A stretch of DNA of 54,837 nucleotides, filler included. It is 4 parts of 4 records of this genome, joined end to end, with 100 filler letters (N's around TTAATTAATTAA, not from the genome) between each part and the next. Parts side by side here need not be neighbours in the genome. Positions count along the whole stretch, not along the records: positions 1 to 9,089 come from SRR33789315_124; 3 more parts are not named here. The stretch is one strand, 5' to 3'. The position numbers and the translations under genes are program-made. Below are positions 1 to 54,837 of this stretch, piece by piece. The notes under the pieces were generated by a model. The model worked only from the letters and a program-made list of their open reading frames with translations, ran no database searches and had not been told where the DNA came from. The stretch's first letter is position 1, and each line of letters opens with the position of its first letter.

Positions 1-24
1 AGTTCATGCCCATGCTGGGCGTAC
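1..24 (-). mobile_element. 5' end of a group IIC (attC-targeting) intron; remainder lies outside the window
   Basis: Minus strand reads ...TTTTTGT|GTACGCCCAGCATGGGCATGAACT. This resembles the GUGYGCCCGGCAUGGG start of class IIC introns, follows a TTGT (IBS1-like) 5' exon end and sits at the R'' end of an attC-like hairpin. Confidence 0.7.
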
Positions 25-76
25 ACAAAAACTTGAAGTTGGATGGCACTACGTGCCACTACTTAAGTCGTTAATG
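25..76 (+). mobile_element. integron attC-like recombination site, interrupted at R'' and degenerate
   Basis: AC-AAAAA-CTTGAAGT (L'', one extra base) ... TGGCAC-TAC-GTGCCA hairpin ... ACTTAAG (L') -TC- GTTAATG (R'-like). The L'-R' spacer is shorter than canonical. Confidence 0.55.
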
Positions 77-84
77 CATTAATG

Positions 85-137
85 AGACACCCATTGTAAC
101 AATTGTCAAAAAAATTATCGAATTACAGTGGGTGTCT
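85..137. repeat. 15-bp inverted repeat (REP-like hairpin)
   Basis: AGACACCCATTGTAA (85-99) pairs with TTACAGTGGGTGTCT (123-137), 1 mismatch. Confidence 0.7.
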
Positions 138-186
138 TCGCAATTCTCCCTTATTCCCGCAATTTTCTTCGCAATTTCTATTCGCT

Positions 187-310
187 GTCCCTAAGTTAAT
201 GGCGGCTCCCATAAGCCATCTCGCTGTCGAAAACTGATATAGATATGATTATCACCGTATCCGCTGTCTCTTTCGCCATCCCATATAATGTAAGACTCAT
301 TTGGAGCGCT
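187..310 (-). pseudogene. remnant of a PD40/WD40-like (TolB-type) beta-propeller protein
   Basis: Minus strand translates APNESYIIWDGERDSGYGDNHIYISFRQRDGLW, then after a frameshift GAAINLG. No start codon or intact ORF. Confidence 0.5.
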
Positions 311-464
311 ATTCCAAATCAAACTATGATTTAGTGACTGATTACTAGCCGCAAAATTAATGACTGAAATAAGGTTAAGAACGAAGTCAGTGCATTGACT
401 CTCGGCATAATTGTGTTGCTAGTGTTAGTCGACAAATTTAAATTTAAATTTAATTTACTCTTCA

Positions 465-496
465 TGTAAAAAAATCCCCAAACATTTACATAACCC
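465..496 (+). promoter_or_regulatory. palindromic operator/promoter motif, copy 1 (TGTAAA-N14-TTTACA)
   Basis: TGTAAAAAAATCCCCAAACATTTACATAACCC, 26/32 identical to the copy at 4269-4300, just upstream of the first module gene. Confidence 0.65.
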
Positions 497-523
497 CTTC
501 TACTACATCATTGGAGTTGGGTT

Positions 524-1081
524 ATGAAAATAAATATACACAAATTAAATCACTTAAGGCCGTTATTAGCTGCGACATTTGCTCTGTCGGTTACTGCCTG
601 TTCGAGTACTTCAGACTATCAGCGGCCGGTGAGTATTGTGGTTCAGGAACCGCAGCGTCCAATGAGTATTATTTCTCAGGACTGCCAGTCACAAGCCACT
701 AATATTGCAAATTACGCAGAAACATCTGAGGTGGCAGTTCAATACCTTACCGCTGCGCGGGCTTTACAAAGTTGTGTTAATAGCCCTTTGCCCGAAACCT
801 TGAATACTGATCAAGCGCAGCAATTGATGCATTTAATGGCCAGTGTGACGTTTAATTATATTAAAGGCGGTGATGTTAGCGCTGCTTACCAACAATTACA
901 GAAATTTGAACAACAGTTTCCTCAACAGGATTTGTATTTTGCTGATTATAGTTCGTTTCTTGATACCGCAAATGCACTGTTACAAGGGGCTCAATTGTCC
1001 TCTCGACAGCTAGCCAGTTTAAATATTAGTCGAGAGCTGCGTGATGAGTTGCAACGTCAGCACTATTGGTTAAGTCATTAA
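524..1081 (+). CDS. putative outer-membrane lipoprotein, helical (possibly TPR-like)
   Basis: Signal peptide with lipobox LSVTA-C26, Ser at +2; GGAG RBS upstream; 185 aa. Confidence 0.75.
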   Translation: MKINIHKLNHLRPLLAATFALSVTACSSTSDYQRPVSIVVQEPQRPMSIISQDCQSQATNIANYAETSEVAVQYLTAARALQSCVNSPLPETLNTDQAQQLMHLMASVTFNYIKGGDVSAAYQQLQKFEQQFPQQDLYFADYSSFLDTANALLQGAQLSSRQLASLNISRELRDELQRQHYWLSH

Positions 1082-1090
1082 GGAGGCGCT

Positions 1091-1969
1091 ATGAAACTCA
1101 TACCTAAATCTTTCTATCTGGCTATTTTTGTGAGCCTTGGAATGGTCACAATTATATCTCCAACCAAAGCTTTTGCCGCAGCCCCAAGTGATTGGCAGCC
1201 TGTGGCGAGTGACAAACTTATTACTTTGCCAGCCAATATAATTGAAAAACGCATCGAGCAGGATTTTAGTGCCTCACCCATGGCGTCTCGGTTAGCCGAA
1301 ATTGATGAACAAATGCAAAATAGTACTCAACGCATTCAGGCATTGCAGAAGGATGAGCAAAAAGCAGAAGGAGAGGGTCTTGATAACCTTCAATATGAAT
1401 TAGTGCAGGAAAAATCTGCCTACTTAGATCAACTGCAAGAAAGCCATCAACTGCGTAAACAAGCCTTAATTAAAAAACAGCGTTTATATGAAGACGTGCT
1501 AGTTCAGTTTCGTAACCAACATGCTGGTGTTGATAGTCAGGTTAGAATTCAAATCAAACGACAACAGCAAGATGCACTGAGCCGAATGGAATCAGTCATG
1601 GCGCAAGTTGACCAAAACTTAATGCATAGTGGCTATCAGAATGCTTCTCCATACGCTGACGAATATGCCAGTAACTTGGCTCAAATTGAGCAGCTCAAAA
1701 CCAAAATCAATCAACACAAAGCCAATGCTGCACCGATGATAGATGGTGCTGAAGTCAGTTCAGAAGAGTATATCCGCCAGTTGTTACACGATGCTTCGAT
1801 GCACCATTCTTTGCTTGATCAAGAAGGACTAATGTTGAGCTATATGGCGCGTTTGGTCGCCCTAGATGCCCAAGCTCTGGAATACAAAATTGCCTACGGT
1901 GACGAAGATATTAAAGCGACTAAACCACAGGTTGCTAGGGCCAGTAAGGCCGTTGATCTGTTTTTATAA
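1091..1969 (+). CDS. exported coiled-coil protein of unknown function
   Basis: Signal peptide ending AFA-A; long Q/E/L/K heptad-rich helices; AGGAGG RBS. Confidence 0.75.
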   Translation: MKLIPKSFYLAIFVSLGMVTIISPTKAFAAAPSDWQPVASDKLITLPANIIEKRIEQDFSASPMASRLAEIDEQMQNSTQRIQALQKDEQKAEGEGLDNLQYELVQEKSAYLDQLQESHQLRKQALIKKQRLYEDVLVQFRNQHAGVDSQVRIQIKRQQQDALSRMESVMAQVDQNLMHSGYQNASPYADEYASNLAQIEQLKTKINQHKANAAPMIDGAEVSSEEYIRQLLHDASMHHSLLDQEGLMLSYMARLVALDAQALEYKIAYGDEDIKATKPQVARASKAVDLFL

Positions 1970-1980
1970 GGAGTAACACA

Positions 1981-2376
1981 ATGATACGTTTACATGCAAA
2001 AAAATGGCTTTTAGCTTCTATGTTATTGGTGGCTTTTAGTAGCCAAGGGAGTGCCACATTTAGTTTAGAAAATTTGGAGCGTGAGCGAGCTGCATTATTA
2101 AATATATTGCTAGATAAAAATTTAAGTGTTGAGCAACGCATACAAAAACAAACCTCTATTTATCGCCGTTTGGTGGATGTTGAGCGCATGGTATTAAGGG
2201 ATGAACGCATCGCCAACGGCGACAAAACTTTAATTAAAAGAGCATTTGCTAATTATGACCTAACCTTTTTGGTGCATGCCAGTGCTGAGAAAAATGCGGC
2301 CCCGCTGCCCCATTGGTTAAATCAAATGGGTATTTCGCAACAGGCTATTGATAAAGGCCGAGTAGGGCAACGCTAA
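1981..2376 (+). CDS. small exported protein of unknown function
   Basis: Signal peptide (KKWLLASMLLVAFSSQGSA); AGGAG RBS; stop overlaps next start (TAATG). Confidence 0.75.
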   Translation: MIRLHAKKWLLASMLLVAFSSQGSATFSLENLERERAALLNILLDKNLSVEQRIQKQTSIYRRLVDVERMVLRDERIANGDKTLIKRAFANYDLTFLVHASAEKNAAPLPHWLNQMGISQQAIDKGRVGQR

Positions 2377-2873
2377 TGAAAGCCTTAACCCTAAGCAGAA
2401 TGTTAAGCAGGGGGCTATTTATTTTAGCTGGATTTGCCCTTGTGTTTCTGGCTGGTCTTAGCTTTGTTACCGATATGCCATTAGCCGTGATGCTTAACTG
2501 GGCACAAAAGATGTTTGGCTGGAGCTTTGTGGGTTTGTTTTCAATGTTATTGGCGCTTGGTGTCATAGCCGCATGCAAATTGCGAGACACTGGTCGCGCT
2601 TCATTGTGGTTTGAAGTAGGACAGCATGCAGCTAATGGTATTGCCACGCTCGCCCTGACCTTTACTTTACTCGGTATCAGTTTAGGAATTGGCTCGTTGT
2701 CTGAGCAAACCCTTTCCCCTGAGACAATTCAGAACATTATTGGTGATATGACACGGCAGTTTTCTATGGCATTTATGACCACTGTAGTGGGCTTGCCTGC
2801 CGCTAGTTTTATTAGAGCATGGGTGGGAATTCAATATCAAACCACCTTAACTTATCAGGAGATAAGTCAATGA
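2376..2873 (+). CDS. MotA/TolQ/ExbB-family proton-channel-like membrane protein (short form)
   Basis: About 4 TM segments; LALTFTLLGISLGI and FSMAFMTTVVGL align with the two Thr-containing channel helices of ExbB/TolQ. Confidence 0.7.
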   Translation: MKALTLSRMLSRGLFILAGFALVFLAGLSFVTDMPLAVMLNWAQKMFGWSFVGLFSMLLALGVIAACKLRDTGRASLWFEVGQHAANGIATLALTFTLLGISLGIGSLSEQTLSPETIQNIIGDMTRQFSMAFMTTVVGLPAASFIRAWVGIQYQTTLTYQEISQ

Positions 2874-3334
2874 AAAAGACCTTATTTGTACTTATAGTCA
2901 TAGCGGCAGGGATTTACTTGGCCAGCCAAACAGACAGCGGCCAAGCATTGGTTAAAGGCTATTTACCCAAGCAGAAGATTGACCAAGCTGCGGAACAATT
3001 GCTGCAGCAAGTGGAGTCACGGATCCAAGATTTTGCTGATCAGCAGGCTGACAAGCAGCAAGAAAAGTTAACAAAATTAGAGCTACGTATTGTGCAATTG
3101 GAACAACAAAAACCGAATGCAAATATTTTGACGAATCAACCCGCCAGTGAAGTTGTGGTTCAAACTAAAGAGTCTGAACTACCCGTTGAAATTGCACCTG
3201 AAGTGCCGGTCTATTCAACGTTTAGTAAGCAGCCAGCAGACAACATTCAATTGCAAGCTAAAAAGCAAGCCTTGCTACAAGACATCGCATCACGGATGGA
3301 GTTGGTATCGGTCCAAGCAATTAATAGCCAGTAA
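2870..3334 (+). CDS. membrane-anchored periplasmic coiled-coil protein
   Basis: Likely start ATG 2870 (ATGA overlap, AGGAG RBS); MKKTLFVLIVIAAGIYL anchor; Q-rich coiled coil and P/E-rich linker. Confidence 0.7.
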   Translation: MKKTLFVLIVIAAGIYLASQTDSGQALVKGYLPKQKIDQAAEQLLQQVESRIQDFADQQADKQQEKLTKLELRIVQLEQQKPNANILTNQPASEVVVQTKESELPVEIAPEVPVYSTFSKQPADNIQLQAKKQALLQDIASRMELVSVQAINSQ

Positions 3335-3355
3335 TTAGAGAAACGGGGCGACACT

Positions 3356-4243
3356 ATGTTTGTGTTGATTAAACGCGGCGCATTGCTCATTGGAATTGTT
3401 ATTGCTGTTATTGGTTTTTGGCAGCTAAGCTCTTGGTGGTATTGGCTTGCGGAGCTTGAGCAGTTGCGGCTGCCGCCTATTATTGAGCAGGCTTTGGATA
3501 AACCCTTAACACCAACATACATGGCACACGCTAATGCCATGTCGATAGTTAGCCCAGTGCCCTTGCCAGCACCCCAATTACATCGAGTATCTCAAAATTT
3601 ACCTACGGCCCAAGTCAGCGAATCTAAAGCAAAGTCATCCAGCATAGACTCCAAGTCATTGGGTGGTAAAGCTAAGGGGCTTGAGGTTAAGGGCCCTGAC
3701 AGTATTGTGCCAGGAGCTAACAATAAAAACAACGACAGCGCGGCAATTAAACCTGCTTTGAAAAGACAGAACGTCAGTCATGCAGATATAGATAATGTAT
3801 ACCAACAACTTCATTCAAATCAGAGTTTAAATATACAGTTGGTTTGGCCTCGTGAAGAGAAGCAACGAGAACAGATTATCGAGCATCTATATCAATGCAC
3901 CGCAATGCAATTTGCTGTTTTGAAGGATTCACAGCTTATTTATGTCTCACCTACACGTTATGTAAAAACGTCTCAGTGGTTACGTGTGGCCCAAGGCGCC
4001 TTGAGTCAAAGGGAAAAAAAATGGCTGCAAGGTCAAAACGGCACACCTGTAAGGTTGTTTGCTCAGTCTATTGACTGGAAATTGTCGCGGATGATTGCTC
4101 GTAACTTAAAAAATACTACACTGCGCTCCTTGCGAGCTGACTATATGCTTACAACTTCAGGACTTATGTTGACCAATATTAATTTGAATGGACTACATAT
4201 TAATGAAAATTGGCTACTCGATGGAACACCAAAAAACTGTTAA
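3356..4243 (+). CDS. single-pass membrane protein with long P/S/K-rich linker and C-terminal globular domain (TonB/TolA-like architecture)
   Basis: N-terminal TM, low-complexity linker (PVPLPAP...SKAKSSSIDSK), folded C-terminal ~150 aa. The TonB likeness is architectural only. Confidence 0.6.
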   Translation: MFVLIKRGALLIGIVIAVIGFWQLSSWWYWLAELEQLRLPPIIEQALDKPLTPTYMAHANAMSIVSPVPLPAPQLHRVSQNLPTAQVSESKAKSSSIDSKSLGGKAKGLEVKGPDSIVPGANNKNNDSAAIKPALKRQNVSHADIDNVYQQLHSNQSLNIQLVWPREEKQREQIIEHLYQCTAMQFAVLKDSQLIYVSPTRYVKTSQWLRVAQGALSQREKKWLQGQNGTPVRLFAQSIDWKLSRMIARNLKNTTLRSLRADYMLTTSGLMLTNINLNGLHINENWLLDGTPKNC

Positions 4244-4268
4244 ATGCTGATTTTAAGCACTAATGAAC

Positions 4269-4300
4269 TGCAAATTTATCCTCAAACATTTGCATAACCC
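4269..4300 (+). promoter_or_regulatory. palindromic operator/promoter motif, copy 2 (TGCAAA-N14-TTTGCA)
   Basis: TGCAAATTTATCCTCAAACATTTGCATAACCC in the gap upstream of the ExbD-like gene. Confidence 0.65.
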
Positions 4301-4315
4301 TTTATGGAGGACTCT

Positions 4316-4744
4316 ATGCAAATACATCAGATAAACGATACAAGTACGCAAGCTATGACAGAAGTCGCTTTGGGTTTAAGCATGGCGTTTTTTGCTCTAT
4401 TAATTCTAGCTTTAATGTCGTTTCAACTACCCAGTCTAAAAACCGACGACAACACTGAATTATCAGGGGCTGATAAGGTTAAAGTTGAGCATAATTCAAC
4501 GCTGGCTTCAACAAGTGAGTCTGATAAGCAATATTTACTTTACTTTCGCGAGCAATTTTACGATTTACAGTTGCTCCCAGTGGTTATTGGTGAAATTCCT
4601 GAGGAGCAAGATTTGATTGTGGCGGTGGAGAGTTCGACGTCCTTTGCCAATGTTATGAGTTTGCGTCAAAAAATAAATCGCACCAACCTGTCTATAACAG
4701 TCATTACACAAGAATGGCTTGGGTTGTTGGAGCAAAAACGGTGA
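4316..4744 (+). CDS. ExbD/TolR-like membrane protein
   Basis: Probable start 4316 after GGAGG; single N-terminal TM (AMTEVALGLSMAFFALLILAL); C-terminal LIVAVESSTSFANVMSL resembles the ExbD periplasmic fold motif. Confidence 0.65.
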   Translation: MQIHQINDTSTQAMTEVALGLSMAFFALLILALMSFQLPSLKTDDNTELSGADKVKVEHNSTLASTSESDKQYLLYFREQFYDLQLLPVVIGEIPEEQDLIVAVESSTSFANVMSLRQKINRTNLSITVITQEWLGLLEQKR

Positions 4745-5517
4745 TCCGTAGTTTATGTTTAGTAATGTTTTTATGGCATTTGCCGGTTTTTGCCGGTGCA
4801 TCTACTGATTCTGAACAAACAGCGGCAATAAAAAAAATGTTAGTTGATGAAGCGCTGTTACAAAACTTGCCTCCTTCATTAATTCTAGCGGTCGCCAAGG
4901 TTGAATCAGATTTCAATCCTATGGCTATAAGCCATGTAGGTGCCAAAGGAATCATGCAAATTATGCCAGAAACTGCAGTGAAAGAATTTGGTGTAAGTAG
5001 TGAAGCGCTTTACGATCCGCAAACTAATATTCGTGTCGGTGTGCGTTTTATTAAACATCTGTTAGGTCAATACAATGGCAAAGTGGATATTGCGCTTTCC
5101 CATTATAACGGTGGCTCTGGGGTACGTATATCTAAGGGTACAACCAGAATCATTCCCAGCACTCAATCCTATGTCAAAAAGGTACAACACTATGCCCTAA
5201 GCTACCAACGTGCTGGTTATGACAGAGATTATAAAGGACAGTTGGCTAGGCTATCTGAGCGACAACAAATAATAGGACAAGAAGGACTCAACACTAAAAC
5301 CAGTGGTAATAACACTGTGGAGATGATTGAACCTGATGATTTTGCAGATGAACGTATTGATGTATTAAAAGATATTCAGTTGCATAACTTAACCCGCGAA
5401 GCTGGCCCACGTTTAAATGCGTCTATGGCCGTTCAGCAGAAAGAACAACGACGAGAGACTAAGTCGCAAGCTGATAAGCGTCGCTTGGTTCTAGGTTGGG
5501 AAGAAATATTTAATTAG
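4741..5517 (+). CDS. SLT-domain lytic transglycosylase
   Basis: Catalytic VESDF, GIMQIMP and ALSHYNGG motifs; signal peptide after a GTG start overlapping the upstream stop (GTGA). Confidence 0.9.
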   Translation: MIRSLCLVMFLWHLPVFAGASTDSEQTAAIKKMLVDEALLQNLPPSLILAVAKVESDFNPMAISHVGAKGIMQIMPETAVKEFGVSSEALYDPQTNIRVGVRFIKHLLGQYNGKVDIALSHYNGGSGVRISKGTTRIIPSTQSYVKKVQHYALSYQRAGYDRDYKGQLARLSERQQIIGQEGLNTKTSGNNTVEMIEPDDFADERIDVLKDIQLHNLTREAGPRLNASMAVQQKEQRRETKSQADKRRLVLGWEEIFN

Positions 5518-5595
5518 AACAAATACATAAGTTTAGGCTTGATAATTTCATTTTTTAAATTACATTGAAGCGACGCAAAAATTGCTGGAGTTTTG

Positions 5596-7221
5596 ATGTC
5601 TACAATTGTGGGTTATGGGGTTAGTGATACCCTAAAAAGCCTATTCGAGGGATTGCGACAGACGACAAAAGAAGATGGCGTAACGCCTGTTTATCACGAC
5701 AAAGATGTAAGAGAACTCGCCAAACATCTGTGTTGTCGCAATTATGGCTTTTTGTGTTGGGAGTTGCTTCACTTATATTGGGCCGTGGTTCACGCATATC
5801 CATCGTTTCGAGGGCAAAATAGCTGGTTGAACTTTTTTTGGATTGAGCGCCCTTTTTCCGCTAAAACCTTTAGATCGGCATTTAGTCAGGGCGCCAGCTG
5901 GCAAGGTGGAGAAGTCAAAATGGAGAGTGAGGCCTTAAGTATCGTTATCGGCCCCGCTAAATTTGCTATTTCTCCAACAAGAATCAGTTTGTTAGCGACT
6001 TTTAACGAATTTTTACTCAGTGTCGATTCAGGGTTAATCCAAGGTTTTCAAACTGAATTAATTCATTCTGATATAAATAAAGTTAAACAGCTTTCTAATC
6101 AATTGCAGACGGTACTATATGAGTTTTTGAAAACACATATACCTGTCGCCCAACAGCAAACACGCTTTCGGTATTTTGAAAATTGGCTGAAAAATGCCGA
6201 TTTAAGCCCAGAAAATGTAAATGATGGGGATATTTTTCAGTTTTGGGTTAGAGCAAGTGAAGACCCAGACGCAGAAAGTTATAAACGCTTTCATACCGCA
6301 TTTTTTGATGTTTTGGATAGTTTGACGGCCTTTAAAGTCGTGGACTCGCAAAATGGTGCGGCGTATGCGCAAACCATTGGGGGTGACTTCCAAAAGGGGG
6401 AATTAGACGCGGGTGATTGGCAAGAAAGCTTTGCTACAGACAGCAGTAATGAAATGTCAGTGAGTAACTTGGCAAATTTAGCATTTGAAGATGTTGATGA
6501 AAACTTTGATGTAAATAGTTTGAGTAAAACACCTAAGTGCCTTTCACAAAATGAAATCAGCGCCATGCTTTATCCAATGACTTACTCGGTTTATGCAGGC
6601 AGATTTTTACTTTCTTTTTTACGTCTTTATGTGTTTGACAAGTGGCAAGCTGTGATTATTCAGGCAATGCGCAAATCGAAATCATCTGTATATGAAAAAT
6701 TACAACAGCCTCCATCAGACACTTATGGCACTTATCTTCAATTATTAGATTCATGTAATGAGTCATTGGTTTTTTCACGAGACTGCTTGCTGCATATATT
6801 ATTGCAGATTGAACCTAAAGACGCCTGTTCAGAACTACTGCAAGGACTGTCCAAAAGCACATTAGCTGATATTGCTTTGTGGATGCATGAAAGTGACACT
6901 CAATCTGACATGAATCATTTAGCCAAAAAACTTATTATGGGTTTTCCTGAATTTCGTCGGGCGGTAGAAAATTGTGAAATAGCGTACAGAAAAAATAATA
7001 AAGCAGGTTTTAAGCAGCTAACGGAAGCTATTGACCCAGAAATTTATTTAGAAACCTTAAATAAGGTTAATAAAACCACAGCTAAACTTGACAGCTTTAG
7101 ACTTAAAATTAAGCAGTTTTTGATTGATGATCTTTCATTGGAAACAAAATTTTCCTCAGATGTTTGCATATTCACTAGTAGATTTAATTCGCTTTATGGA
7201 GACAATAATGCAGGGGAATAA
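5596..7221 (+). CDS. large cytoplasmic helical protein of unknown function
   Basis: About 540-aa ORF with GGAG RBS before ATG 5596; no signal peptide, TM or catalytic motif that I recognise. Confidence 0.75.
   Translation: MSTIVGYGVSDTLKSLFEGLRQTTKEDGVTPVYHDKDVRELAKHLCCRNYGFLCWELLHLYWAVVHAYPSFRGQNSWLNFFWIERPFSAKTFRSAFSQGASWQGGEVKMESEALSIVIGPAKFAISPTRISLLATFNEFLLSVDSGLIQGFQTELIHSDINKVKQLSNQLQTVLYEFLKTHIPVAQQQTRFRYFENWLKNADLSPENVNDGDIFQFWVRASEDPDAESYKRFHTAFFDVLDSLTAFKVVDSQNGAAYAQTIGGDFQKGELDAGDWQESFATDSSNEMSVSNLANLAFEDVDENFDVNSLSKTPKCLSQNEISAMLYPMTYSVYAGRFLLSFLRLYVFDKWQAVIIQAMRKSKSSVYEKLQQPPSDTYGTYLQLLDSCNESLVFSRDCLLHILLQIEPKDACSELLQGLSKSTLADIALWMHESDTQSDMNHLAKKLIMGFPEFRRAVENCEIAYRKNNKAGFKQLTEAIDPEIYLETLNKVNKTTAKLDSFRLKIKQFLIDDLSLETKFSSDVCIFTSRFNSLYGDNNAGE
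7143..7174 (+). promoter_or_regulatory. degenerate third copy of the module motif
   Basis: AACAAAATTTTCCTCAGATGTTTGCATATTCA, 22/32 identical to copy 2, about 35 bp upstream of ATG 7208. Confidence 0.45.
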
Positions 7222-7741
7222 ACGTAAGTTGGCAGAGGCTATATTTTCTGTACGTACGTCTTATCGTGAACTAACAACAGCTCAGAATGACGCTGCCATC
7301 GTATTTAATGATCTATTATGTTTGGTTAATGGTTTTCGAGAAGAAAATGCTGAGTATATACTCCAGCAAATAAATCAGGATGTTAAACTGTTTAGTCAAT
7401 ATCGCGATTTGGTGCGTCAACGTCACTATGATCAAAGTCTTTCGTTGGCTGCTGCCAGTTCAGGCTCTGATTTACCTGTTAGACAAACAGATAAATTCGT
7501 TTTGAAATTTAAACGGGATAGAATGGTCCCAAGTCAAATATTCGCTATTTTGTTAATTACCCATCCCTCAGAGCGACACAGTGTCAGTGGGGTAGTGATC
7601 AATATATTTAGCCAAGATATCTGTGAACGAATACATTTTCCTGCGGTAATTGACGGTCATTCTCAATTATTATTTGAACAGGATGATCCAAAATTGAAAC
7701 TGTTACTGGATGCCAACGCTGAAATTAGTATCATGCGCTAG
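7208..7741 (+). CDS. cytoplasmic two-domain protein of unknown function (candidate protease substrate/anti-factor)
   Basis: Start 7208 with GGAG RBS; helical N-half, LAAASS linker, beta-rich C-half. Confidence 0.65.
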   Translation: MQGNKRKLAEAIFSVRTSYRELTTAQNDAAIVFNDLLCLVNGFREENAEYILQQINQDVKLFSQYRDLVRQRHYDQSLSLAAASSGSDLPVRQTDKFVLKFKRDRMVPSQIFAILLITHPSERHSVSGVVINIFSQDICERIHFPAVIDGHSQLLFEQDDPKLKLLLDANAEISIMR

Positions 7742-7767
7742 CGATGGGTCAAAAAGGAATAAATGGG

Positions 7768-8982
7768 ATGAAACTGCATATATTTGTCGCAACGACGCAG
7801 GGGCTTGTTGCCGTTCAAAAAATTTATGAGCAGGATCCTGAAATTGGTTCAGTGGTATCGATAAATGGTACCGCAACAATTTCGCCTATTACCCAAGCCT
7901 ATAAGAGCTTTGTTAATAAAGGCGCCGGAATTATAGCCGCTGACTTTGGCGGCTCATCTTATCGGGTTAATATCAGTGGACAAATCGATCAGGGAAATAG
8001 TTGGCAACTTGGTTTTTATCTCGCCCATGCGGTTAATGTACAAGGGCTTTTAGGCAATGGTGACGTTACAAACGACGACATGGTAATAGTGGCCACAGGT
8101 GAAATAAATACCAGTGAACGGAATGTTCTGGCGGTAGAGGAGGTTCCTCTAAAATTAAAAAAGGCCAATCAAATAGCTTGTCATTGGCCGCAATCGGTAA
8201 AGAAACTGTTTTTTATTCCTGCAGAAAATAAATTATCCGTTGTAAATGAAAATTCATTTTTAGAATTAAAATTTATTCGTGTTCTTGATGAGGTTTTTTC
8301 ATACTTTCCTATTGCTGATATTTCAAAACCTAAGATGAACAAAGCGAAATATTATGCCTTGCTTGGACTTATGGGAGTAGCCACACTATTCGCTACTTAT
8401 CAATTGAATTGGCTTGGATTACCTGACAGTCCTAAAGAGTTTAAGCAAGTTTTAGCTCCGCAGTTTATGAGACAAGCCGACAGTTCTATTCCTAAGTCAA
8501 CAACAGGTAATCCTATGCTACCTAGTGTTATCCCGCAAAAAAGTTCGGCTGAGAAGCCATTAGCACAATTGACCTTAGCTTATGGCATCGATAGAGGATG
8601 TGATAACAACAAAAGAACCTATCTAAAAGTAGCCGCGAGCTTGTCGCGGTTTGATACCGCAGAATATAGTGGCTTGTGTGAAATTATTTTTTCAGGCTTA
8701 GCTAATGTTTCAACCGTGATTGCCATTAATCGACACTCGCATCGCTATATATTCGCCACAAAATCAAATCAACAATTTATCCTGCCCGCACCTTCTGTTG
8801 CCGCAGAGTATTTAATTATTGCCCTGGAAAAAGACTTAAGTGATGCGTCAAAACAACAGTTGCGCTCATACTTATTTAATTTGCCCGCTCAAATGGTAAT
8901 TTCAACAGAAAGTATTAAGGAGATTTCATTGTTTAAAGGCAATCAACTGCAAATCTACAAACATCAGTTAAAAAATATTTAA
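7768..8982 (+). CDS. membrane-anchored Lon-type (S16-like) Ser-Lys protease domain plus TM plus putative periplasmic domain
   Basis: IDQGNSWQLG...VATGEI...VLAVEEVPLK...FFIPAEN parallels Lon PKDGPSAG...TGEI...LPIGGLKEK...VLIPFEN. TM YYALLGLMGVATLFATY; no AAA+ motifs. Start could be 7744. Confidence 0.65.
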   Translation: MKLHIFVATTQGLVAVQKIYEQDPEIGSVVSINGTATISPITQAYKSFVNKGAGIIAADFGGSSYRVNISGQIDQGNSWQLGFYLAHAVNVQGLLGNGDVTNDDMVIVATGEINTSERNVLAVEEVPLKLKKANQIACHWPQSVKKLFFIPAENKLSVVNENSFLELKFIRVLDEVFSYFPIADISKPKMNKAKYYALLGLMGVATLFATYQLNWLGLPDSPKEFKQVLAPQFMRQADSSIPKSTTGNPMLPSVIPQKSSAEKPLAQLTLAYGIDRGCDNNKRTYLKVAASLSRFDTAEYSGLCEIIFSGLANVSTVIAINRHSHRYIFATKSNQQFILPAPSVAAEYLIIALEKDLSDASKQQLRSYLFNLPAQMVISTESIKEISLFKGNQLQIYKHQLKNI

Positions 8983-9061
8983 AGGTTTTGGTAGTACTGA
9001 ATGGTTTTTATTTGAATATTACAAATATTCAAGGAACGAACGTGATTACGAAAAGGAGTAT

Positions 9062-9089
9062 TGGTACAACCGAGTGGACTCGAACCACC
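9062..9089 (-). tRNA. 3' portion of a tRNA (likely tRNA-Val), or an att duplicate of it; truncated by contig end
   Basis: Minus strand GGTGGTTCGAGTCCACTCGGTTGTACCA gives T-arm, acceptor strand and CCA; resembles the tRNA-Val(GAC) 3' end. Anticodon not visible. Confidence 0.8.
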
Positions 9090-9189
9090 NNNNNNNNNNN
9101 NNNNNNNNNNNNNNNNNNNNNNNNNNNNNNNNNTTAATTAATTAANNNNNNNNNNNNNNNNNNNNNNNNNNNNNNNNNNNNNNNNNNNN
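9090..9189. other. artificial contig linker
   Basis: N44-TTAATTAATTAA-N44 (stops in all six frames). Confidence 0.97.
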
Positions 9190-9421
9190 TTTTATACCGC
9201 AAAGATCAACACGCTCTAGACTTTTACTCGGGTTATTCACCATTTTCGCCAACAAGAATGGTCCGCCATTGGGATTAATTTTTTCATAGTAATAGTGGGC
9301 GTGTTTATTGGTATTTAAGTGTCTAACTGGAATGCTGCGAGACTAGAGCAGCAATACGCAGAAAACGACTCAGAACGCCTGTTTAAAGAATTAGTGTAAA
9401 ATTAAAACAATACAGGTTCAC

Positions 9422-12163
9422 ATGAAAAATACCAATTATCTAAAACAAGAACTCTACGAACTTATTAAAACCGATGAGTCAATTTTTGATTTTATTCAGG
9501 AGTATTCTCTAGATGGCTTGTGGTATTGGGATTTGGAGCAGCCCGAAGAAGAATGGATGAACCCTAAATTTTGGTCTGTTTTAGGCTATGACCACCGAGA
9601 AATGCCGCATAAAGCATCGGCCTGGCAAGATATTATCCACCCTGAGGATTTAACACTTGCCACAGAAAACTTTATCAAGCATTGCGAAAACCCAGATTAT
9701 CCTTACGATCAAACGGTACGCTATATTCATAAAAATGGCTCTACCGTATGGATCAGGTGCCGTGGTTTGGCTGTCAGGGATAAGCATGGCAAACCACTAA
9801 GAATGTTAGGGGCTCATCAAGACATTACAGACATTAAAAACAACGAATTACTGCTTCAGATGAAGACTGCCCAACTTCGAAACGCCCAACACGTTTCCAA
9901 AGTAGGTAGCTGGGAATTGGATTTAAAAACCAATGAGGTGGTCTGGACAGAAGAACTTTACAAAATGTATGGCTTTAATCCTGCACTTTCCCCACCACCT
10001 TACCCCGAACAAAAGAAGCTGTTCACTCCGAAAAGTTGGGCGGTTTTAACGTCTTCTGTCGACCTTGCTAGAGAGCAAGGCATTCCTTATGAATTAGAAC
10101 TTGCAACCATTCGCAAAGATGGAAGCCATGGATGGATGTGGGTCCGTGGAGAGGCGATATTTGATGAAAATAACAATATCATTGGCTTAAGGGGGGTGAC
10201 GCAAGATATCACCGAGAAAAAGATACTTGAATTGGAAAAAGAAGCATTAATCAAACGTTTAAATTATGCTTTGGACGCGTCAGGTGACGGCATTTGGGAT
10301 TGGACACCTGCGAATGGTACCACCGTTTTTTCGAAGGCATGGATAGAAATGCTGGATTATGAGGTGGGCGAGCTTGCCTCCCTAGCAAGTGAATGGTCTG
10401 ATAGATTACACCCCGATGATGCTGAGTGGGTTTTTACGGCAATTAGTAAAGTCACCCAGACGCCTGAAAATGGCGACACATTTAGCCACGAATACCGATT
10501 TAGAAATAAAGCAGGCGACTATTTGTGGATACTGAACAAAGCAAAAGTTGTCGAGCGAAATGAACAAGGAGAAGCAAGCAGAGTAGTCGGTACGCACATC
10601 AACATTACCGAACAAAAAAAATCTGAGCAAGCACTCAAAGATAGTGAGCTACGCCTAAGTTTTGCTACAAAAGCAGGGGGTGTAGGAGTTTGGGATTGGG
10701 ATATTGTAAAGAATATTCTGACATGGGATGAACAAATGTTTGCTTTATATGGCGTAAAAAGGGAACAATTTTCTAATGCGTATGAAGCTTGGTATAACGG
10801 CATATTTGAAACTGACAGAGAAAGAAGTAATACAGAAATTGAATTAGCGATAAAGGGCGAGAAAGAATTTAACACAGAGTTTCGAGTCCAACATCCAAAC
10901 GGTGAGATCAGAAATATTAGAGCACTTGGCATAGTAGTAAGAGATCAAGATGACAAAGCGATTAGAATGATTGGTACCAATTGGGATATCACCAAAGAAA
11001 AAGAAGCCTTAAGACAACTCGAAGAAGCAAAAAAACAAGCAGAAGCCGCCAGCAAAGCAAAATCAGAGTTTCTTGCTAATATGAGCCACGAAATACGCAC
11101 CCCCATGAACGGTATTTATGGCACCTTACAACTACTCAAAGTTGAGCAACTATCAGAAAAAGGCAGAGGCTTTATCAACAAAGCCGAGTATTCCTGTAAA
11201 AGCCTGTTAACTATCATTAACGATATTTTAGATTTTTCAAAAATAGAAGCAGGCCAGATCGATTTTGAAAACATACCTTTTAGTCTGGAAGGTGTAATTG
11301 AAAAAATTTCATCAGACATGCTGCCACTGGCAATAGATAAGAATATTGTCTATGAGGTGAACAACCACCTCACACACGATATGTGGATAGGAGACCCTGT
11401 AAGGGTCGGCCAAGTGATGCTCAATTTAATCTCTAATGCGCTTAAGTTTACGGCACAAGGCAAGGTAACGCTGTCGTTATCTTCACAGCAGCAAGCTTCA
11501 AACGACATTATTGTAATCGAGATAGCAGATACTGGCATTGGTATAGATAAAAAGGCGATGGACAAGCTATTTTTACGCTTTAGCCAAGCGGATCAGTCCA
11601 TTACCCGAAAATATGGCGGCACAGGTCTTGGTCTGCCGATTACTCAATCCTTAGTGCATTTGATGGAAGGGCAAATATCGGTCGACAGTGAGATTAACAA
11701 AGGCACAATTATTCGGGTCACTTTACCGCTAAAAAAAGCACAAGCCTCCGCCGACGACTTGGTATTTACACCAACCCCCGAAAGCAGACTGAATCTGACA
11801 GGCAAACATATTCTCATTGCGGAAGATAACGCCATTAACCAAGTCATAATCGAAGCCATGCTGGAACCCTTAAACCCCACACTGACTATTGTCGCTAATG
11901 GCGAAGAGGCAGTGCAAAGTGCATTGGCTAAACGCCCCGATTTGATTTTGATGGACATCCAAATGCCAGTAAAAGATGGTGTAACCGCTTGCAAAGAGAT
12001 ACTGGCACATATGCCTGACCTACCTATTGTCGCATTAACTGCCAATGTTATGGCCCAAGATATAGACACTTATTTAGAGGCGGGCTTTGTCGCGCATGTG
12101 GGTAAACCCTATGAAATATCTGTGCTGGAAGAAAAGCTGAAACAGCTACTGCTTGATAGCTAA
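9422..12163 (+). CDS. hybrid sensor histidine kinase (4 PAS/PAC, HisKA, HATPase_c, REC)
   Basis: Repeated G-x-W-D/E-W PAS starts; FLANMSHEIRTPMNG; NALKFT; DTGIGI; GGTGLGL; receiver AEDN...LMDIQMP...K. Confidence 0.95.
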   Translation: MKNTNYLKQELYELIKTDESIFDFIQEYSLDGLWYWDLEQPEEEWMNPKFWSVLGYDHREMPHKASAWQDIIHPEDLTLATENFIKHCENPDYPYDQTVRYIHKNGSTVWIRCRGLAVRDKHGKPLRMLGAHQDITDIKNNELLLQMKTAQLRNAQHVSKVGSWELDLKTNEVVWTEELYKMYGFNPALSPPPYPEQKKLFTPKSWAVLTSSVDLAREQGIPYELELATIRKDGSHGWMWVRGEAIFDENNNIIGLRGVTQDITEKKILELEKEALIKRLNYALDASGDGIWDWTPANGTTVFSKAWIEMLDYEVGELASLASEWSDRLHPDDAEWVFTAISKVTQTPENGDTFSHEYRFRNKAGDYLWILNKAKVVERNEQGEASRVVGTHINITEQKKSEQALKDSELRLSFATKAGGVGVWDWDIVKNILTWDEQMFALYGVKREQFSNAYEAWYNGIFETDRERSNTEIELAIKGEKEFNTEFRVQHPNGEIRNIRALGIVVRDQDDKAIRMIGTNWDITKEKEALRQLEEAKKQAEAASKAKSEFLANMSHEIRTPMNGIYGTLQLLKVEQLSEKGRGFINKAEYSCKSLLTIINDILDFSKIEAGQIDFENIPFSLEGVIEKISSDMLPLAIDKNIVYEVNNHLTHDMWIGDPVRVGQVMLNLISNALKFTAQGKVTLSLSSQQQASNDIIVIEIADTGIGIDKKAMDKLFLRFSQADQSITRKYGGTGLGLPITQSLVHLMEGQISVDSEINKGTIIRVTLPLKKAQASADDLVFTPTPESRLNLTGKHILIAEDNAINQVIIEAMLEPLNPTLTIVANGEEAVQSALAKRPDLILMDIQMPVKDGVTACKEILAHMPDLPIVALTANVMAQDIDTYLEAGFVAHVGKPYEISVLEEKLKQLLLDS

Positions 12164-12328
12164 ACCATGGCATATTAACCTGCTTTGACACACTTACCGC
12201 TGATATAACATAGTAATGTGTATTCTTGCCATGTCGTTGCCTTAAGCAATCGCTTAATCTATACAAATCAAAACTTAGCTCCTTTTATCGAAAGAGCCAG
12301 TTTATAATTCCAATCTTTTTGCAATTTT

Positions 12329-14665
12329 TTAGAGTGGCTGCTTTTTCAGTCGCAAAGCGTTAACAATCACAGACACTGAACTTAAGCTCATCGCAGCGCT
12401 GGCAAGCATGGGGCTGAGTAAAATACCAAACCACGGATACAAAATACCCGCTGCGACAGGCACACCCAAAAAGTTGTAAATAAAAGCAAAAAATAAATTT
12501 TGACGCACATTATTCATGGTGTTTTGACTGAGCAAACGGGCCTTGGTGATACCACGCAAATCTCCTTTTACCAATACAATCCGAGCACTATTCATGGCGA
12601 CGTCAGTACCGGTGCCCATGGCAATGCCAACATTGGCTTGAGCAAGTGCAGGTGCGTCATTGATACCGTCCCCCGCCATTGCCACAATATGCCCCTGCTC
12701 TTGCAGTCCTTTAAGAAACGCTAGTTTATCTTCAGGTGTCACATCGGCTTTAACATCATCCAGACCTAACGATTTGGCTACCGCTGCCGCAGTGGTGGCA
12801 TTATCTCCAGTCAACACCACAATTTTCAACCCCACTGCATGCAGTTGTTTTATGGCTTCAGCGCTGCTGGGTTTAATGGTATCGGCAATACTAATAATGC
12901 CTGCCAACACATTGTCAACGGCAATAAATATAACCGTATGACCTTGTTCTCTGAGCGACTGTACGTCAGTCTGCAAGGACGAAACATCAACTTTTTGCTG
13001 TTCCATTAACTGACTATTTCCCACCACAATGGCCTTGCCATCAACCTCACCACGCACACCTTGTCCAGTGATAGAGGTAAAATCCCGCACTTCTTTGAGT
13101 GTCAGATCTTGATTTTTGGCATGTTCGACTATGGCTGCGGCTAAGGGATGTTCACTGGCGGCATCTAAACTTGCCGCCAGTTGCAGGACATCGTTTTCTG
13201 CCATACCTTGATCCGCGCCGTCATGGTTAACTAGCAGACGTTGAACTTTGGGGTGACCTTCGGTGATCGTACCGGTTTTGTCGACCAACAAGGTGTCGAC
13301 TTTTTCCATCAGTTCCAAGGCTTCGGCATCTTTGATCAGCACGCCTTCTTGGGCTCCGCGACCAATACTCACCATAATAGAAATGGGCGTGGCTAAACCC
13401 AGCGCACAAGGACACGCCACAATGAGTACTGACACTCCCACAATTAGCGCGTTGGCCATAGCCGGCGCGGGCCCAAATATCGCCCACACGATAAAAGCTA
13501 GCACCGCAGCTGACATTACCGTAGGCACAAACCACGCCGACACTTTGTCTGCCAGTTTCTGGATAGGTGCCCGCGAGCGGCTAGCATCATTGACCAACTT
13601 AACAATACTGGCGAGCAAGGTGTCAGAGCCAATCTTGTCTGCCCGCAGCACAAAGGTACCCGTTGTATTTAAGGTACCCGCGGTGACTTTACTGGCCACT
13701 TTTTTTTCTACCGCTACTGCTTCACCAGTGATCATGGACTCGTCAATATTAGAGTGGCCCTCAATAATTTCACCATCGACTGGTACTTTGCCCCCTGGTT
13801 TAACTCGTAGTTTGTCGCCTACCTCAACCTTATCGAGCGCCACCTCTTCTTCACTGCCGTCTGACTTAATTCTCAGTGCCGTATCGGGAGCCAATTGCAG
13901 TAATGATTTAATTGCACTATTGGTTTTAGAACGTGCGCGCAGTTCAAGTACTTGGCCCATTAATACCAAAGTGATGATTACTGCGGCCGCTTCAAAATAT
14001 AGGGGTGCTCTGCCATCCAGCTTGAATGCGTCGGGCAAGGCCGACGGCATCAACAAGGCAAATACACTGAACAAAAACGCGGCCGATGTACCTAATGCTA
14101 TGAGGCTGAACATATTGAGATTCCAGCTCAAGAATGACGCCCAGCCCCGTTTAAAAAACGGCCAACCGCCCCACACTACCACTGGCGTTGCTAACGTTGC
14201 TTGCAACCAACTACTGGTTTTTTCTCCTAGCCAGTTCTGTGGGTCAATGCCTAGAATAAGGCCGCTCATGGTAAGAATTAATAAAGGCAAACTTAATGCT
14301 AAACAAAACCAAAATCGCCGCGTCATTTGCGTGAGTTCGGCAGTATCTTCTTCAGCCACCGCATTCATGGGTTCGAGCGCCATACCGCATATAGGACAAG
14401 GGCCTGGAGCATCTTGCTGGATTTCTGGATGCATGGGGCAAGTGAAAATGGTGTGATTATTTGACGCTAAGTTGGTGGACTTTGGATTGGACTGCGGATC
14501 ACTAGTCGATGCCGATTTCTGTTCAGAATGTAAATAGTGTTCGGGATCTTCCTTAAATTTCACAACACAGGATGCACCACAAAAAAAATATTGCTTTCCA
14601 GCGTGTTCAACAACCTTATCTGTATCAGCGGAAACGGCCATTCCACATACGGGATCTTGATGCAT
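12329..14665 (-). CDS. copA: Cu(+)/Ag(+)-translocating P1B-type ATPase with N-terminal YHS and CPMHP metal-binding domains
   Basis: DPVCGM, TCPMHP, CPCALGLA, DKTGT, SEHP and GDGINDAPAL motifs. Confidence 0.92.
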   Translation of the reverse strand: MHQDPVCGMAVSADTDKVVEHAGKQYFFCGASCVVKFKEDPEHYLHSEQKSASTSDPQSNPKSTNLASNNHTIFTCPMHPEIQQDAPGPCPICGMALEPMNAVAEEDTAELTQMTRRFWFCLALSLPLLILTMSGLILGIDPQNWLGEKTSSWLQATLATPVVVWGGWPFFKRGWASFLSWNLNMFSLIALGTSAAFLFSVFALLMPSALPDAFKLDGRAPLYFEAAAVIITLVLMGQVLELRARSKTNSAIKSLLQLAPDTALRIKSDGSEEEVALDKVEVGDKLRVKPGGKVPVDGEIIEGHSNIDESMITGEAVAVEKKVASKVTAGTLNTTGTFVLRADKIGSDTLLASIVKLVNDASRSRAPIQKLADKVSAWFVPTVMSAAVLAFIVWAIFGPAPAMANALIVGVSVLIVACPCALGLATPISIMVSIGRGAQEGVLIKDAEALELMEKVDTLLVDKTGTITEGHPKVQRLLVNHDGADQGMAENDVLQLAASLDAASEHPLAAAIVEHAKNQDLTLKEVRDFTSITGQGVRGEVDGKAIVVGNSQLMEQQKVDVSSLQTDVQSLREQGHTVIFIAVDNVLAGIISIADTIKPSSAEAIKQLHAVGLKIVVLTGDNATTAAAVAKSLGLDDVKADVTPEDKLAFLKGLQEQGHIVAMAGDGINDAPALAQANVGIAMGTGTDVAMNSARIVLVKGDLRGITKARLLSQNTMNNVRQNLFFAFIYNFLGVPVAAGILYPWFGILLSPMLASAAMSLSSVSVIVNALRLKKQPL

Positions 14666-14783
14666 ATTAATTCCTTAATTGTTTTAGATAACGATACAGC
14701 GACATCAAACACTATTCCCACAACGGCAAGCCAAGACTCCCCAAAAACTTACTCTGGCGATTCCTGTAAGTATTTTTACCTCG

Positions 14784-15200
14784 CTAGGACAGCAACAAAG
14801 GCGCGCACAACTGTCTGCTGACCTTTCCATGTAGCGCACTAACACCGTTTACTGTGCCAATGCTATGGATGGCCAAATAGGCCATATTAAAATCATCAGT
14901 TGGTTTGGAGGAATTTTGCTGTCCCAATGATAATAACTCGCTGACCGAAATACCCAGCTCTGCACTGGCATATTTGCCCAACCAATGATCAATCAAATCA
15001 GGTGAAAAGCAGTCAAATCCTGCAGCAACCACAGTATGAGTCGTAAACACATTATCTGCCCCAGTTGCCGCCAAATATCATCGGCGGCGTGATTCCACAA
15101 TCAGCGCATCCAGTGCCAGCTCAGCCAGCACTTCAAAACCATCAAAAACAGTAGCTAAAATAGCGTAGAGCTGACAGCTCGCCTCGTTTTGCTTGGTCAT
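14784..15200 (-). pseudogene. glgP: alpha-glucan (glycogen) phosphorylase remnant
   Basis: LAELALD..WNHAADDIWRQL joined directly to VFTTHT..AGFD..FNMAYLA..NGVSALHGKVSR; frameshifts, an internal stop and large deletions. Confidence 0.85.
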
Positions 15201-15257
15201 AGTGAACCCGAATTAAATCAGCTGTAAATTGTTAACTATATAGCGCTACAAGCCTTG

Positions 15258-15461
15258 TTATTCAAAGGCTGGTTTGGATTGGCCGCCCATTTTTTTTAAA
15301 ATAATCGCCAAGGGGCAAAAGCCTGTAAATGACGATTGCAATAAATTCAAGCCAACAAAGGCCGTCACCCACAACCAATAAACACTGTGCCACTGTGACA
15401 GCATTAAACTTAATAACACCACTATTCCGGCAAACCGCAATACCCAGCGATCAATATTCAT
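15258..15461 (-). CDS. DUF2892/YgaP-like small membrane protein
   Basis: MNIDR, two TMs, FTGFCPLA motif. Confidence 0.85.
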   Translation of the reverse strand: MNIDRWVLRFAGIVVLLSLMLSQWHSVYWLWVTAFVGLNLLQSSFTGFCPLAIILKKMGGQSKPAFE

Positions 15462-15517
15462 AAAAAGCCTTTTTAATATTCATTAATAGCAACTAACAGA
15501 ATCACCCCATTAAGAGC

Positions 15518-16570
15518 TTAAGGGCTAACTTCGTTAATGATAAGGTTACCGGGTGTAGGCGGTAATCTAGGCATTATTTGTTGTGGAAATGGCCCGGTCA
15601 GGGAGCCCAAAAACGCCGTAATATCATTTACCTCGCTGTCACTTAAGGTTTTATTGAGTTGCGTCGATGCCATCACCCGCACCGTCTCTTCTAATGACTG
15701 CACAATACCGTTATGCATGTAGGGCGCGGTATATAGCAAATTACGTAATCCCGGTACCCGCCACATATGTTCGTCACTGGGTTGATGAGTGGACTCGGCC
15801 CGCCCTTTATCTTTAAGTAAATCGTATTTGGCCACATAGGGGCTATCAACAAAAGTCGGGAACTGCATGAAAAAACCAGTACCAGTAGGTAATGCCGGAC
15901 CACTAAAATTCGGCCCTTGGTGACAAGCGGTACAACCTGTACTGACAAAGGTATTCATGCCACGTATTTGTTGTTCATTCAGCGCTGTCGTTTCGCCCTT
16001 GGCGTAGCGATCATAGACACTATTTGGCGTGATCAGTGTTCGCTCGTAGGCCGCAATTGCGCGGGCCGCATTGTCCATAGTCACAACATCACCGGAGCCA
16101 AAAGCACTGACAAATATCGGTTTGTAACCAGGGATATGGCGGACACGGTCAATCACATTAGTCAAGTCACCCATGCCCATTTCAACTGGATTGACGGGTG
16201 GCCCTTTGGCTTGTTCTTCAAGAGATGCGGCGCGACCATCCCAGAACTGGGTGGATAAAAACGCGGCATTCCATACCGAAGGCGCATTACGTCCCCCCAA
16301 TTGACCATGTACACCAATAGAAGTGGGACGATGATCATCACCGCCTTCGGTAATGTTGTGACAGTTAAAACAAGATACTGTGCCTGTGGATGAAAAGCGC
16401 GGATCAAAAAACAACATTTTACCCAAGGAAACTTTGGCGTCCGTAGTGGGATTATCAGCAGGCGCAGGCGCAACCGTTGGCAAGGCCTGCCACTGACCAC
16501 TACTCTGCGCTAAAACACTATTGGCACTGGCAAATAATATAACACCGCAAATTAAGCTAACATTTTTCAT
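15518..16570 (-). CDS. ccp: di-heme cytochrome c peroxidase
   Basis: Signal peptide; two CxxCH (CFNCH, CTACH); RNAPSV, QFWDGRA and TAPYMHNG motifs. Confidence 0.92.
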   Translation of the reverse strand: MKNVSLICGVILFASANSVLAQSSGQWQALPTVAPAPADNPTTDAKVSLGKMLFFDPRFSSTGTVSCFNCHNITEGGDDHRPTSIGVHGQLGGRNAPSVWNAAFLSTQFWDGRAASLEEQAKGPPVNPVEMGMGDLTNVIDRVRHIPGYKPIFVSAFGSGDVVTMDNAARAIAAYERTLITPNSVYDRYAKGETTALNEQQIRGMNTFVSTGCTACHQGPNFSGPALPTGTGFFMQFPTFVDSPYVAKYDLLKDKGRAESTHQPSDEHMWRVPGLRNLLYTAPYMHNGIVQSLEETVRVMASTQLNKTLSDSEVNDITAFLGSLTGPFPQQIMPRLPPTPGNLIINEVSP

Positions 16571-16670
16571 TTTCTATCTCCGTGAAGTTGAATACTCGTA
16601 AACAAGGCTAGTAATAAGTTACTTACAATAAACGGCAAACAAGGCCGCATTAATCTGCAAGCTCTGGTAA

Positions 16671-17237
16671 TCAGCGTGATTTACGCCACGGCAGCATGCG
16701 CGGCAGCATGCGTAACAGCACATTGTCTTTTTGGATATAGTGATGAAACAATGCAGCAGTGGCATGTAAACCGATGAGATAGTAGCCCGCCGTGCCGATT
16801 AACCCGTGGATATCCTCAAGCTGTTTGGCCAGTACCTTGTCTATACTAATCAGCGCTGGGAGCTCTAAACCAAAGAAGGGTATCGTGGCCCCCTCCGCGC
16901 TCAATATAGACCAGCCCAATAACGGCATGACAATCAAGAACAGATACAAGGTAAACTCGACACTATTGGCCGTCATTCTCTGCCAAAATGGTAATGGCGG
17001 AACAACCGGTGGAATATTTCCGCTTAGACGCACGACCAATCGCAACCACAACAGACAAAACACCGAGAGACCCAACATAAAATGCCAGGTTTTTAATCCT
17101 GCACGCATGTCGCTGCCCCGCTCAAACAATTCACGTAATTCGATACAGGCATACACGCCAATCAACAGCAACAACATCAGCCAATGCAATGCCATTAGCC
17201 ATGATCCGTAACGAGCAGGGTGATTTTCTATGTTCAT
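16671..17237 (-). CDS. cybB: cytochrome b561 (CybB/YceJ family)
   Basis: LHWLM, WHFMLG, IH and LHATAALFHH heme-ligand His pattern; 4 TMs. Confidence 0.88.
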   Translation of the reverse strand: MNIENHPARYGSWLMALHWLMLLLLIGVYACIELRELFERGSDMRAGLKTWHFMLGLSVFCLLWLRLVVRLSGNIPPVVPPLPFWQRMTANSVEFTLYLFLIVMPLLGWSILSAEGATIPFFGLELPALISIDKVLAKQLEDIHGLIGTAGYYLIGLHATAALFHHYIQKDNVLLRMLPRMLPWRKSR

Positions 17238-17441
17238 GTATTTCTCTTGAAAAACGCCCTTTAAAGGTCGCTTCAGTGGTATATCGCTGGCATCTCCATG
17301 ATTGTTTTATGGCTTAAACATAAAAATCATTTTGAAGCACTACCGAGAGTCAATCAGCAGATTCTCTCTCGGTTCGTGTTGTTGTTAAGTCTTCAATGAC
17401 TCATCACAACATATCCAGCGTAAGGGAAGATTGCAGCCCCT

Positions 17442-17461
17442 TCTGTGCGCTGGCTAACAGA
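17442..17461 (-). promoter_or_regulatory. Crp/Fnr-type site at class II position, cybB promoter
   Basis: TCTGTGCGCTGGCTAACAGA; minus-strand -10 TACGCT (17422-17417) puts the site centre at -41.5. Confidence 0.65.
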
Positions 17462-17564
17462 TAAGCTAAAAAATGGCGCTTTAAACTGCAACGCTGCCAT
17501 CATTGAAAACACTTAGAAATAGTGTGATTTAACTTGTCGCTTCAATTCTCATCACTGAGGCGGC

Positions 17565-17584
17565 TAAGTGCGCTAACAGACCGA
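17565..17584 (+). promoter_or_regulatory. Crp/Fnr-type site at class II position, PRC-barrel gene promoter
   Basis: TAAGTGCGCTAACAGACCGA; -10 TACAGT at 17604-17609 gives -41.5 spacing. Confidence 0.6.
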
Positions 17585-17684
17585 CCCTTTGCCAAACCGC
17601 TTGTACAGTTAATTCAGCCAAAACCCTGAGTAATCAGCAGGGCTTACTTAAACTTAACCGTCAAAATTAAAAGGATATTCCCTG

Positions 17685-18527
17685 ATGTTACGTAGCACCC
17701 ATGACCTAGAAAATTACACCATCGCTGCCAGTGATGGTGAAGTTGGCAAGATAAAAGATTTTCTGTTTGACGACTTGGCTTGGGTAATACGCTATTTTGT
17801 GGTTGAAACCGGCACCTGGCTTTCAAGCCGCGAGGTCCTCATTTCTCCCATCGCCATGCAAAAGCCAAACTGGTTAGACAAAACACTGCCTGTATCTATC
17901 ACTAAAGAACAAGTAAAAAACAGCCCCGACATAAACTCAAATAAGCCCGTCTCTCGACAACACGAAATAGAATATATGAGCTATTACAACTATTTCTATT
18001 ATTGGAACGGTGCTGGACTATGGGGAGGTGGCCTGTATCCTTTTTTGTTATACCCCGGATATGACAACTTTCCCTATGCCAAAAAAGGGACACACAGTGC
18101 CCCCCTCACTCAAAAAAGTGCCACTAACGGAGATACTCAAAAAGAAGATACAAATCTACGCAGTTGCAACGCAGTTATTGGCTATCACATTCACGCAAAG
18201 GATGGGAGTATTGGTCATGTGTCAGGCGCACTAATAGAAGAAAGTACATGGGCCTTGCGCTACCTTATCGTCAATACCAGCAATTGGTTTGGTGGGCACA
18301 AGGTGCCTATATCGCCGGAATGGATAGATGAAGTAAAGTGGCTCGACCAATCGGTATCCGTAAATCTCAATCGCCAAATAATAAAGGACGCCCCCAACTA
18401 CCTCACTAATGAACAACTTACCCACCAGCAAGAAATAGAAGTTTATCAACATTATGGGCTCAGCGGCTATTGGGAGAGAACCAATAAATCACACCTTGAG
18501 ACACCCTTAAAATCTAACAAAACATGA
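17685..18527 (+). CDS. tandem PRC-barrel domain protein
   Basis: Two repeats of I-x-A-x-DG-x-(V/I)G-x-(I/V)...W-x-(I/L)RY-x-(V/I)V-x-T-x-x-W. Confidence 0.88.
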   Translation: MLRSTHDLENYTIAASDGEVGKIKDFLFDDLAWVIRYFVVETGTWLSSREVLISPIAMQKPNWLDKTLPVSITKEQVKNSPDINSNKPVSRQHEIEYMSYYNYFYYWNGAGLWGGGLYPFLLYPGYDNFPYAKKGTHSAPLTQKSATNGDTQKEDTNLRSCNAVIGYHIHAKDGSIGHVSGALIEESTWALRYLIVNTSNWFGGHKVPISPEWIDEVKWLDQSVSVNLNRQIIKDAPNYLTNEQLTHQQEIEVYQHYGLSGYWERTNKSHLETPLKSNKT

Positions 18528-18549
18528 AAACCACAAAATGATTATTGCA

Positions 18550-18569
18550 ACGGTGTGTTGGCGCACATA
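18550..18569 (+). promoter_or_regulatory. Crp/Fnr-type site upstream of the J-domain remnant
   Basis: ACGGTGTGTTGGCGCACATA; weak -10 CAGAGT at 18589-18594 (-41.5 spacing). Confidence 0.5.
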
Positions 18570-18631
18570 CCGACAGCAAGATTGGGCTCAGAGTAAAGGT
18601 CTTTATTGTATTGAAATAATTGGAGACTAAC

Positions 18632-18889
18632 ATGCAATTTAATGATTATTGTCAGACCTTAGAAGTGGAACTAAGCGCGTCTGCCAACGAGATAAAACGG
18701 TCTTATCGCAGGCTAGCTCACAAATATCATCCTGACATTTCAACACATCTCAATTGTGATAAGGTGTTTAAAGATATTTCTGAAGCCTATGCTGGGCTCA
18801 AAAATGCCTTCAGAACATCAACATCTAAACATTGGCAACAGCCCATCAAGCTTATTAACTGTAAGGTCACAAACAGCTTACGCAAATAG
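18632..18889 (+). pseudogene. truncated DnaJ/CbpA-like gene (J-domain only)
   Basis: DYCQTLEV...IKRSYRRLAHKYHPD...FKDISEAY; stops after ~85 aa with no intact C-terminal domain. Confidence 0.7.
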
Positions 18890-19106
18890 GCGATTTACCG
18901 ACAAGGCCGCGAATTCATCCTCAACTTGGATTATCTATGCAACGTTGATTGGCAAAGCGCCAGATCCGCTTGTCCCATGCCGAAATAGTCACTTTAGCTA
19001 TCAAACCACAACCTGCTGAGGGCTTTTGCAACATAGTATTATCGCGCTTCAAACGCACTATGCTGCAGTCGAAAACTGGAGATGAATAGTTGCAGCAAAA
19101 AACAGC

Positions 19107-20383
19107 TCAATGAGATTTTTCAGTCTTAGTGCTCATGCGGATGACCTTCCCCATGGTTAAGCCCTGCACCACAATGGAAAAAATAACCACGCAATAAGTG
19201 AGTGTCAGTAGCACACTGCGCGAATGACTCTCAGGTAAAGACAAGGCCATCGCCACTGAAATACCGCCACGCAATCCCCCCCAAGTAAGAATGGTTATCG
19301 CCCCTTTTGACTGAGTCATCAGCTTGCTAAGGGGCCAATAATTCCCGCAACACATATTAAGCGAGCGCCTAACACGATCAATATCGCCAGAGCACCGGCT
19401 AACAGCCATGCACTTTCAATTGGCAAAACTAAGAGTTCTAAACCAATTAGGAAAAAAAGCACTACGTTTAGAATTTCATCAATCAATTCCCAGAAAGTGT
19501 CGACATGCTCGCGGGTTTTATCATTCATCGCAAAAACACGACCATGATTACCGAGAAACAAGCCAGCGACCACCGCCGCAATGGGCGCAGACAAATGTAA
19601 GCTGTCGGCCAATGTATACAAGCCCATGGCCAAGGCGAGAGTCATCAGTACTTCCACTTGATAATCATCGACACGTTTAAGCATCTGATAGCTTAGGTAT
19701 CCGACTGCCAATGCCAACAGCAATGCCCCTCCGACCTCTTTGAGCAGCAGTAAGCCCACCGCCCTCATGTCAACTGAAGACCACACTGTAACGTCTTGAT
19801 TTGCTGCAATATCCATAGTGGAAAGTTGCAACAAAACCAGAAATATCACCACCCCTAGCCCGTCATTAAACAGTGATTCACCGGCGATCTGTCCCTCAAG
19901 TTGCTGAGAGGCACCGACGGATTTCATGATGGCTAAAACGGCAATAGGGTCAGTTGGCGAGATCAATGCACCAAACAACAGTGCATGTACAAAAGGAATA
20001 CTTATACCCAGCCAAGTCAGTACTTGCCAAGTTACTACGCCAACAATAAAAGTCGACAGCAGTGTGCCGATAATTGCGAGCAAGGCTATAGCTATCCACT
20101 CACGACACAAATTTTCCAACTTGACGTGTATCGCCGCGGCAAATAACAAAAACGCCAACATGCCGTGCAATACCAATTGATCAAAATTGACGCGCGAAAC
20201 CAGTGCTGCAGCTTGTTCCCTTAGGCCCTCTGCATAAGCACCTGCCACAATTAACAGCAATGATGCAAACAGACCAACCAGCATAACGCCAATTGTCGTC
20301 GGCAGTTTGATATACCGATAGTTAAAATAGCTCGATACCGCAGCAAGGGTGATCAGAATACTAATCAAAGAAAATAAACTCAT
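19107..20383 (-). pseudogene. nhaP: CPA1-family Na+/H+ antiporter, frameshifted near 3' end
   Basis: SPTDPIAV and GESLFNDG in the main ORF; WGGLRGGIS in the shifted ORF. One extra G in the G4 run at 19331-19334 restores the frame. Confidence 0.85.
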
Positions 20384-20545
20384 TTAATCCGCCCTTGAGT
20401 AATTTGTTGGCTGGGTCAAAAGTGATTAAGCCTGACTTCCCGTCAAATAACTGTGCGGGTTCAATGGATACAGAAAACTAAAAAAGCGCCAAGGTAGACT
20501 TATGAAATGATATGTTGAATAGAATGCCCTTCCATACAAATCATG

Positions 20546-20565
20546 TCTGTGCGTTGCCGAACCCA
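20546..20565 (-). promoter_or_regulatory. Crp/Fnr-type site, nhaP promoter
   Basis: TCTGTGCGTTGCCGAACCCA; minus-strand -10 CATTCT (20526-20521) at -41.5 spacing. Confidence 0.6.
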
Positions 20566-20766
20566 GCAAGATTAACCGTTAGTTTTTTCACTACAGTGGA
20601 TATCCATTAACAACAAGATGAAGCGGCTTTATACACCTCATCCTTGTACTGCCCTGTGCTTAGTTGCACTCCCCCTAATTCCCTCAGTACTGCCATTTTA
20701 GAATTTAAATTGGTGTATTTAGATTAATCAGAGAGTGATATGGACCCCCATCTTAAGCGTTTAATC

Positions 20767-21510
20767 CTAAGCCACATTTGCGGGCAGAAGACGATCATAT
20801 TCATTTTGTACTACTGAGTAACATTCACAGGCTCTTGCCTCAAGTCGCGGCCGATCCAATATTGAGATCAAACCACGTGAATACTGAATCAAATTTTCGG
20901 TTAATAATGTTCGGGCTGCTTCGGTCACACTTTCCCCGCGTACACCGAGATTATTCGCAATCTGTATTTGGGTCATATACAGATGATTTGAAGATGACCG
21001 GTCAAGACTCAGCAACAACCACCGACAAAATTGCTGTTCAATACTATGGTGTCGGTTACACGCTGCCGTCTGGGAAATTTGAGTAATCTGAGCTTGGGTA
21101 TACAATAACAATAGCTGTTGTAAATCAGTGTTTTTGTCAAACTCCTGTTGTAATACCTCGGTCTTAATTCGATAGGCCTCACCTGATGTTTGGGCTACTG
21201 TATGGCAATAGGAATAATCGCCCCCCATCAATAATGAACTCCCCACCAAGCCTTCTTTGCCAATAACGGCAACCTCAGTTGAAAGTCCATCTTCTAAATC
21301 GTAGATCAGAGAAATCATAGTCGTTGTTGGAAAATACAAATATTGAGAGCAGTTCAGATAACCACATAGACACTCTCCCCGTTTCACATTTATTTTCATC
21401 AAGTGGGGTTGCAAGGTCAGAAGACACGCTTCAGGCAACGCTGCTAATAGTAAATTATCTTTGAACGATTGCTGCTTGATTGAATTTACCCGCTCTATTA
21501 GTTTGTTCAT
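20767..21510 (-). CDS. Crp/Fnr-family transcriptional regulator
   Basis: N-LL-x-ALP, YFP, G-x-EG-x-VG, ACNRHHSIEQQFCRWLL, HTH LGVRGESVT and ACECY motifs. Confidence 0.92.
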   Translation of the reverse strand: MNKLIERVNSIKQQSFKDNLLLAALPEACLLTLQPHLMKINVKRGECLCGYLNCSQYLYFPTTTMISLIYDLEDGLSTEVAVIGKEGLVGSSLLMGGDYSYCHTVAQTSGEAYRIKTEVLQQEFDKNTDLQQLLLLYTQAQITQISQTAACNRHHSIEQQFCRWLLLSLDRSSSNHLYMTQIQIANNLGVRGESVTEAARTLLTENLIQYSRGLISILDRPRLEARACECYSVVQNEYDRLLPANVA

Positions 21511-21762
21511 AGCAATCCTTTGTTCCCTAATGATGAATGTTAATAAAATTGGTATAGGCTTCTCTTGAGCTAACTAAGGTAAACCCTATTTCCTAAGACA
21601 TGTTGATTAAGAACAAGTTTTACAGTGATTTATGGGTAATGTAGAAGTGAGTAACCTGACCAAGGAACAACTAGATAAATAAATGCGAAAATGTGAGCCC
21701 GTTGCACAAAAACAGCTATCCCATCTCAAGCAAAGATGGGATATTTTACATATGTATCCGGG

Positions 21763-23817
21763 TTATTCGTTAGCAGCGAAGACCGCCAATGCACGCCGAC
21801 AGACTTCATCAACACTAAAGCCGTATTCGCGCAGCAATATTGGCGCAGGAGCCGAAGCGCCAAAATCCTCGACGCTAAGCACATCGCCCGTTGTTCCGAC
21901 ATATCGATGCCAGCCTTGGGAAACGCCCATTTCCACCGCGAGTCGGGCACTCACAGTTGGCGGCAACACCTTATCTTGCTCAGTTTGAGTCTGGGCATCG
22001 AATAACTCCCAGCTCGGCATCGAAACGCAGCGCACGGCAATCCCCTGCTCTAGCAAACGTAGAGCGGCAGCAATGATCAAGGTCACTTCTGAGCCACAGG
22101 CAATCAGCAGCAATTCTGGCTTAGCATCCGGCGCATCAAGTAAGATATAGGCGCCGCACCTTAGCCCCTCGGCTGGGGCAAAGTGACTTCGGTCTAAAGT
22201 GGGTAAATTCTGCCGACTTAGTACCAGCACGACGGGACGATCGCGAGTTTCTATGGCTACGCACCAGGCAATAGCAGTTTCATTAGCATCACAAGGGCGA
22301 ATGACGGTCAGATTAGGTATGGCGCGCAAGTTCGCCAATTGCTCTACTGGTTGATGGGTTGGGCCATCCTCACCCACAGCAATACTGTCATGGGTAAACA
22401 CATGCACTACGGGCAAGCCCATCAAGGCGGCTAAACGCATTGGAGGTCGCATATAGTCAGAAAAAACAAAAAACGTCGATCCATAAGCCTTAAAACCTCC
22501 ATGAGCAGCAAGGCCATTAACAATAGCGCCCATGGCATGCTCACGCACACCAAAGTGCAGGTTGCGTCCAAGATAATTCCAAGGGCCGCCACTCGAACCT
22601 TGTTGGTCGGTATGACTCTTTGGGGGTGGATTAAAATCCCCCATACCTGCTAGCGCAGTATGCGTCGACGGGTCAAGATCGGCCGAGCCCCCGACTAATG
22701 TTAGCAGTCGTGGGGCAATGGCATTCATCACCGCGGCCGACGCCACTCGACTAGCAATGCCTTTAGTGTCAGCTGCAAAGACCGGGATATCGACATCCCA
22801 ATCTGGTGGTAGCTCACCACTAAGTTGTAATCGCAGTTGCTGAGCTAATTCCGGATAATCCTGAGAATAGCGAGTCATGCTATCGTTCCAGTTGCTCTCG
22901 TCACCTGCACCTCGGGCTTGGGCCGCCCGACAATGTATCAAAGCCTCCTCAGGTATCAGAAAGTCGGGTTGCACTGGCCAATCTAGTTGTTCCTTAGTTT
23001 TGCGTACGTCTTCGGCCCCAAGTGGTGCGCCATGTGATTTAAAGCTGTCTTGTTCGGGGGAACCAAAACCAATATGAGTACGCACCAAAATCAACGAGGG
23101 CCGCTGTGTTTCGGCCTGTGCTGCCTGTAATGCCGCATCGATTGCCACCAAATCATTGCCATCTGTCACGGTTAGCGTATGCCAACCATAAGCAGCAAAA
23201 CGCGCGGCGCGATCTTCAGTAAAGGTAATATCGGAGCCTGCCGCCAAGGTGACGCGATTGTCGTCATAAAGACACATTAATTTACCCAGTTTAAGATGAC
23301 CTGCCAGTGACGCTGCCTCGGCAGTAAGCCCTTCCATTAAATCACCGTTACCCACAAGTGCGTAGGTGGCGTGGTCGATGACAGGCAAGCCTGGACGATT
23401 AAACCGCGCGGCCAATTGCGCCTCGGCGATAACCATGCCTACCGCGTTAGCAAACCCCTGACCAAGGGGCCCTGTCGTCGTTTCTACGCCAGGAGTATGA
23501 CCTCGTTCGGGATGACCGGGAGTTTTACTGCCCCATTGACGAAAACGTTTGAGCTCTGATATTGGCAGATCATAACCTGTCATATGCAATAAACTATAGA
23601 GTAACGCCGATCCATGGCCCGCCGATAATACAAAGCGGTCACGGTCAGGCCATAGTGGATTAGCCGGATTATGTTTTAGCCAACGAGCCCAAAGCACATA
23701 AGTCATTGGTGCAGCACCCAGAGGCAATCCAGGGTGGCCACTATTGGCTTTTTGCACCATGTCCACAGATAAAAACCTGAGGGTGTTAACACAAAGTTGG
23801 TCAGTAATATTAAACAT
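21763..23817 (-). CDS. tkt: transketolase
   Basis: [30 protein letters not shown] and GEDGPTHQP motifs. Confidence 0.97.
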
Positions 23818-23865
23818 AAAAACTACCTTGATAATTGAAGAGATATGACATTAGAGGCGAAAGAT

Positions 23866-25572
23866 TCAAAGTGGCGAAAGCACCCCATCGACTATTTGCT
23901 GCGCCTCTTGCAATATTGTTTGTAAATGTGACTGGCCTTTGAAACTCTCGGCGTATATTTTGTAAATATCTTCAGTACCAGAGGGGCGTGCGGCAAACCA
24001 ACCGTTAGCAGAAATCACTTTGATACCGCCAATTGGCTCGTTATTTCCTGGGGCAAATTCAAGAATTTTTTCGATTTTTTCGCCAGCAAGTTCGGTGTTG
24101 GTAACTTGCTTAGGGGATAAGTGAGTCAAACAAACTTTTTGTTTTGCGTTAGCTGAAGCGTCAACTCGCTCAGCCACCGCTTCGCCCAAGTCGTGGACTA
24201 GGTCGTTGTATAGCTGACCAGGATCGCGGCCGGTACGTGCGGTCATTTCTGCCGCCAGCAAAGCTGGGATGATGCCATCCTTGTCTGTAGTCCATACTCT
24301 ACCGTCGATGCGCGGAAAAGTAGCGCCAGCACTTTCCTCCCCAGCAAAAGCGAGAGAACCATCATATAATCCATCGACAAACCATTTAAAACCCACTGGC
24401 ACCTCATAAACTTGGCGACCCAGTCTCGACGCAACTCGGTCAATTAACTCGGTACTGACCACGGTTTTGCCAATAGCAGCAGTGTGCGACCAATGTGCAC
24501 GATGGTTAAACAGGTAATCCACCATGACCGCCAAATACTGATTAGGCGCCAGTAAACCACTGCTTCGGCAAACAATACCGTGGCGGTCGTGGTCCGGATC
24601 GCAAGCGAAGGCCACATCGAAGCGTTCGCGCAACGCTATTAGAGGTTGCATTGCGTAAGTTGATGATGGATCCATCCGAATTTTTCCATCCCAATCCACT
24701 GTCATAAAACTGAAAGTTGGGTCGACAACATTATTCACGACAGTTAAATTAAGGGAGTATTTTTCGGCTATGACTGGCCAGTAATGCACCCCTGCTCCCC
24801 CCAGTGGATCAACCCCCAAACAAATATCGGCGTTGCGAATAATATCAAAGTCTATGACATGCTTTAGGTCACTCACATAAGCATTCATAAAATCATGTAT
24901 GTGAGTATTGGCAGCTCTGCGCGCTTCAGGAAAGGGTAAATGACGCACACCCCTTAGGCCCTTTTTGAGCAGTATATTAGCCCGTTGCTCAATCCAAGCA
25001 GTTACCTTAGTATCCGCAGGACCACCGTTTGGCGGGTTATATTTAAAACCGCCAGTTTGTGGCGGATTGTGGGAGGGCGTAATAATAATGCCATCGGCCA
25101 GCCCAGCCTTGCGTCCTAGGTTGTAACTTAGAATCCTATGGGATATCACCGGGGTTGGAGCGAATTCTCCAGTTTTAGCAATCATCGTCTCAACGCCATT
25201 AGCAACTAATACCTGCAGCGCACTTTCGAAAGCCGGTTGCGACAAGGCATGAGTATCAATCCCCAAATACAAAGGACCATCGATACCTGTACTAATGCGA
25301 TAATCACAGATGGCCTGAGTAATAGCGAATACATGCCATTCATTAAAACTGCCATCAAAAGAGCAGCCGCGATGCCCTGATGTACCAAACCTTACTCGTT
25401 GAGCTGGTACCGAAAAATCGGGGCGCAAATCACTATAAGCAGCAATGAGTTTTGACACATCGATCAATAGCGATACAGGTGCAGGCTTGCCCGCCAGCGG
25501 GCTGATTTTGATCTTATTGCTGGTATCTGACACTAATGCCGAATTGAATTTAGGTGCAGGAGGAATAGTCAT
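23866..25572 (-). CDS. pgm: phosphoglucomutase (alpha-D-glucose phosphate-specific)
   Basis: FGTSGHRG, TPSHNPP, DPDHDR, GEESAG and RPSGTE motifs. Confidence 0.96.
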   Translation of the reverse strand: MTIPPAPKFNSALVSDTSNKIKISPLAGKPAPVSLLIDVSKLIAAYSDLRPDFSVPAQRVRFGTSGHRGCSFDGSFNEWHVFAITQAICDYRISTGIDGPLYLGIDTHALSQPAFESALQVLVANGVETMIAKTGEFAPTPVISHRILSYNLGRKAGLADGIIITPSHNPPQTGGFKYNPPNGGPADTKVTAWIEQRANILLKKGLRGVRHLPFPEARRAANTHIHDFMNAYVSDLKHVIDFDIIRNADICLGVDPLGGAGVHYWPVIAEKYSLNLTVVNNVVDPTFSFMTVDWDGKIRMDPSSTYAMQPLIALRERFDVAFACDPDHDRHGIVCRSSGLLAPNQYLAVMVDYLFNHRAHWSHTAAIGKTVVSTELIDRVASRLGRQVYEVPVGFKWFVDGLYDGSLAFAGEESAGATFPRIDGRVWTTDKDGIIPALLAAEMTARTGRDPGQLYNDLVHDLGEAVAERVDASANAKQKVCLTHLSPKQVTNTELAGEKIEKILEFAPGNNEPIGGIKVISANGWFAARPSGTEDIYKIYAESFKGQSHLQTILQEAQQIVDGVLSPL

Positions 25573-26680
25573 CCTGCGGCCTCAATAGCCGCAGCCAGCA
25601 CTGATTTTTTGTTTGCAATACATTGCAGCAGTTGCTGCCATGAATGTACAAAAGATTGCGCACCCTCTTTTTGCAATTGTAGCGCTAAGGTGTCGATATC
25701 AATCCCTAGCGTAGTAAAGTGCGCCAAGTCTGCCGCCTCCCCACTACTCTTATTAGTGCTCAGTGCCGCGGCCATCAATCCCTTTAGTTCACCATGCTCA
25801 GCAAAAGCCAATAAGGTCTTTTCGGGAATAGTATCGATGGTGTCGGGGGCGGCCAACGCCTCCACATACAGCGTATCGGAGGCCCTAGGATCTTTAGTAC
25901 CCGTGCTGGCCCACAATAAACGTTGGGGACGCGCACCGGCCTCAGCCAATTTACGCCATCGAGCTGATTGCAGTAATTCACAATAAGCAATGTAGGTTTG
26001 TTGCGCGATGGCGATGCCAAGCAGATTCTGCGAACCTGCAGGAACTTTATCTTTAACTGCCACATCCCAGCGGCTAATAAAAATTGAAGCAACAGAAGCA
26101 ATATCAGGATTGAGTCCCGCCTCGATACGCCTTTCAATGCCGCGCATGTAAGCCGCTGCGGCAGCAAGATACTGAGTACGCGAAAAAAGCAGAGTTACAT
26201 TCACCGGCACGCCGTTAAAAATAGATTCTTCAATCGCCAGCAGTCCTTGGGGGTACCGGGGATCTTGATAAACAGATTATCTCGCTGCGCCCGCCCATGT
26301 AAATCTGCCGCAGCTCTAATAGTGGCAGCAGTGTCATTTGCCAGTAAAGGCGATACTTCCAGCGACACCCAACCATCTACTCCCGCCGTTTTATCATAGA
26401 CGGGATGCAAAAAATCGGCAGCCAGCTGCAAATCTTCAAGGGTCAATTCAAAAAATAAAGCCTCGCCAGATTTACCATCACTGAATTTCTGCGCAATGGC
26501 ATCGTCATAACAATCAGAACTGCTGATCGCTTTTTCATAAATGCTGGGATTAGAGGTGAGCCCCGTAACAGAAAATTCTTGGATATAGCGATTCAGAGTG
26601 CCGTTGATGAGCAACGTGCGGGTAATATTATCAAGCCACAGGCTTTGACCCAATTGGTGAAGTTGTTGTGTCGCTTTCAT
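25569..26680 (-). pseudogene. tal: transaldolase, frameshifted
   Basis: WLDNITR, GLTSNP, VSLEVSP, FIKIPGT in one frame; VNVTLLFS, SIFISR, LWASTGTK in another. One extra G in the G5 run at 26249-26253 restores the frame. Confidence 0.9.
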
Positions 26681-26766
26681 GCCACTCTCCTAAATTAAAG
26701 GGATTTTTGATGCAATGTGGAACTAAACCACTCATCTTGCCATGATCAGCGCTTATGAACTTAATG

Positions 26767-26786
26767 TCGGTTCGATAGCGAACAAA
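26767..26786 (-). promoter_or_regulatory. Crp/Fnr-type site, tal-pgm-tkt promoter
   Basis: TCGGTTCGATAGCGAACAAA; minus-strand -10 GATCAT (26747-26742) at -41.5 spacing. Confidence 0.6.
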
Positions 26787-26969
26787 GTGGGATGCTGAAA
26801 TGAAAGAATTAGCAGGAACGCTAAAGCCAAGTGCCTTATGAAAAAGGCACAATAACAAAGACTCCTTTAAACAAAATTTGGAATAGGGCTATCCAACGCT
26901 TTACTTGCTTGCAAAAAGTACGTTAGTGTTTTTGTTAGTGAGCAAACGCTTGGCAACAATGAGTATTCT

Positions 26970-27965
26970 ATGCGAAAAATTGCTGTGTTAACTTCTGGTG
27001 GTGATGCACCGGGTATGAACGCCTGTATCAGATCTATTGTACTAACAGCTCAATATTTTGGTTTACAGGTATTTGGCTATAAACACGGCTATAACGGCTT
27101 ATTAACTCAAGAATATACACCCTTAAAACCTCGGGATGTTTCAAATATTATTCAGCGAGGTGGCACCATACTTCGCAGCGCTCGATGTCTTGATTTCAAA
27201 TCAGAAGAATCAGCCAAACTAGCCGCCAAAAATCTTGATGCCCTAGGCATTGAGGCTTTATTAGTCATCGGCGGTGACGGTTCATTTCGCGGCGTCAAAC
27301 ACTTAAGTGAGTATTGGCACGGTTGTGTCATTGGTCTGCCTGGTACCATAGATAATGATGTTGATGGCACTGACGTTACCATTGGCTACTATACAGCCAT
27401 CGAAACTGCCTTAGAATCTATCGACAAAGTGCGTGATACGGCAGATGCCTTTGAACGCATATTTGTCGTAGAGGTTATGGGCAGACATGCAGGATTTATT
27501 GGTTTGAATGCGTGTTTGGCTTCCGCGTCTGATCAAGTATTGGTACCCGAATTATGCGGTGATCTTAGTACTGAAATAGACAACATCGTATCGCGATTAA
27601 ATGCCACTATGCGAAAAAAAGGCAACTGTAGCTATATCATCATTGTGGCTGAAAATATTTGGCCCGGCGGAGTCACCAATCTAACGCAAATATTGAATGA
27701 AAAAACCAAGCTTGAATGTCGCCCCGTGATATTAGGGCATGTGCAACGGGGAGGTTCTCCTGTGAGTCAAGATCGAATACTAGCCACTAAACTTGGGGCT
27801 TACGCCGTTGAAGAAGCAATGGCCAACAAAACAAATATTATGGTAGGTGAGCAAAACAATAAACTTATAAGCCACCCTATCGAGAAAAGTTGGCAGCAAC
27901 AAAAACCCCTTGATGAGTATTTGGTTAAAATTCAGCAACACTTTTTTGATATTCGTAATGTTTAG
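26970..27965 (+). CDS. pfkA: ATP-dependent 6-phosphofructokinase
   Basis: TSGGDAPGMN, GGDGS, PGTIDND, EVMGR and LGHVQRGG motifs. Confidence 0.96.
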   Translation: MRKIAVLTSGGDAPGMNACIRSIVLTAQYFGLQVFGYKHGYNGLLTQEYTPLKPRDVSNIIQRGGTILRSARCLDFKSEESAKLAAKNLDALGIEALLVIGGDGSFRGVKHLSEYWHGCVIGLPGTIDNDVDGTDVTIGYYTAIETALESIDKVRDTADAFERIFVVEVMGRHAGFIGLNACLASASDQVLVPELCGDLSTEIDNIVSRLNATMRKKGNCSYIIIVAENIWPGGVTNLTQILNEKTKLECRPVILGHVQRGGSPVSQDRILATKLGAYAVEEAMANKTNIMVGEQNNKLISHPIEKSWQQQKPLDEYLVKIQQHFFDIRNV

Positions 27966-27972
27966 CCTAGGC

Positions 27973-28791
27973 CTAAAAACTGATCATCTCTTTGACTTTA
28001 TCTCGGTGACTGCGGCTGACTTTTAATTCGCTTCCGTTACTCAAAATTAAGTGATATTCACCACTGATGTGACTCACCAGCTTTTCTACATAATTAATGT
28101 TTACAATCGCAGAGCGGTGAACTCGAACAAATATTTTCGGATCAAGTTGCTGGTCTAATTCTTTCATAGTTCGACGCATGATATGAGTTTGTTCGGTTGT
28201 ATGAACACACATATAGTCCCCCGCCGCGTCAACCCACTGTATATCGTTTATTTGCACTCGCGTCACTTCAGAACCATCTTTTATCGCTAGCACATCGGGA
28301 TAAGTTTGATAATCAATCTTTTCTCCTGCGGCCAATTTACGTAGGATATCTTCGCAATCATCACCGGTGAAATTAGCCACCAAACGTGCAAGTCGATGAG
28401 TATGTTCACCATCATTTTTTAAACTTAAATAATTCACAACCTTACTTACCGCGTCTTGCAATCTATTGTGGTCTACCGGTTTAAGTATGTAATCAAGTGC
28501 ATGAATATCAAACGCATTGATTGCATATGAATCAAACGCCGTGACAAAAATAATACAAGGAAGTTTTTCATTAAATTCTTTTAATTTATGAATGACTTGG
28601 AATCCATTCAAACCAGGCATTTGAATATCTAAAAATACCAAATCCGGTTTTAATTGAGGAATCAAGGCGACAGCTTCTACTCCGTTTTTGCACTCTGCAA
28701 CAATATTTACATTGCTGAATTCTGCCAAACGCAGGGCGAGTCCTTTGCGAGCCAAAGGCTCATCATCAACAATAATGGTATTAATCTTCAC
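27973..28791 (-). CDS. LytTR-family response regulator
   Basis: IVDDEPLAR, FLDIQMP, FVTAF, DYILKP and FVRVHRS motifs. Confidence 0.95.
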   Translation of the reverse strand: MKINTIIVDDEPLARKGLALRLAEFSNVNIVAECKNGVEAVALIPQLKPDLVFLDIQMPGLNGFQVIHKLKEFNEKLPCIIFVTAFDSYAINAFDIHALDYILKPVDHNRLQDAVSKVVNYLSLKNDGEHTHRLARLVANFTGDDCEDILRKLAAGEKIDYQTYPDVLAIKDGSEVTRVQINDIQWVDAAGDYMCVHTTEQTHIMRRTMKELDQQLDPKIFVRVHRSAIVNINYVEKLVSHISGEYHLILSNGSELKVSRSHRDKVKEMISF

Positions 28792-29866
28792 AGACTATGT
28801 CACTTAACTCATGGGGAATACGGATATGTACTTTTATACCACTTGGTTTATTTTGGGCAATAACAAAGGAAAAATTATCCTCATAAAGTGATTGCAGTCT
28901 TTCTCGAATATTAGTCAATCCAACCCCATTTGTTCTAAATAACTCACCTTCTTTTATACGCGTAATCGGGCCATTATCAGCGACTTCTAAAATTAAATCG
29001 CTGCCAAATATTCTGGCTGAGATACTAATCTGTCCACCTTCCTGCAATTTTGAAACGGCATATTTAATGGAATTTTCGATCAGTGGTTGTAAAATCAAAC
29101 TAGGAACGAGGGCATGTTGGGCTTTATCATGAATATCCCACTCAACATACAAGCGATCTTCAAATCGTACTTTTTCAATTTCTAAATAAAGTTCTAATGC
29201 CTCGATTTCTTGTTTAAGAGGCACGCGTTTTATCGGATCTTTATCCAAAGAATAACGCAAAAAGTCACTCAATCGGGCGACCATGGCCTCAGCTGTTTTA
29301 TTTTCTTTCATCAATATGAGGGTAGATATCGCGTTTAGTGTATTAAACAAAAAATGAGGATTAAGCTGATACCTCAGCATTTTTATGTGCGCTTGATGCG
29401 CCATAGACGAGGCTTTAAGTACATTTTGTTTTTCTTTAAGCAGCATCTGATAGTTTTTGATGCCAAAATAAGCGCCAGTCCAACAGCCGATCACAATTAA
29501 AGCATCAACCGTGTTATAGAGATACATATACCACTCTTCTGGTCGAAAGCCCTTTTTGTATATTTCCCAATTATTGACATTTCGAACCACGGCCCACGCT
29601 AAGGCAATTAGATACATGCTGCTCACCACAACAGCGAGCATTTTGAGGGGACTCATAGTCAAAGCCCAGCGATACACATAACGTAATGGAATGGTTAACA
29701 ACCAACCAGCATAGGCGTTGAGTATAATCACAAATACCCAGATGCTGCGCATTTCGGCTAAAAATGAGCCAATATAATAAACAATGGCAAAGCCACACCA
29801 ACCAGCAGTCTGCAAAGTCCAGAACAATCGTTCTCGGCTATCGACCCATTTTTCCCAGTGATACAC
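28781..29866 (-). CDS. LytS/YpdA-type sensor histidine kinase
   Basis: N-terminal TMs; QLNPHFLFNTLN, LQPLIENSIKY and GVGLTNIRERL motifs. Confidence 0.95.
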   Translation of the reverse strand: MYHWEKWVDSRERLFWTLQTAGWCGFAIVYYIGSFLAEMRSIWVFVIILNAYAGWLLTIPLRYVYRWALTMSPLKMLAVVVSSMYLIALAWAVVRNVNNWEIYKKGFRPEEWYMYLYNTVDALIVIGCWTGAYFGIKNYQMLLKEKQNVLKASSMAHQAHIKMLRYQLNPHFLFNTLNAISTLILMKENKTAEAMVARLSDFLRYSLDKDPIKRVPLKQEIEALELYLEIEKVRFEDRLYVEWDIHDKAQHALVPSLILQPLIENSIKYAVSKLQEGGQISISARIFGSDLILEVADNGPITRIKEGELFRTNGVGLTNIRERLQSLYEDNFSFVIAQNKPSGIKVHIRIPHELSDIVCED

Positions 29867-30004
29867 AGCTTACCTATAGATATTTAGTCGTTCAACAGAT
29901 TATACAAAATTACTGCTGACCATATACAAGCTTAGTCTGACAGGACTGGCAATTGGTCGCAAAATTGTAAATAAGGCGCCTTCAAATAGTGACTTCCCAC
30001 AAAA

Positions 30005-30466
30005 TTAATAATTAATGTTTAGGCGTTTAAGCCAATGTGCCCACCACCACGCTGGACCAATCAATAAAAACTGTATGTCTTTAAAGAAGCTGGGCTTTTT
30101 ACCCTCAATAACATGTCCGACGAACTGCAAAATCCACATAACCACAAACATTGCTATACAAAATTGCCACACAGAAATAGATAAAGCTTCAAGTAATTTA
30201 ATTCCAAAAAAAGAAACAATCGTCAATAAGGTCATAGCAGCGCCAATGGGGCCGGATAGTTTAAAGTAGTAATAAAGCGTGGGTATCACCAAGACATGTG
30301 CCCAAGTTAACTGAAAATAATCTAAAAAATTAGGAGTTGGTATAGACCAAATCAAACCAAGTGTGACAAAGTAAATCGCAGGTACCGCTATGGTATGAAT
30401 TACTATATTTGCTTTGTTTTTATGACTTTCACTGTATTCATTCATTAAAAATTCAATTTGGCGCAT
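30005..30466 (-). CDS. DUF962/Mpo1-like membrane protein
   Basis: YSESH..N..IH...VP, QFVGH.IEGKKPSF and LLIGP motifs. Confidence 0.9.
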   Translation of the reverse strand: MRQIEFLMNEYSESHKNKANIVIHTIAVPAIYFVTLGLIWSIPTPNFLDYFQLTWAHVLVIPTLYYYFKLSGPIGAAMTLLTIVSFFGIKLLEALSISVWQFCIAMFVVMWILQFVGHVIEGKKPSFFKDIQFLLIGPAWWWAHWLKRLNINY

Positions 30467-30717
30467 GTTAACTCCTCGCTATTTATTTTAACCTAAATTT
30501 AACAAACGTAACTGATTGCAGCAAGCTATTGCTTGCTTCGAACCCCACAATAGCCCAAATATAGTCTTTTACTGTAGAAAATATAAAATTAAGCTCAAAG
30601 CACTTTGTTCATCTCTGCTGACCGGTATCAAGGTAATGGGTTATTTTGCATAGGCTTGCACTTCTTTGAAATAAACCTGATCATTAATTAACGCAGTTTA
30701 ATTATTAAGAATGTTTT

Positions 30718-32517
30718 ATGCCATTAGCTAACTTTCCAATTCATTACGACATCACTCTGACCTCAATTGCAGGCCACTTATTCGAGGTAAAACTAAGTAT
30801 CTTAAATCCTAGTATTAAAGGTCAAATTCTGACCTTACCATCTTGGATCCCGGGCAGCTATATGATTAGAGATTTTGCAAAACATATTGTTCGCCTAAAG
30901 GCGTTTACCCAAGATAATCTTCCTTTGAAAGCCATTAAACTGGACAAACAGACCTGGCAAATAGAGCCCAGTAAAGAACCTATTTTTATTAGTTACCAAA
31001 TTTATGCCTATGATTTGTCAGTTAGAGCGGCTTATATCAATGACCAATTTGGTTTTTTTAATGGCTCAAACGTATTTTTAGAGCTTGAAGGACAATCACA
31101 CCAGCCCTGCTCTCTTTCGATCACTCAGCAGCCCTTTGCTAGTAGTGAATGCAAAATAGCGACAACGATGCCGTTATTAACTCAAGCAGTCAGCAGCTCT
31201 GACAATCATCATTTTCAAGCAAGTAATTATGCAGAATTAATCGATCATCCAGTACTAATAGGAAAATTTGATTCGCAGTTGTTTATGGTTGAAGGCGTGG
31301 AATTTGAGTTAGTGCTTGCGGGAGGACACCAAAGTGACATGAGCAGATTGGTCCGTGATCTAACCATAATTTGCCAGCAACATTTCAAACTGTTTGCAGA
31401 CCAAAGTCCTATTAAACGCTATCTGTTCATCACGATGCTGACCGACTCGGCTTATGGTGGCTTAGAACATCGTTCATCTACAGCCCTCATGTTTGCTCGT
31501 AATGATTTACCTTCATTTGACGAACCCGAATCACCAAGCGAGGGTTATCGTACCTTTTTAAGTCTTTGTAGCCATGAACTGTTGCATACTTGGCATGTAA
31601 AGCGGATCAAGCCAACTGAGCTTGCCAACGGCAATCTTTTAAGTGAAACCTATACAGAGCAATTGTGGATATACGAAGGGTTCACCAGCTATTACGATGA
31701 TCTATTTTTGCAGCGCGCTAAGGTCATTAGTGTCGAAGATTACCTAATGATTATGGGACAAAACCTCACGAGACTAGAACGTAATAAAGGAAGACTTAAA
31801 CAATCAGTGACCGAGTCTAGTTTTGATGCTTGGACAAAATTTTATAAACAAGACGAAGGGGCAATAAACAACATTGTCAGTTATTACAATAAGGGAGCAA
31901 TCATTACTATGTGTCTTGATTTATCCATTCGTTTAGCTTCAAAGCACAACTTATCCTTGGATGATGTGATGCGTCGTTTGTGGCAGCAGTTTGGTAAAAC
32001 AGATGTCCCTACTCCTAAATCGGTTATCCACGATATATTAAATGAACTACAACTTGACCTGTCGGTGTTTTTAAATAGCGCAATTTATTCCACTGACGAA
32101 TTACCCATTAAAGAATTACTCAGTAAGTTTGGTATCACTGTTCACCAACGAGCCCGTGCTGACAATAATGACAAAGGCGGAGAAAATGCGCAAAAAGTCG
32201 TCAAACATGATTTTGGTGCACAGTTTAAAGTCAAAGAAATTGGCGTAGAAATACAACAGGTATCAGAAAATTCGGCGGCTTATAATGCCGGTATTATAGT
32301 TGGAGATATCATTATTGCTTTGGGAGAATGGCAAGTAACACCAACGACCTTGCTACCATTAATATCTAAACTTCAAACCTATGAGTCGGTTGACGTGTTT
32401 GTACTGCGCGATAAAAGACTGGTAAAACTCCAATATACTGCGACACCAGCGCCTCTAGATACCTTATATTTAACTATCAAGGATAAAACACTCACAGAAA
32501 AATGGTTAAAAAAATGA
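30718..32517 (+). CDS. M61 family metallopeptidase with C-terminal PDZ
   Basis: LPSWIPGSY, GGLEH, HELLHTW, WIYEGFTSYY and SYYNKG motifs. Confidence 0.93.
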   Translation: MPLANFPIHYDITLTSIAGHLFEVKLSILNPSIKGQILTLPSWIPGSYMIRDFAKHIVRLKAFTQDNLPLKAIKLDKQTWQIEPSKEPIFISYQIYAYDLSVRAAYINDQFGFFNGSNVFLELEGQSHQPCSLSITQQPFASSECKIATTMPLLTQAVSSSDNHHFQASNYAELIDHPVLIGKFDSQLFMVEGVEFELVLAGGHQSDMSRLVRDLTIICQQHFKLFADQSPIKRYLFITMLTDSAYGGLEHRSSTALMFARNDLPSFDEPESPSEGYRTFLSLCSHELLHTWHVKRIKPTELANGNLLSETYTEQLWIYEGFTSYYDDLFLQRAKVISVEDYLMIMGQNLTRLERNKGRLKQSVTESSFDAWTKFYKQDEGAINNIVSYYNKGAIITMCLDLSIRLASKHNLSLDDVMRRLWQQFGKTDVPTPKSVIHDILNELQLDLSVFLNSAIYSTDELPIKELLSKFGITVHQRARADNNDKGGENAQKVVKHDFGAQFKVKEIGVEIQQVSENSAAYNAGIIVGDIIIALGEWQVTPTTLLPLISKLQTYESVDVFVLRDKRLVKLQYTATPAPLDTLYLTIKDKTLTEKWLKK

Positions 32518-32556
32518 AGTCCCTTAAAAAATAAATAAATGCTATTCACAGAATTA

Positions 32557-32590
32557 TTAGCCCGAATAACGAATGCTACATTCGGGCTAA
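32557..32590. terminator. stem-loop downstream of the M61 gene (putative terminator)
   Basis: TTAGCCCGAAT / ATTCGGGCTAA, 11-bp perfect stem. Confidence 0.55.
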
Positions 32591-32694
32591 ATTATTGAAT
32601 AACAAAGCTTCCCGAATAAAAACACATGACACTCAGAATCACTGTTTATCCCATTGATATTAAAACTAAAGATTCCCATAATGTAAAAAATCAA

Positions 32695-33024
32695 TGAAAA
32701 CGTTTCAAACACATCACTCAAAAACATTCAAAACAAACATAAAACATATTTTTAACAAAATAGAGTCATAATATTGATAATTACTGCCAAATTGGTTACA
32801 TTCATACCGTCTTAATGTTAAAAATCATCCCTACAACGGCCAAAAACAAATTGCAGCGACATAAAAAAGACAAAGTTAAGGTCAAAAAATAACAAATAAC
32901 GTTAAACAAATGTTAAAATTAAGTACATTAATTTGTTGACACATCGTTAACATCATAATATTTTATGAAAACGTTTACAGCATGATGTTCATTGGATTTT
33001 TATGCATTTTTGTAAACGTCTCAA
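32695..33024 (+). promoter_or_regulatory. three LacI-family-like operators around a sigma70 promoter; gene start (ATG 33066) cut by gap
   Basis: TGAAAACGTTTCAA (32695), TGAAAACGTTTACA (32966), TGTAAACGTCTCAA (33011); TTGACA (32936)-17 bp-TATTTT. Confidence 0.6.
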
Positions 33025-33069
33025 TTTTTGATTCTATACACAGAAACACAAAAGGCCAGAACACTATGA

Positions 33070-33169
33070 NNNNNNNNNNNNNNNNNNNNNNNNNNNNNNN
33101 NNNNNNNNNNNNNTTAATTAATTAANNNNNNNNNNNNNNNNNNNNNNNNNNNNNNNNNNNNNNNNNNNN
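33070..33169. other. artificial contig linker
   Basis: N44-TTAATTAATTAA-N44. Confidence 0.97.
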
Positions 33170-33311
33170 AATTTGCCGTATAGACGTCTATATGTCAACC
33201 GGCAATCCTAGATCTTTGGTTATTAATTATGCTTGTTTTGTTACAAGCTTATTTATCAAGCAAAACAAGAGATATGAAGAGCTATTTAGAATAGCCTGAG
33301 AGCGTAATGAA

Positions 33312-34361
33312 TTAACCTGCAATATTTGACAAATACTCCATTAGGTTCAATTGCAAAATAATCGCTTCACTACTGGCAAGTCGTTGTCTAAACTCCTGCG
33401 CTTTGCTCTCTTTAATTGACAAATTCGCGGGTGTAGACGCTGCATCTAAGTGAGTGAAATATTTAATGTTAGCGGAGAAAGTTTCTAGTTCATCTAATAA
33501 GCCTAATAAGCGAGTATCTTGCTGCGCTAAACAAGCGAGTGTTTGAGTCAAGGCCGAAAATAATTCAGTTGCGGTAACACTAATAATCTCTGTACCGGTG
33601 TTCTCAAGGGCAAGCGTCATACGTTGCCACACTTTAAGATGATGCGTTAAGGACGATAACAAAGCGGCCTGTTTGTCTTCAGAAACCAAGTCAAAAGGTA
33701 TGACTGTCATCTTTTTAGGACTAGCAACCTGACTTTCCATTAATTGATAACCGCGAGCGGCTTTGCTTAATAAGCCAATCTTAGTTGGAATACAGGCGCA
33801 AACTTTACGAGCCAAATCAAAAATGTCAGCGACCTTACCTTTTTTCAACTCCAGCTCTAGCTCATTTATCGGCGCAATATGGTCGCCAGCAATGACATTG
33901 CCGTTGTCCCAAACCAACTCTATTTGTGCACCATTAATAAACTCAAGTAGATAAACTTTGCGGGTAAATTGGGTTGAAAACTGACATAACAACGTTGCCT
34001 GAGCTTGCGTGACATCAAAATCTTGGGGCCAAATATCTCTAGGAAATAAGCTTAAATCCGGTTTTATTTGGCCATCAACAAGAATACTGCCAAGTTGCAC
34101 GTTATATTCTAGCCGTTGTTGTAAGCCGGCTAAGCCTGTCCCTGCTGTTTTTATCGTTTGCTCAAAACGATCTTGACACCCTCTAATCCGCAAACCCATA
34201 CGTTTTTTTCTAAAATCATTGCTTAATGTATCAAAATAGCTATTACTTAGAATTAAGGTTTGTTGTTTTACGTTTGCCTCTAATTTAGGCAATACTAATG
34301 CGTCAATTAATGGCCCGACCTCACCTGAGGTCAATAATTTTAACTCAATTTCAAGTTCCAT
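33312..34361 (-). CDS. ygiF: CYTH-domain inorganic triphosphatase (YgiF-like)
   Basis: EIELKL, YFDT, GLRIR, QTIK, ELELELK and SKAARGY motifs. Confidence 0.85.
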   Translation of the reverse strand: MELEIELKLLTSGEVGPLIDALVLPKLEANVKQQTLILSNSYFDTLSNDFRKKRMGLRIRGCQDRFEQTIKTAGTGLAGLQQRLEYNVQLGSILVDGQIKPDLSLFPRDIWPQDFDVTQAQATLLCQFSTQFTRKVYLLEFINGAQIELVWDNGNVIAGDHIAPINELELELKKGKVADIFDLARKVCACIPTKIGLLSKAARGYQLMESQVASPKKMTVIPFDLVSEDKQAALLSSLTHHLKVWQRMTLALENTGTEIISVTATELFSALTQTLACLAQQDTRLLGLLDELETFSANIKYFTHLDAASTPANLSIKESKAQEFRQRLASSEAIILQLNLMEYLSNIAG

Positions 34362-34542
34362 ATTTTTTTCCTGTTAATGCCAGCCATTAAAACGCAAAGA
34401 GAGGCAATGTGAACTCACTGATATATTGACGAATCAAGCTCGCATATTTAATGTTCTAGTCATAGAATTTGATTGTTAGCTTGCCTTTCCCATTAGCAGG
34501 CAATACCATTTAAGCCACATTATATAGGTAAGTTTTGAGATT

Positions 34543-35151
34543 ATGCGCAGGCACATTATTTTATTTTCGGTATTTATTTTCTCTTTTATCAGCGCCAATT
34601 ACGCGGTAGCCCAAGAACCCAACGATAGTGACGGTGAAATCCGTTATATTTCTGATGATTTATTTACCTTTTTACATGCCGGTCCTGGCCGTAATTACCG
34701 GATACTAGGATCAGTGGTGGCAGGTAGCCGTGTGACCTTGCTACAGGTTGATGAAGAGAACGAATTTGTAGAAGTGATTGATGACAAACAACGTACTGGA
34801 TGGGTGCAAGCGGAATTTATTAGTAAAACCCGCAGCGTACGAGAGCTCGTTCCCGGTTTGCAATCTGAATTGCAAAAAGCCAATGTAACAATCGCACAAC
34901 TAGAAACAGACAATGATTTACTCAATCAAAGAATTGCTGATTTAAGTTCGCAAACTTCGGTTTTTAATCAAAAACTCGCTGAACTAGAAAGTGAAAATAA
35001 GCAAATTAGCGCAGAACTAGAAAATCATGATCAATCAGCTCAAATTGAATGGTTTACTCGTGGTGGTATTGTAGCGGTCATCAGCTTGGTGCTGGGTATC
35101 ATTATTACTTATCTGCCTAAAAAACGCAGGCGCAGCGATAACTGGATGTAG
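34543..35151 (+). CDS. ygiM: TIGR04211-family SH3 domain protein
   Basis: RYISDDL..FLHAGPG.NYRI.G; coiled coil; C-terminal TM followed by PKKRRR. Confidence 0.9.
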   Translation: MRRHIILFSVFIFSFISANYAVAQEPNDSDGEIRYISDDLFTFLHAGPGRNYRILGSVVAGSRVTLLQVDEENEFVEVIDDKQRTGWVQAEFISKTRSVRELVPGLQSELQKANVTIAQLETDNDLLNQRIADLSSQTSVFNQKLAELESENKQISAELENHDQSAQIEWFTRGGIVAVISLVLGIIITYLPKKRRRSDNWM

Positions 35152-35160
35152 AAATGATGA

Positions 35161-35188
35161 GCGAAACGCCTAGAGTTTGGCGTTTCGC
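35161..35188. terminator. stem-loop between convergent genes
   Basis: GCGAAACGCC-8 nt-GGCGTTTCGC perfect stem. Confidence 0.7.
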
Positions 35189-35202
35189 CTTATCAAATCT
35201 CC

Positions 35203-35556
35203 CTAAGAAGCGAGTTTAATCTCAATATGCTTTAATTCACGCATCAATGATGCGCGATTCATTTCCATAAACAGCCAATTTTTTATTGCGACTTGAAATT
35301 GCAGCGTCACGATTAAACAAACTCCCCAAAAAACCTGTTGATTAATTTCTTTTGCTATAAAAAATTGAAAGCCAGACCAGAACATTAAGCCCGCGGTGAT
35401 GAAAGCCAATGCATTTACGAACCACACCCAGCGACGCATCCCACCTCGATAAATGGGTAGCAAGCGACTAAACAAACCTTTGTTATCGACTAACATAGGT
35501 TCGAGACGTTTAGCCTCAGTTTCAAGGGCCTGAGTAATTTTATCGTCTATATTCAT
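35203..35556 (-). CDS. small 2-TM protein (DUF6768-like), putative anti-sigma factor
   Basis: MNIDDKI..AL; two TMs; K.W..MEMNR.S..RELK..E; overlaps the ECF sigma stop. Confidence 0.7.
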   Translation of the reverse strand: MNIDDKITQALETEAKRLEPMLVDNKGLFSRLLPIYRGGMRRWVWFVNALAFITAGLMFWSGFQFFIAKEINQQVFWGVCLIVTLQFQVAIKNWLFMEMNRASLMRELKHIEIKLAS

Positions 35557-36074
35557 TGTTCATTCTCCAATACAATTTTTAATTTAGTTCTGGCACGATA
35601 TAACCGTGTTTTGACTGTGCCAACCGGCACCTCCTGAATCAATGCAATGTCAAGCAAAGACAATTGCGCAAAATAGAATAAATAGATTGCCTGATACTCA
35701 TCCGCAGGTAAGCTGGCTATTGCTGCATTTAAGTCGCCGTTCGAATCTGTTTGATCTTCAGCAATGTCTTCTACCCCTTGCTCAGCATAACGACTTAAAT
35801 TAATTTGTTGTTGTCTCAACAAATCTATGGATGCCCATCTTACTGCTCTGTATAACCAGCTTCTGAACAGCCTTGGATTCTTTAACTCGGTAATATGACT
35901 GACTACCTTTAACCAAGCAGTTTGAGTGGCATCTTGGGCCAAACTTAATTCCTTGGTCAGTCTATAAGCAAATTGCAATAAAGCGGGATTAAGATGGCTA
36001 AACAAGGTCAATAAAGCTCGCTCATCCCCTTGTTGCGCCATTATCACTAACATGTCTAATTCGGCTTGTTGCAT
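35553..36074 (-). CDS. ECF RNA polymerase sigma factor
   Basis: GDERA, AQDATQ..W, FRSWLYR, VPVGTVKTRLYRAR motifs. Confidence 0.92.
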   Translation of the reverse strand: MQQAELDMLVIMAQQGDERALLTLFSHLNPALLQFAYRLTKELSLAQDATQTAWLKVVSHITELKNPRLFRSWLYRAVRWASIDLLRQQQINLSRYAEQGVEDIAEDQTDSNGDLNAAIASLPADEYQAIYLFYFAQLSLLDIALIQEVPVGTVKTRLYRARTKLKIVLENEQ

Positions 36075-36099
36075 CAATTTTCCTCTTTGCCCTTTTAAA

Positions 36100-36124
36100 G
36101 ACGAAGCAATTACAACAAAGGTTC
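36100..36124 (-). promoter_or_regulatory. putative autoregulatory ECF promoter
   Basis: Minus strand GAAC-N17-CGTC, ending about 25 bp upstream of the sigma start. Confidence 0.6.
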
Positions 36125-36228
36125 TTGTGTATAAAAATTTAGTTTGATACCAATCCTAAATTGCTAAATTGACAACAAAGCAGGCTTAAGTAAAGCTAGC
36201 TGGTGTTTGCAACATTATCTGTTTACGA

Positions 36229-36885
36229 GTGACTATGCCCTCTTTTGAAACCTTTATTACCTTTAGTTTATCTGCTTTTCTGTTATGTATTGCTCCTGGT
36301 CCTTCAAATTTGTATGTTATGGCACGCAGCATCAGCCAAGGACATGGTGCAGGTATCACAGCAGCATCCGGTATGGCTGTAGGATCGTTTACTTATGTTA
36401 TCGCCAGTGCTTTTGGCTTGGCCGCAGTGTTCCTCTACTCACCTTGGGCTTATACTGCAATTAAGTTGATAGGGGCGGCGTACTTGCTTTACTTATCTAT
36501 GCACTATTTTAAGCTCGCTCAATATTCAAATAACCCTTTGCAAAGTGTTGCTCAACTAAACAAAAAGACTATTTTCAAGCAAAGCTTATTTGTTGAGTTA
36601 ACCAATCCCAAAACAGCCTTATTTTTTATCGCCTTTTTGCCCTTATTTACCGATCCGAAAATGGGTAATTTGAGTCAACAGCTACTTATTTTAGGAGCGA
36701 TTTACGCAGTAATAGGATTTTTCAGCGATACCTTGGTCGCTACTTTAGCAAGTAAAATAGGCCATTGGATGAAAGCAAACCCTAAATCTGCTGCTTGGCA
36801 AAATCGCTTATCCGCGAGCTTGTTATTCGCTATTGGGGGCTTTATTGTATATGAAGAATTTTGGCTTTTAACAAGTGCCAGTTAA
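36229..36885 (+). CDS. LysE/RhtB-family translocator
   Basis: APGPS, GAAYL and LTNPKTALFF motifs. Confidence 0.93.
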   Translation: MTMPSFETFITFSLSAFLLCIAPGPSNLYVMARSISQGHGAGITAASGMAVGSFTYVIASAFGLAAVFLYSPWAYTAIKLIGAAYLLYLSMHYFKLAQYSNNPLQSVAQLNKKTIFKQSLFVELTNPKTALFFIAFLPLFTDPKMGNLSQQLLILGAIYAVIGFFSDTLVATLASKIGHWMKANPKSAAWQNRLSASLLFAIGGFIVYEEFWLLTSAS

Positions 36886-36920
36886 ACTGGACAATTTTAA
36901 GTGTAAACAAGGAATAAACA

Positions 36921-37424
36921 ATGGGCTCTCTAGTAAAGCTGTTAAAAGCACTCAATTCAGATGCCAGTCCATGGCAGTTGGCCTGTGGCTTTACCTTAGG
37001 CATGATAATGGGTTTAACCCCCTTATTCGGTCTGCATTCGTTAATATTGCTATTTGTCGTGCTGTTCTTCAGGGTTAATTTATCGGCATTTATTTTAGCT
37101 TGGGGCTTATTTGCTATTGTAGCGTTACCTCTTGATTATCTTATGGCGACATTGGGAGAATTGTTGTTAACACAGGAAAGCCTAATACCTATTTGGACCA
37201 AGATGTACAGCACAACCTTTGGTCAATTGACGCAGTTTTATCATACCTTAACGTTAGGCAGCCTATTGTTTGCATTAATTTTTAGCCCTTTCTTACTTAT
37301 TGCGAGTAAATATTTCATCATTAAATATCGCGAAAAATTCATGCTATGGATCAACAAAATCAAATTAGTGCAGTTTATTAAAGGCACCCATTTCTATCGC
37401 ATTTATCAAGCGATTGGAGAATAA
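36921..37424 (+). CDS. TIGR03546-family membrane protein
   Basis: LLKALNS..SPWQLA, GLTP and RVNL motifs; precedes its usual partner. Confidence 0.85.
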   Translation: MGSLVKLLKALNSDASPWQLACGFTLGMIMGLTPLFGLHSLILLFVVLFFRVNLSAFILAWGLFAIVALPLDYLMATLGELLLTQESLIPIWTKMYSTTFGQLTQFYHTLTLGSLLFALIFSPFLLIASKYFIIKYREKFMLWINKIKLVQFIKGTHFYRIYQAIGE

Positions 37425-37427
37425 AGT

Positions 37428-39188
37428 ATGAAAAACATCATCAGATGGCCCGGTTTAATTGCATTCTTTGTTATAACGGGGACTATCGCTGCGGTAGTTA
37501 TTTTATTTCTCGATTTTTGGCTCAAACTGGCCGCTGAAAGCAGTCTTGAATTAGCCACAGGGGCTGAAGTCAATATTAGCCAAGTTGAACATTCTTTTTC
37601 TCCCTTTGGCCTTAGCTTAATTGGTATTCAACTGACGGATCCCAAGGCTCCTATGAAAAATCAGCTAGAAGCCGACCGTATTAGCGCCAACATTGAGCTT
37701 TCAGCATTACTTTTACGCAAAATTATCATCGATGATCTAACGATAACAGGTGTTCAGTTTGGTACTCAACGTAGTTCAGCGGGAAAAGTGTATCGCTCCG
37801 CTGAATCACAACAATCATCAGCAAAGGCCTTTTTTCCAAACAAAGAAGACTTACCCAGTGTCGATGAAATATTAGCCAAATCGCCTTTGCAGACAAGCAA
37901 AGCAATTGAAGAAGCGCAGGCTGCCTATGCTAAACATAAAGACACCTTAGCCAAACAATATGCAAAATTGCCAAATAAAGACAAACTTGCTGAGTATAAA
38001 AAGCAAATTGCTTCCTTGTCTAAAACGAATTACCAAGATCCTGCCGCGTTGTTAGCCGCTAAAGAAAAGTTCGATTCGCTCAAAGAAGAAATGAAAGCCG
38101 ACAAACAAATACTAAGTGACTTCAAGCAATCTGTTAGTGAAGCCAAACAAGAACTATCGCCCAAAATAGCGCAACTTAAAGTGGCACCGGGTCAAGATTA
38201 TGAGCAATTAAAAGCACTGGTTGCCGGTGACGCAGGAGCGATAAACGATGTAACCACCATGGTATTTGGTGAAAAGGCCGCGCAATGGACTGAATATGGT
38301 CTTGCGGCATTCGATATTGTTGCCCCAATGTTGAATAAAACACAACAACAAACTGAAGAAGCGATGTCTGCAGGTCGTTGGATAAGTTTCAACGACAAAT
38401 CTGGCTTACCAGCGTTGTGGATAAAAAAGGCCGATATTTCACTTAAGTGGAAACAAGAAAACATCCTAAGCCAATGGCAAAATATCACCTATCAACACAA
38501 TATTATTGGCCGTCCTACGGTATATAAAATTGACTCTTCAGCCAGCAGTTTATGGCAATCTTTAAAGCTAAATGGGGATTTTTGGTTAAGAGACAGCGGA
38601 ATTAAAGCTCAACAAAATTGGCGCTTATCAGCTTTAAAACTTGATGATATTGAACTCGTTGACCAAGAAAAACTCAGCGGTAAACTGCTTAAGGGACTTC
38701 TTTCAAGTAATGGCGACGTTAGCGTTGAGAACAACGTGGTAAGTGGAGTCGGTATTATTGAACTAGCGGGGTTAACGCTGCAATCAGAAGGCAGCAATAA
38801 GATGACCAAGATTATTGCTGACACCTTAAATCAACTCAAGGCTCTGACTATTAATACCGATGTAAGGGGTGCGATAGGTGAACTAGACTTGTCATTCAGT
38901 TCTGACCTCAACCAGCAACTTGGTAGCGCCCTATTAGCCAATGTTGGTAAAGAAGAGCAAGGTAAACTCGACCAATTAAAAAGCAAGCTCAATGCACAAA
39001 TGCAAAAGGCGCTAGGAACCCAAGATACTCAGTTAAGCGAATGGCTTGATTGGGAGAAGCTGGCTGAAGGTGACATGAATAGCTTAGAAGATATGCTCAA
39101 TTCAAAAATGAACAGTGTTGTCGACAATAAAAAACAAGAACTTAGCGACAAGCTAAAAGAGAAGTTAAAAGGTAAATTATTTAATTAG
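37428..39188 (+). CDS. TIGR03545-family protein (AsmA-like)
   Basis: IRWPGLIAF, GAEVNI and QLTDP motifs; coiled-coil centre. Confidence 0.85.
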   Translation: MKNIIRWPGLIAFFVITGTIAAVVILFLDFWLKLAAESSLELATGAEVNISQVEHSFSPFGLSLIGIQLTDPKAPMKNQLEADRISANIELSALLLRKIIIDDLTITGVQFGTQRSSAGKVYRSAESQQSSAKAFFPNKEDLPSVDEILAKSPLQTSKAIEEAQAAYAKHKDTLAKQYAKLPNKDKLAEYKKQIASLSKTNYQDPAALLAAKEKFDSLKEEMKADKQILSDFKQSVSEAKQELSPKIAQLKVAPGQDYEQLKALVAGDAGAINDVTTMVFGEKAAQWTEYGLAAFDIVAPMLNKTQQQTEEAMSAGRWISFNDKSGLPALWIKKADISLKWKQENILSQWQNITYQHNIIGRPTVYKIDSSASSLWQSLKLNGDFWLRDSGIKAQQNWRLSALKLDDIELVDQEKLSGKLLKGLLSSNGDVSVENNVVSGVGIIELAGLTLQSEGSNKMTKIIADTLNQLKALTINTDVRGAIGELDLSFSSDLNQQLGSALLANVGKEEQGKLDQLKSKLNAQMQKALGTQDTQLSEWLDWEKLAEGDMNSLEDMLNSKMNSVVDNKKQELSDKLKEKLKGKLFN

Positions 39189-39195
39189 AACCCCA

Positions 39196-39226
39196 CAGTA
39201 GCTTGGTTTCTATAACCAAGCTACTG
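39196..39226. terminator. putative terminator hairpin
   Basis: CAGTAGCTTGGTT-5 nt-AACCAAGCTACTG, 13-bp perfect stem. Confidence 0.65.
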
Positions 39227-39426
39227 AATTGACAAGGGAGTCTGCACCTGGGTTAAAACAATAACTCAGCAGCATATAAACCTACCGTTGTATCAAAATA
39301 ACGAGATAAAAATTCATCAGAATTGAAGTATTTGTATATGACACGCTTATTAGATCGCGTTTAACTGGAGGATTGGACAAAAGCTCGGCATAATACGCCA
39401 ATTAGCTTAACGAGGAGGATACATTT

Positions 39427-39705
39427 ATGAAATGGGTAACAGCATTGTTGCTTTGCCTGCTCGTTATGCTGCAATATCGTTTGTGGTTTGGTAAAAATAG
39501 TGTACCAGACTACATGAGCATGAAAAAAGAAGTGCAAGCACAGAGTGTGCAAAATGCTAATTTACAACAAAGAAATAGCCTGCTTAAAGCCGATATAGAT
39601 GATTTAAAAATCGGTTTGGATGCGGCTGAAGAAAGAGCCAGAAACGATTTAGGTCTTATTAAACAAGGCGAAACCTTCTACCGAATTTTACCTTCTGAAA
39701 ATTAA
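39427..39705 (+). CDS. ftsB: cell division protein FtsB
   Basis: LQYRLWFG and [17 protein letters not shown]; position upstream of ispD. Confidence 0.95.
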
Positions 39706-39710
39706 GTGAC

Positions 39711-40418
39711 ATGACATCCAATAATACATTTACGGCTGTAGTGCCTGCCGCAGGCATTGGTAAACGAATGGGCGCTGAGTGTGCCAAACAGTATTTAGTT
39801 ATTGCTGGAAAAACCATACTAGAGCACACCTTGGGCAAGCTCATTGCTCATCCGCAAATTGCTAGGGTTATTGTGGTGATACATCCTCAAGATAAACAAT
39901 TTAGCACCCTAGCCATAGCCAATTCTCCTTGGTTAACAACAGTGCTAGGAGGAGAAGAGCGCAGTGATTCAGTATTAGCTGGGTTACATCACGTTAATAC
40001 TGATGAATATTGGGTATTAGTGCACGATGCAGCTCGCCCTTGTATACATCAAAAAGATTTAAGCAAACTTTTCCAGCTTGCTGAAAAAGGTAAAACCGGT
40101 GGCATACTCGCCACACCCGTGCGCGATACAATGAAGCGCAGTAATGAAATGCAGCAAGTCCTAAAAACCGAGTCCCGCGACAATTTGTGGCATGCAATGA
40201 CGCCACAATTTTTCCCATTAGATGAGTTAAAAACAGCGCTGCAAACAGCGCAGCTGCAAAAGGTTGCCATAACTGATGAGGCCTCGGCAATAGAATTTAT
40301 GGGTGGTCGTGTTAATTTGGTGGAAGGCCGCGCCTCAAACCTCAAAATAACCCAAGCTGAAGATTTACAATTAGCGACCTACTATTTGACCCAAGCGAAC
40401 ACAGTGGAATTGACATGA
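39711..40418 (+). CDS. ispD: MEP cytidylyltransferase
   Basis: [24 protein letters not shown] and TDEASA motifs. Confidence 0.97.
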
Positions 40419-40918
40419 ACATACGAATTGGCCATGGCTATGACGTGCACAAATTTGGTGGCCAAGGCCCAATTATTATAGGTGGTGCTGCCATCGAACA
40501 TGAACAGGGTTTGCTTGCACACTCTGATGGTGATGTGGCCATTCATGCTTTGTGTGACGCGATATTAGGAGCCTTAGCGAAAGGCGATATTGGTCGGCAT
40601 TTTCCTGATAGCGACCCTGCCCTATCAGGGGTAGACAGCCGTATTTTATTGCGTTCAGTTTGTCGCTTAATGAAAGAAGAAGGCTATGTGATTGGCAACC
40701 TTGATTTAACCATCGTTGCACAAGCCCCCAAGATGGCCCCGCATATTAACACTATGGTCAAGTGCTTGGCCAGCGATCTGCAAGTTAGCCCTTCTCAGGT
40801 AAACGTAAAAGCTACCACCACCGAGAAGCTCGGATTTGCTGGTCGCAAAGAAGGTATTGCCGCTTATGCCGTAGTGCTGCTTTTTTCAAATCAAAGCGGC
40901 TTACACAATGCAAACTGA
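40415..40918 (+). CDS. ispF: MECDP synthase
   Basis: [15 protein letters not shown] and [10 protein letters not shown] motifs. Confidence 0.97.
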
Positions 40919-41954
40919 TCATTGGCAATATTTATATCCAAAACCAATCATCACTGGACGCTTAAAAGTTGAATTAAGTGATTTTAAAGTCACAGAAAAA
41001 CTCGGGTATGAACCGACTGGCCAGGGTGAACACATTTATTTATGGGTGCGTAAGTCTGGTTTAAACACCGCTTATCTCGCTGAACAAATTGCTAAGTTTG
41101 CTAGAGTATCGGCGCGCTCTGTGACCTATGCCGGACGCAAAGACAAATATGCTATAACCGAGCAATGGTTTAGCGTGCATAAACCGGGTAAAGCTGAGTA
41201 CGACTGGTCAGCATTAAATGTCGAAGGTGCTGAAGTGCTCCAAGCGATCCGTCACGACAAAAAACTGCGCACTGGAGTTTTAAAAGGCAATAGATTTAGC
41301 ATTACCATTCGCGACTTATCAGCGATTGAAGACCTCGACAGCCGATTAAAGCTAATAGCCGAGCAAGGTGTACCAAATTATTATGGTGCCCAACGATTTG
41401 GCGATAGTCGTTATGATGCTAGAGGCGGCAATTTAGTGCTTGCAGAAAAAATGCTTGAAGGTGAAGAAATTCGAAATCGCAACAAGCGTTCAATGGCCAT
41501 ATCAGCCTTACGTTCTTGGCTGTTTAACGAATATATAAGCCGCCGTATTGATGCTGGATGCTATCAGCAAGCCCTATCTGGCGATATTATGCTATTGGCC
41601 GGAAGTGCTAGTTTTTTTTGCGCCCCAGAGATTGATGACACCATTATTAAACGCTTGGAAAGCCGGGATATTCAACTTTCATTGCCACTGTGGGGACAGG
41701 GTGAATTGTCTTCACAAGGCCAGGCTTTGGCATTTGAACAGCAAGTCGCTCAAGATAATGTTACCGTTGCCAAGGCCCTTGAAGCCTTGGGATTGAAACA
41801 AGAACGCCGAGCTTTAAAATTGCTTCCTGCAAATATGTCTTGGGAATTAGCAGAGCAGCAACTCATCCTGCATTTTGATTTACCCGCAGGGGCCTTTGCT
41901 ACCTCAGTGATCCGTGAAGCGGTTAATATAAAACACTATTACGAAGTAGACTAA
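40908..41954 (+). CDS. truD: tRNA pseudouridine(13) synthase
   Basis: GEH, YAGRKDK.A.T.QW, GNRF and [10 protein letters not shown] motifs. Confidence 0.96.
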
Positions 41955-41957
41955 ATC

Positions 41958-42713
41958 ATGAATATATTACTCAGTAACGATGATGGCGTATTTGCCGAAG
42001 GATTAGCGGCATTACATGCTGAAATGAGTAAACAACATCAGGTTACGGTTATTGCCCCAGACCGTAACTGCAGTGGAGCCAGTAATGCTTTGTCACTGCA
42101 CTCTCCTCTGCGCATCCAAAAAGTCAGCAATGGATTCTATTCGGTCAATGGAACCCCCTCAGACTGTGTGCATTTAGGCATTAACCAGTTTTTAGAGGAA
42201 GACCCACAGGTGGTAGTGTCTGGGATAAATCATGGCGCAAATTTAGGGGATGATGTTATTTATTCCGGCACGGTGGCAGCCGCGACCGAAGGCCGTTACA
42301 TGGGATTTCCGGCAATAGCAGTTTCACTCGCCTCATACCGTCCAACTCATTTTGCTAGTGCTGCCAAAATTGTCTGTAAGATCATTGATATGTTAGTTAA
42401 ACAACCCCTGCCTGCTGACCAAATTTTAAATATTAATGTACCTGATTTACGCTATGATCAGCTAGCAGGAATAAAGGTCACTCGGCAAGGTCGTCGTCAT
42501 CGAGCTGAGTCAATGGTCAGAGCTCAGGATCCCCATGGTAGAGATGTATACTGGTATGGCCCTGCGGGCAAAGAACAAGATGCAGGACCTGGCACTGACT
42601 TTTATGCTATTGCCCAAGGATATTGTTCCATCACGCCCTTATCTGTTGATATGACCGCTTATAAAAGCCTTGATGATTTGCAGCATTGGATCAAAGATTT
42701 ACCAATAAAATAA
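41958..42713 (+). CDS. surE: 5'/3'-nucleotidase SurE
   Basis: [24 protein letters not shown] and YSGTVAAA motifs. Confidence 0.97.
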
Positions 42714-42756
42714 TAACAACGATTAACGACTAATTGACTCTGGACCAACCAACAAA

Positions 42757-43395
42757 ATGAGAGCCACTTTACGCAAGGGCGAGAGCCTAGCCCAACTTTT
42801 AGCCCATGAAGGGATCACTAACACCAAGGTACTAGGCGCAATAGCCCATATCCCTCGTGAATTATTTATCCCCGATGCGCTGCGCCATAAAGCGTATCAA
42901 AATACCGCTCTTCCCATAGGCCAAGGACAGACAATTTCACAACCTTATATTGTGGCCAGAATGACTGAATTGCTCTTACAATCAGAAAACAATCCACAAA
43001 CTGTATTGGAAATTGGTACGGGATCAGGTTATCAAACTGCAGTACTCGCCCAATTATTTCAAAAAGTCTATTCAGTAGAACGCATTAAGACCCTGCAGTT
43101 TCAAGCTAAACGGCGTATGAACCAGTTGAATTTGCACAACGTATCAATGAAACATGGAGATGGTTGGCAAGGTTGGGCAAGCAAAGGCCCCTTCGATGCA
43201 ATCATTGTCACCGCGGCCGCCAGCCGCATTCCAGAGGTGCTATATTCACAATTGAATGATGGTGGACGATTAATCATTCCTGTTGGTGAAGAAAACCAAC
43301 AATTACAATGTATAACCAGACAACAAGATAGCTTCGATAGCAAAGTAGTAGAAGCCGTTCGCTTTGTTCCTTTGATACCGGGAAACATTATTTAA
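42757..43395 (+). CDS. pcm: protein-L-isoaspartate O-methyltransferase
   Basis: [17 protein letters not shown] and [10 protein letters not shown] motifs. Confidence 0.97.
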
Positions 43396-43421
43396 TTAGA
43401 GTTAGTAAAAAAGGAATAACA

Positions 43422-44366
43422 ATGAGCGATAAACGCACACTCAAAGGATATATTGGCATTGCATCACGAGGTGTATTGATGGGAGCCGCTGACGCCGTAC
43501 CAGGGGTATCTGGCGGAACCATAGCGTTTATGACAGGGATATATGAAGAATTAATTTTCTCCTTGAGGCAATGTGGACCAAGTGCATTAAAAAAGCTATT
43601 TTCTGAAGGGATTAAGGCGACTTGGCAACATATCAATGGCAGCTTTTTAGTGGCGCTATTTGGCGGCGTTTTATTAAGTTTACTGAGCGTCTCAAGACTC
43701 GTTGTGTATCTACTCGATAACTTTCCAGGCCTGCTTTGGTCATTTTTCTTTGGTCTAATTTTGGCAGGGGTTTGGTCAATTCTGCGACATATCAGCCATT
43801 GGTCACCAAAAGTGTTAGCTTCTTTTAGTCTTGGGGTAATCAGTGCATATTGGGTCACCACCATCACCCCTACAACAATAGAGTCATCCCCTTATATTGT
43901 ATTTCTGTCTGGTATGATTGCCATATGTGCCATGATATTACCCGGAATTTCAGGGAGTTTTATTCTGCTGCTTTTAGGTATGTATGGCCCCATGATGAAT
44001 GCGATTAAAGAGTTACAGTTTTTTACATTAGCTTGTTTTGCCTCTGGTTGCATAGCGGGATTATTGAGCTTTTCACATGTACTCAGTTGGATGTTTAAAC
44101 ATCATAAAACCATGACATTGGCATTACTTGGTGGTTTTATGCTCGGCTCATTAAACAAGGTATGGCCGTGGAAACTTACTCTTGAATCAGTGGTCGACCG
44201 ACACGGTAAAATCGTTCCTTTGATTCAGCATAATGTATTACCCCACACTTTCGAAGCAAGTACTCAACAGCCCGCCTATTTCACGTATGCAGTTTTGCTA
44301 ATGCTTATGGGTGTAGCGCTTGTCATTCTGCTCGAACAACTAGGAAATAAAGCGACTACCCAATAA
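43422..44366 (+). CDS. DUF368 membrane protein (undecaprenyl-phosphate translocase family)
   Basis: Two repeats: MGAADAVPGVSGGT and AMILPGISGS. Confidence 0.92.
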   Translation: MSDKRTLKGYIGIASRGVLMGAADAVPGVSGGTIAFMTGIYEELIFSLRQCGPSALKKLFSEGIKATWQHINGSFLVALFGGVLLSLLSVSRLVVYLLDNFPGLLWSFFFGLILAGVWSILRHISHWSPKVLASFSLGVISAYWVTTITPTTIESSPYIVFLSGMIAICAMILPGISGSFILLLLGMYGPMMNAIKELQFFTLACFASGCIAGLLSFSHVLSWMFKHHKTMTLALLGGFMLGSLNKVWPWKLTLESVVDRHGKIVPLIQHNVLPHTFEASTQQPAYFTYAVLLMLMGVALVILLEQLGNKATTQ

Positions 44367-44371
44367 TACTC

Positions 44372-45250
44372 ATGAATCAAAAACCAGAAAATAGCATCGT
44401 CTTAAATAAAAACACTCGAAAAGGTAGTCCTTACCATTTCTTGTTGCTGTTGCTATTACCTGTGCTTTTTAACTGTTCGAGTCGTAAATCCCCAGCACCG
44501 GTTGTTGAGATATATCAAGGTAAAACCTTTCGCGACTTCGAAGCAGAGTCTTTCGAAGGGCAGAGTTACACCGTAAAACAAGGCGATACTTTGTTTTCTA
44601 TTGCTTGGTTTAGTGGCAATGATTATCAAGATCTGGCTAGAATTAACGATATTAAGCCACCTTACAACATCTTTCCCGGTCAAAAAATTACACTAAAACC
44701 CTTCTCAAAACCTCGAAATTTGAATGCTCACGAAAGCAGTGGTCAGACCTCCACCAATAAGTCAAATCGAGCAGTTGACCAGAAGAAAAAGCAAGCGTAT
44801 GGTGAAAGTGAAATAAATGTTAAAAGAGGCGTTTTGAAACCTCTAGTCAGTGGATTTCCTAGTCAAGTTGCAAGTTGGAGTTGGCCTACGTCGGGTACTG
44901 TTGTAAGAGGTTTTTCGACGAAAGAAGAGGGCAATAAAGGCTTAGATTTTAGTGGAGATATGGGCTCGCCAATTTTGGCGGCAGCTGACGGAAAGGTAGT
45001 CTATACTGGTAATGCCCTGCGTGGATTTGGTAATTTAGTCATTATCAAGCATTCCGAAGCGTATCTAACTGCCTATGCTCACAATGACAATATTTTAGTT
45101 AAAGAACAAGATTGGATTAAATCTGGGCAAAAAATTGCAACTATGGGTAAAAGCGGCACCGACTCGGTGAAACTTCATTTTGAAGTTAGGTACAAAGGCA
45201 AATCTGTTGATCCTTTGACGTTTTTACCCAAAAATAATAACAATAAATAA
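44372..45250 (+). CDS. nlpD: LysM + M23 murein hydrolase activator NlpD
   Basis: YTVKQGDTLFSIA, NKGLD, YAHN and LHFEVR motifs; upstream of rpoS. Confidence 0.93.
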   Translation: MNQKPENSIVLNKNTRKGSPYHFLLLLLLPVLFNCSSRKSPAPVVEIYQGKTFRDFEAESFEGQSYTVKQGDTLFSIAWFSGNDYQDLARINDIKPPYNIFPGQKITLKPFSKPRNLNAHESSGQTSTNKSNRAVDQKKKQAYGESEINVKRGVLKPLVSGFPSQVASWSWPTSGTVVRGFSTKEEGNKGLDFSGDMGSPILAAADGKVVYTGNALRGFGNLVIIKHSEAYLTAYAHNDNILVKEQDWIKSGQKIATMGKSGTDSVKLHFEVRYKGKSVDPLTFLPKNNNNK

Positions 45251-45308
45251 TAAGAGAGAAACGAGGAGATGTACTAAAAACAACTATTGTTTGTAAGGAG
45301 TTACCGTT

Positions 45309-46289
45309 ATGGGCCAAGAAAAATCAGCAATGATTGAAGCTGACGCCTTCGATATAGACGAAGCATCTATAGAGATAGAGTTAAGCAAAGCCGAAAAAGA
45401 AGATGACCAATTAGAAGATATTCTAGCTAATCAAGAAGAAACCATAAAAAATCTCGATGCTACCCAAATATATTTAGGTGAAATTGGATTTTCTCCCCTG
45501 TTAACCGCTGAAGAAGAAGTTTATTTTTCACGCAAATCCCTCAAGGGCTGCGAAGCATCGCGAAAAAGGATGATCGTCAGCAACTTGCGTCTTGTCGTTA
45601 AAATCGCACGTCGCTATAACAATCGCGGACTTGCTTTATTGGATTTAATTGAAGAAGGAAACTTAGGCTTAATTAGAGCCGTTGAAAAGTTTGACCCTGA
45701 AAGGGGTTTTCGCTTCTCTACTTATGCCACATGGTGGATTAGGCAAACGATAGAGCGAGCAATAATGAATCAGACTCGAACGATACGTTTACCCATCCAT
45801 GTTGTAAAAGAACTTAATATTTATTTAAGGGCGGCTCGCGAGCTGGCCCAACTTTTAGATCATGAGCCGAGTGCAGAGGAAATCGCTGAGTCTCTTGGTA
45901 AGCCAGTTGAAGATGTAACAAAAATGCTGCGTCTCAACGAGCGTATTACCTCTGTTGATACCCCTATCGGCGGTGAAAACGATAAAATTTTATTGGATGT
46001 TATTGCCGATGAGAGAGGTCATGGCCCTGAAGAGGCGCTACAAGACTCAAACATCAGGCTCAATATTGTTCACTGGCTAGAAGACCTCAATCCTAAGCAA
46101 CGAGAAGTATTAGCAAGGCGGTTTGGGCTACTAGGTTATGAACCTTCTACATTAGAAGATGTAGGGGTAGAAATTGGCTTGACCCGTGAAAGAGTTAGAC
46201 AAATTCAAGTTGAGGCCTTACGCAGATTAAAAGATATGCTGGCACACAAAGGTCTTGATTTAACTGCATTGTTTAATGTTCCAAATTAG
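45309..46289 (+). CDS. rpoS: RNA polymerase sigma factor RpoS
   Basis: [33 protein letters not shown] and [13 protein letters not shown] motifs. Confidence 0.97.
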
Positions 46290-46311
46290 TAATATCGTTC
46301 ACTTATAAATA

Positions 46312-46348
46312 AAAGTCCCGTTAGTTAATCTGCAACTAGTGGGACTTT
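46312..46348. terminator. terminator between convergent rpoS and tpx
   Basis: AAAGTCCCGTTAGTT / AACTAGTGGGACTTT stem. Confidence 0.65.
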
Positions 46349-46417
46349 CTTTAGATCATAAACTTCTTTGCTACTAAGCCTAAGCACTGCCAATAAGCAC
46401 TTGATTCATAGTATAAA

Positions 46418-46912
46418 TTACAACGCCGCAATCGCAGCTTTGTAATCAGGTTCTTGAGTCGTTTCAGCGACTTGTTCTGTATAGAGCACTTGCCCTTTTT
46501 CATCAATAACCACAATGCTACGTGACAATAGGCCAGCTAGCGGACCTGCAGTAAAACTTACACCGTAATTTGTACCAAAATCACTTCTGAAAGTAGAACC
46601 CGTCGCGACATTGTCAATGCCCTCAGCACCACAAAATCTGGCAGCTGCAAAAGGCAAATCAGCAGAAACACATAAGACTTTTGTGTTGACTAATTCACTG
46701 GCTTCCTTATTAAAAGTTCGGATAGACGTTGCACATACAGCAGTATCTACTGAGGGGAATATATTTAAAATCACTCTTGAGCCAGTAAAATCTGCCAGAC
46801 TTATTTCAGATAAATCTGTTTTTACTAATTTGAAATCCGGAGCCTGACTACCAACTTTGGGCAATTCTCCGGCTATTTCGAATGCATTACCTTTTAACAT
46901 TACTGTTGCCAT
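46418..46912 (-). CDS. tpx: thiol peroxidase
   Basis: FPSVDTAVCA and SADLPFAAARFCG motifs. Confidence 0.96.
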   Translation of the reverse strand: MATVMLKGNAFEIAGELPKVGSQAPDFKLVKTDLSEISLADFTGSRVILNIFPSVDTAVCATSIRTFNKEASELVNTKVLCVSADLPFAAARFCGAEGIDNVATGSTFRSDFGTNYGVSFTAGPLAGLLSRSIVVIDEKGQVLYTEQVAETTQEPDYKAAIAAL

Positions 46913-47115
46913 TTAACTCTCCTTAATGATGAAAATTGTGTTTTTGCTAACTTTATTTCTAGCGTAATGCCTAACCAACAGCATAAAGCATATACTAGGA
47001 ATATGGGCGAGTGAGCGTAAATCAAGTTGCCGCTAAAAATCAAATAACTCGATTAAGCTGAGTCACAAAAAATCGACACTCATTATTCAAAGTTCAGATT
47101 AATAGGAGAAATAAA

Positions 47116-47625
47116 TTACAGCGGAGATAGTTTTTCTAGAGTAACAAATCGATAAGAATAAGGATTTTTATCGTCTAAATCATGTTTTTGTTCAGCTATA
47201 AGCTGCCAACTAAATGCAGATTGATAATCAGGGAAGTAGGTATCACCAACAACATCCAGTTCGATATGAGTGAGGTATAACTTGTGACACAGTGGCAGAA
47301 AAGACTGGTAGATTGTACCACCACCTATAACCATCACTTCAGCAGAACCTTCTGCCGCTAGCAAAGCAGCTTCAGTGCTATTAACCACAGTTGCATCACT
47401 TAGGGTCAACTGACTGTCACGGCTAATAACAATATTCAAACGACCTGGGAGTGCCTTACCAATAGATTCATAAGTAAGACGCCCCATTATGATAGGTTTG
47501 CCTAAAGTCGTGTGTTTAAAATGCTTAAGATCTGCGGGAAGATGCCAAGGCATCGCATTTCCTGAACCTATAACCCGATTGTTCGCCATGGCGGCAATCA
47601 TTGATATTAACATTTTCTCACTCAC
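47116..47625 (-). CDS. folA: dihydrofolate reductase
   Basis: MPWHLPADLKHFK, IMGR.TYESIG, LPGR.N, IGGG and GDTYFP motifs; start may be ATG 47613. Confidence 0.97.
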   Translation of the reverse strand: MSEKMLISMIAAMANNRVIGSGNAMPWHLPADLKHFKHTTLGKPIIMGRLTYESIGKALPGRLNIVISRDSQLTLSDATVVNSTEAALLAAEGSAEVMVIGGGTIYQSFLPLCHKLYLTHIELDVVGDTYFPDYQSAFSWQLIAEQKHDLDDKNPYSYRFVTLEKLSPL

Positions 47626-47645
47626 TGACTTTATTACCTTATAAC

Positions 47646-48690
<1,045 letters not shown>

Positions 48691-48790
48691 NNNNNNNNNN
48701 NNNNNNNNNNNNNNNNNNNNNNNNNNNNNNNNNNTTAATTAATTAANNNNNNNNNNNNNNNNNNNNNNNNNNNNNNNNNNNNNNNNNNNN
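48691..48790. other. artificial contig linker
   Basis: N44-TTAATTAATTAA-N44. Confidence 0.97.
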
Positions 48791-48820
48791 TTGTAATTGT
48801 AATTGTAATTGTAATTGTAA
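48791..48820. repeat. hexanucleotide tandem repeat (TTGTAA)x5, truncated at contig start
   Basis: Five perfect TTGTAA units abutting the gap. Confidence 0.9.
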
Positions 48821-49174
48821 AGTATGACATTGAGTGACAGACTTCGTATCACTTTAAGAAGCGGTTTGCAGTAGCAAAAAATTTACTGAATGACTCAGGG
48901 CGTCAAGCAGGTATTAGTATTTGGCCCACTTTGTATTGACCAAGGTAGGTGATAGCTTTGTCCAATTGGCTGGATGATTCAGCCACGATTGTCTCCACCG
49001 TGGATACTGAAACTATGTTTTGCTAATTCAACGCCGTAGAATTAGTTGAAATAAGGCATGGACGGTTTTTTTTCATCATTACTCTGGCTGAAAACACAAC
49101 ACTAAATTACTCATTCTTAAGTCGACCTTAATTTAGGCTTGCTTAGCAATTAAACTGGAAGTGGGAACAAGTAA

Positions 49175-52100
49175 ATGGAAGCTATTAAGTTTTTAGAATT
49201 CTATGACGTGTATGATGATTTTCTAGTCGCTGCAGACCCTGCAACTGGAAGACCTTGCTTGTTGCGGGTGGAGAAAGATGGATGCCCTTTGCTTTTAAAG
49301 TTCTGGCCCAGAAACGCAGACATGGATGACGGAGATCTGGAAGATATCTGGCTGCATGAGTTAAGACAGTTGCATAGGCTTAAAGGTTACCCAGGAGTCG
49401 GTGATTATGTTTCTTCAATCGTTGATTCGGGCAGAGATAATGAAGGATTTTATTTAGTTTTAGATGCTTCTGGACGCGTACCAATATCATGCCTCACAAA
49501 GAAGCCCGCCACTCTTTCACTTCGCACCCATTGGCTTAAAAGGCTTAAAAATCCAAAAACAAGAATAATATTCTGGAGTAACGTAATAAGAATAGTTAGG
49601 GCTATTGAGCTGTTGCATGCACAAGGTCTATTACACAGGCATTTAGACAGCAATGCTATTCTCACGTCGGGTGATATAAACAGTGAGATAATAGACTTTC
49701 AACTTACAGGTTTTGAGTGGTCCGTCCGAGTTCACAATATGTCCTCTGCTCTAATTAGAGGTAAAGATATTTCTCCCGGTGGGAGTATTTATTCATTTGT
49801 AAGTGACTGGTCTGATTTAGGGCTTCTTCTTATAAATCTGCTTGCGATTGACGTTAATGTTCTAAAAAACACAGCCCAGTCTATTGATGAAATTGTAGAA
49901 AAGACTGGGCTCACGCTAAGTGAGACCCATTTAATCAAAGCCTTGATTGGTTGGTCACCAATTACCTCCAATACTCCTAAAGAGATACTGAGCGCAAAAC
50001 TTATAGTAAGTTCGATTGAAAAAATAATCGAGTCATTAACAATAATTTCATCACACAGTTTAAGTTCATTTCGACTAGCGATTAATCTGAATTATGTTGC
50101 ACCTCAAAAGGGCATCTTTTATTCATTAAAAAATGCTGTACAAACAAAATACAAAGAAAAATATGATGTAACTCTTTCTGATGCAGATCATGAAGAAATA
50201 AGAGGTTTTATAATGCAGGATCTCTCTGATTCTCCAGTTGCCATATATTTTCAGGGCACTAACGGGAATGATGAGCAGCTATTATTAAAGGGAAAGGATT
50301 TGATATATAGGCTTGATAAATTCCAGCTCAGCTATGATGAGCCGGACTTTACATGGGATTTTGCATTTTGCCAAAAAGTATATAAAAGCCTTCCGCGTAA
50401 CCCAAACAGTTCAGCAAAAACTTTGGAGCTTAACTCTAATTATATTGAAGTCCACCCGATAGCCGACGCTAAACAACTGTGCAGAACTATATCAAATAGA
50501 TCGCAAGGTCATTCTTGGGATGAAGTGATAAATAGCCTCCGTGAAGAAGGCGGCGAGTTCACGTCGGCACAGTTAGCTATTTTGGAAGGTTTGGCAGCTT
50601 GCCATTTGGCTGAAATATCTTATGCAAGAGCTGAAATATATCCTGTTGAAATATTGGAATCTAACTCAGTTGGCTTAGAGGAGTGGCGAATTACTTTGGC
50701 TAGTTGTAAGAACGAAGACTCAGAGGCGCTTTCAAAATCACTTTTACTTGATGCCCCAGCGGTTCGAATTGAGAAAGTGCTAACCAGCATTGAAGGTGAT
50801 ATCGAAACTCTTAATTGGAGCTTAGTCAGCAGCTCACTGCTTACGAAAGAATATAACGAAGAGATTACTCTAACTTATCAGGAGTGCTATAACGATAAAA
50901 ATGGGCAGCTAATCTATGTCTTTACTTCGAATCAACCCTTACCAGATCTCAAACAGTATTTCATAGCACCAAACTCATTACAGGGAACCTTTCGCCAGCT
51001 CTCTCGTCGCGCCAAGGCATTAGATACCTTGGGAACTCACGTGGAGTTAATTGATGCGATATCTAATCCTCAAAAGGTTGCGTACAATACACAAGATATG
51101 GCTATCGAAGACAGCTCTTATAACATGTTGGACGAGTCAAAAAAGAGCGCACTACAGAATATTCTAAAAATAATGCCGCTATTTCTCGTGCAGGGGCCGC
51201 CTGGCGTTGGGAAAACGCATCTGATTACTACTCTTGTAAAGCAAGTTTTTGAGAAAGAGCCTGATAGTAGGGTTCTGCTTTCTGCTCAAAGCCACGCAAC
51301 TGTTCAGCACCTCTACCACGAGATAGAGAGGACTCAACTTTCCAGTGTCAAAAACGATATATTAGTTATTCGGTGTAGTAAGCAAGATGTGGAGGATGAT
51401 TCAGTGCTATCTGACGCTGACGCAAAAGCAAAAATTTTATTAGAAAAACTAATATCCAGTGAATTATTTAATAATTCCTCATCTCATCGCTTGAAGTCAA
51501 GAATTCTGGCTATGTCACAAGGGCATAAGTCAACCCGTTACACATTGGTTAATCAACTTCTTAGATCTGCCAATATTGTCTTTTCAACCACAAACTCTGA
51601 ACAGATAGAGCGAATGATAAAGGACCGAGCTCAGTTTGATTGGTCAATAATGGAAGAAACTGGCAAAGCTACAGGTGTTGAGTTACTTAGCCCGCTTTTA
51701 CTCTCTCATCGAAGACTAATGATAGGCGACCATAAGCAATTACCTCCGTATAGATCTACAGAAATGAAAAGTATTCTGCTTGACGCGGCGCGACTGAAAG
51801 CTGTTTTGCAGGAGTCTGAACAAGTACAAAACCCTAAATTAAAAGGAGAAATCTGTAAGAGTTTACTGGAAAATGTAAATTTTGAAGAAAGCAGACTAAT
51901 AGAAATTGGTTCAAATGCTGTTAATAGCCTCATGCTGTTTGAGTCGCTGGTCACCAATGAAGAGAAGGAGTCGGATGCGTACAAAAGTGTTTTTGGCTCT
52001 CTTTCTAATAGAACACCTGTTGCCAGTATGCTTTCAGTTCAGCACAGAATGCACCCTCATATTGCGGAACTATTGTCTGAGGTCTTCTACAATAAAAAAT

Positions 52101-52804
52101 TGATTACACACCCTGAAAGACAGACTTTTTTCTTGGCGAAAGACACCTGTAAGCCATTCTATTTTTCTTCGCCAGAAAAGCTCAAACATGCTGCGCCAAT
52201 AGTATGGATTGATATGCCGGACTTGCAGGCCACTAAAGGTATGAAAATGGGGGATGATCTTCCTCGCTGGCATAACTCCCTGGAATGTGAAGCGGTAGTA
52301 AAGGTTCTGAAGCGCATTCGTCGAAGTAATGAGGCTGACAAAGTACCAAAACTTGCGGTTCTGTCACCATATTCAGAGCAAGTCAAAAAAATCGAAAAAG
52401 CTATAACAAGAAAAGACCTCAGCAGCAAATTTCTTTCAAATCTTGAACTTTTTGTCAAGCCAGATGACCATTCCAGCTTCTGCAGTACAGTAGATGCGTT
52501 CCAAGGGGGGGAGGCCGATGCAGTTGTAATCTCGCTTGTAAGAAACAATGACAAAGGTACATTAAGGAGCGCACTAGGCTTCTTAATAGATGAAAGGCGT
52601 ATGAATGTTCTACTAAGCCGGTGTCGTCATCAGTTAATCCTCATTGGTTCCTATGAATTCATCAAGGGCTGGGCAGAAAAAATATCCAGTAGAGGGGAGC
52701 CAATTAAGCAGGATGGTGAATTTTTAGTGCGACTTCTGAATAAATTCGAGGAGTATAAGGAGAACAATAAAATGACAATTATCCCTTGGGATGAATTGAA
52801 ATAA
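49175..52804 (+). CDS. mkoA: kinase-like domain plus Upf1-like SF1 helicase (Mokosh type I MkoA-like)
   Basis: LLKFW, LLHRHLD and LTGFEWS kinase-like motifs; GPPGVGKT, MEETGKA, IGDHKQL, QHRMHP, LSPYSEQ, TVDAFQGGE and RMNVLLSR helicase motifs. Confidence 0.75.
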   Translation: MEAIKFLEFYDVYDDFLVAADPATGRPCLLRVEKDGCPLLLKFWPRNADMDDGDLEDIWLHELRQLHRLKGYPGVGDYVSSIVDSGRDNEGFYLVLDASGRVPISCLTKKPATLSLRTHWLKRLKNPKTRIIFWSNVIRIVRAIELLHAQGLLHRHLDSNAILTSGDINSEIIDFQLTGFEWSVRVHNMSSALIRGKDISPGGSIYSFVSDWSDLGLLLINLLAIDVNVLKNTAQSIDEIVEKTGLTLSETHLIKALIGWSPITSNTPKEILSAKLIVSSIEKIIESLTIISSHSLSSFRLAINLNYVAPQKGIFYSLKNAVQTKYKEKYDVTLSDADHEEIRGFIMQDLSDSPVAIYFQGTNGNDEQLLLKGKDLIYRLDKFQLSYDEPDFTWDFAFCQKVYKSLPRNPNSSAKTLELNSNYIEVHPIADAKQLCRTISNRSQGHSWDEVINSLREEGGEFTSAQLAILEGLAACHLAEISYARAEIYPVEILESNSVGLEEWRITLASCKNEDSEALSKSLLLDAPAVRIEKVLTSIEGDIETLNWSLVSSSLLTKEYNEEITLTYQECYNDKNGQLIYVFTSNQPLPDLKQYFIAPNSLQGTFRQLSRRAKALDTLGTHVELIDAISNPQKVAYNTQDMAIEDSSYNMLDESKKSALQNILKIMPLFLVQGPPGVGKTHLITTLVKQVFEKEPDSRVLLSAQSHATVQHLYHEIERTQLSSVKNDILVIRCSKQDVEDDSVLSDADAKAKILLEKLISSELFNNSSSHRLKSRILAMSQGHKSTRYTLVNQLLRSANIVFSTTNSEQIERMIKDRAQFDWSIMEETGKATGVELLSPLLLSHRRLMIGDHKQLPPYRSTEMKSILLDAARLKAVLQESEQVQNPKLKGEICKSLLENVNFEESRLIEIGSNAVNSLMLFESLVTNEEKESDAYKSVFGSLSNRTPVASMLSVQHRMHPHIAELLSEVFYNKKLITHPERQTFFLAKDTCKPFYFSSPEKLKHAAPIVWIDMPDLQATKGMKMGDDLPRWHNSLECEAVVKVLKRIRRSNEADKVPKLAVLSPYSEQVKKIEKAITRKDLSSKFLSNLELFVKPDDHSSFCSTVDAFQGGEADAVVISLVRNNDKGTLRSALGFLIDERRMNVLLSRCRHQLILIGSYEFIKGWAEKISSRGEPIKQDGEFLVRLLNKFEEYKENNKMTIIPWDELK

Positions 52805-52852
52805 TCTTAGATTTTAGGAATCGCTCGAAATGCGAAGTTAATAGGATAAGTT

Positions 52853-54706
52853 ATGACACATAAGCTCCCTGTTCTTGTCAAAATTCCGTTCTGTCATGGG
52901 CAACATCGATTTAAAATATTTAAAGGCCAGCGTTGGGAAGCTGTCGATCATCTCCTCCTTCAAGAAGTTGTTAAAGCGCCACGCTCTGCGCTACAACTTT
53001 CAGATGCCTCTGGCTTACCGCGCAGACTAATCATTGAAATCATGATCCCTTTTATGCGGGTTGGCTGGATACAGATATCTCAACAAGGCATGTCATATGC
53101 CTTTCAAGCTACTGATACAGGAACGGCGGTTTCTTCCAACGAAGAGTTACCTGTTGTTAAGGAACCAATGTTCTCTTTTCGTCAGTTTATTATTGACCCA
53201 ATCACAGGAGGCTGTTATCGAGTTGGGGGGAAACAGCAGAGTTTTCAAATTTATAGTCAAAGACGGGCGAACGAGTTAGTCTCTGAGAAGAAGGAACGGT
53301 TGATAGAGCTATTGTTTTCGAAGCCTCATTCAGATCCAGAGCTTTCCGATATTTTTGAATGTGTAACGGAAACTGATGAAGATATTTTTGGTTACGAAGA
53401 ATATGCCTTCCAAAGGCCATATAGCCATACTGTAAAATATGTAATTGCAGCAGTAGATGAGGAAAACAACATTTCTGGTGTCCCAACAGAGATATCCAAA
53501 TTGTTGTGTGAACAAATATTGAAAGCAGCAAACAAAAAACGAGAACAAATCCAACTTCTGAAAGACGTAACGTTTTCTCCAAGTGCGTCAAAATACAATA
53601 TCAAAGTTGCAACTAAGACCTACCCAGTCCACTCGTTAGCGCCTGGCGAGTATGAGTTAGTGCTTGGAGCCAGTGCCCATGAAGATCATCTCATCAACTC
53701 GATCAATAACGCGCATACGCGCTTAGTTATCCACTCGACGTTTATAAATCCGACCAATTTAAAAAAGATTTATGATGCTTTGATTTCAGCGGCTAAGCGC
53801 TCGGTGCAGATAGATATTTTATGGGGACAAGTAGAGCCAGAGCTGGCAAGACAAAAAAAAGCATATCAAACCACGATCTCAGAACTTCAAGTTTTAAATG
53901 ATGAGATTCGAAAGCTCGGCTTGGCAGAGATTTTTATATTTCATACTGATCCAACAGGCTCTCATGCGAAAATAATCATTCGAGATGATGCTTCTGGTTC
54001 GTTCTTCGCAACAGTAGGTTCCTGCAACTGGCTCGCTAGCGGGTTTAACCGATTTGAGGGGTCAGTAATGTTGTGTCAAGTAAACGTTGTTCAAGAAATT
54101 ATGGGCATAGTAAGCCAACTAGCTAAAGGACTTACAAAAATCTCTAACAACCTAAGTCGTGAACTTGCGATTTTGTCAAATCATCTTAAAAGGCAATCTA
54201 GAGTGTCAGCCACACCTACAAATACTGAGCTATCTCAGGTGCAGATTGTACTGAAGGGAGAACACCATGCATTTCTAAGGAAGGCAAGAGACGAGGCAAA
54301 AGACAACATATTTGTTTGCAGCCATAGAATTAGCCACGTTTCGGAACGCCCAATAATTGAACCGCTTAAGGCGTCTGTTGGTCAGTCTAAGGATATTCAA
54401 GCAAAAATCTTCTATGGCGTTACTAGTGGGGGTATGTGTCGAGAAGAAGTAACGAAACTAGCAGAATCCATAGAATCCCTTGGGATTTCTTTAGAAAAAA
54501 TTGATCACCCAACCATTCATGCAAAGCTATTGGCTTGGGATAGTGATAATGTCATCCTCACTAGCCTAAATTGGCTATCTGCTTCCGCGGTTGGTGAAGA
54601 TTACGATGAAATAGGAATTTATCTAAAAGACGAGAATGTAGCTCATGTTATAACCAATCAATTTTACAAAACTATCAAGATAGACGCGTCTTCAGCTATA
54701 CGATAG
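52853..54706 (+). CDS. mkoB: PLD-family nuclease with two HKD motifs and N-terminal wHTH-like region (MkoB-like)
   Basis: HAKIIIRD...GSCNW and HAKLLAWD...TSLNW; directly downstream of the kinase-helicase. Confidence 0.75.
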   Translation: MTHKLPVLVKIPFCHGQHRFKIFKGQRWEAVDHLLLQEVVKAPRSALQLSDASGLPRRLIIEIMIPFMRVGWIQISQQGMSYAFQATDTGTAVSSNEELPVVKEPMFSFRQFIIDPITGGCYRVGGKQQSFQIYSQRRANELVSEKKERLIELLFSKPHSDPELSDIFECVTETDEDIFGYEEYAFQRPYSHTVKYVIAAVDEENNISGVPTEISKLLCEQILKAANKKREQIQLLKDVTFSPSASKYNIKVATKTYPVHSLAPGEYELVLGASAHEDHLINSINNAHTRLVIHSTFINPTNLKKIYDALISAAKRSVQIDILWGQVEPELARQKKAYQTTISELQVLNDEIRKLGLAEIFIFHTDPTGSHAKIIIRDDASGSFFATVGSCNWLASGFNRFEGSVMLCQVNVVQEIMGIVSQLAKGLTKISNNLSRELAILSNHLKRQSRVSATPTNTELSQVQIVLKGEHHAFLRKARDEAKDNIFVCSHRISHVSERPIIEPLKASVGQSKDIQAKIFYGVTSGGMCREEVTKLAESIESLGISLEKIDHPTIHAKLLAWDSDNVILTSLNWLSASAVGEDYDEIGIYLKDENVAHVITNQFYKTIKIDASSAIR

Positions 54707-54837
54707 AGTGCAGTAAGAGGAACGATTGTGATCTAAAAAGTGCTTTCTGTTTAGTCACGTTGAAGATCATTCCACTGTGGATTGCGGACTCATATATTAC
54801 CGTTCGATTGTAACCGTCGTTATTGCCGTCGACGAGA

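Follow-up and report, generated by a model that had tools for sequence, protein, structure and literature searches.

An eleven-gene locus from a marine bacterium with predicted envelope proteins, a lytic transglycosylase and a membrane-anchored Lon-fold protein

The locus described here is located on a contig of 9,089 nt from a marine bacterium, within a window that comprises the whole stretch of DNA analysed (54,837 nt). Eleven ORFs, g1 to g11, all on the + strand and with tight or overlapping junctions, span positions 524-8982. These ORFs, with their predicted products, and the two copies of a cis element are as follows.

465..499, + strand: cis element copy 1, about 25 nt upstream of g1
524..1081, + strand: g1, lipoprotein of 185 aa, lipobox VTAC followed by SST
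1091..1969, + strand: g2, exported, helix-rich protein of 292 aa
1981..2376, + strand: g3, protein of 131 aa with a signal-like N-terminal segment
2376..2873, + strand: g4, polytopic membrane protein of 165 aa
2870..3334, + strand: g5, bitopic protein of about 154 aa, one TM segment and then a helical Gln/Glu-rich region; ORF open from 2819
3356..4243, + strand: g6, bitopic protein of 295 aa, N-terminal TM segment, LPxxP linker and C-terminal domain
4269..4303, + strand: cis element copy 2, directly upstream of g7
4304..4744, + strand: g7, bitopic protein of 146 aa with a small C-terminal domain
4714..5517, + strand: g8, exported SLT lytic transglycosylase of 267 aa; alternative start GTG 4741
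5593..7221, + strand: g9, cytoplasmic, mostly helical protein of 541-542 aa
7208..7741, + strand: g10, cytoplasmic protein of about 177 aa; ORF open from 7124
7744..8982, + strand: g11, Lon-fold membrane protein of 412 aa (likely start 7768)

The 11 co-oriented genes and the junctions given in the preliminary description are present in the sequence: TAATG between g3 and g4 (at 2376), ATGA between g4 and g5, with which the start of g5 becomes ATG 2870 and not 2819, and, as a possibility, GTGA between g7 and g8 (GTG 4741), where the g8 ORF also has an ATG at 4714. The overlap of the g8 start with the end of g7 is conserved, and GGAG-type ribosome sites are found 5-8 nt 5' of the ATG at the g1/g2 and g2/g3 junctions. 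The true starts of g9, g10 and g11 are likely ATG 5596, ATG 7208 and ATG 7768, respectively. Searches against Pfam and NCBIfam identified no housekeeping gene among the 11, in agreement with the earlier claim. Since the contig ends at 9089, right after g11, the limit of 11 genes is an assembly limit on both the left and the right side. Positions 9090-9189 are a run of Ns around TTAATTAATTAA that serves as contig linker, and a histidine kinase encoded at 9422 is located beyond this linker, on the other side of the contig end.

The cis element has a length of 35 nt, and its two copies at 465-499 and 4269-4303 are 80% identical. The 18-nt core, CAAACATTTRCATAACCC, occurs at exactly these two sites in the whole 54.8-kb window (expected number 0.21), and none of 100 shuffles gave at least two copies. 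Each copy contains a short inverted repeat (TGTAAA..TTTACA and TGCAAAT..ATTTGCA), and the shared upstream palindrome noted previously is thus real and precedes both g1 and g7. The exact core had no match among the 93 loci, where the element was recovered by a degenerate search that yielded the family consensus AAAAAAnCnCTCWAAnnnTTTYATAACC for an element of 33-35 nt. All 46 matches to the position weight matrix in the 1.66 Mb scanned were on the coding strand, and they were placed before g1 (21), g7 (14), g8 (5), accessory genes (5) and at one other site, of which the g1 and g7 matches are partly circular because the matrix was trained on the g1 and g7 sites. The 11 genes are probably co-regulated. 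As judged by eye against the consensus sequences, the spacing of the element does not fit a sigma-70, sigma-54 or sigma-28 promoter.

Among the 11 proteins, g8 is the only one that matches a curated family (PF01464, E 8.3e-25, 87 bits against a cut-off of 21.3), and the motifs VESDFNP (VES..NP), GIMQI and YNGG are visible in its sequence. We take VESDFNP to be the Glu-Ser motif of the SLT lytic transglycosylases (GH23-type). For g1, a lipobox is present in most of the 31 listed ORFs, and since SST follows VTAC the protein is classified by the +2 rule as an outer-membrane-type lipoprotein. No family match for g1 was obtained in Pfam, NCBIfam, PADLOC or PHROGs, and no OmpA domain was identified. 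The best conserved member of the set is g2, with a mean column identity of 45%, while the C-terminal domain of g6 contains two invariant cysteines, Cys181 and Cys295; searches with the g2 and g6 profiles against PDB sequences returned rows at chance level only. The outer-membrane-type lipoprotein, the exported coiled coils, bitopic proteins and the SLT transglycosylase of the preliminary description are supported.

The preliminary description had named g4 and g7 as ExbB/MotA-like and ExbD-like subunits, respectively, of which the first is weakly supported. The conserved helices of g4 contain the invariant TLALTFTLLGISLGIG and FSxAFMTTVVGLP. Sub-threshold matches to PF01618 were obtained for 18 of 30 g4 homologs (best E 0.016), with one additional sub-threshold row (E 0.77) at the inferred place of the homolog in locus L023, and the Atlas feature score to a PF01618 cluster was 0.89. 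On the other hand, none of the 30 homologs exceeded the curated PF01618 cut-off, hhalign comparisons to five local ExbB/TolQ/MotA alignments gave probabilities of at most 7.1%, with the two conserved helices aligned in order, and neither the g4 nor the g7 profile matched PDB sequences above chance. Judged from its sequence, g4 may at best be a very divergent MotA/TolQ/ExbB-type subunit. In g7, Glu20 is invariant (35/35) and located inside the sole hydrophobic, presumed TM segment (MTEVALGLSMAFF), but none of the 35 homologs matched ExbD or MotB_plug. The ExbD assignment was thus not upheld by any homology test, and the likeness consists of the topology and the invariant membrane Glu. A complex prediction with four copies of g4 and two copies of g7 (residues 1-60) gave an ipSAE of 0.03, a value obtained without controls and at 4:2, where the true stoichiometry is 5:2, and one that speaks neither for nor against such a unit.

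The protein g11, for which the AF2 model has a pLDDT of 85, crosses the membrane once. Its cytoplasmic part is a Lon-fold domain (residues 10-190) in which the Ser-Lys dyad is kept; a TM helix (200-223), a disordered linker and a periplasmic beta-sandwich (271-412) with the invariant Cys286 and Cys312 follow. Foldseek matched the model to the Lon proteolytic domain (E 3.5e-6, probability 1.0), and the best VIA match was 1xhk_B (Z 15.4, rmsd 2.5, 156 residues aligned), with ranks 1-17 all Lon-like; in this ranking, the Lon-fold domains of RadA, ComM and BrxL score as high as true proteases. An hhalign comparison to the Lon C-domains encoded by the same genomes (probability 75.7%, 95 columns) placed the invariant Ser of g11 (Ser86, in GNSWQ) on the Ser of DGPSAG. 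The invariant Lys of g11 (Lys137) fell on the Lys located 43 residues later in Lon, the second one in LKEKLL. These two Lon residues form its catalytic dyad. The Ser, the Lys and a TG motif are invariant in all 31 g11 sequences. At the family level, g11 did not match Pfam Lon_C (PF05362), no g11 homolog was found among the Lon_C matches in five genomes, and the g11 profile reached E ~1 at best against PDB sequences. The family comprises 956 clusters at 50% identity. The membrane Lon-type protease proposed previously is thus supported, as a predicted peptidase, by the fold and the aligned dyad.

Upstream of g11, g10 has the conserved motif Q-[AV]-A-A-S-[ST] (QAAASS). All 24 sequences have its central Ala, and 40 of 42 ORFs have a variant of the motif. 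Based on this conservation, QAAASS is a candidate cleavage site, an idea that draws on the specificities of Ser-Lys proteases. The g10 profile gave chance-level rows only against PDB sequences, and neither g9 nor g10 matched sigma or anti-sigma factors. For the g9 fold, which was searched as one whole model, Foldseek returned nothing at E 0.001 or better and the best VIA match had Z 4.6. Repeated weak VIA rows to Pyrin/Death-like domains (residues 404-470) and rows to small DNA-binding helical domains (residues 180-263) of g9 were rejected as below the noise level for helical models. In the Atlas, g10 matched unnamed clusters, and the nearest named one, zf-HC2, had a chance-level score of 0.79.

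We compared the locus to 44 loci in relatives, using the modules A (g1-g6), B (g7-g8) and C (g9-g11). All 11 families were identified in 16 of these loci and at least 10 families in 26. The order of the modules is shuffled (BCA in 17 loci, BC in 11, ABC in 9 and BAC in 4), and module A is more than 10 kb distant in 12 of the 44 loci. In each of five genomes whose locus was without module A, g4 was located elsewhere. The genome contigs were scanned with the g9 alignment as query, which recovered the loci; g11 alone as query gave nothing. Of 121 genomes sampled from one family, the same seven contained all four markers g4, g7, g9 and g11 N-domain, each as one copy and on one contig, and the other 114 had none of the four. 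The neighbourhood search thus shows that the gene set co-occurs in other genomes: modules A, B and C always occur together, and the 11 genes are one co-inherited set. A gene that is absent from some loci is g8, which is missing from the nine loci of Glaciecola/Brumicola.

The relatives also have genes for a Ser/Thr (Hanks) kinase-FGE-sulfatase, FHA proteins and two exported 300-aa proteins, and in some of them the g11 domain is fused to Pkinase, PG_binding_1, FGE-sulfatase, TonB_C or FHA. No kinase, FHA or FGE genes were identified on the contig in the window, which ends at 9089. The genomic flanks differ from genus to genus, with an IS481 transposase adjoining one locus, and a scan of 37 of the 53 ORFs that flank 10 loci detected no defence or prophage genes. 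Carriers in culture, all harmless marine strains, include Paraglaciecola hydrolytica S66, Pseudoalteromonas denitrificans DSM 6059 and Brumicola pallidula DSM 14239, so that the predictions are directly testable.

Our preferred reading, to which we give a little less than an even chance, is that the locus encodes an envelope-spanning sensor with regulated proteolysis as its output. The outer membrane lipoprotein g1, together with g2 and g3 (exported) and g5 and g6 (bitopic), would span the periplasm, for which g8 would cut the gap, and g4 and g7, with its invariant membrane Glu, may form an ion-conducting unit that is MotA/ExbB-ExbD-like but divergent. Changes in the envelope or the peptidoglycan would be relayed to g11, the protease domain of which would cut the cytoplasmic g10 at QAAASS, and this cleavage would free or alter g9 as the output. 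The PMF energisation and the self-regulation proposed in the preliminary description are hypothetical. Most relatives have, in addition, FHA proteins and a Hanks kinase that carries PG-binding and FGE-sulfatase domains on its periplasmic side; these might feed the same node and are sometimes fused to the g11 Lon domain. Distinctly improbable in our judgement is a new type of cascade, in which a g1-g8 complex with the divergent ion-conducting unit gates an ATP-independent g11, and a cut at QAAA|SS releases g9 as a novel transcription factor that acts on the system's own promoter, the 33-nt element in front of g1, g7, g8 and accessory genes, with the Hanks kinase/FHA layer of the relatives wired onto the protease domain.

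The same parts could serve in defence against phages or other invaders by a Zorya-like logic, with the MotA-like unit and the peptidoglycan-facing parts sensing a breach of the envelope and the protease/kinase/FHA branch triggering arrest or an effector, g9; the mechanism could then be the same as for the sensor. The patchy spread within one family, the flanks that vary by genus and the transposase beside one locus are all consistent with such a role, as are weak PADLOC matches to ZorA (E 0.026) and a 2TM-effector (E 0.021), and kinase/FHA modules and FGE-type domains feature in papers on conflict systems. We nevertheless consider defence fairly unlikely, given that 10 of the 11 proteins had no significant match in PADLOC or PHROGs, that the scanned flanks were free of defence and prophage genes, that no nuclease, NADase, pore or other recognisable effector was identified, and that the long tail of ZorA and the PG-binding domain of ZorB are lacking.

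A structural envelope machine, such as a Tol-like tether or an apparatus for the assembly or export of a surface structure, would leave the protease and the kinase as mere quality control or regulators. This would accommodate the many exported and envelope parts (g1-g3, g5-g8 and the two exported 300-aa proteins of the relatives), the SLT enzyme, which is typical of machines that cross the peptidoglycan, and the conserved g7/g8 overlap. It is made quite unlikely by the scanned loci, in which no ATPase, secretin, pilin, usher, TolB/Pal, TonB-dependent receptor or cargo gene was found, by the nine loci that do without g8, and by the rarity of the set (7 of 121 genomes), which argues against a core role in the envelope. 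That three unrelated gene groups are merely adjacent on the contig is close to refuted: in many genomes the modules are split or stand in another order, with module A distant in 12 of the 44 loci, but the markers of all three are present in the same seven genomes, g4 is retained where it is not adjacent, and g1 and g7 are preceded by a common cis element.

Searches with PADLOC, PHROGs, Pfam and NCBIfam gave no described system for this set, which co-occurs as a unit, as the preliminary description had anticipated, and the gene set was not found in the open-access full texts searched. The locus resembles Zorya in that a putatively MotA-like membrane protein has a bitopic partner whose membrane segment contains an acidic residue, and also in its assorted cytoplasmic partners, its peptidoglycan-facing side and its patchy distribution. 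However, g4 is only 165 aa and does not extend into a long cytoplasmic tail, an OmpA-like PG-binding domain is missing from g7, and PADLOC identified none of ZorC, D, E, F and G, its only Zorya match being that of ZorA on g4, while the locus adds an outer membrane lipoprotein, exported proteins, an SLT enzyme and a Lon-type protease. The gene order and topologies also recall ExbB, ExbD and TonB/TolA, in that an outer membrane lipoprotein is accompanied by a polytopic protein and by bitopic ones whose linkers are Pro-rich or helical, and a relative (L019) fuses TonB_C to its g11 homolog. Yet none of the 11 proteins reaches the Pfam thresholds for MotA_ExbB, ExbD, TonB_C, TolB or OmpA, and no TonB-dependent receptor or Pal was identified among them with Pfam and NCBIfam, so that the stated absence of Ton and Tol holds, as does that of Zorya. 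The genomes with the system also carry ordinary Ton, Tol and Mot sets.

CalpL-CalpT-CalpS is a Lon-SAVED protease signalling system of type III CRISPR, with a cytoplasmic SAVED sensor and small neighbours as substrate and output. The likeness to g11 (fold match Z 10.4) consists of an ATP-independent Lon-fold protease with a sensor domain and small neighbours as likely substrate and output, but here the sensor would be a periplasmic beta-sandwich, or a kinase/FGE module, across the membrane, and g9 and g10 lack the sigma/anti-sigma similarity. With LonA and LonB (S16), g11 has the fold and the aligned Ser-Lys dyad in common, but it has no AAA+ module, it begins with the protease domain and continues into a TM helix, and it is missed by Pfam Lon_C.

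In the H1-T6SS of P. aeruginosa, the TagQRST-PpkA-Fha1 threonine phosphorylation pathway is reported as an envelope-damage sensor with four types of parts: an outer membrane lipoprotein, an FGE-type domain in the periplasm, a Hanks kinase and an FHA protein (PMC13713981). All four are present in the relatives of our locus. In contrast to the pathway, the loci contain no T6SS genes, kinase and FGE domain are fused, the contig in the window is without kinase, FGE and FHA genes, and nothing in the pathway corresponds to the Lon-type protease, g9 or g10. If real, the set would be an envelope system of many parts, distinct from Ton, Tol, Mot, Zorya and the T6SS sensor pathway, with 8 of the 11 proteins outside any family; g11 would represent a new family of membrane-anchored Lon-type proteases, none of whose clusters is covered by Pfam, and would join Lon-type proteolysis by domain fusion to Hanks kinase and FHA signalling.

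The eleven co-oriented genes of the preliminary description (g1-g11, window 524-8982) were confirmed as eleven plus-strand ORFs with tight junctions, and they constitute a real, undescribed system. The g3/g4 and g4/g5 junctions are TAATG and ATGA, the 3' end of g7 is overlapped by the start of g8 (ATG 4714 or GTG 4741) and that of g9 by g10, and the true starts of g5, g9, g10 and g11 are likely located at 2870, 5596, 7208 and 7768. Of the eleven proteins, searches against Pfam, NCBIfam, PADLOC and PHROGs named g8 alone: it is a well-supported SLT lytic transglycosylase (PF01464, E 8.3e-25), as anticipated in the preliminary description, and the other ten had no significant match. Topologies were called by eye and from hydropathy, and the central helix of g11 is present in its model; the reading of g1 as a lipoprotein, proposed earlier as an outer-membrane one, is well supported.

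465-499 and 4269-4303, 35-nt repeat (cis element) upstream of g1 and g7
524-8982, plus strand, g1-g11, in modules A (g1-g6), B (g7-g8) and C (g9-g11)
g1, predicted lipoprotein
g2 and g3, signal-like segment at the N terminus
g4, multiple predicted membrane helices
g5, g6 and g7, predicted bitopic proteins
g8, predicted exported protein
g9 and g10, predicted cytoplasmic proteins
g11, single central TM helix

The same linker, N runs flanking TTAATTAATTAA, occupies positions 9090-9189, 33070-33169 and 48691-48790, and its recurrence at 33070 and 48691 identifies the window as four joined contigs. The joins are six-frame stop linkers, and gene neighbourhood across them is therefore not real. Thus, a hybrid sensor histidine kinase on the next contig (9422-12163; four PAS folds, HisKA, HATPase and receiver domain) has no demonstrated link to the locus, which itself fills the 9,089-nt first contig, a length that matches the longest contig (9089) listed with its own proteins. 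Further genes flanking g1 on the left or g11 on the right may have been lost at the contig ends. An inverted repeat (85-137; 15-nt, 93% complementary, 23-nt loop) is located about 390 nt upstream of g1.

A single-sequence search with g9 recovered only 25 relatives in 90% clusters, all of marine Alteromonadaceae type. Scanning with a g9 alignment (one genome per species) identified 43 loci in Paraglaciecola, Alteromonas, Aestuariibacter, Glaciecola, Brumicola, Colwellia, Thalassotalea, Pseudoalteromonas and some MAGs. HMMs built from the window proteins detected g9 in all 44 loci, including the window, g10 and g11 in 43 each, g7 in 39, g8 in 32, g2 and g3 in 31 each, g1 and g4 in 30 each, g6 in 29 and g5 in 28; all eleven families were found in 16 loci and at least ten in 26. 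The genes move as three modules, arranged in the orders BCA (17 loci), BC (11), ABC (9) and BAC (4). Module A was absent from the fetched flank in 12 of the 44 loci, and g4 was recovered elsewhere, once each, in five of five tested genomes of this kind. Among 121 genomes sampled from the family of the genome carrying the related locus L002, the profiles for g9, g4, the g11 N-domain and g7 matched the same seven genomes, each as a single copy and all on one contig, and none of the other 114. The genes do co-occur, against the possibility raised in the preliminary description, and the eleven form a single unit that is mobile and uncommon in its family.

Some copies may be incomplete. In one of the seven carrier genomes (G090:C185:1435-19711), g4 is intact, but g9 (positions 90-335), the g11 N-domain (E 2.8e-8) and g7 (90-151) are matched only weakly and in part, and this locus may be a decaying copy. 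Each of g9 and g10 in L037 (10174-12171), and of g1 and g10 in L035 (11625-12304 and 13920-14391), is divided between two ORFs, through either gene breakage or indels in the assembly.

The cis element of the g1 and g7 leaders recurs in distant relatives, where a loose pattern was found in 20 of 30 g1 leaders and 20 of 38 g7 leaders, as compared to 1-3 of 28-44 leaders for g2, g4, g6, g9, g10 and g11. A weight matrix from 39 sites (consensus AAAAAAnCnCTCWAAnnnTTTYATAACC) was run over both strands of the 44 loci (1.66 Mb) and gave 46 matches, every one on the coding strand. Of these, 21 precede g1, 14 g7, 5 g8 and 5 accessory genes, and 1 lies elsewhere. The g1 and g7 matches are partly circular, as the matrix was trained on such sites; this does not apply to the remaining matches or to the empty reverse strand. 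The copies preceding g8 (L002, about 9140-9175; L004, L006, L009, L011) sit inside g7, roughly 45 nt ahead of where g8 starts, and encode a conserved peptide, QINHPxLSIT, which may be shaped by constraint at the DNA level; loci without g8 have KFKDFDLSLT at this site and no cis element. The distribution of the element suggests that a shared factor controls the modules, a more limited reading than the self-regulation proposed in the preliminary description.

The proposed ion motor is weakly supported. Two helices, TLALTFTLLGISLGIG and FSxAFMTTVVGLP, are invariant among g4 homologs and resemble the two conserved helices of ExbB/TolQ/MotA. PF01618 was matched below threshold in 18 of 30 homologs (best E 0.016), a language-model feature search scored a PF01618 cluster at 0.89, and two UniRef names label homologs as MotA/TolQ/ExbB. 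The g7 protein has one TM helix, with a Glu invariant in 35 of 35 homologs within MTEVALGLSMAFF, and a small C-domain. Against the motor, hhalign of g4 to alignments of ExbB, TolQ and MotA taken from the carriers gave a probability of at most 7.1% (although the helices did align in order), g4 has no sequence match in PDB, and none of the 35 g7 homologs matches ExbD or MotB_plug. We consider it as likely as not, or slightly more so, that g4 is a divergent MotA/ExbB-like unit and g7 the acidic partner of it.

The membrane Lon-type protease suggested for g11 is well supported. In its AF2 model (pLDDT 85), an alpha/beta domain at the N terminus (10-190) is followed by a TM helix (200-223), and a disordered linker then leads into a C-domain rich in beta structure. 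Foldseek retrieved proteolytic domains of Lon (1xhk_A at E 3.5e-6 and probability 1.0). VIA-align matched 1xhk_B (Z 15.4, rmsd 2.5, 156 residues), and its first 17 rows are Lon, RadA, ComM, BrxL and CalpL domains; the C-domain matched generic beta-sandwiches only (Z 5-7). Pfam Lon_C does not detect g11, and its profile reached only E about 1 against PDB sequences. Alignment of 29 full-length homologs revealed invariant Ser86, Trp87, Gln88, Thr118, Gly119, Lys137, Cys286 and Cys312. In hhalign against Lon C-domains of five carrier genomes (75.7% probability), the invariant Ser pairs with that of DGPSAG and the invariant Lys with a Lys 43 residues on, these two being the catalytic pair of Lon. 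The protease domain is predicted to be cytoplasmic because no signal peptide precedes it, and a periplasmic location of the C-domain is consistent with its Cys pair. At 50% identity, the N-domain family comprises 956 clusters with E 0.001 or better, of which 435 reach 1e-30 or better, and the domain is N-terminal in 150 of the 150 clusters listed.

The strongest feature of g10 is a central Q-[AV]-A-A-S-[ST] motif, a variant of which occurs in 40 of 42 ORFs, its Ala being invariant across all 24 sequences. Small residues around the cut are preferred by Ser-Lys proteases, among them signal peptidase and birnavirus VP4, and VP4 proteases are among the fold matches of g11 (Z 7.5-9.1), from which we infer that g10 is a putative substrate of g11. 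The mostly helical g9 model (pLDDT 81) gave no fold match in structure searches; weak rows to six-helix bundles of the Pyrin/Death fold recur at 404-470 (Z 3.6-4.3), a level under the noise expected of helical models.

In 36 of the 44 loci, the modules are flanked or separated by co-oriented genes of one linked group. The group consists of Hanks kinases that combine PG_binding_1 or PEGA with an FGE-sulfatase domain at the C terminus (23 ORFs), orphan proteins that are exported and some 300 aa long (21 ORFs), Sel1-repeat proteins and FHA proteins. The g11 N-domain is fused to kinase-PG_binding-FGE in L017, L020 and L028, to kinase-TonB_C in L019 and to FHA in L023-L025, L029 and L043. Among the best 150 of its 956 matches, 17 representatives exceed 500 aa, with FHA in 3, a kinase in 3 and FGE-sulfatase alone in 1. 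None of the kinase, FGE, FHA, Sel1 or 300-aa partner genes occurs anywhere in the window, which the contig ends may explain. Variant loci in Glaciecola/Brumicola (L031, L033-L036, L038-L042) are without the SLT gene, its position being filled in five of them by an ORF of 150-176 aa, and have an extra FHA protein (600-790 aa) ahead of g9. A divergent prolyl oligopeptidase, a MobA-like NTP transferase or an ABC transporter with an M1 peptidase domain lies near some of these.

Our best reading, held tentatively, is that the system would sense the envelope and respond by regulated proteolysis, onto which Thr phosphorylation would be layered in most relatives. A defence role is unlikely. PADLOC matched g4 to ZorA (E 0.026) and g5 to a 2TM effector (E 0.021), both non-significantly, and the flanks, which vary by genus, contain ordinary metabolic or housekeeping genes and one IS481 transposase, with no defence genes (37 of 53 flanking ORFs scanned, 10 loci). 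A structural role for the set seems slightly less likely again. In the relatives, the outer-membrane lipoprotein, FGE-type domain, Hanks kinase and FHA protein together recall TagQ/TagR/PpkA/Fha, a damage sensor of P. aeruginosa (PMC13713981). No T6SS genes were seen in the loci.

Follow-up and report, generated by a model that had tools for sequence, protein, structure and literature searches.

The window analysed here is a stretch of 54,837 nucleotides, filler included, in which four parts from four records of one genome are joined end to end. Its first part (positions 1 to 9,089, SRR33789315_124) holds about 11 genes that make up a conserved cluster, spanning 524 to 8982, and the last of these genes encodes a 404-residue protein that we call the Lon-like receptor (table 1). 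Translation of this gene is free of internal stops. The frame upstream is ended by a stop at 7739–7741, extending the ORF to 7744 would add just eight residues, and the methionine encoded at 7768 is the start in all 37 aligned homologues. Ahead of the receptor gene lie, in reverse order, the genes of a 177-residue protein, a 542-residue protein, a lytic transglycosylase, a 146-residue single-pass protein, and six further envelope proteins.

Table 1. Features of the Receptor Gene and Its Cluster in the First Part of the Window
Feature	Position	Strand	Basis
Six envelope genes: 185-aa lipoprotein-like, 292-aa coiled-coil secreted, 131-aa secreted, 165-aa four-TM, 171-aa TM, and 295-aa TM proteins	524..4243	+	ORFs; five of the six in 24–30 of 45 loci
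165-aa four-TM protein gene, one of the six (MotA/ExbB-like lead)	2376..2873	+	
146-aa single-TM protein gene, invariant Glu in the helix (MotB-like lead only)	4304..4744	+	Alignment A3; 24 of 45 loci
Lytic transglycosylase gene (SLT domain)	4714..5517	+	Pfam SLT, E 8.3e-25; 27 of 45 loci
542-aa cytoplasmic protein gene, family unassigned, constant neighbour	5593..7221	+	Synteny
177-aa partner gene: N-terminal helical half, linker, C-terminal docking half	7208..7741	+	Start by alignment A5
Ala-Ala-Ala-Ser linker of the 177-aa partner	7448..7459	+	
Lon-like receptor gene, 404 aa (P0001)	7768..8982	+	ORF and translation; start by 38-member alignment
Lon-fold Ser-Lys domain, residues 1–182, predicted cytoplasmic, no AAA+ module before it	7768..8313	+	AF2, Foldseek, hhalign
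Ser78 codon (AGT), predicted nucleophile	7999..8001	+	Aligned to Lon Ser679; conservation
Lys129 codon (AAA), predicted general base	8152..8154	+	Aligned to Lon Lys722; conservation
Single membrane-spanning stretch, residues 195–218	8350..8421	+	AF2 helix 192–215; charge bias
Variable low-confidence linker, residues 223–261	8434..8550	+	pLDDT <50; unalignable, length varies across the family
C-terminal β-sandwich, residues 262–404, predicted periplasmic	8551..8979	+	AF2; conserved Cys
Cys278 codon	8599..8601	+	Invariant
Cys304 codon	8677..8679	+	Invariant

The Lon-Like Domain

A preliminary description of this DNA had proposed a receptor-like Lon protease, and each of the motifs it named is read from the translation at the place assigned to it: Asp-Gln-Gly-Asn-Ser (residues 74–78), Ala-Thr-Gly-Glu-Ile (109–113), a lysine 51 residues after the serine (Lys129), and Phe-Ile-Pro-Ala-Glu-Asn (149–154). 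The same N-terminal domain contains Cys138, which is a third cysteine of the protein. The AlphaFold2 (AF2) model of the whole chain has a mean pLDDT of 86.6, and within residues 1–180 every 10-residue block exceeds 90 except 51–60 (82); Ser78 immediately precedes a helix (80–91), and Lys129 lies inside another (126–137). When this model was compared with the PDB by Foldseek, 81 matches were returned at E ≤ 1e-3, and each of the matches listed is either a Lon proteolytic domain or RadA's Lon-like domain. Foremost among them are 1xhk_A (E 1.1e-6, target-normalized TM score, TMt, 0.60) and Escherichia coli Lon, 3wu3_F (TMt 0.63), and the best Lon matches as a set have E from 1.1e-6 to 1e-4 and TMt of 0.55–0.63 over some 190–200 columns. 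The Lon fold that had been postulated for the N-terminal domain is thus found; yet the RadA domain (5lkq_A, TMt 0.64) fits the model no worse than true Lon, so that the fold taken by itself is no proof of catalysis.

The active-site residues were examined by alignment. An hhalign comparison of the 38-sequence family profile with residues 585–784 of E. coli Lon gave a pairwise E of 8e-4, aligning Lon residues 675–770 with the motifs in register: Ser78 with Ser679, Thr110 with Thr704, Lys129 with Lys722, and FIPAEN with LIPFEN of the E. coli protein. The accompanying probability is only 24%, a low value that comes from using one sequence as the template. Since the best PDB matches are Lon domains and the alignment is in register, the motifs are no product of chance. 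Across 194 domain rows from 191 proteins, scored where not gapped, Ser78 is kept in 190 of 190, Lys129 in 188 of 188, Gly76 in 190 of 190, Thr or Ser at 110 in 189 of 189, and Gly111 in 188 of 189, which bears out the conservation of the serine and lysine on which the first proposal depended. Trp79 and His87 are likewise invariant, and specific to this family. Residues 1–182 are a Lon-fold domain without ATPase, with a Ser78–Lys129 dyad homologous to that of Lon. Judged from sequence, this domain would be proteolytically active.

The absence of an ATPase, also asserted at the outset, follows from the chain itself, which opens with the Lon-like fold (beginning at residue 3), and neither Pfam nor NCBIfam finds an AAA domain. 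None of the sequence libraries identifies the domain as Lon. Pfam Lon_C (PF05362) has no match in P0001 even at E ≤ 1, nor in 50 longer relatives scanned at E ≤ 1e-4; no NCBIfam or PADLOC model matches the 404-residue protein; and searching PDB sequences with either the protein or its family profile brought up no Lon, just noise (Lin1944, E 0.027; a lipoprotein, E 0.5). The ESM Atlas returned only unnamed clusters of "hypothetical protein", at 0.94, and the early guess that the protein would be annotated as hypothetical is borne out. The family comprises 891 clusters at 50% identity.

Membrane Topology and the C-Terminal Domain

The Lon-like domain is followed by a hydrophobic stretch (residues 195–218) and then by 186 residues with exactly two cysteines, Cys278 and Cys304, in line with the single membrane segment and the C-terminal region of about 190 residues first described. 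The stretch is only moderately hydrophobic in our protein (best 19-residue Kyte-Doolittle mean 1.26, against 2.0–2.9 in the homologues listed). Four lysines occupy the 15 residues before its core, while two lysines and two acidic residues come after it. Throughout the family, lysine and arginine are richer before the first membrane segment than after it in 135 of 168 members, with the reverse in 18, and average 3.1 before against 1.2 after. Some relatives carry a kinase domain right after the Lon-like domain, ahead of the membrane segment, or an FHA domain behind a second one. This charge bias, the invariant cysteines of the C-terminal domain, and the location of kinase and FHA on the Lon-like side support the proposed order of cytoplasmic protease, one membrane segment, and periplasmic domain; we infer that the Lon-like domain faces the cytoplasm and the C-terminal domain the periplasm.

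AF2 models the C-terminal domain (residues 262–404) confidently as a β-sandwich, with a pLDDT of 94.1 and a pTM of 0.88. A Foldseek comparison of this model with the PDB gave no match at E ≤ 1e-3. Weak resemblances to Ig-like or CopC-like β-sandwiches (TM at most 0.5) were too slight to name the domain after a known fold family. Both cysteines are invariant in 24 sequences, and the domain is present in 157 of the 191 family proteins. The last 143 residues of the receptor are predicted to be a periplasmic β-sandwich, bearing a disulfide, of a new family.

Gene Cluster and Candidate Partner Proteins

The two genes just upstream of the receptor gene are conserved companions: of 45 loci, 42 carry the gene of the 542-residue protein upstream, with the remaining three cut short there, and 31 have that of the 177-residue protein directly upstream. 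Five of the six envelope genes sit either upstream or directly downstream of the receptor gene, and the sixth, for the 171-residue membrane protein, was detected in only 4 of 45 loci. The cluster occurs in marine Gammaproteobacteria, with relatives in Rhodospirillales, and its gene order and sequence identity track taxonomy across genera of Alteromonadales. The cluster is chromosomal, and ordinary metabolic and regulatory genes flank it in five loci examined with Pfam. The copy in the window has no kinase or FHA gene within the contig as sequenced, and Pfam and NCBIfam reveal no CRISPR genes or sigma factor near the receptor gene. A PAS histidine kinase (9422–12163) was considered as a partner and rejected: it stands on a different contig, past the N-run junction at 9090–9189, and it is not syntenic elsewhere, with weak matches in 4 of 45 loci, at other locus positions.

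Among the 11 cluster proteins the lytic transglycosylase alone has a curated-family match. A Pfam scan of 110 homologues of eight cluster gene families, in which four references with stops in the overlap region were left out, gave nothing above the curated cut-off, and PDB profile searches with the 542-, 177-, and 165-residue families found no matches, so that the 177-residue protein shows no detected similarity to any solved chain. The 542-residue protein matches nothing in Pfam, NCBIfam, PADLOC, or PDB sequences; a profile search collected 24 proteins, none with a Pfam domain and, where a source name is given, all "hypothetical". For the 165-residue protein, PADLOC offers ZorA at E 0.026 and the Atlas MotA_ExbB clusters at 0.89, while hhalign of the family against E. 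coli MotA, TolQ, and ExbB is not significant (E 0.17–0.32) and Pfam MotA_ExbB matches 0 of 21 homologues. The 146-residue family, compared by hhalign with MotB, TolR, and ExbD, gave one match, to the membrane segment of E. coli MotB (19 columns, E 2.3e-3). A MotA/MotB identity for the pair is a lead only, retained because PADLOC ZorA and the Atlas point in the same direction.

The predicted complex of the 177-residue protein with the Lon-like domain reaches an ipSAE of 0.81 (0.80–0.81 in three runs), against 0.12 for the best control. The runs share at least 97% of contacts, and the pLDDT of the partner is at least 73. Of 78 solved complexes 51 attain the mark applied in this test, as do 2 of 108 mismatched pairs and 7 of 44 blindly drawn pairs of neighbouring genes. 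The interface takes in invariant residues from both sides, Arg66 on the Lon-like domain and, on the partner, Gln114 and Gln157. The 177-residue protein is probably a substrate or an adaptor of the protease. Its alanine-rich linker, with Ala87 invariant and Ala86 nearly so in 19 sequences, is absent from the confidently placed interface residues, so nothing puts it in the active site. Given the conserved cluster and the predicted docking partner, the notion of a "one-component" receptor, put forward in the preliminary description, has to be given up in favour of a multi-gene envelope system.

Discussion

In this study, we describe a kind of receptor previously undescribed, with a Lon fold and its catalytic residues placed by predicted topology inside the cell and no ATP motor; full-text literature searches did not find its architecture described. 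LonA of E. coli and the membrane-bound archaeal LonB (MEROPS S16) share with it the fold, the serine, the lysine, and the TGE motif in register. Unlike these, the receptor lacks both the AAA+ ATPase and the N-terminal substrate domain, escapes the Lon_C model of Pfam, is anchored through a C-terminal membrane segment bearing an extracytoplasmic domain, and has the invariant Trp79 and His87. DdcP/YlbL of Bacillus subtilis, as the available text of its report describes it, is also an ATPase-less, membrane-anchored Lon-domain protease, with an N-terminal anchor and extracellular PDZ and Lon domains (bioRxiv 10.1101/391730). In our receptor, by contrast, the Lon-like domain opens the chain and is predicted to lie in the cytoplasm, Pfam finds no PDZ, and the predicted periplasmic domain comes after the membrane segment; in the AF2 model the N-terminus belongs to the fold and is not an anchor, and the charge bias puts the Lon-like domain inside the cell. 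LonC of Meiothermus taiwanensis, to judge from the accessible parts of the articles on it, belongs to the Lon family and functions without hydrolysing ATP (PMC3391209; PMC13069640), yet it is soluble and has a degenerate AAA-like module, whereas the receptor has no such module and is membrane-anchored.

Our preferred reading, to which we assign a probability of roughly 0.55, is that the protein is a signal-switched, single-pass inner-membrane receptor whose cytoplasmic Lon-fold protease cuts a docked partner. The receptor would act with its two upstream neighbours within the envelope cluster. The C-terminal half of the 177-residue protein would dock onto the N-terminal sub-domain of the Lon-like domain; a periplasmic event, once sensed, would change the association of receptor molecules; and the protease, probably acting in trans, would then cut the docked protein, the conserved Ala-Ala-Ala-Ser linker being the probable site, so releasing the N-terminal half of the partner, the 542-residue protein, or both as the output. 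This logic would be that of CalpL and CalpT in type III CRISPR, except that a transmembrane sensor would replace the SAVED nucleotide sensor. According to the portion of the CalpL report available, CalpL cuts CalpT in an LAAA motif and in trans, cleavage follows CalpL oligomerization, and the CalpT fragment is docked away from the active site (bioRxiv 10.1101/2024.05.08.593097). CalpL (SAVED-Lon, with CalpT and CalpS) and the receptor are alike in that an AAA+-less Lon-fold Ser-Lys protease is fused to a sensor and a small co-encoded protein docks onto it, here as a predicted docking joined to a conserved Ala-Ala-Ala-Ser linker; by this analogy the linker is a candidate cleavage site. They differ in the sensor, a cytoplasmic SAVED domain for cyclic nucleotides in one and, as candidate, a membrane helix with a periplasmic β-sandwich in the other, and in the spacing of the dyad (41 residues, Ser152 to Lys193, in CalpL as described in that text; 51 here). 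The analogy with CalpS fails for the output: Pfam and NCBIfam find no sigma-factor domain in the 542- and 177-residue proteins or their homologues, which leaves the ECF sigma factor without a counterpart.

Lon-fold proteases are known as ATP-driven degradation machines, as extracellular PDZ-linked enzymes, and as the nucleotide-switched CalpL of CRISPR. This large family would add a fourth setting, the bare protease domain as the cytoplasmic output of a transmembrane receptor, and offers a directly testable account of how a signal might control proteolysis across the inner membrane, one in which both the substrate and the cleavage motif have a candidate.

A humbler role deserves consideration. 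The receptor may be a membrane-tethered housekeeping or assembly protease that trims or degrades envelope components of the cluster or unfolded membrane proteins, with the 177-residue protein as adaptor or inhibitor. The chromosomal setting among ordinary flanking genes suits such a role, as does the presence of envelope-assembly-type genes such as the SLT lytic transglycosylase, and a partner that the model docks away from the catalytic residues would also suit an adaptor. Degradative, ATP-independent, anchored Lon-domain proteases do exist, DdcP/YlbL among them in the available text (bioRxiv 10.1101/391730). On the other hand, a conserved domain on the periplasmic side, relatives with fused kinase, FHA, TonB_C, and FGE-sulfatase domains, and a strictly conserved partner with its invariant Ala-Ala linker fit a signalling device better than a bulk protease. 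General degradation of folded proteins is also unlikely without an unfoldase. We hold the housekeeping role to be unlikely.

Less likely again is that the whole cluster forms an anti-phage or conflict system watching the envelope, with the Lon-like protease as an effector switch that invasion would activate to free a toxic or regulatory protein. A Lon domain devoid of ATPase acts in this manner in CalpL, as far as the text at hand goes (bioRxiv 10.1101/2024.05.08.593097), and FGE-sulfatase, kinase, and FHA domains, here fused or adjacent, recur in described conflict systems (eLife 2020;9:e52696), although in the available text of that article the whole word "Lon" occurs nowhere. The ZorA match of the 165-residue protein, to a MotA-like component of Zorya defence, points the same way, weak as it is. 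Yet PADLOC models match none of the 11 proteins convincingly, a tblastn search of 72,556 plasmids and 50,697 phage records found no copy, gene order and identity follow taxonomy, and Pfam shows the flanks of the five loci to be without mobile-element or defence genes.

RadA/Sms, whose C-terminal domain gave the comparable structural match, raises the question of a noncatalytic role. That domain is described, in the source text available, as the Lon protease-like domain of a DNA helicase. To our knowledge it lacks the catalytic dyad, which is invariant in the receptor family. The idea that our domain is a RadA/Sms-like scaffold anchoring the 177- and 542-residue proteins at the membrane could appeal to that equal fit and to the sole predicted interaction being a docking, not a substrate in the active site, but it is very improbable: among about 190 diverse members, little or no variation is seen at Ser78, Lys129, Gly76, Thr/Ser110, and Gly111, these residues sit exactly at the catalytic Ser679, Lys722, and Thr704 of Lon, and with a dyad this conserved a pseudo-enzyme is not expected.

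Returning to the receptor as a signal-switched protease, its genomic context flags a conserved, uncharacterized cluster of about 11 genes, and a wider, speculative and rather doubtful proposal can be attached to it, namely that the whole cluster is an unrecognized envelope-spanning sensory machine feeding the Lon-like protease. A small MotA/MotB-like ion-driven unit, together with periplasmic coiled-coil proteins, the lipoprotein, and the lytic transglycosylase, would probe the state of the envelope; the result would pass through the periplasmic domain of the receptor to the protease; and cutting of the docked 177-residue partner would free the 542-residue protein as the response. In many lineages Ser/Thr-kinase and FHA phospho-signalling would be coupled to the switch or fused with it. 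If true, this would be a new class of Gram-negative transmembrane proteolytic signalling, separate from regulated intramembrane proteolysis. The signalling context also counts in favour of the preferred reading. Natural fusions with kinase, FHA, TonB_C, and FGE-sulfatase domains suggest a connection of proteolytic signalling with phospho-signalling, undescribed in the literature searched. At other loci the cluster itself contains a kinase–FGE-sulfatase gene and an FHA gene; kinase and/or FGE-sulfatase genes occur in 22 of 45 loci (several with FGE-sulfatase alone) and FHA in 10 of 45. Eight of the 50 family members of at least 445 residues carry such domains themselves: FHA in four, FGE-sulfatase alone in one, and Pkinase in three, one of which adds TonB_C and another PG_binding_1 and FGE-sulfatase.

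Fold and Putative Active Site of the Lon-like Protein

The open reading frame of the Lon-like gene spans 7744-8982, and its ATG at 7768 marks the true start, since the Met encoded there (M-K-x-H-I/V-F) opens every one of the 37 aligned homologues. On re-reading the sequence, the motif coordinates of the preliminary description proved exact (table below). A match to Lon_C (PF05362), the family it named for a check, was not obtained: Pfam at E<=1 returned only noise, NCBIfam and PADLOC gave no match, and PDB sequence searches with the protein or its family profile had no Lon among their matches. The Lon fold and the absence of an ATPase, claimed in the same description, were both borne out. The AF2 model (38-sequence alignment; mean pLDDT 86.6, >90 over most of residues 1-180) yielded 81 Foldseek matches in the PDB at E<=1e-3. 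Those listed come either from the proteolytic part of Lon proteins or from RadA, whose Lon-like domain is matched in 5lkq_A (TMt 0.64); the listed Lon structures are M. jannaschii 1xhk_A (E 1.1e-6, TMt 0.60), 3wu3_F from E. coli (TMt 0.63) and those of A. fulgidus, human (LONP1), Y. pestis and Meiothermus. The fold starts at residue 3, and the upstream frame is closed by a stop at 7739-7741, leaving no ATPase module.

Using hhalign, the family profile was aligned with the E. coli Lon protease domain (residues 585-784, from the lon gene), giving a pairwise E of 8e-4 and a probability of only 24%, the latter a consequence of using one sequence as template. In this register, Ser78 and Lys129 occupy the positions of the E. 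coli Lon dyad (Ser679 and Lys722), Thr110-Gly-Glu-Ile aligns with Thr704-Gly-Glu-Ile, and FIPAEN with LIPFEN; the Ser-to-Lys spacing is eight residues longer, as four small insertions. Both dyad residues are invariant in the conservation sample (194 domain rows from 191 collected family proteins, counted over non-gap rows), as the preliminary description would have them. Trp79 and His87 are conserved on a par with the dyad, and are family-specific since they align with Ala and Leu in E. coli Lon.

Features of the window, with conservation in the family (domain rows) or across the 45 loci
Feature	Position	Strand	Remark
Block of cluster genes	524-2873 plus 3356-4243		24-30 of 45 loci
165-aa gene	2376-2873		four-TM product
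171-aa gene	2819-3334		4/45 loci
146-aa gene	4304-4744		24/45 loci
SLT lytic transglycosylase gene	4714-5517		27/45 loci
542-aa gene	5593-7221	+	directly upstream; 42/45 loci, other three cut short at that point
177-aa gene	7208-7741	+	31/45 loci
Lon-like gene	7768-8982	+	404 residues
Gly76			190/190 rows
Ser78	7999-8001	+	AGT, within D-Q-G-N-S; 190/190 rows
Trp79	8002-8004		190/190 rows
His87	8026-8028		189/190 rows
T-G-E-I	residues 110-113		Thr/Ser110 189/189, Gly111 188/189 rows
Lys129	8152-8154	+	AAA, 51 residues after Ser78; 188/188 rows
F-I-P-A-E-N	residues 149-154
Hydrophobic stretch	residues 195-218
tRNA-like 3' end	9063-9089	-	by eye; cut by end of contig 1
Hybrid histidine kinase	9422-12163		four PAS domains and receiver (Pfam, NCBIfam)
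CopA-type copper P-type ATPase	12329-14665		Pfam, NCBIfam
MbnH/MauG-like di-haem enzyme	15518-16570		Pfam, NCBIfam
Cytochrome b561	16671-17237		Pfam, NCBIfam

Predicted Membrane Topology and C-Terminal Domain

The AF2 model continues with a helix (192-215), a low-confidence linker (223-261) and a confident C-domain, and the 186 residues after the hydrophobic stretch hold two Cys, 278 and 304. The stretch is moderate in the window's protein (best 19-residue Kyte-Doolittle mean 1.26) and scores 2.0-2.9 among the homologues listed; a crude scan found one such stretch in 161 of 191 members and two in 14. Lys/Arg before the first stretch outnumber those after it in 135 of 168 members, the reverse holding in 18 (family means 3.1 and 1.2), and the window's protein has four Lys before, against two Lys and two acidic residues after; an N-in topology is therefore predicted. 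Fusion layouts agree: in three relatives a kinase domain directly follows the Lon-like domain, ahead of the TM, and in four an FHA domain lies beyond a second TM. Modelled alone (24 sequences; pLDDT 94.1, pTM 0.88), the C-domain forms a beta-sandwich with two helices, in which both Cys are invariant. Its model found no PDB match by Foldseek at E<=1e-3, just weak Ig-like or CopC-like resemblance, and its HMM matches 157 of the 191 family proteins; the domain is new, and probably periplasmic and disulfide-bearing. Fold, charge bias, fusions and invariant Cys together support the anatomy put forward in the preliminary description, in which a single TM joins a Lon-like Ser-Lys domain in the cytoplasm to a domain in the periplasm, and its observation as a whole is confirmed.

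Family Range and Gene Cluster

A word-indexed search returned 63 relatives, and every one with a source name is labelled "hypothetical protein", the annotation that had been foreseen. Scanned exhaustively with the family profile, 1.84 billion representatives gave 891 hits at E<=1e-3, 773 of them also passing E<=1e-10 and 356 passing E<=1e-30; the ESM Atlas offered unnamed clusters only, and tblastn of plasmid and phage collections found no copy of the gene. Most collected proteins (128 of 191) have 300-444 aa, like the window's protein, and Pfam domains occur in 8 of the 50 members of at least 445 aa: FHA in four, protein kinase in three (one with TonB_C, another with PG_binding_1 and FGE-sulfatase) and FGE-sulfatase alone in one. 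A kinase form occupies the same cluster position in two other genomes (loci L014, 10001-12613, and L030, 2966-7054), reading Lon-like domain, Ser/Thr kinase, TM, periplasmic domain (870 and 1362 aa); the Colwellia fusion (loci L006-L010) reads Lon-like domain, TM, C-domain, TM, FHA-bearing region (801-982 aa).

The preliminary description had envisaged a one-component system, and here it did not hold: the gene sits in a conserved cluster with a predicted docking partner. The window comprises four contigs (1-9089, 9190-33069, 33170-48690, 48791-54837), and gene neighbourhood is unreadable across their junctions (9090-9189, 33070-33169, 48691-48790), N-runs around a TTAATTAATTAA linker. On contig 1 the Lon-like gene is the last of 11 genes in a row that all run in the same direction (524-8982). 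Scanning one genome per species gave 45 loci, from Paraglaciecola, Colwellia, Pseudoalteromonas, Glaciecola, Agaribacter, Thalassotalea and Alteromonas, as well as Cellvibrionaceae and several Rhodospirillales MAGs, against which the window's proteins were compared by tblastn (table). The block 524-2873 plus 3356-4243 is found on either side of the Lon-like gene, upstream of it (the window's arrangement) or immediately downstream, and the window's order recurs in two loci, L005 and L028. Pfam gave nothing above curated cut-off for 110 homologues of eight cluster families, PDB profile searches of the 542-aa, 177-aa and 165-aa families gave no match, and the 542-aa family is "hypothetical" throughout its source-named members (profile search). 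Elsewhere the cluster encloses a Ser/Thr kinase-TM-FGE-sulfatase gene and an FHA gene; kinase and/or FGE-sulfatase genes occur in 22 of 45 loci (in several, FGE-sulfatase alone) and FHA in 10. None of these is present in the window's copy, as far as contig 1 extends on either side. In L005 the first cluster gene is immediately preceded by an FGE-sulfatase-domain gene (3-1427); in the window, contig 1 begins 523 bases before that first gene, and an equivalent could sit beyond its end. Flanks in five loci hold ordinary metabolic and regulatory genes.

Two cluster members give weak leads, the 165-aa protein towards MotA/ExbB and the 146-aa protein towards MotB. In the former the last two helices carry invariant motifs, and its MotA/ExbB/TolQ leads are weak (PADLOC ZorA match, E 0.026; Atlas MotA_ExbB clusters, 0.89). 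The latter combines an invariant Glu within its one TM helix with a MotB-like "MAFF" stretch and a 19-column TM match to E. coli MotB (hhalign, E 2.3e-3); other hhalign tests of the two families against E. coli proteins were not significant.

A Predicted Partner and the Proposed Function

The family alignment sets the start of the 177-aa protein at ATG 7208. Its mechanical ORF begins at 7124, overlapping the upstream gene by 98 bases, and the overlapping frame carries stops in seven loci. An N-terminal helical half and a C-terminal half are joined by a linker, Ala85-Ala86-Ala87-Ser88, with Ala87 invariant and Ala86 nearly so. Complex prediction for Lon-like residues 1-185 and the 177-aa protein gave an ipSAE of 0.81 (three runs: 0.81, 0.80, 0.81) versus 0.12 for the best of three controls; the runs share at least 97% of contacts, with partner pLDDT of at least 73. 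Among solved complexes 51 of 78 pass the mark applied, among mismatched pairs 2 of 108, and among neighbouring pairs drawn blindly 7 of 44. The modelling thus supports binding of the 177-aa protein by the Lon-like domain, through a predicted interface of Lon-like residues 18-46 and 66 with partner residues 104-118 and 149-164, which includes invariant Arg66 and, in the partner, invariant Gln114 and Gln157. The Ala-rich linker is absent from the confidently placed contacts.

The nearest working analogue is CalpL, in which SAVED and Lon domains are fused and the Ser-Lys dyad is S152/K193 or S154/K195. CalpL holds CalpT at a site remote from its own catalytic residues; once filaments form it becomes active and cleaves CalpT in trans within an LAAA motif, at the A204-A205 bond (bioRxiv 10.1101/2024.05.08.593097). 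Both have a bare Lon domain, a docked small partner (here predicted) and an Ala-rich linker; unlike CalpL, the present protein has a transmembrane segment and periplasmic sensor, and lacks CRISPR context and sigma factor. B. subtilis DdcP/YlbL is likewise ATPase-less and membrane-anchored, but the anchor is N-terminal and the PDZ and Lon domains lie outside the cell (bioRxiv 10.1101/391730). LonC keeps a degenerate ATPase-like module (PMC3391209, PMC13069640). No description of the Lon-like domain-TM-periplasmic domain architecture was found in the full-text literature searched; a survey of conflict systems covers FGS, kinase and FHA domains, and "Lon" as a whole word is absent from its main text (eLife 2020;9:e52696).

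Overall, we favour, with a probability of about 55%, a transmembrane signalling protease by which the docked 177-aa partner would be cut. A housekeeping or assembly protease is an unlikely rival, a defence switch is somewhat less probable still, and a non-catalytic scaffold seems improbable.

Adjoining Features

ARAGORN found no tRNA in 1-12000, the interval that includes the tRNA-like end of contig 1. The PAS histidine kinase downstream is not a known neighbour of the Lon-like gene, because it lies on another contig. The four contig 2 genes of the table are ordinary and have no bearing on the Lon-like protein.
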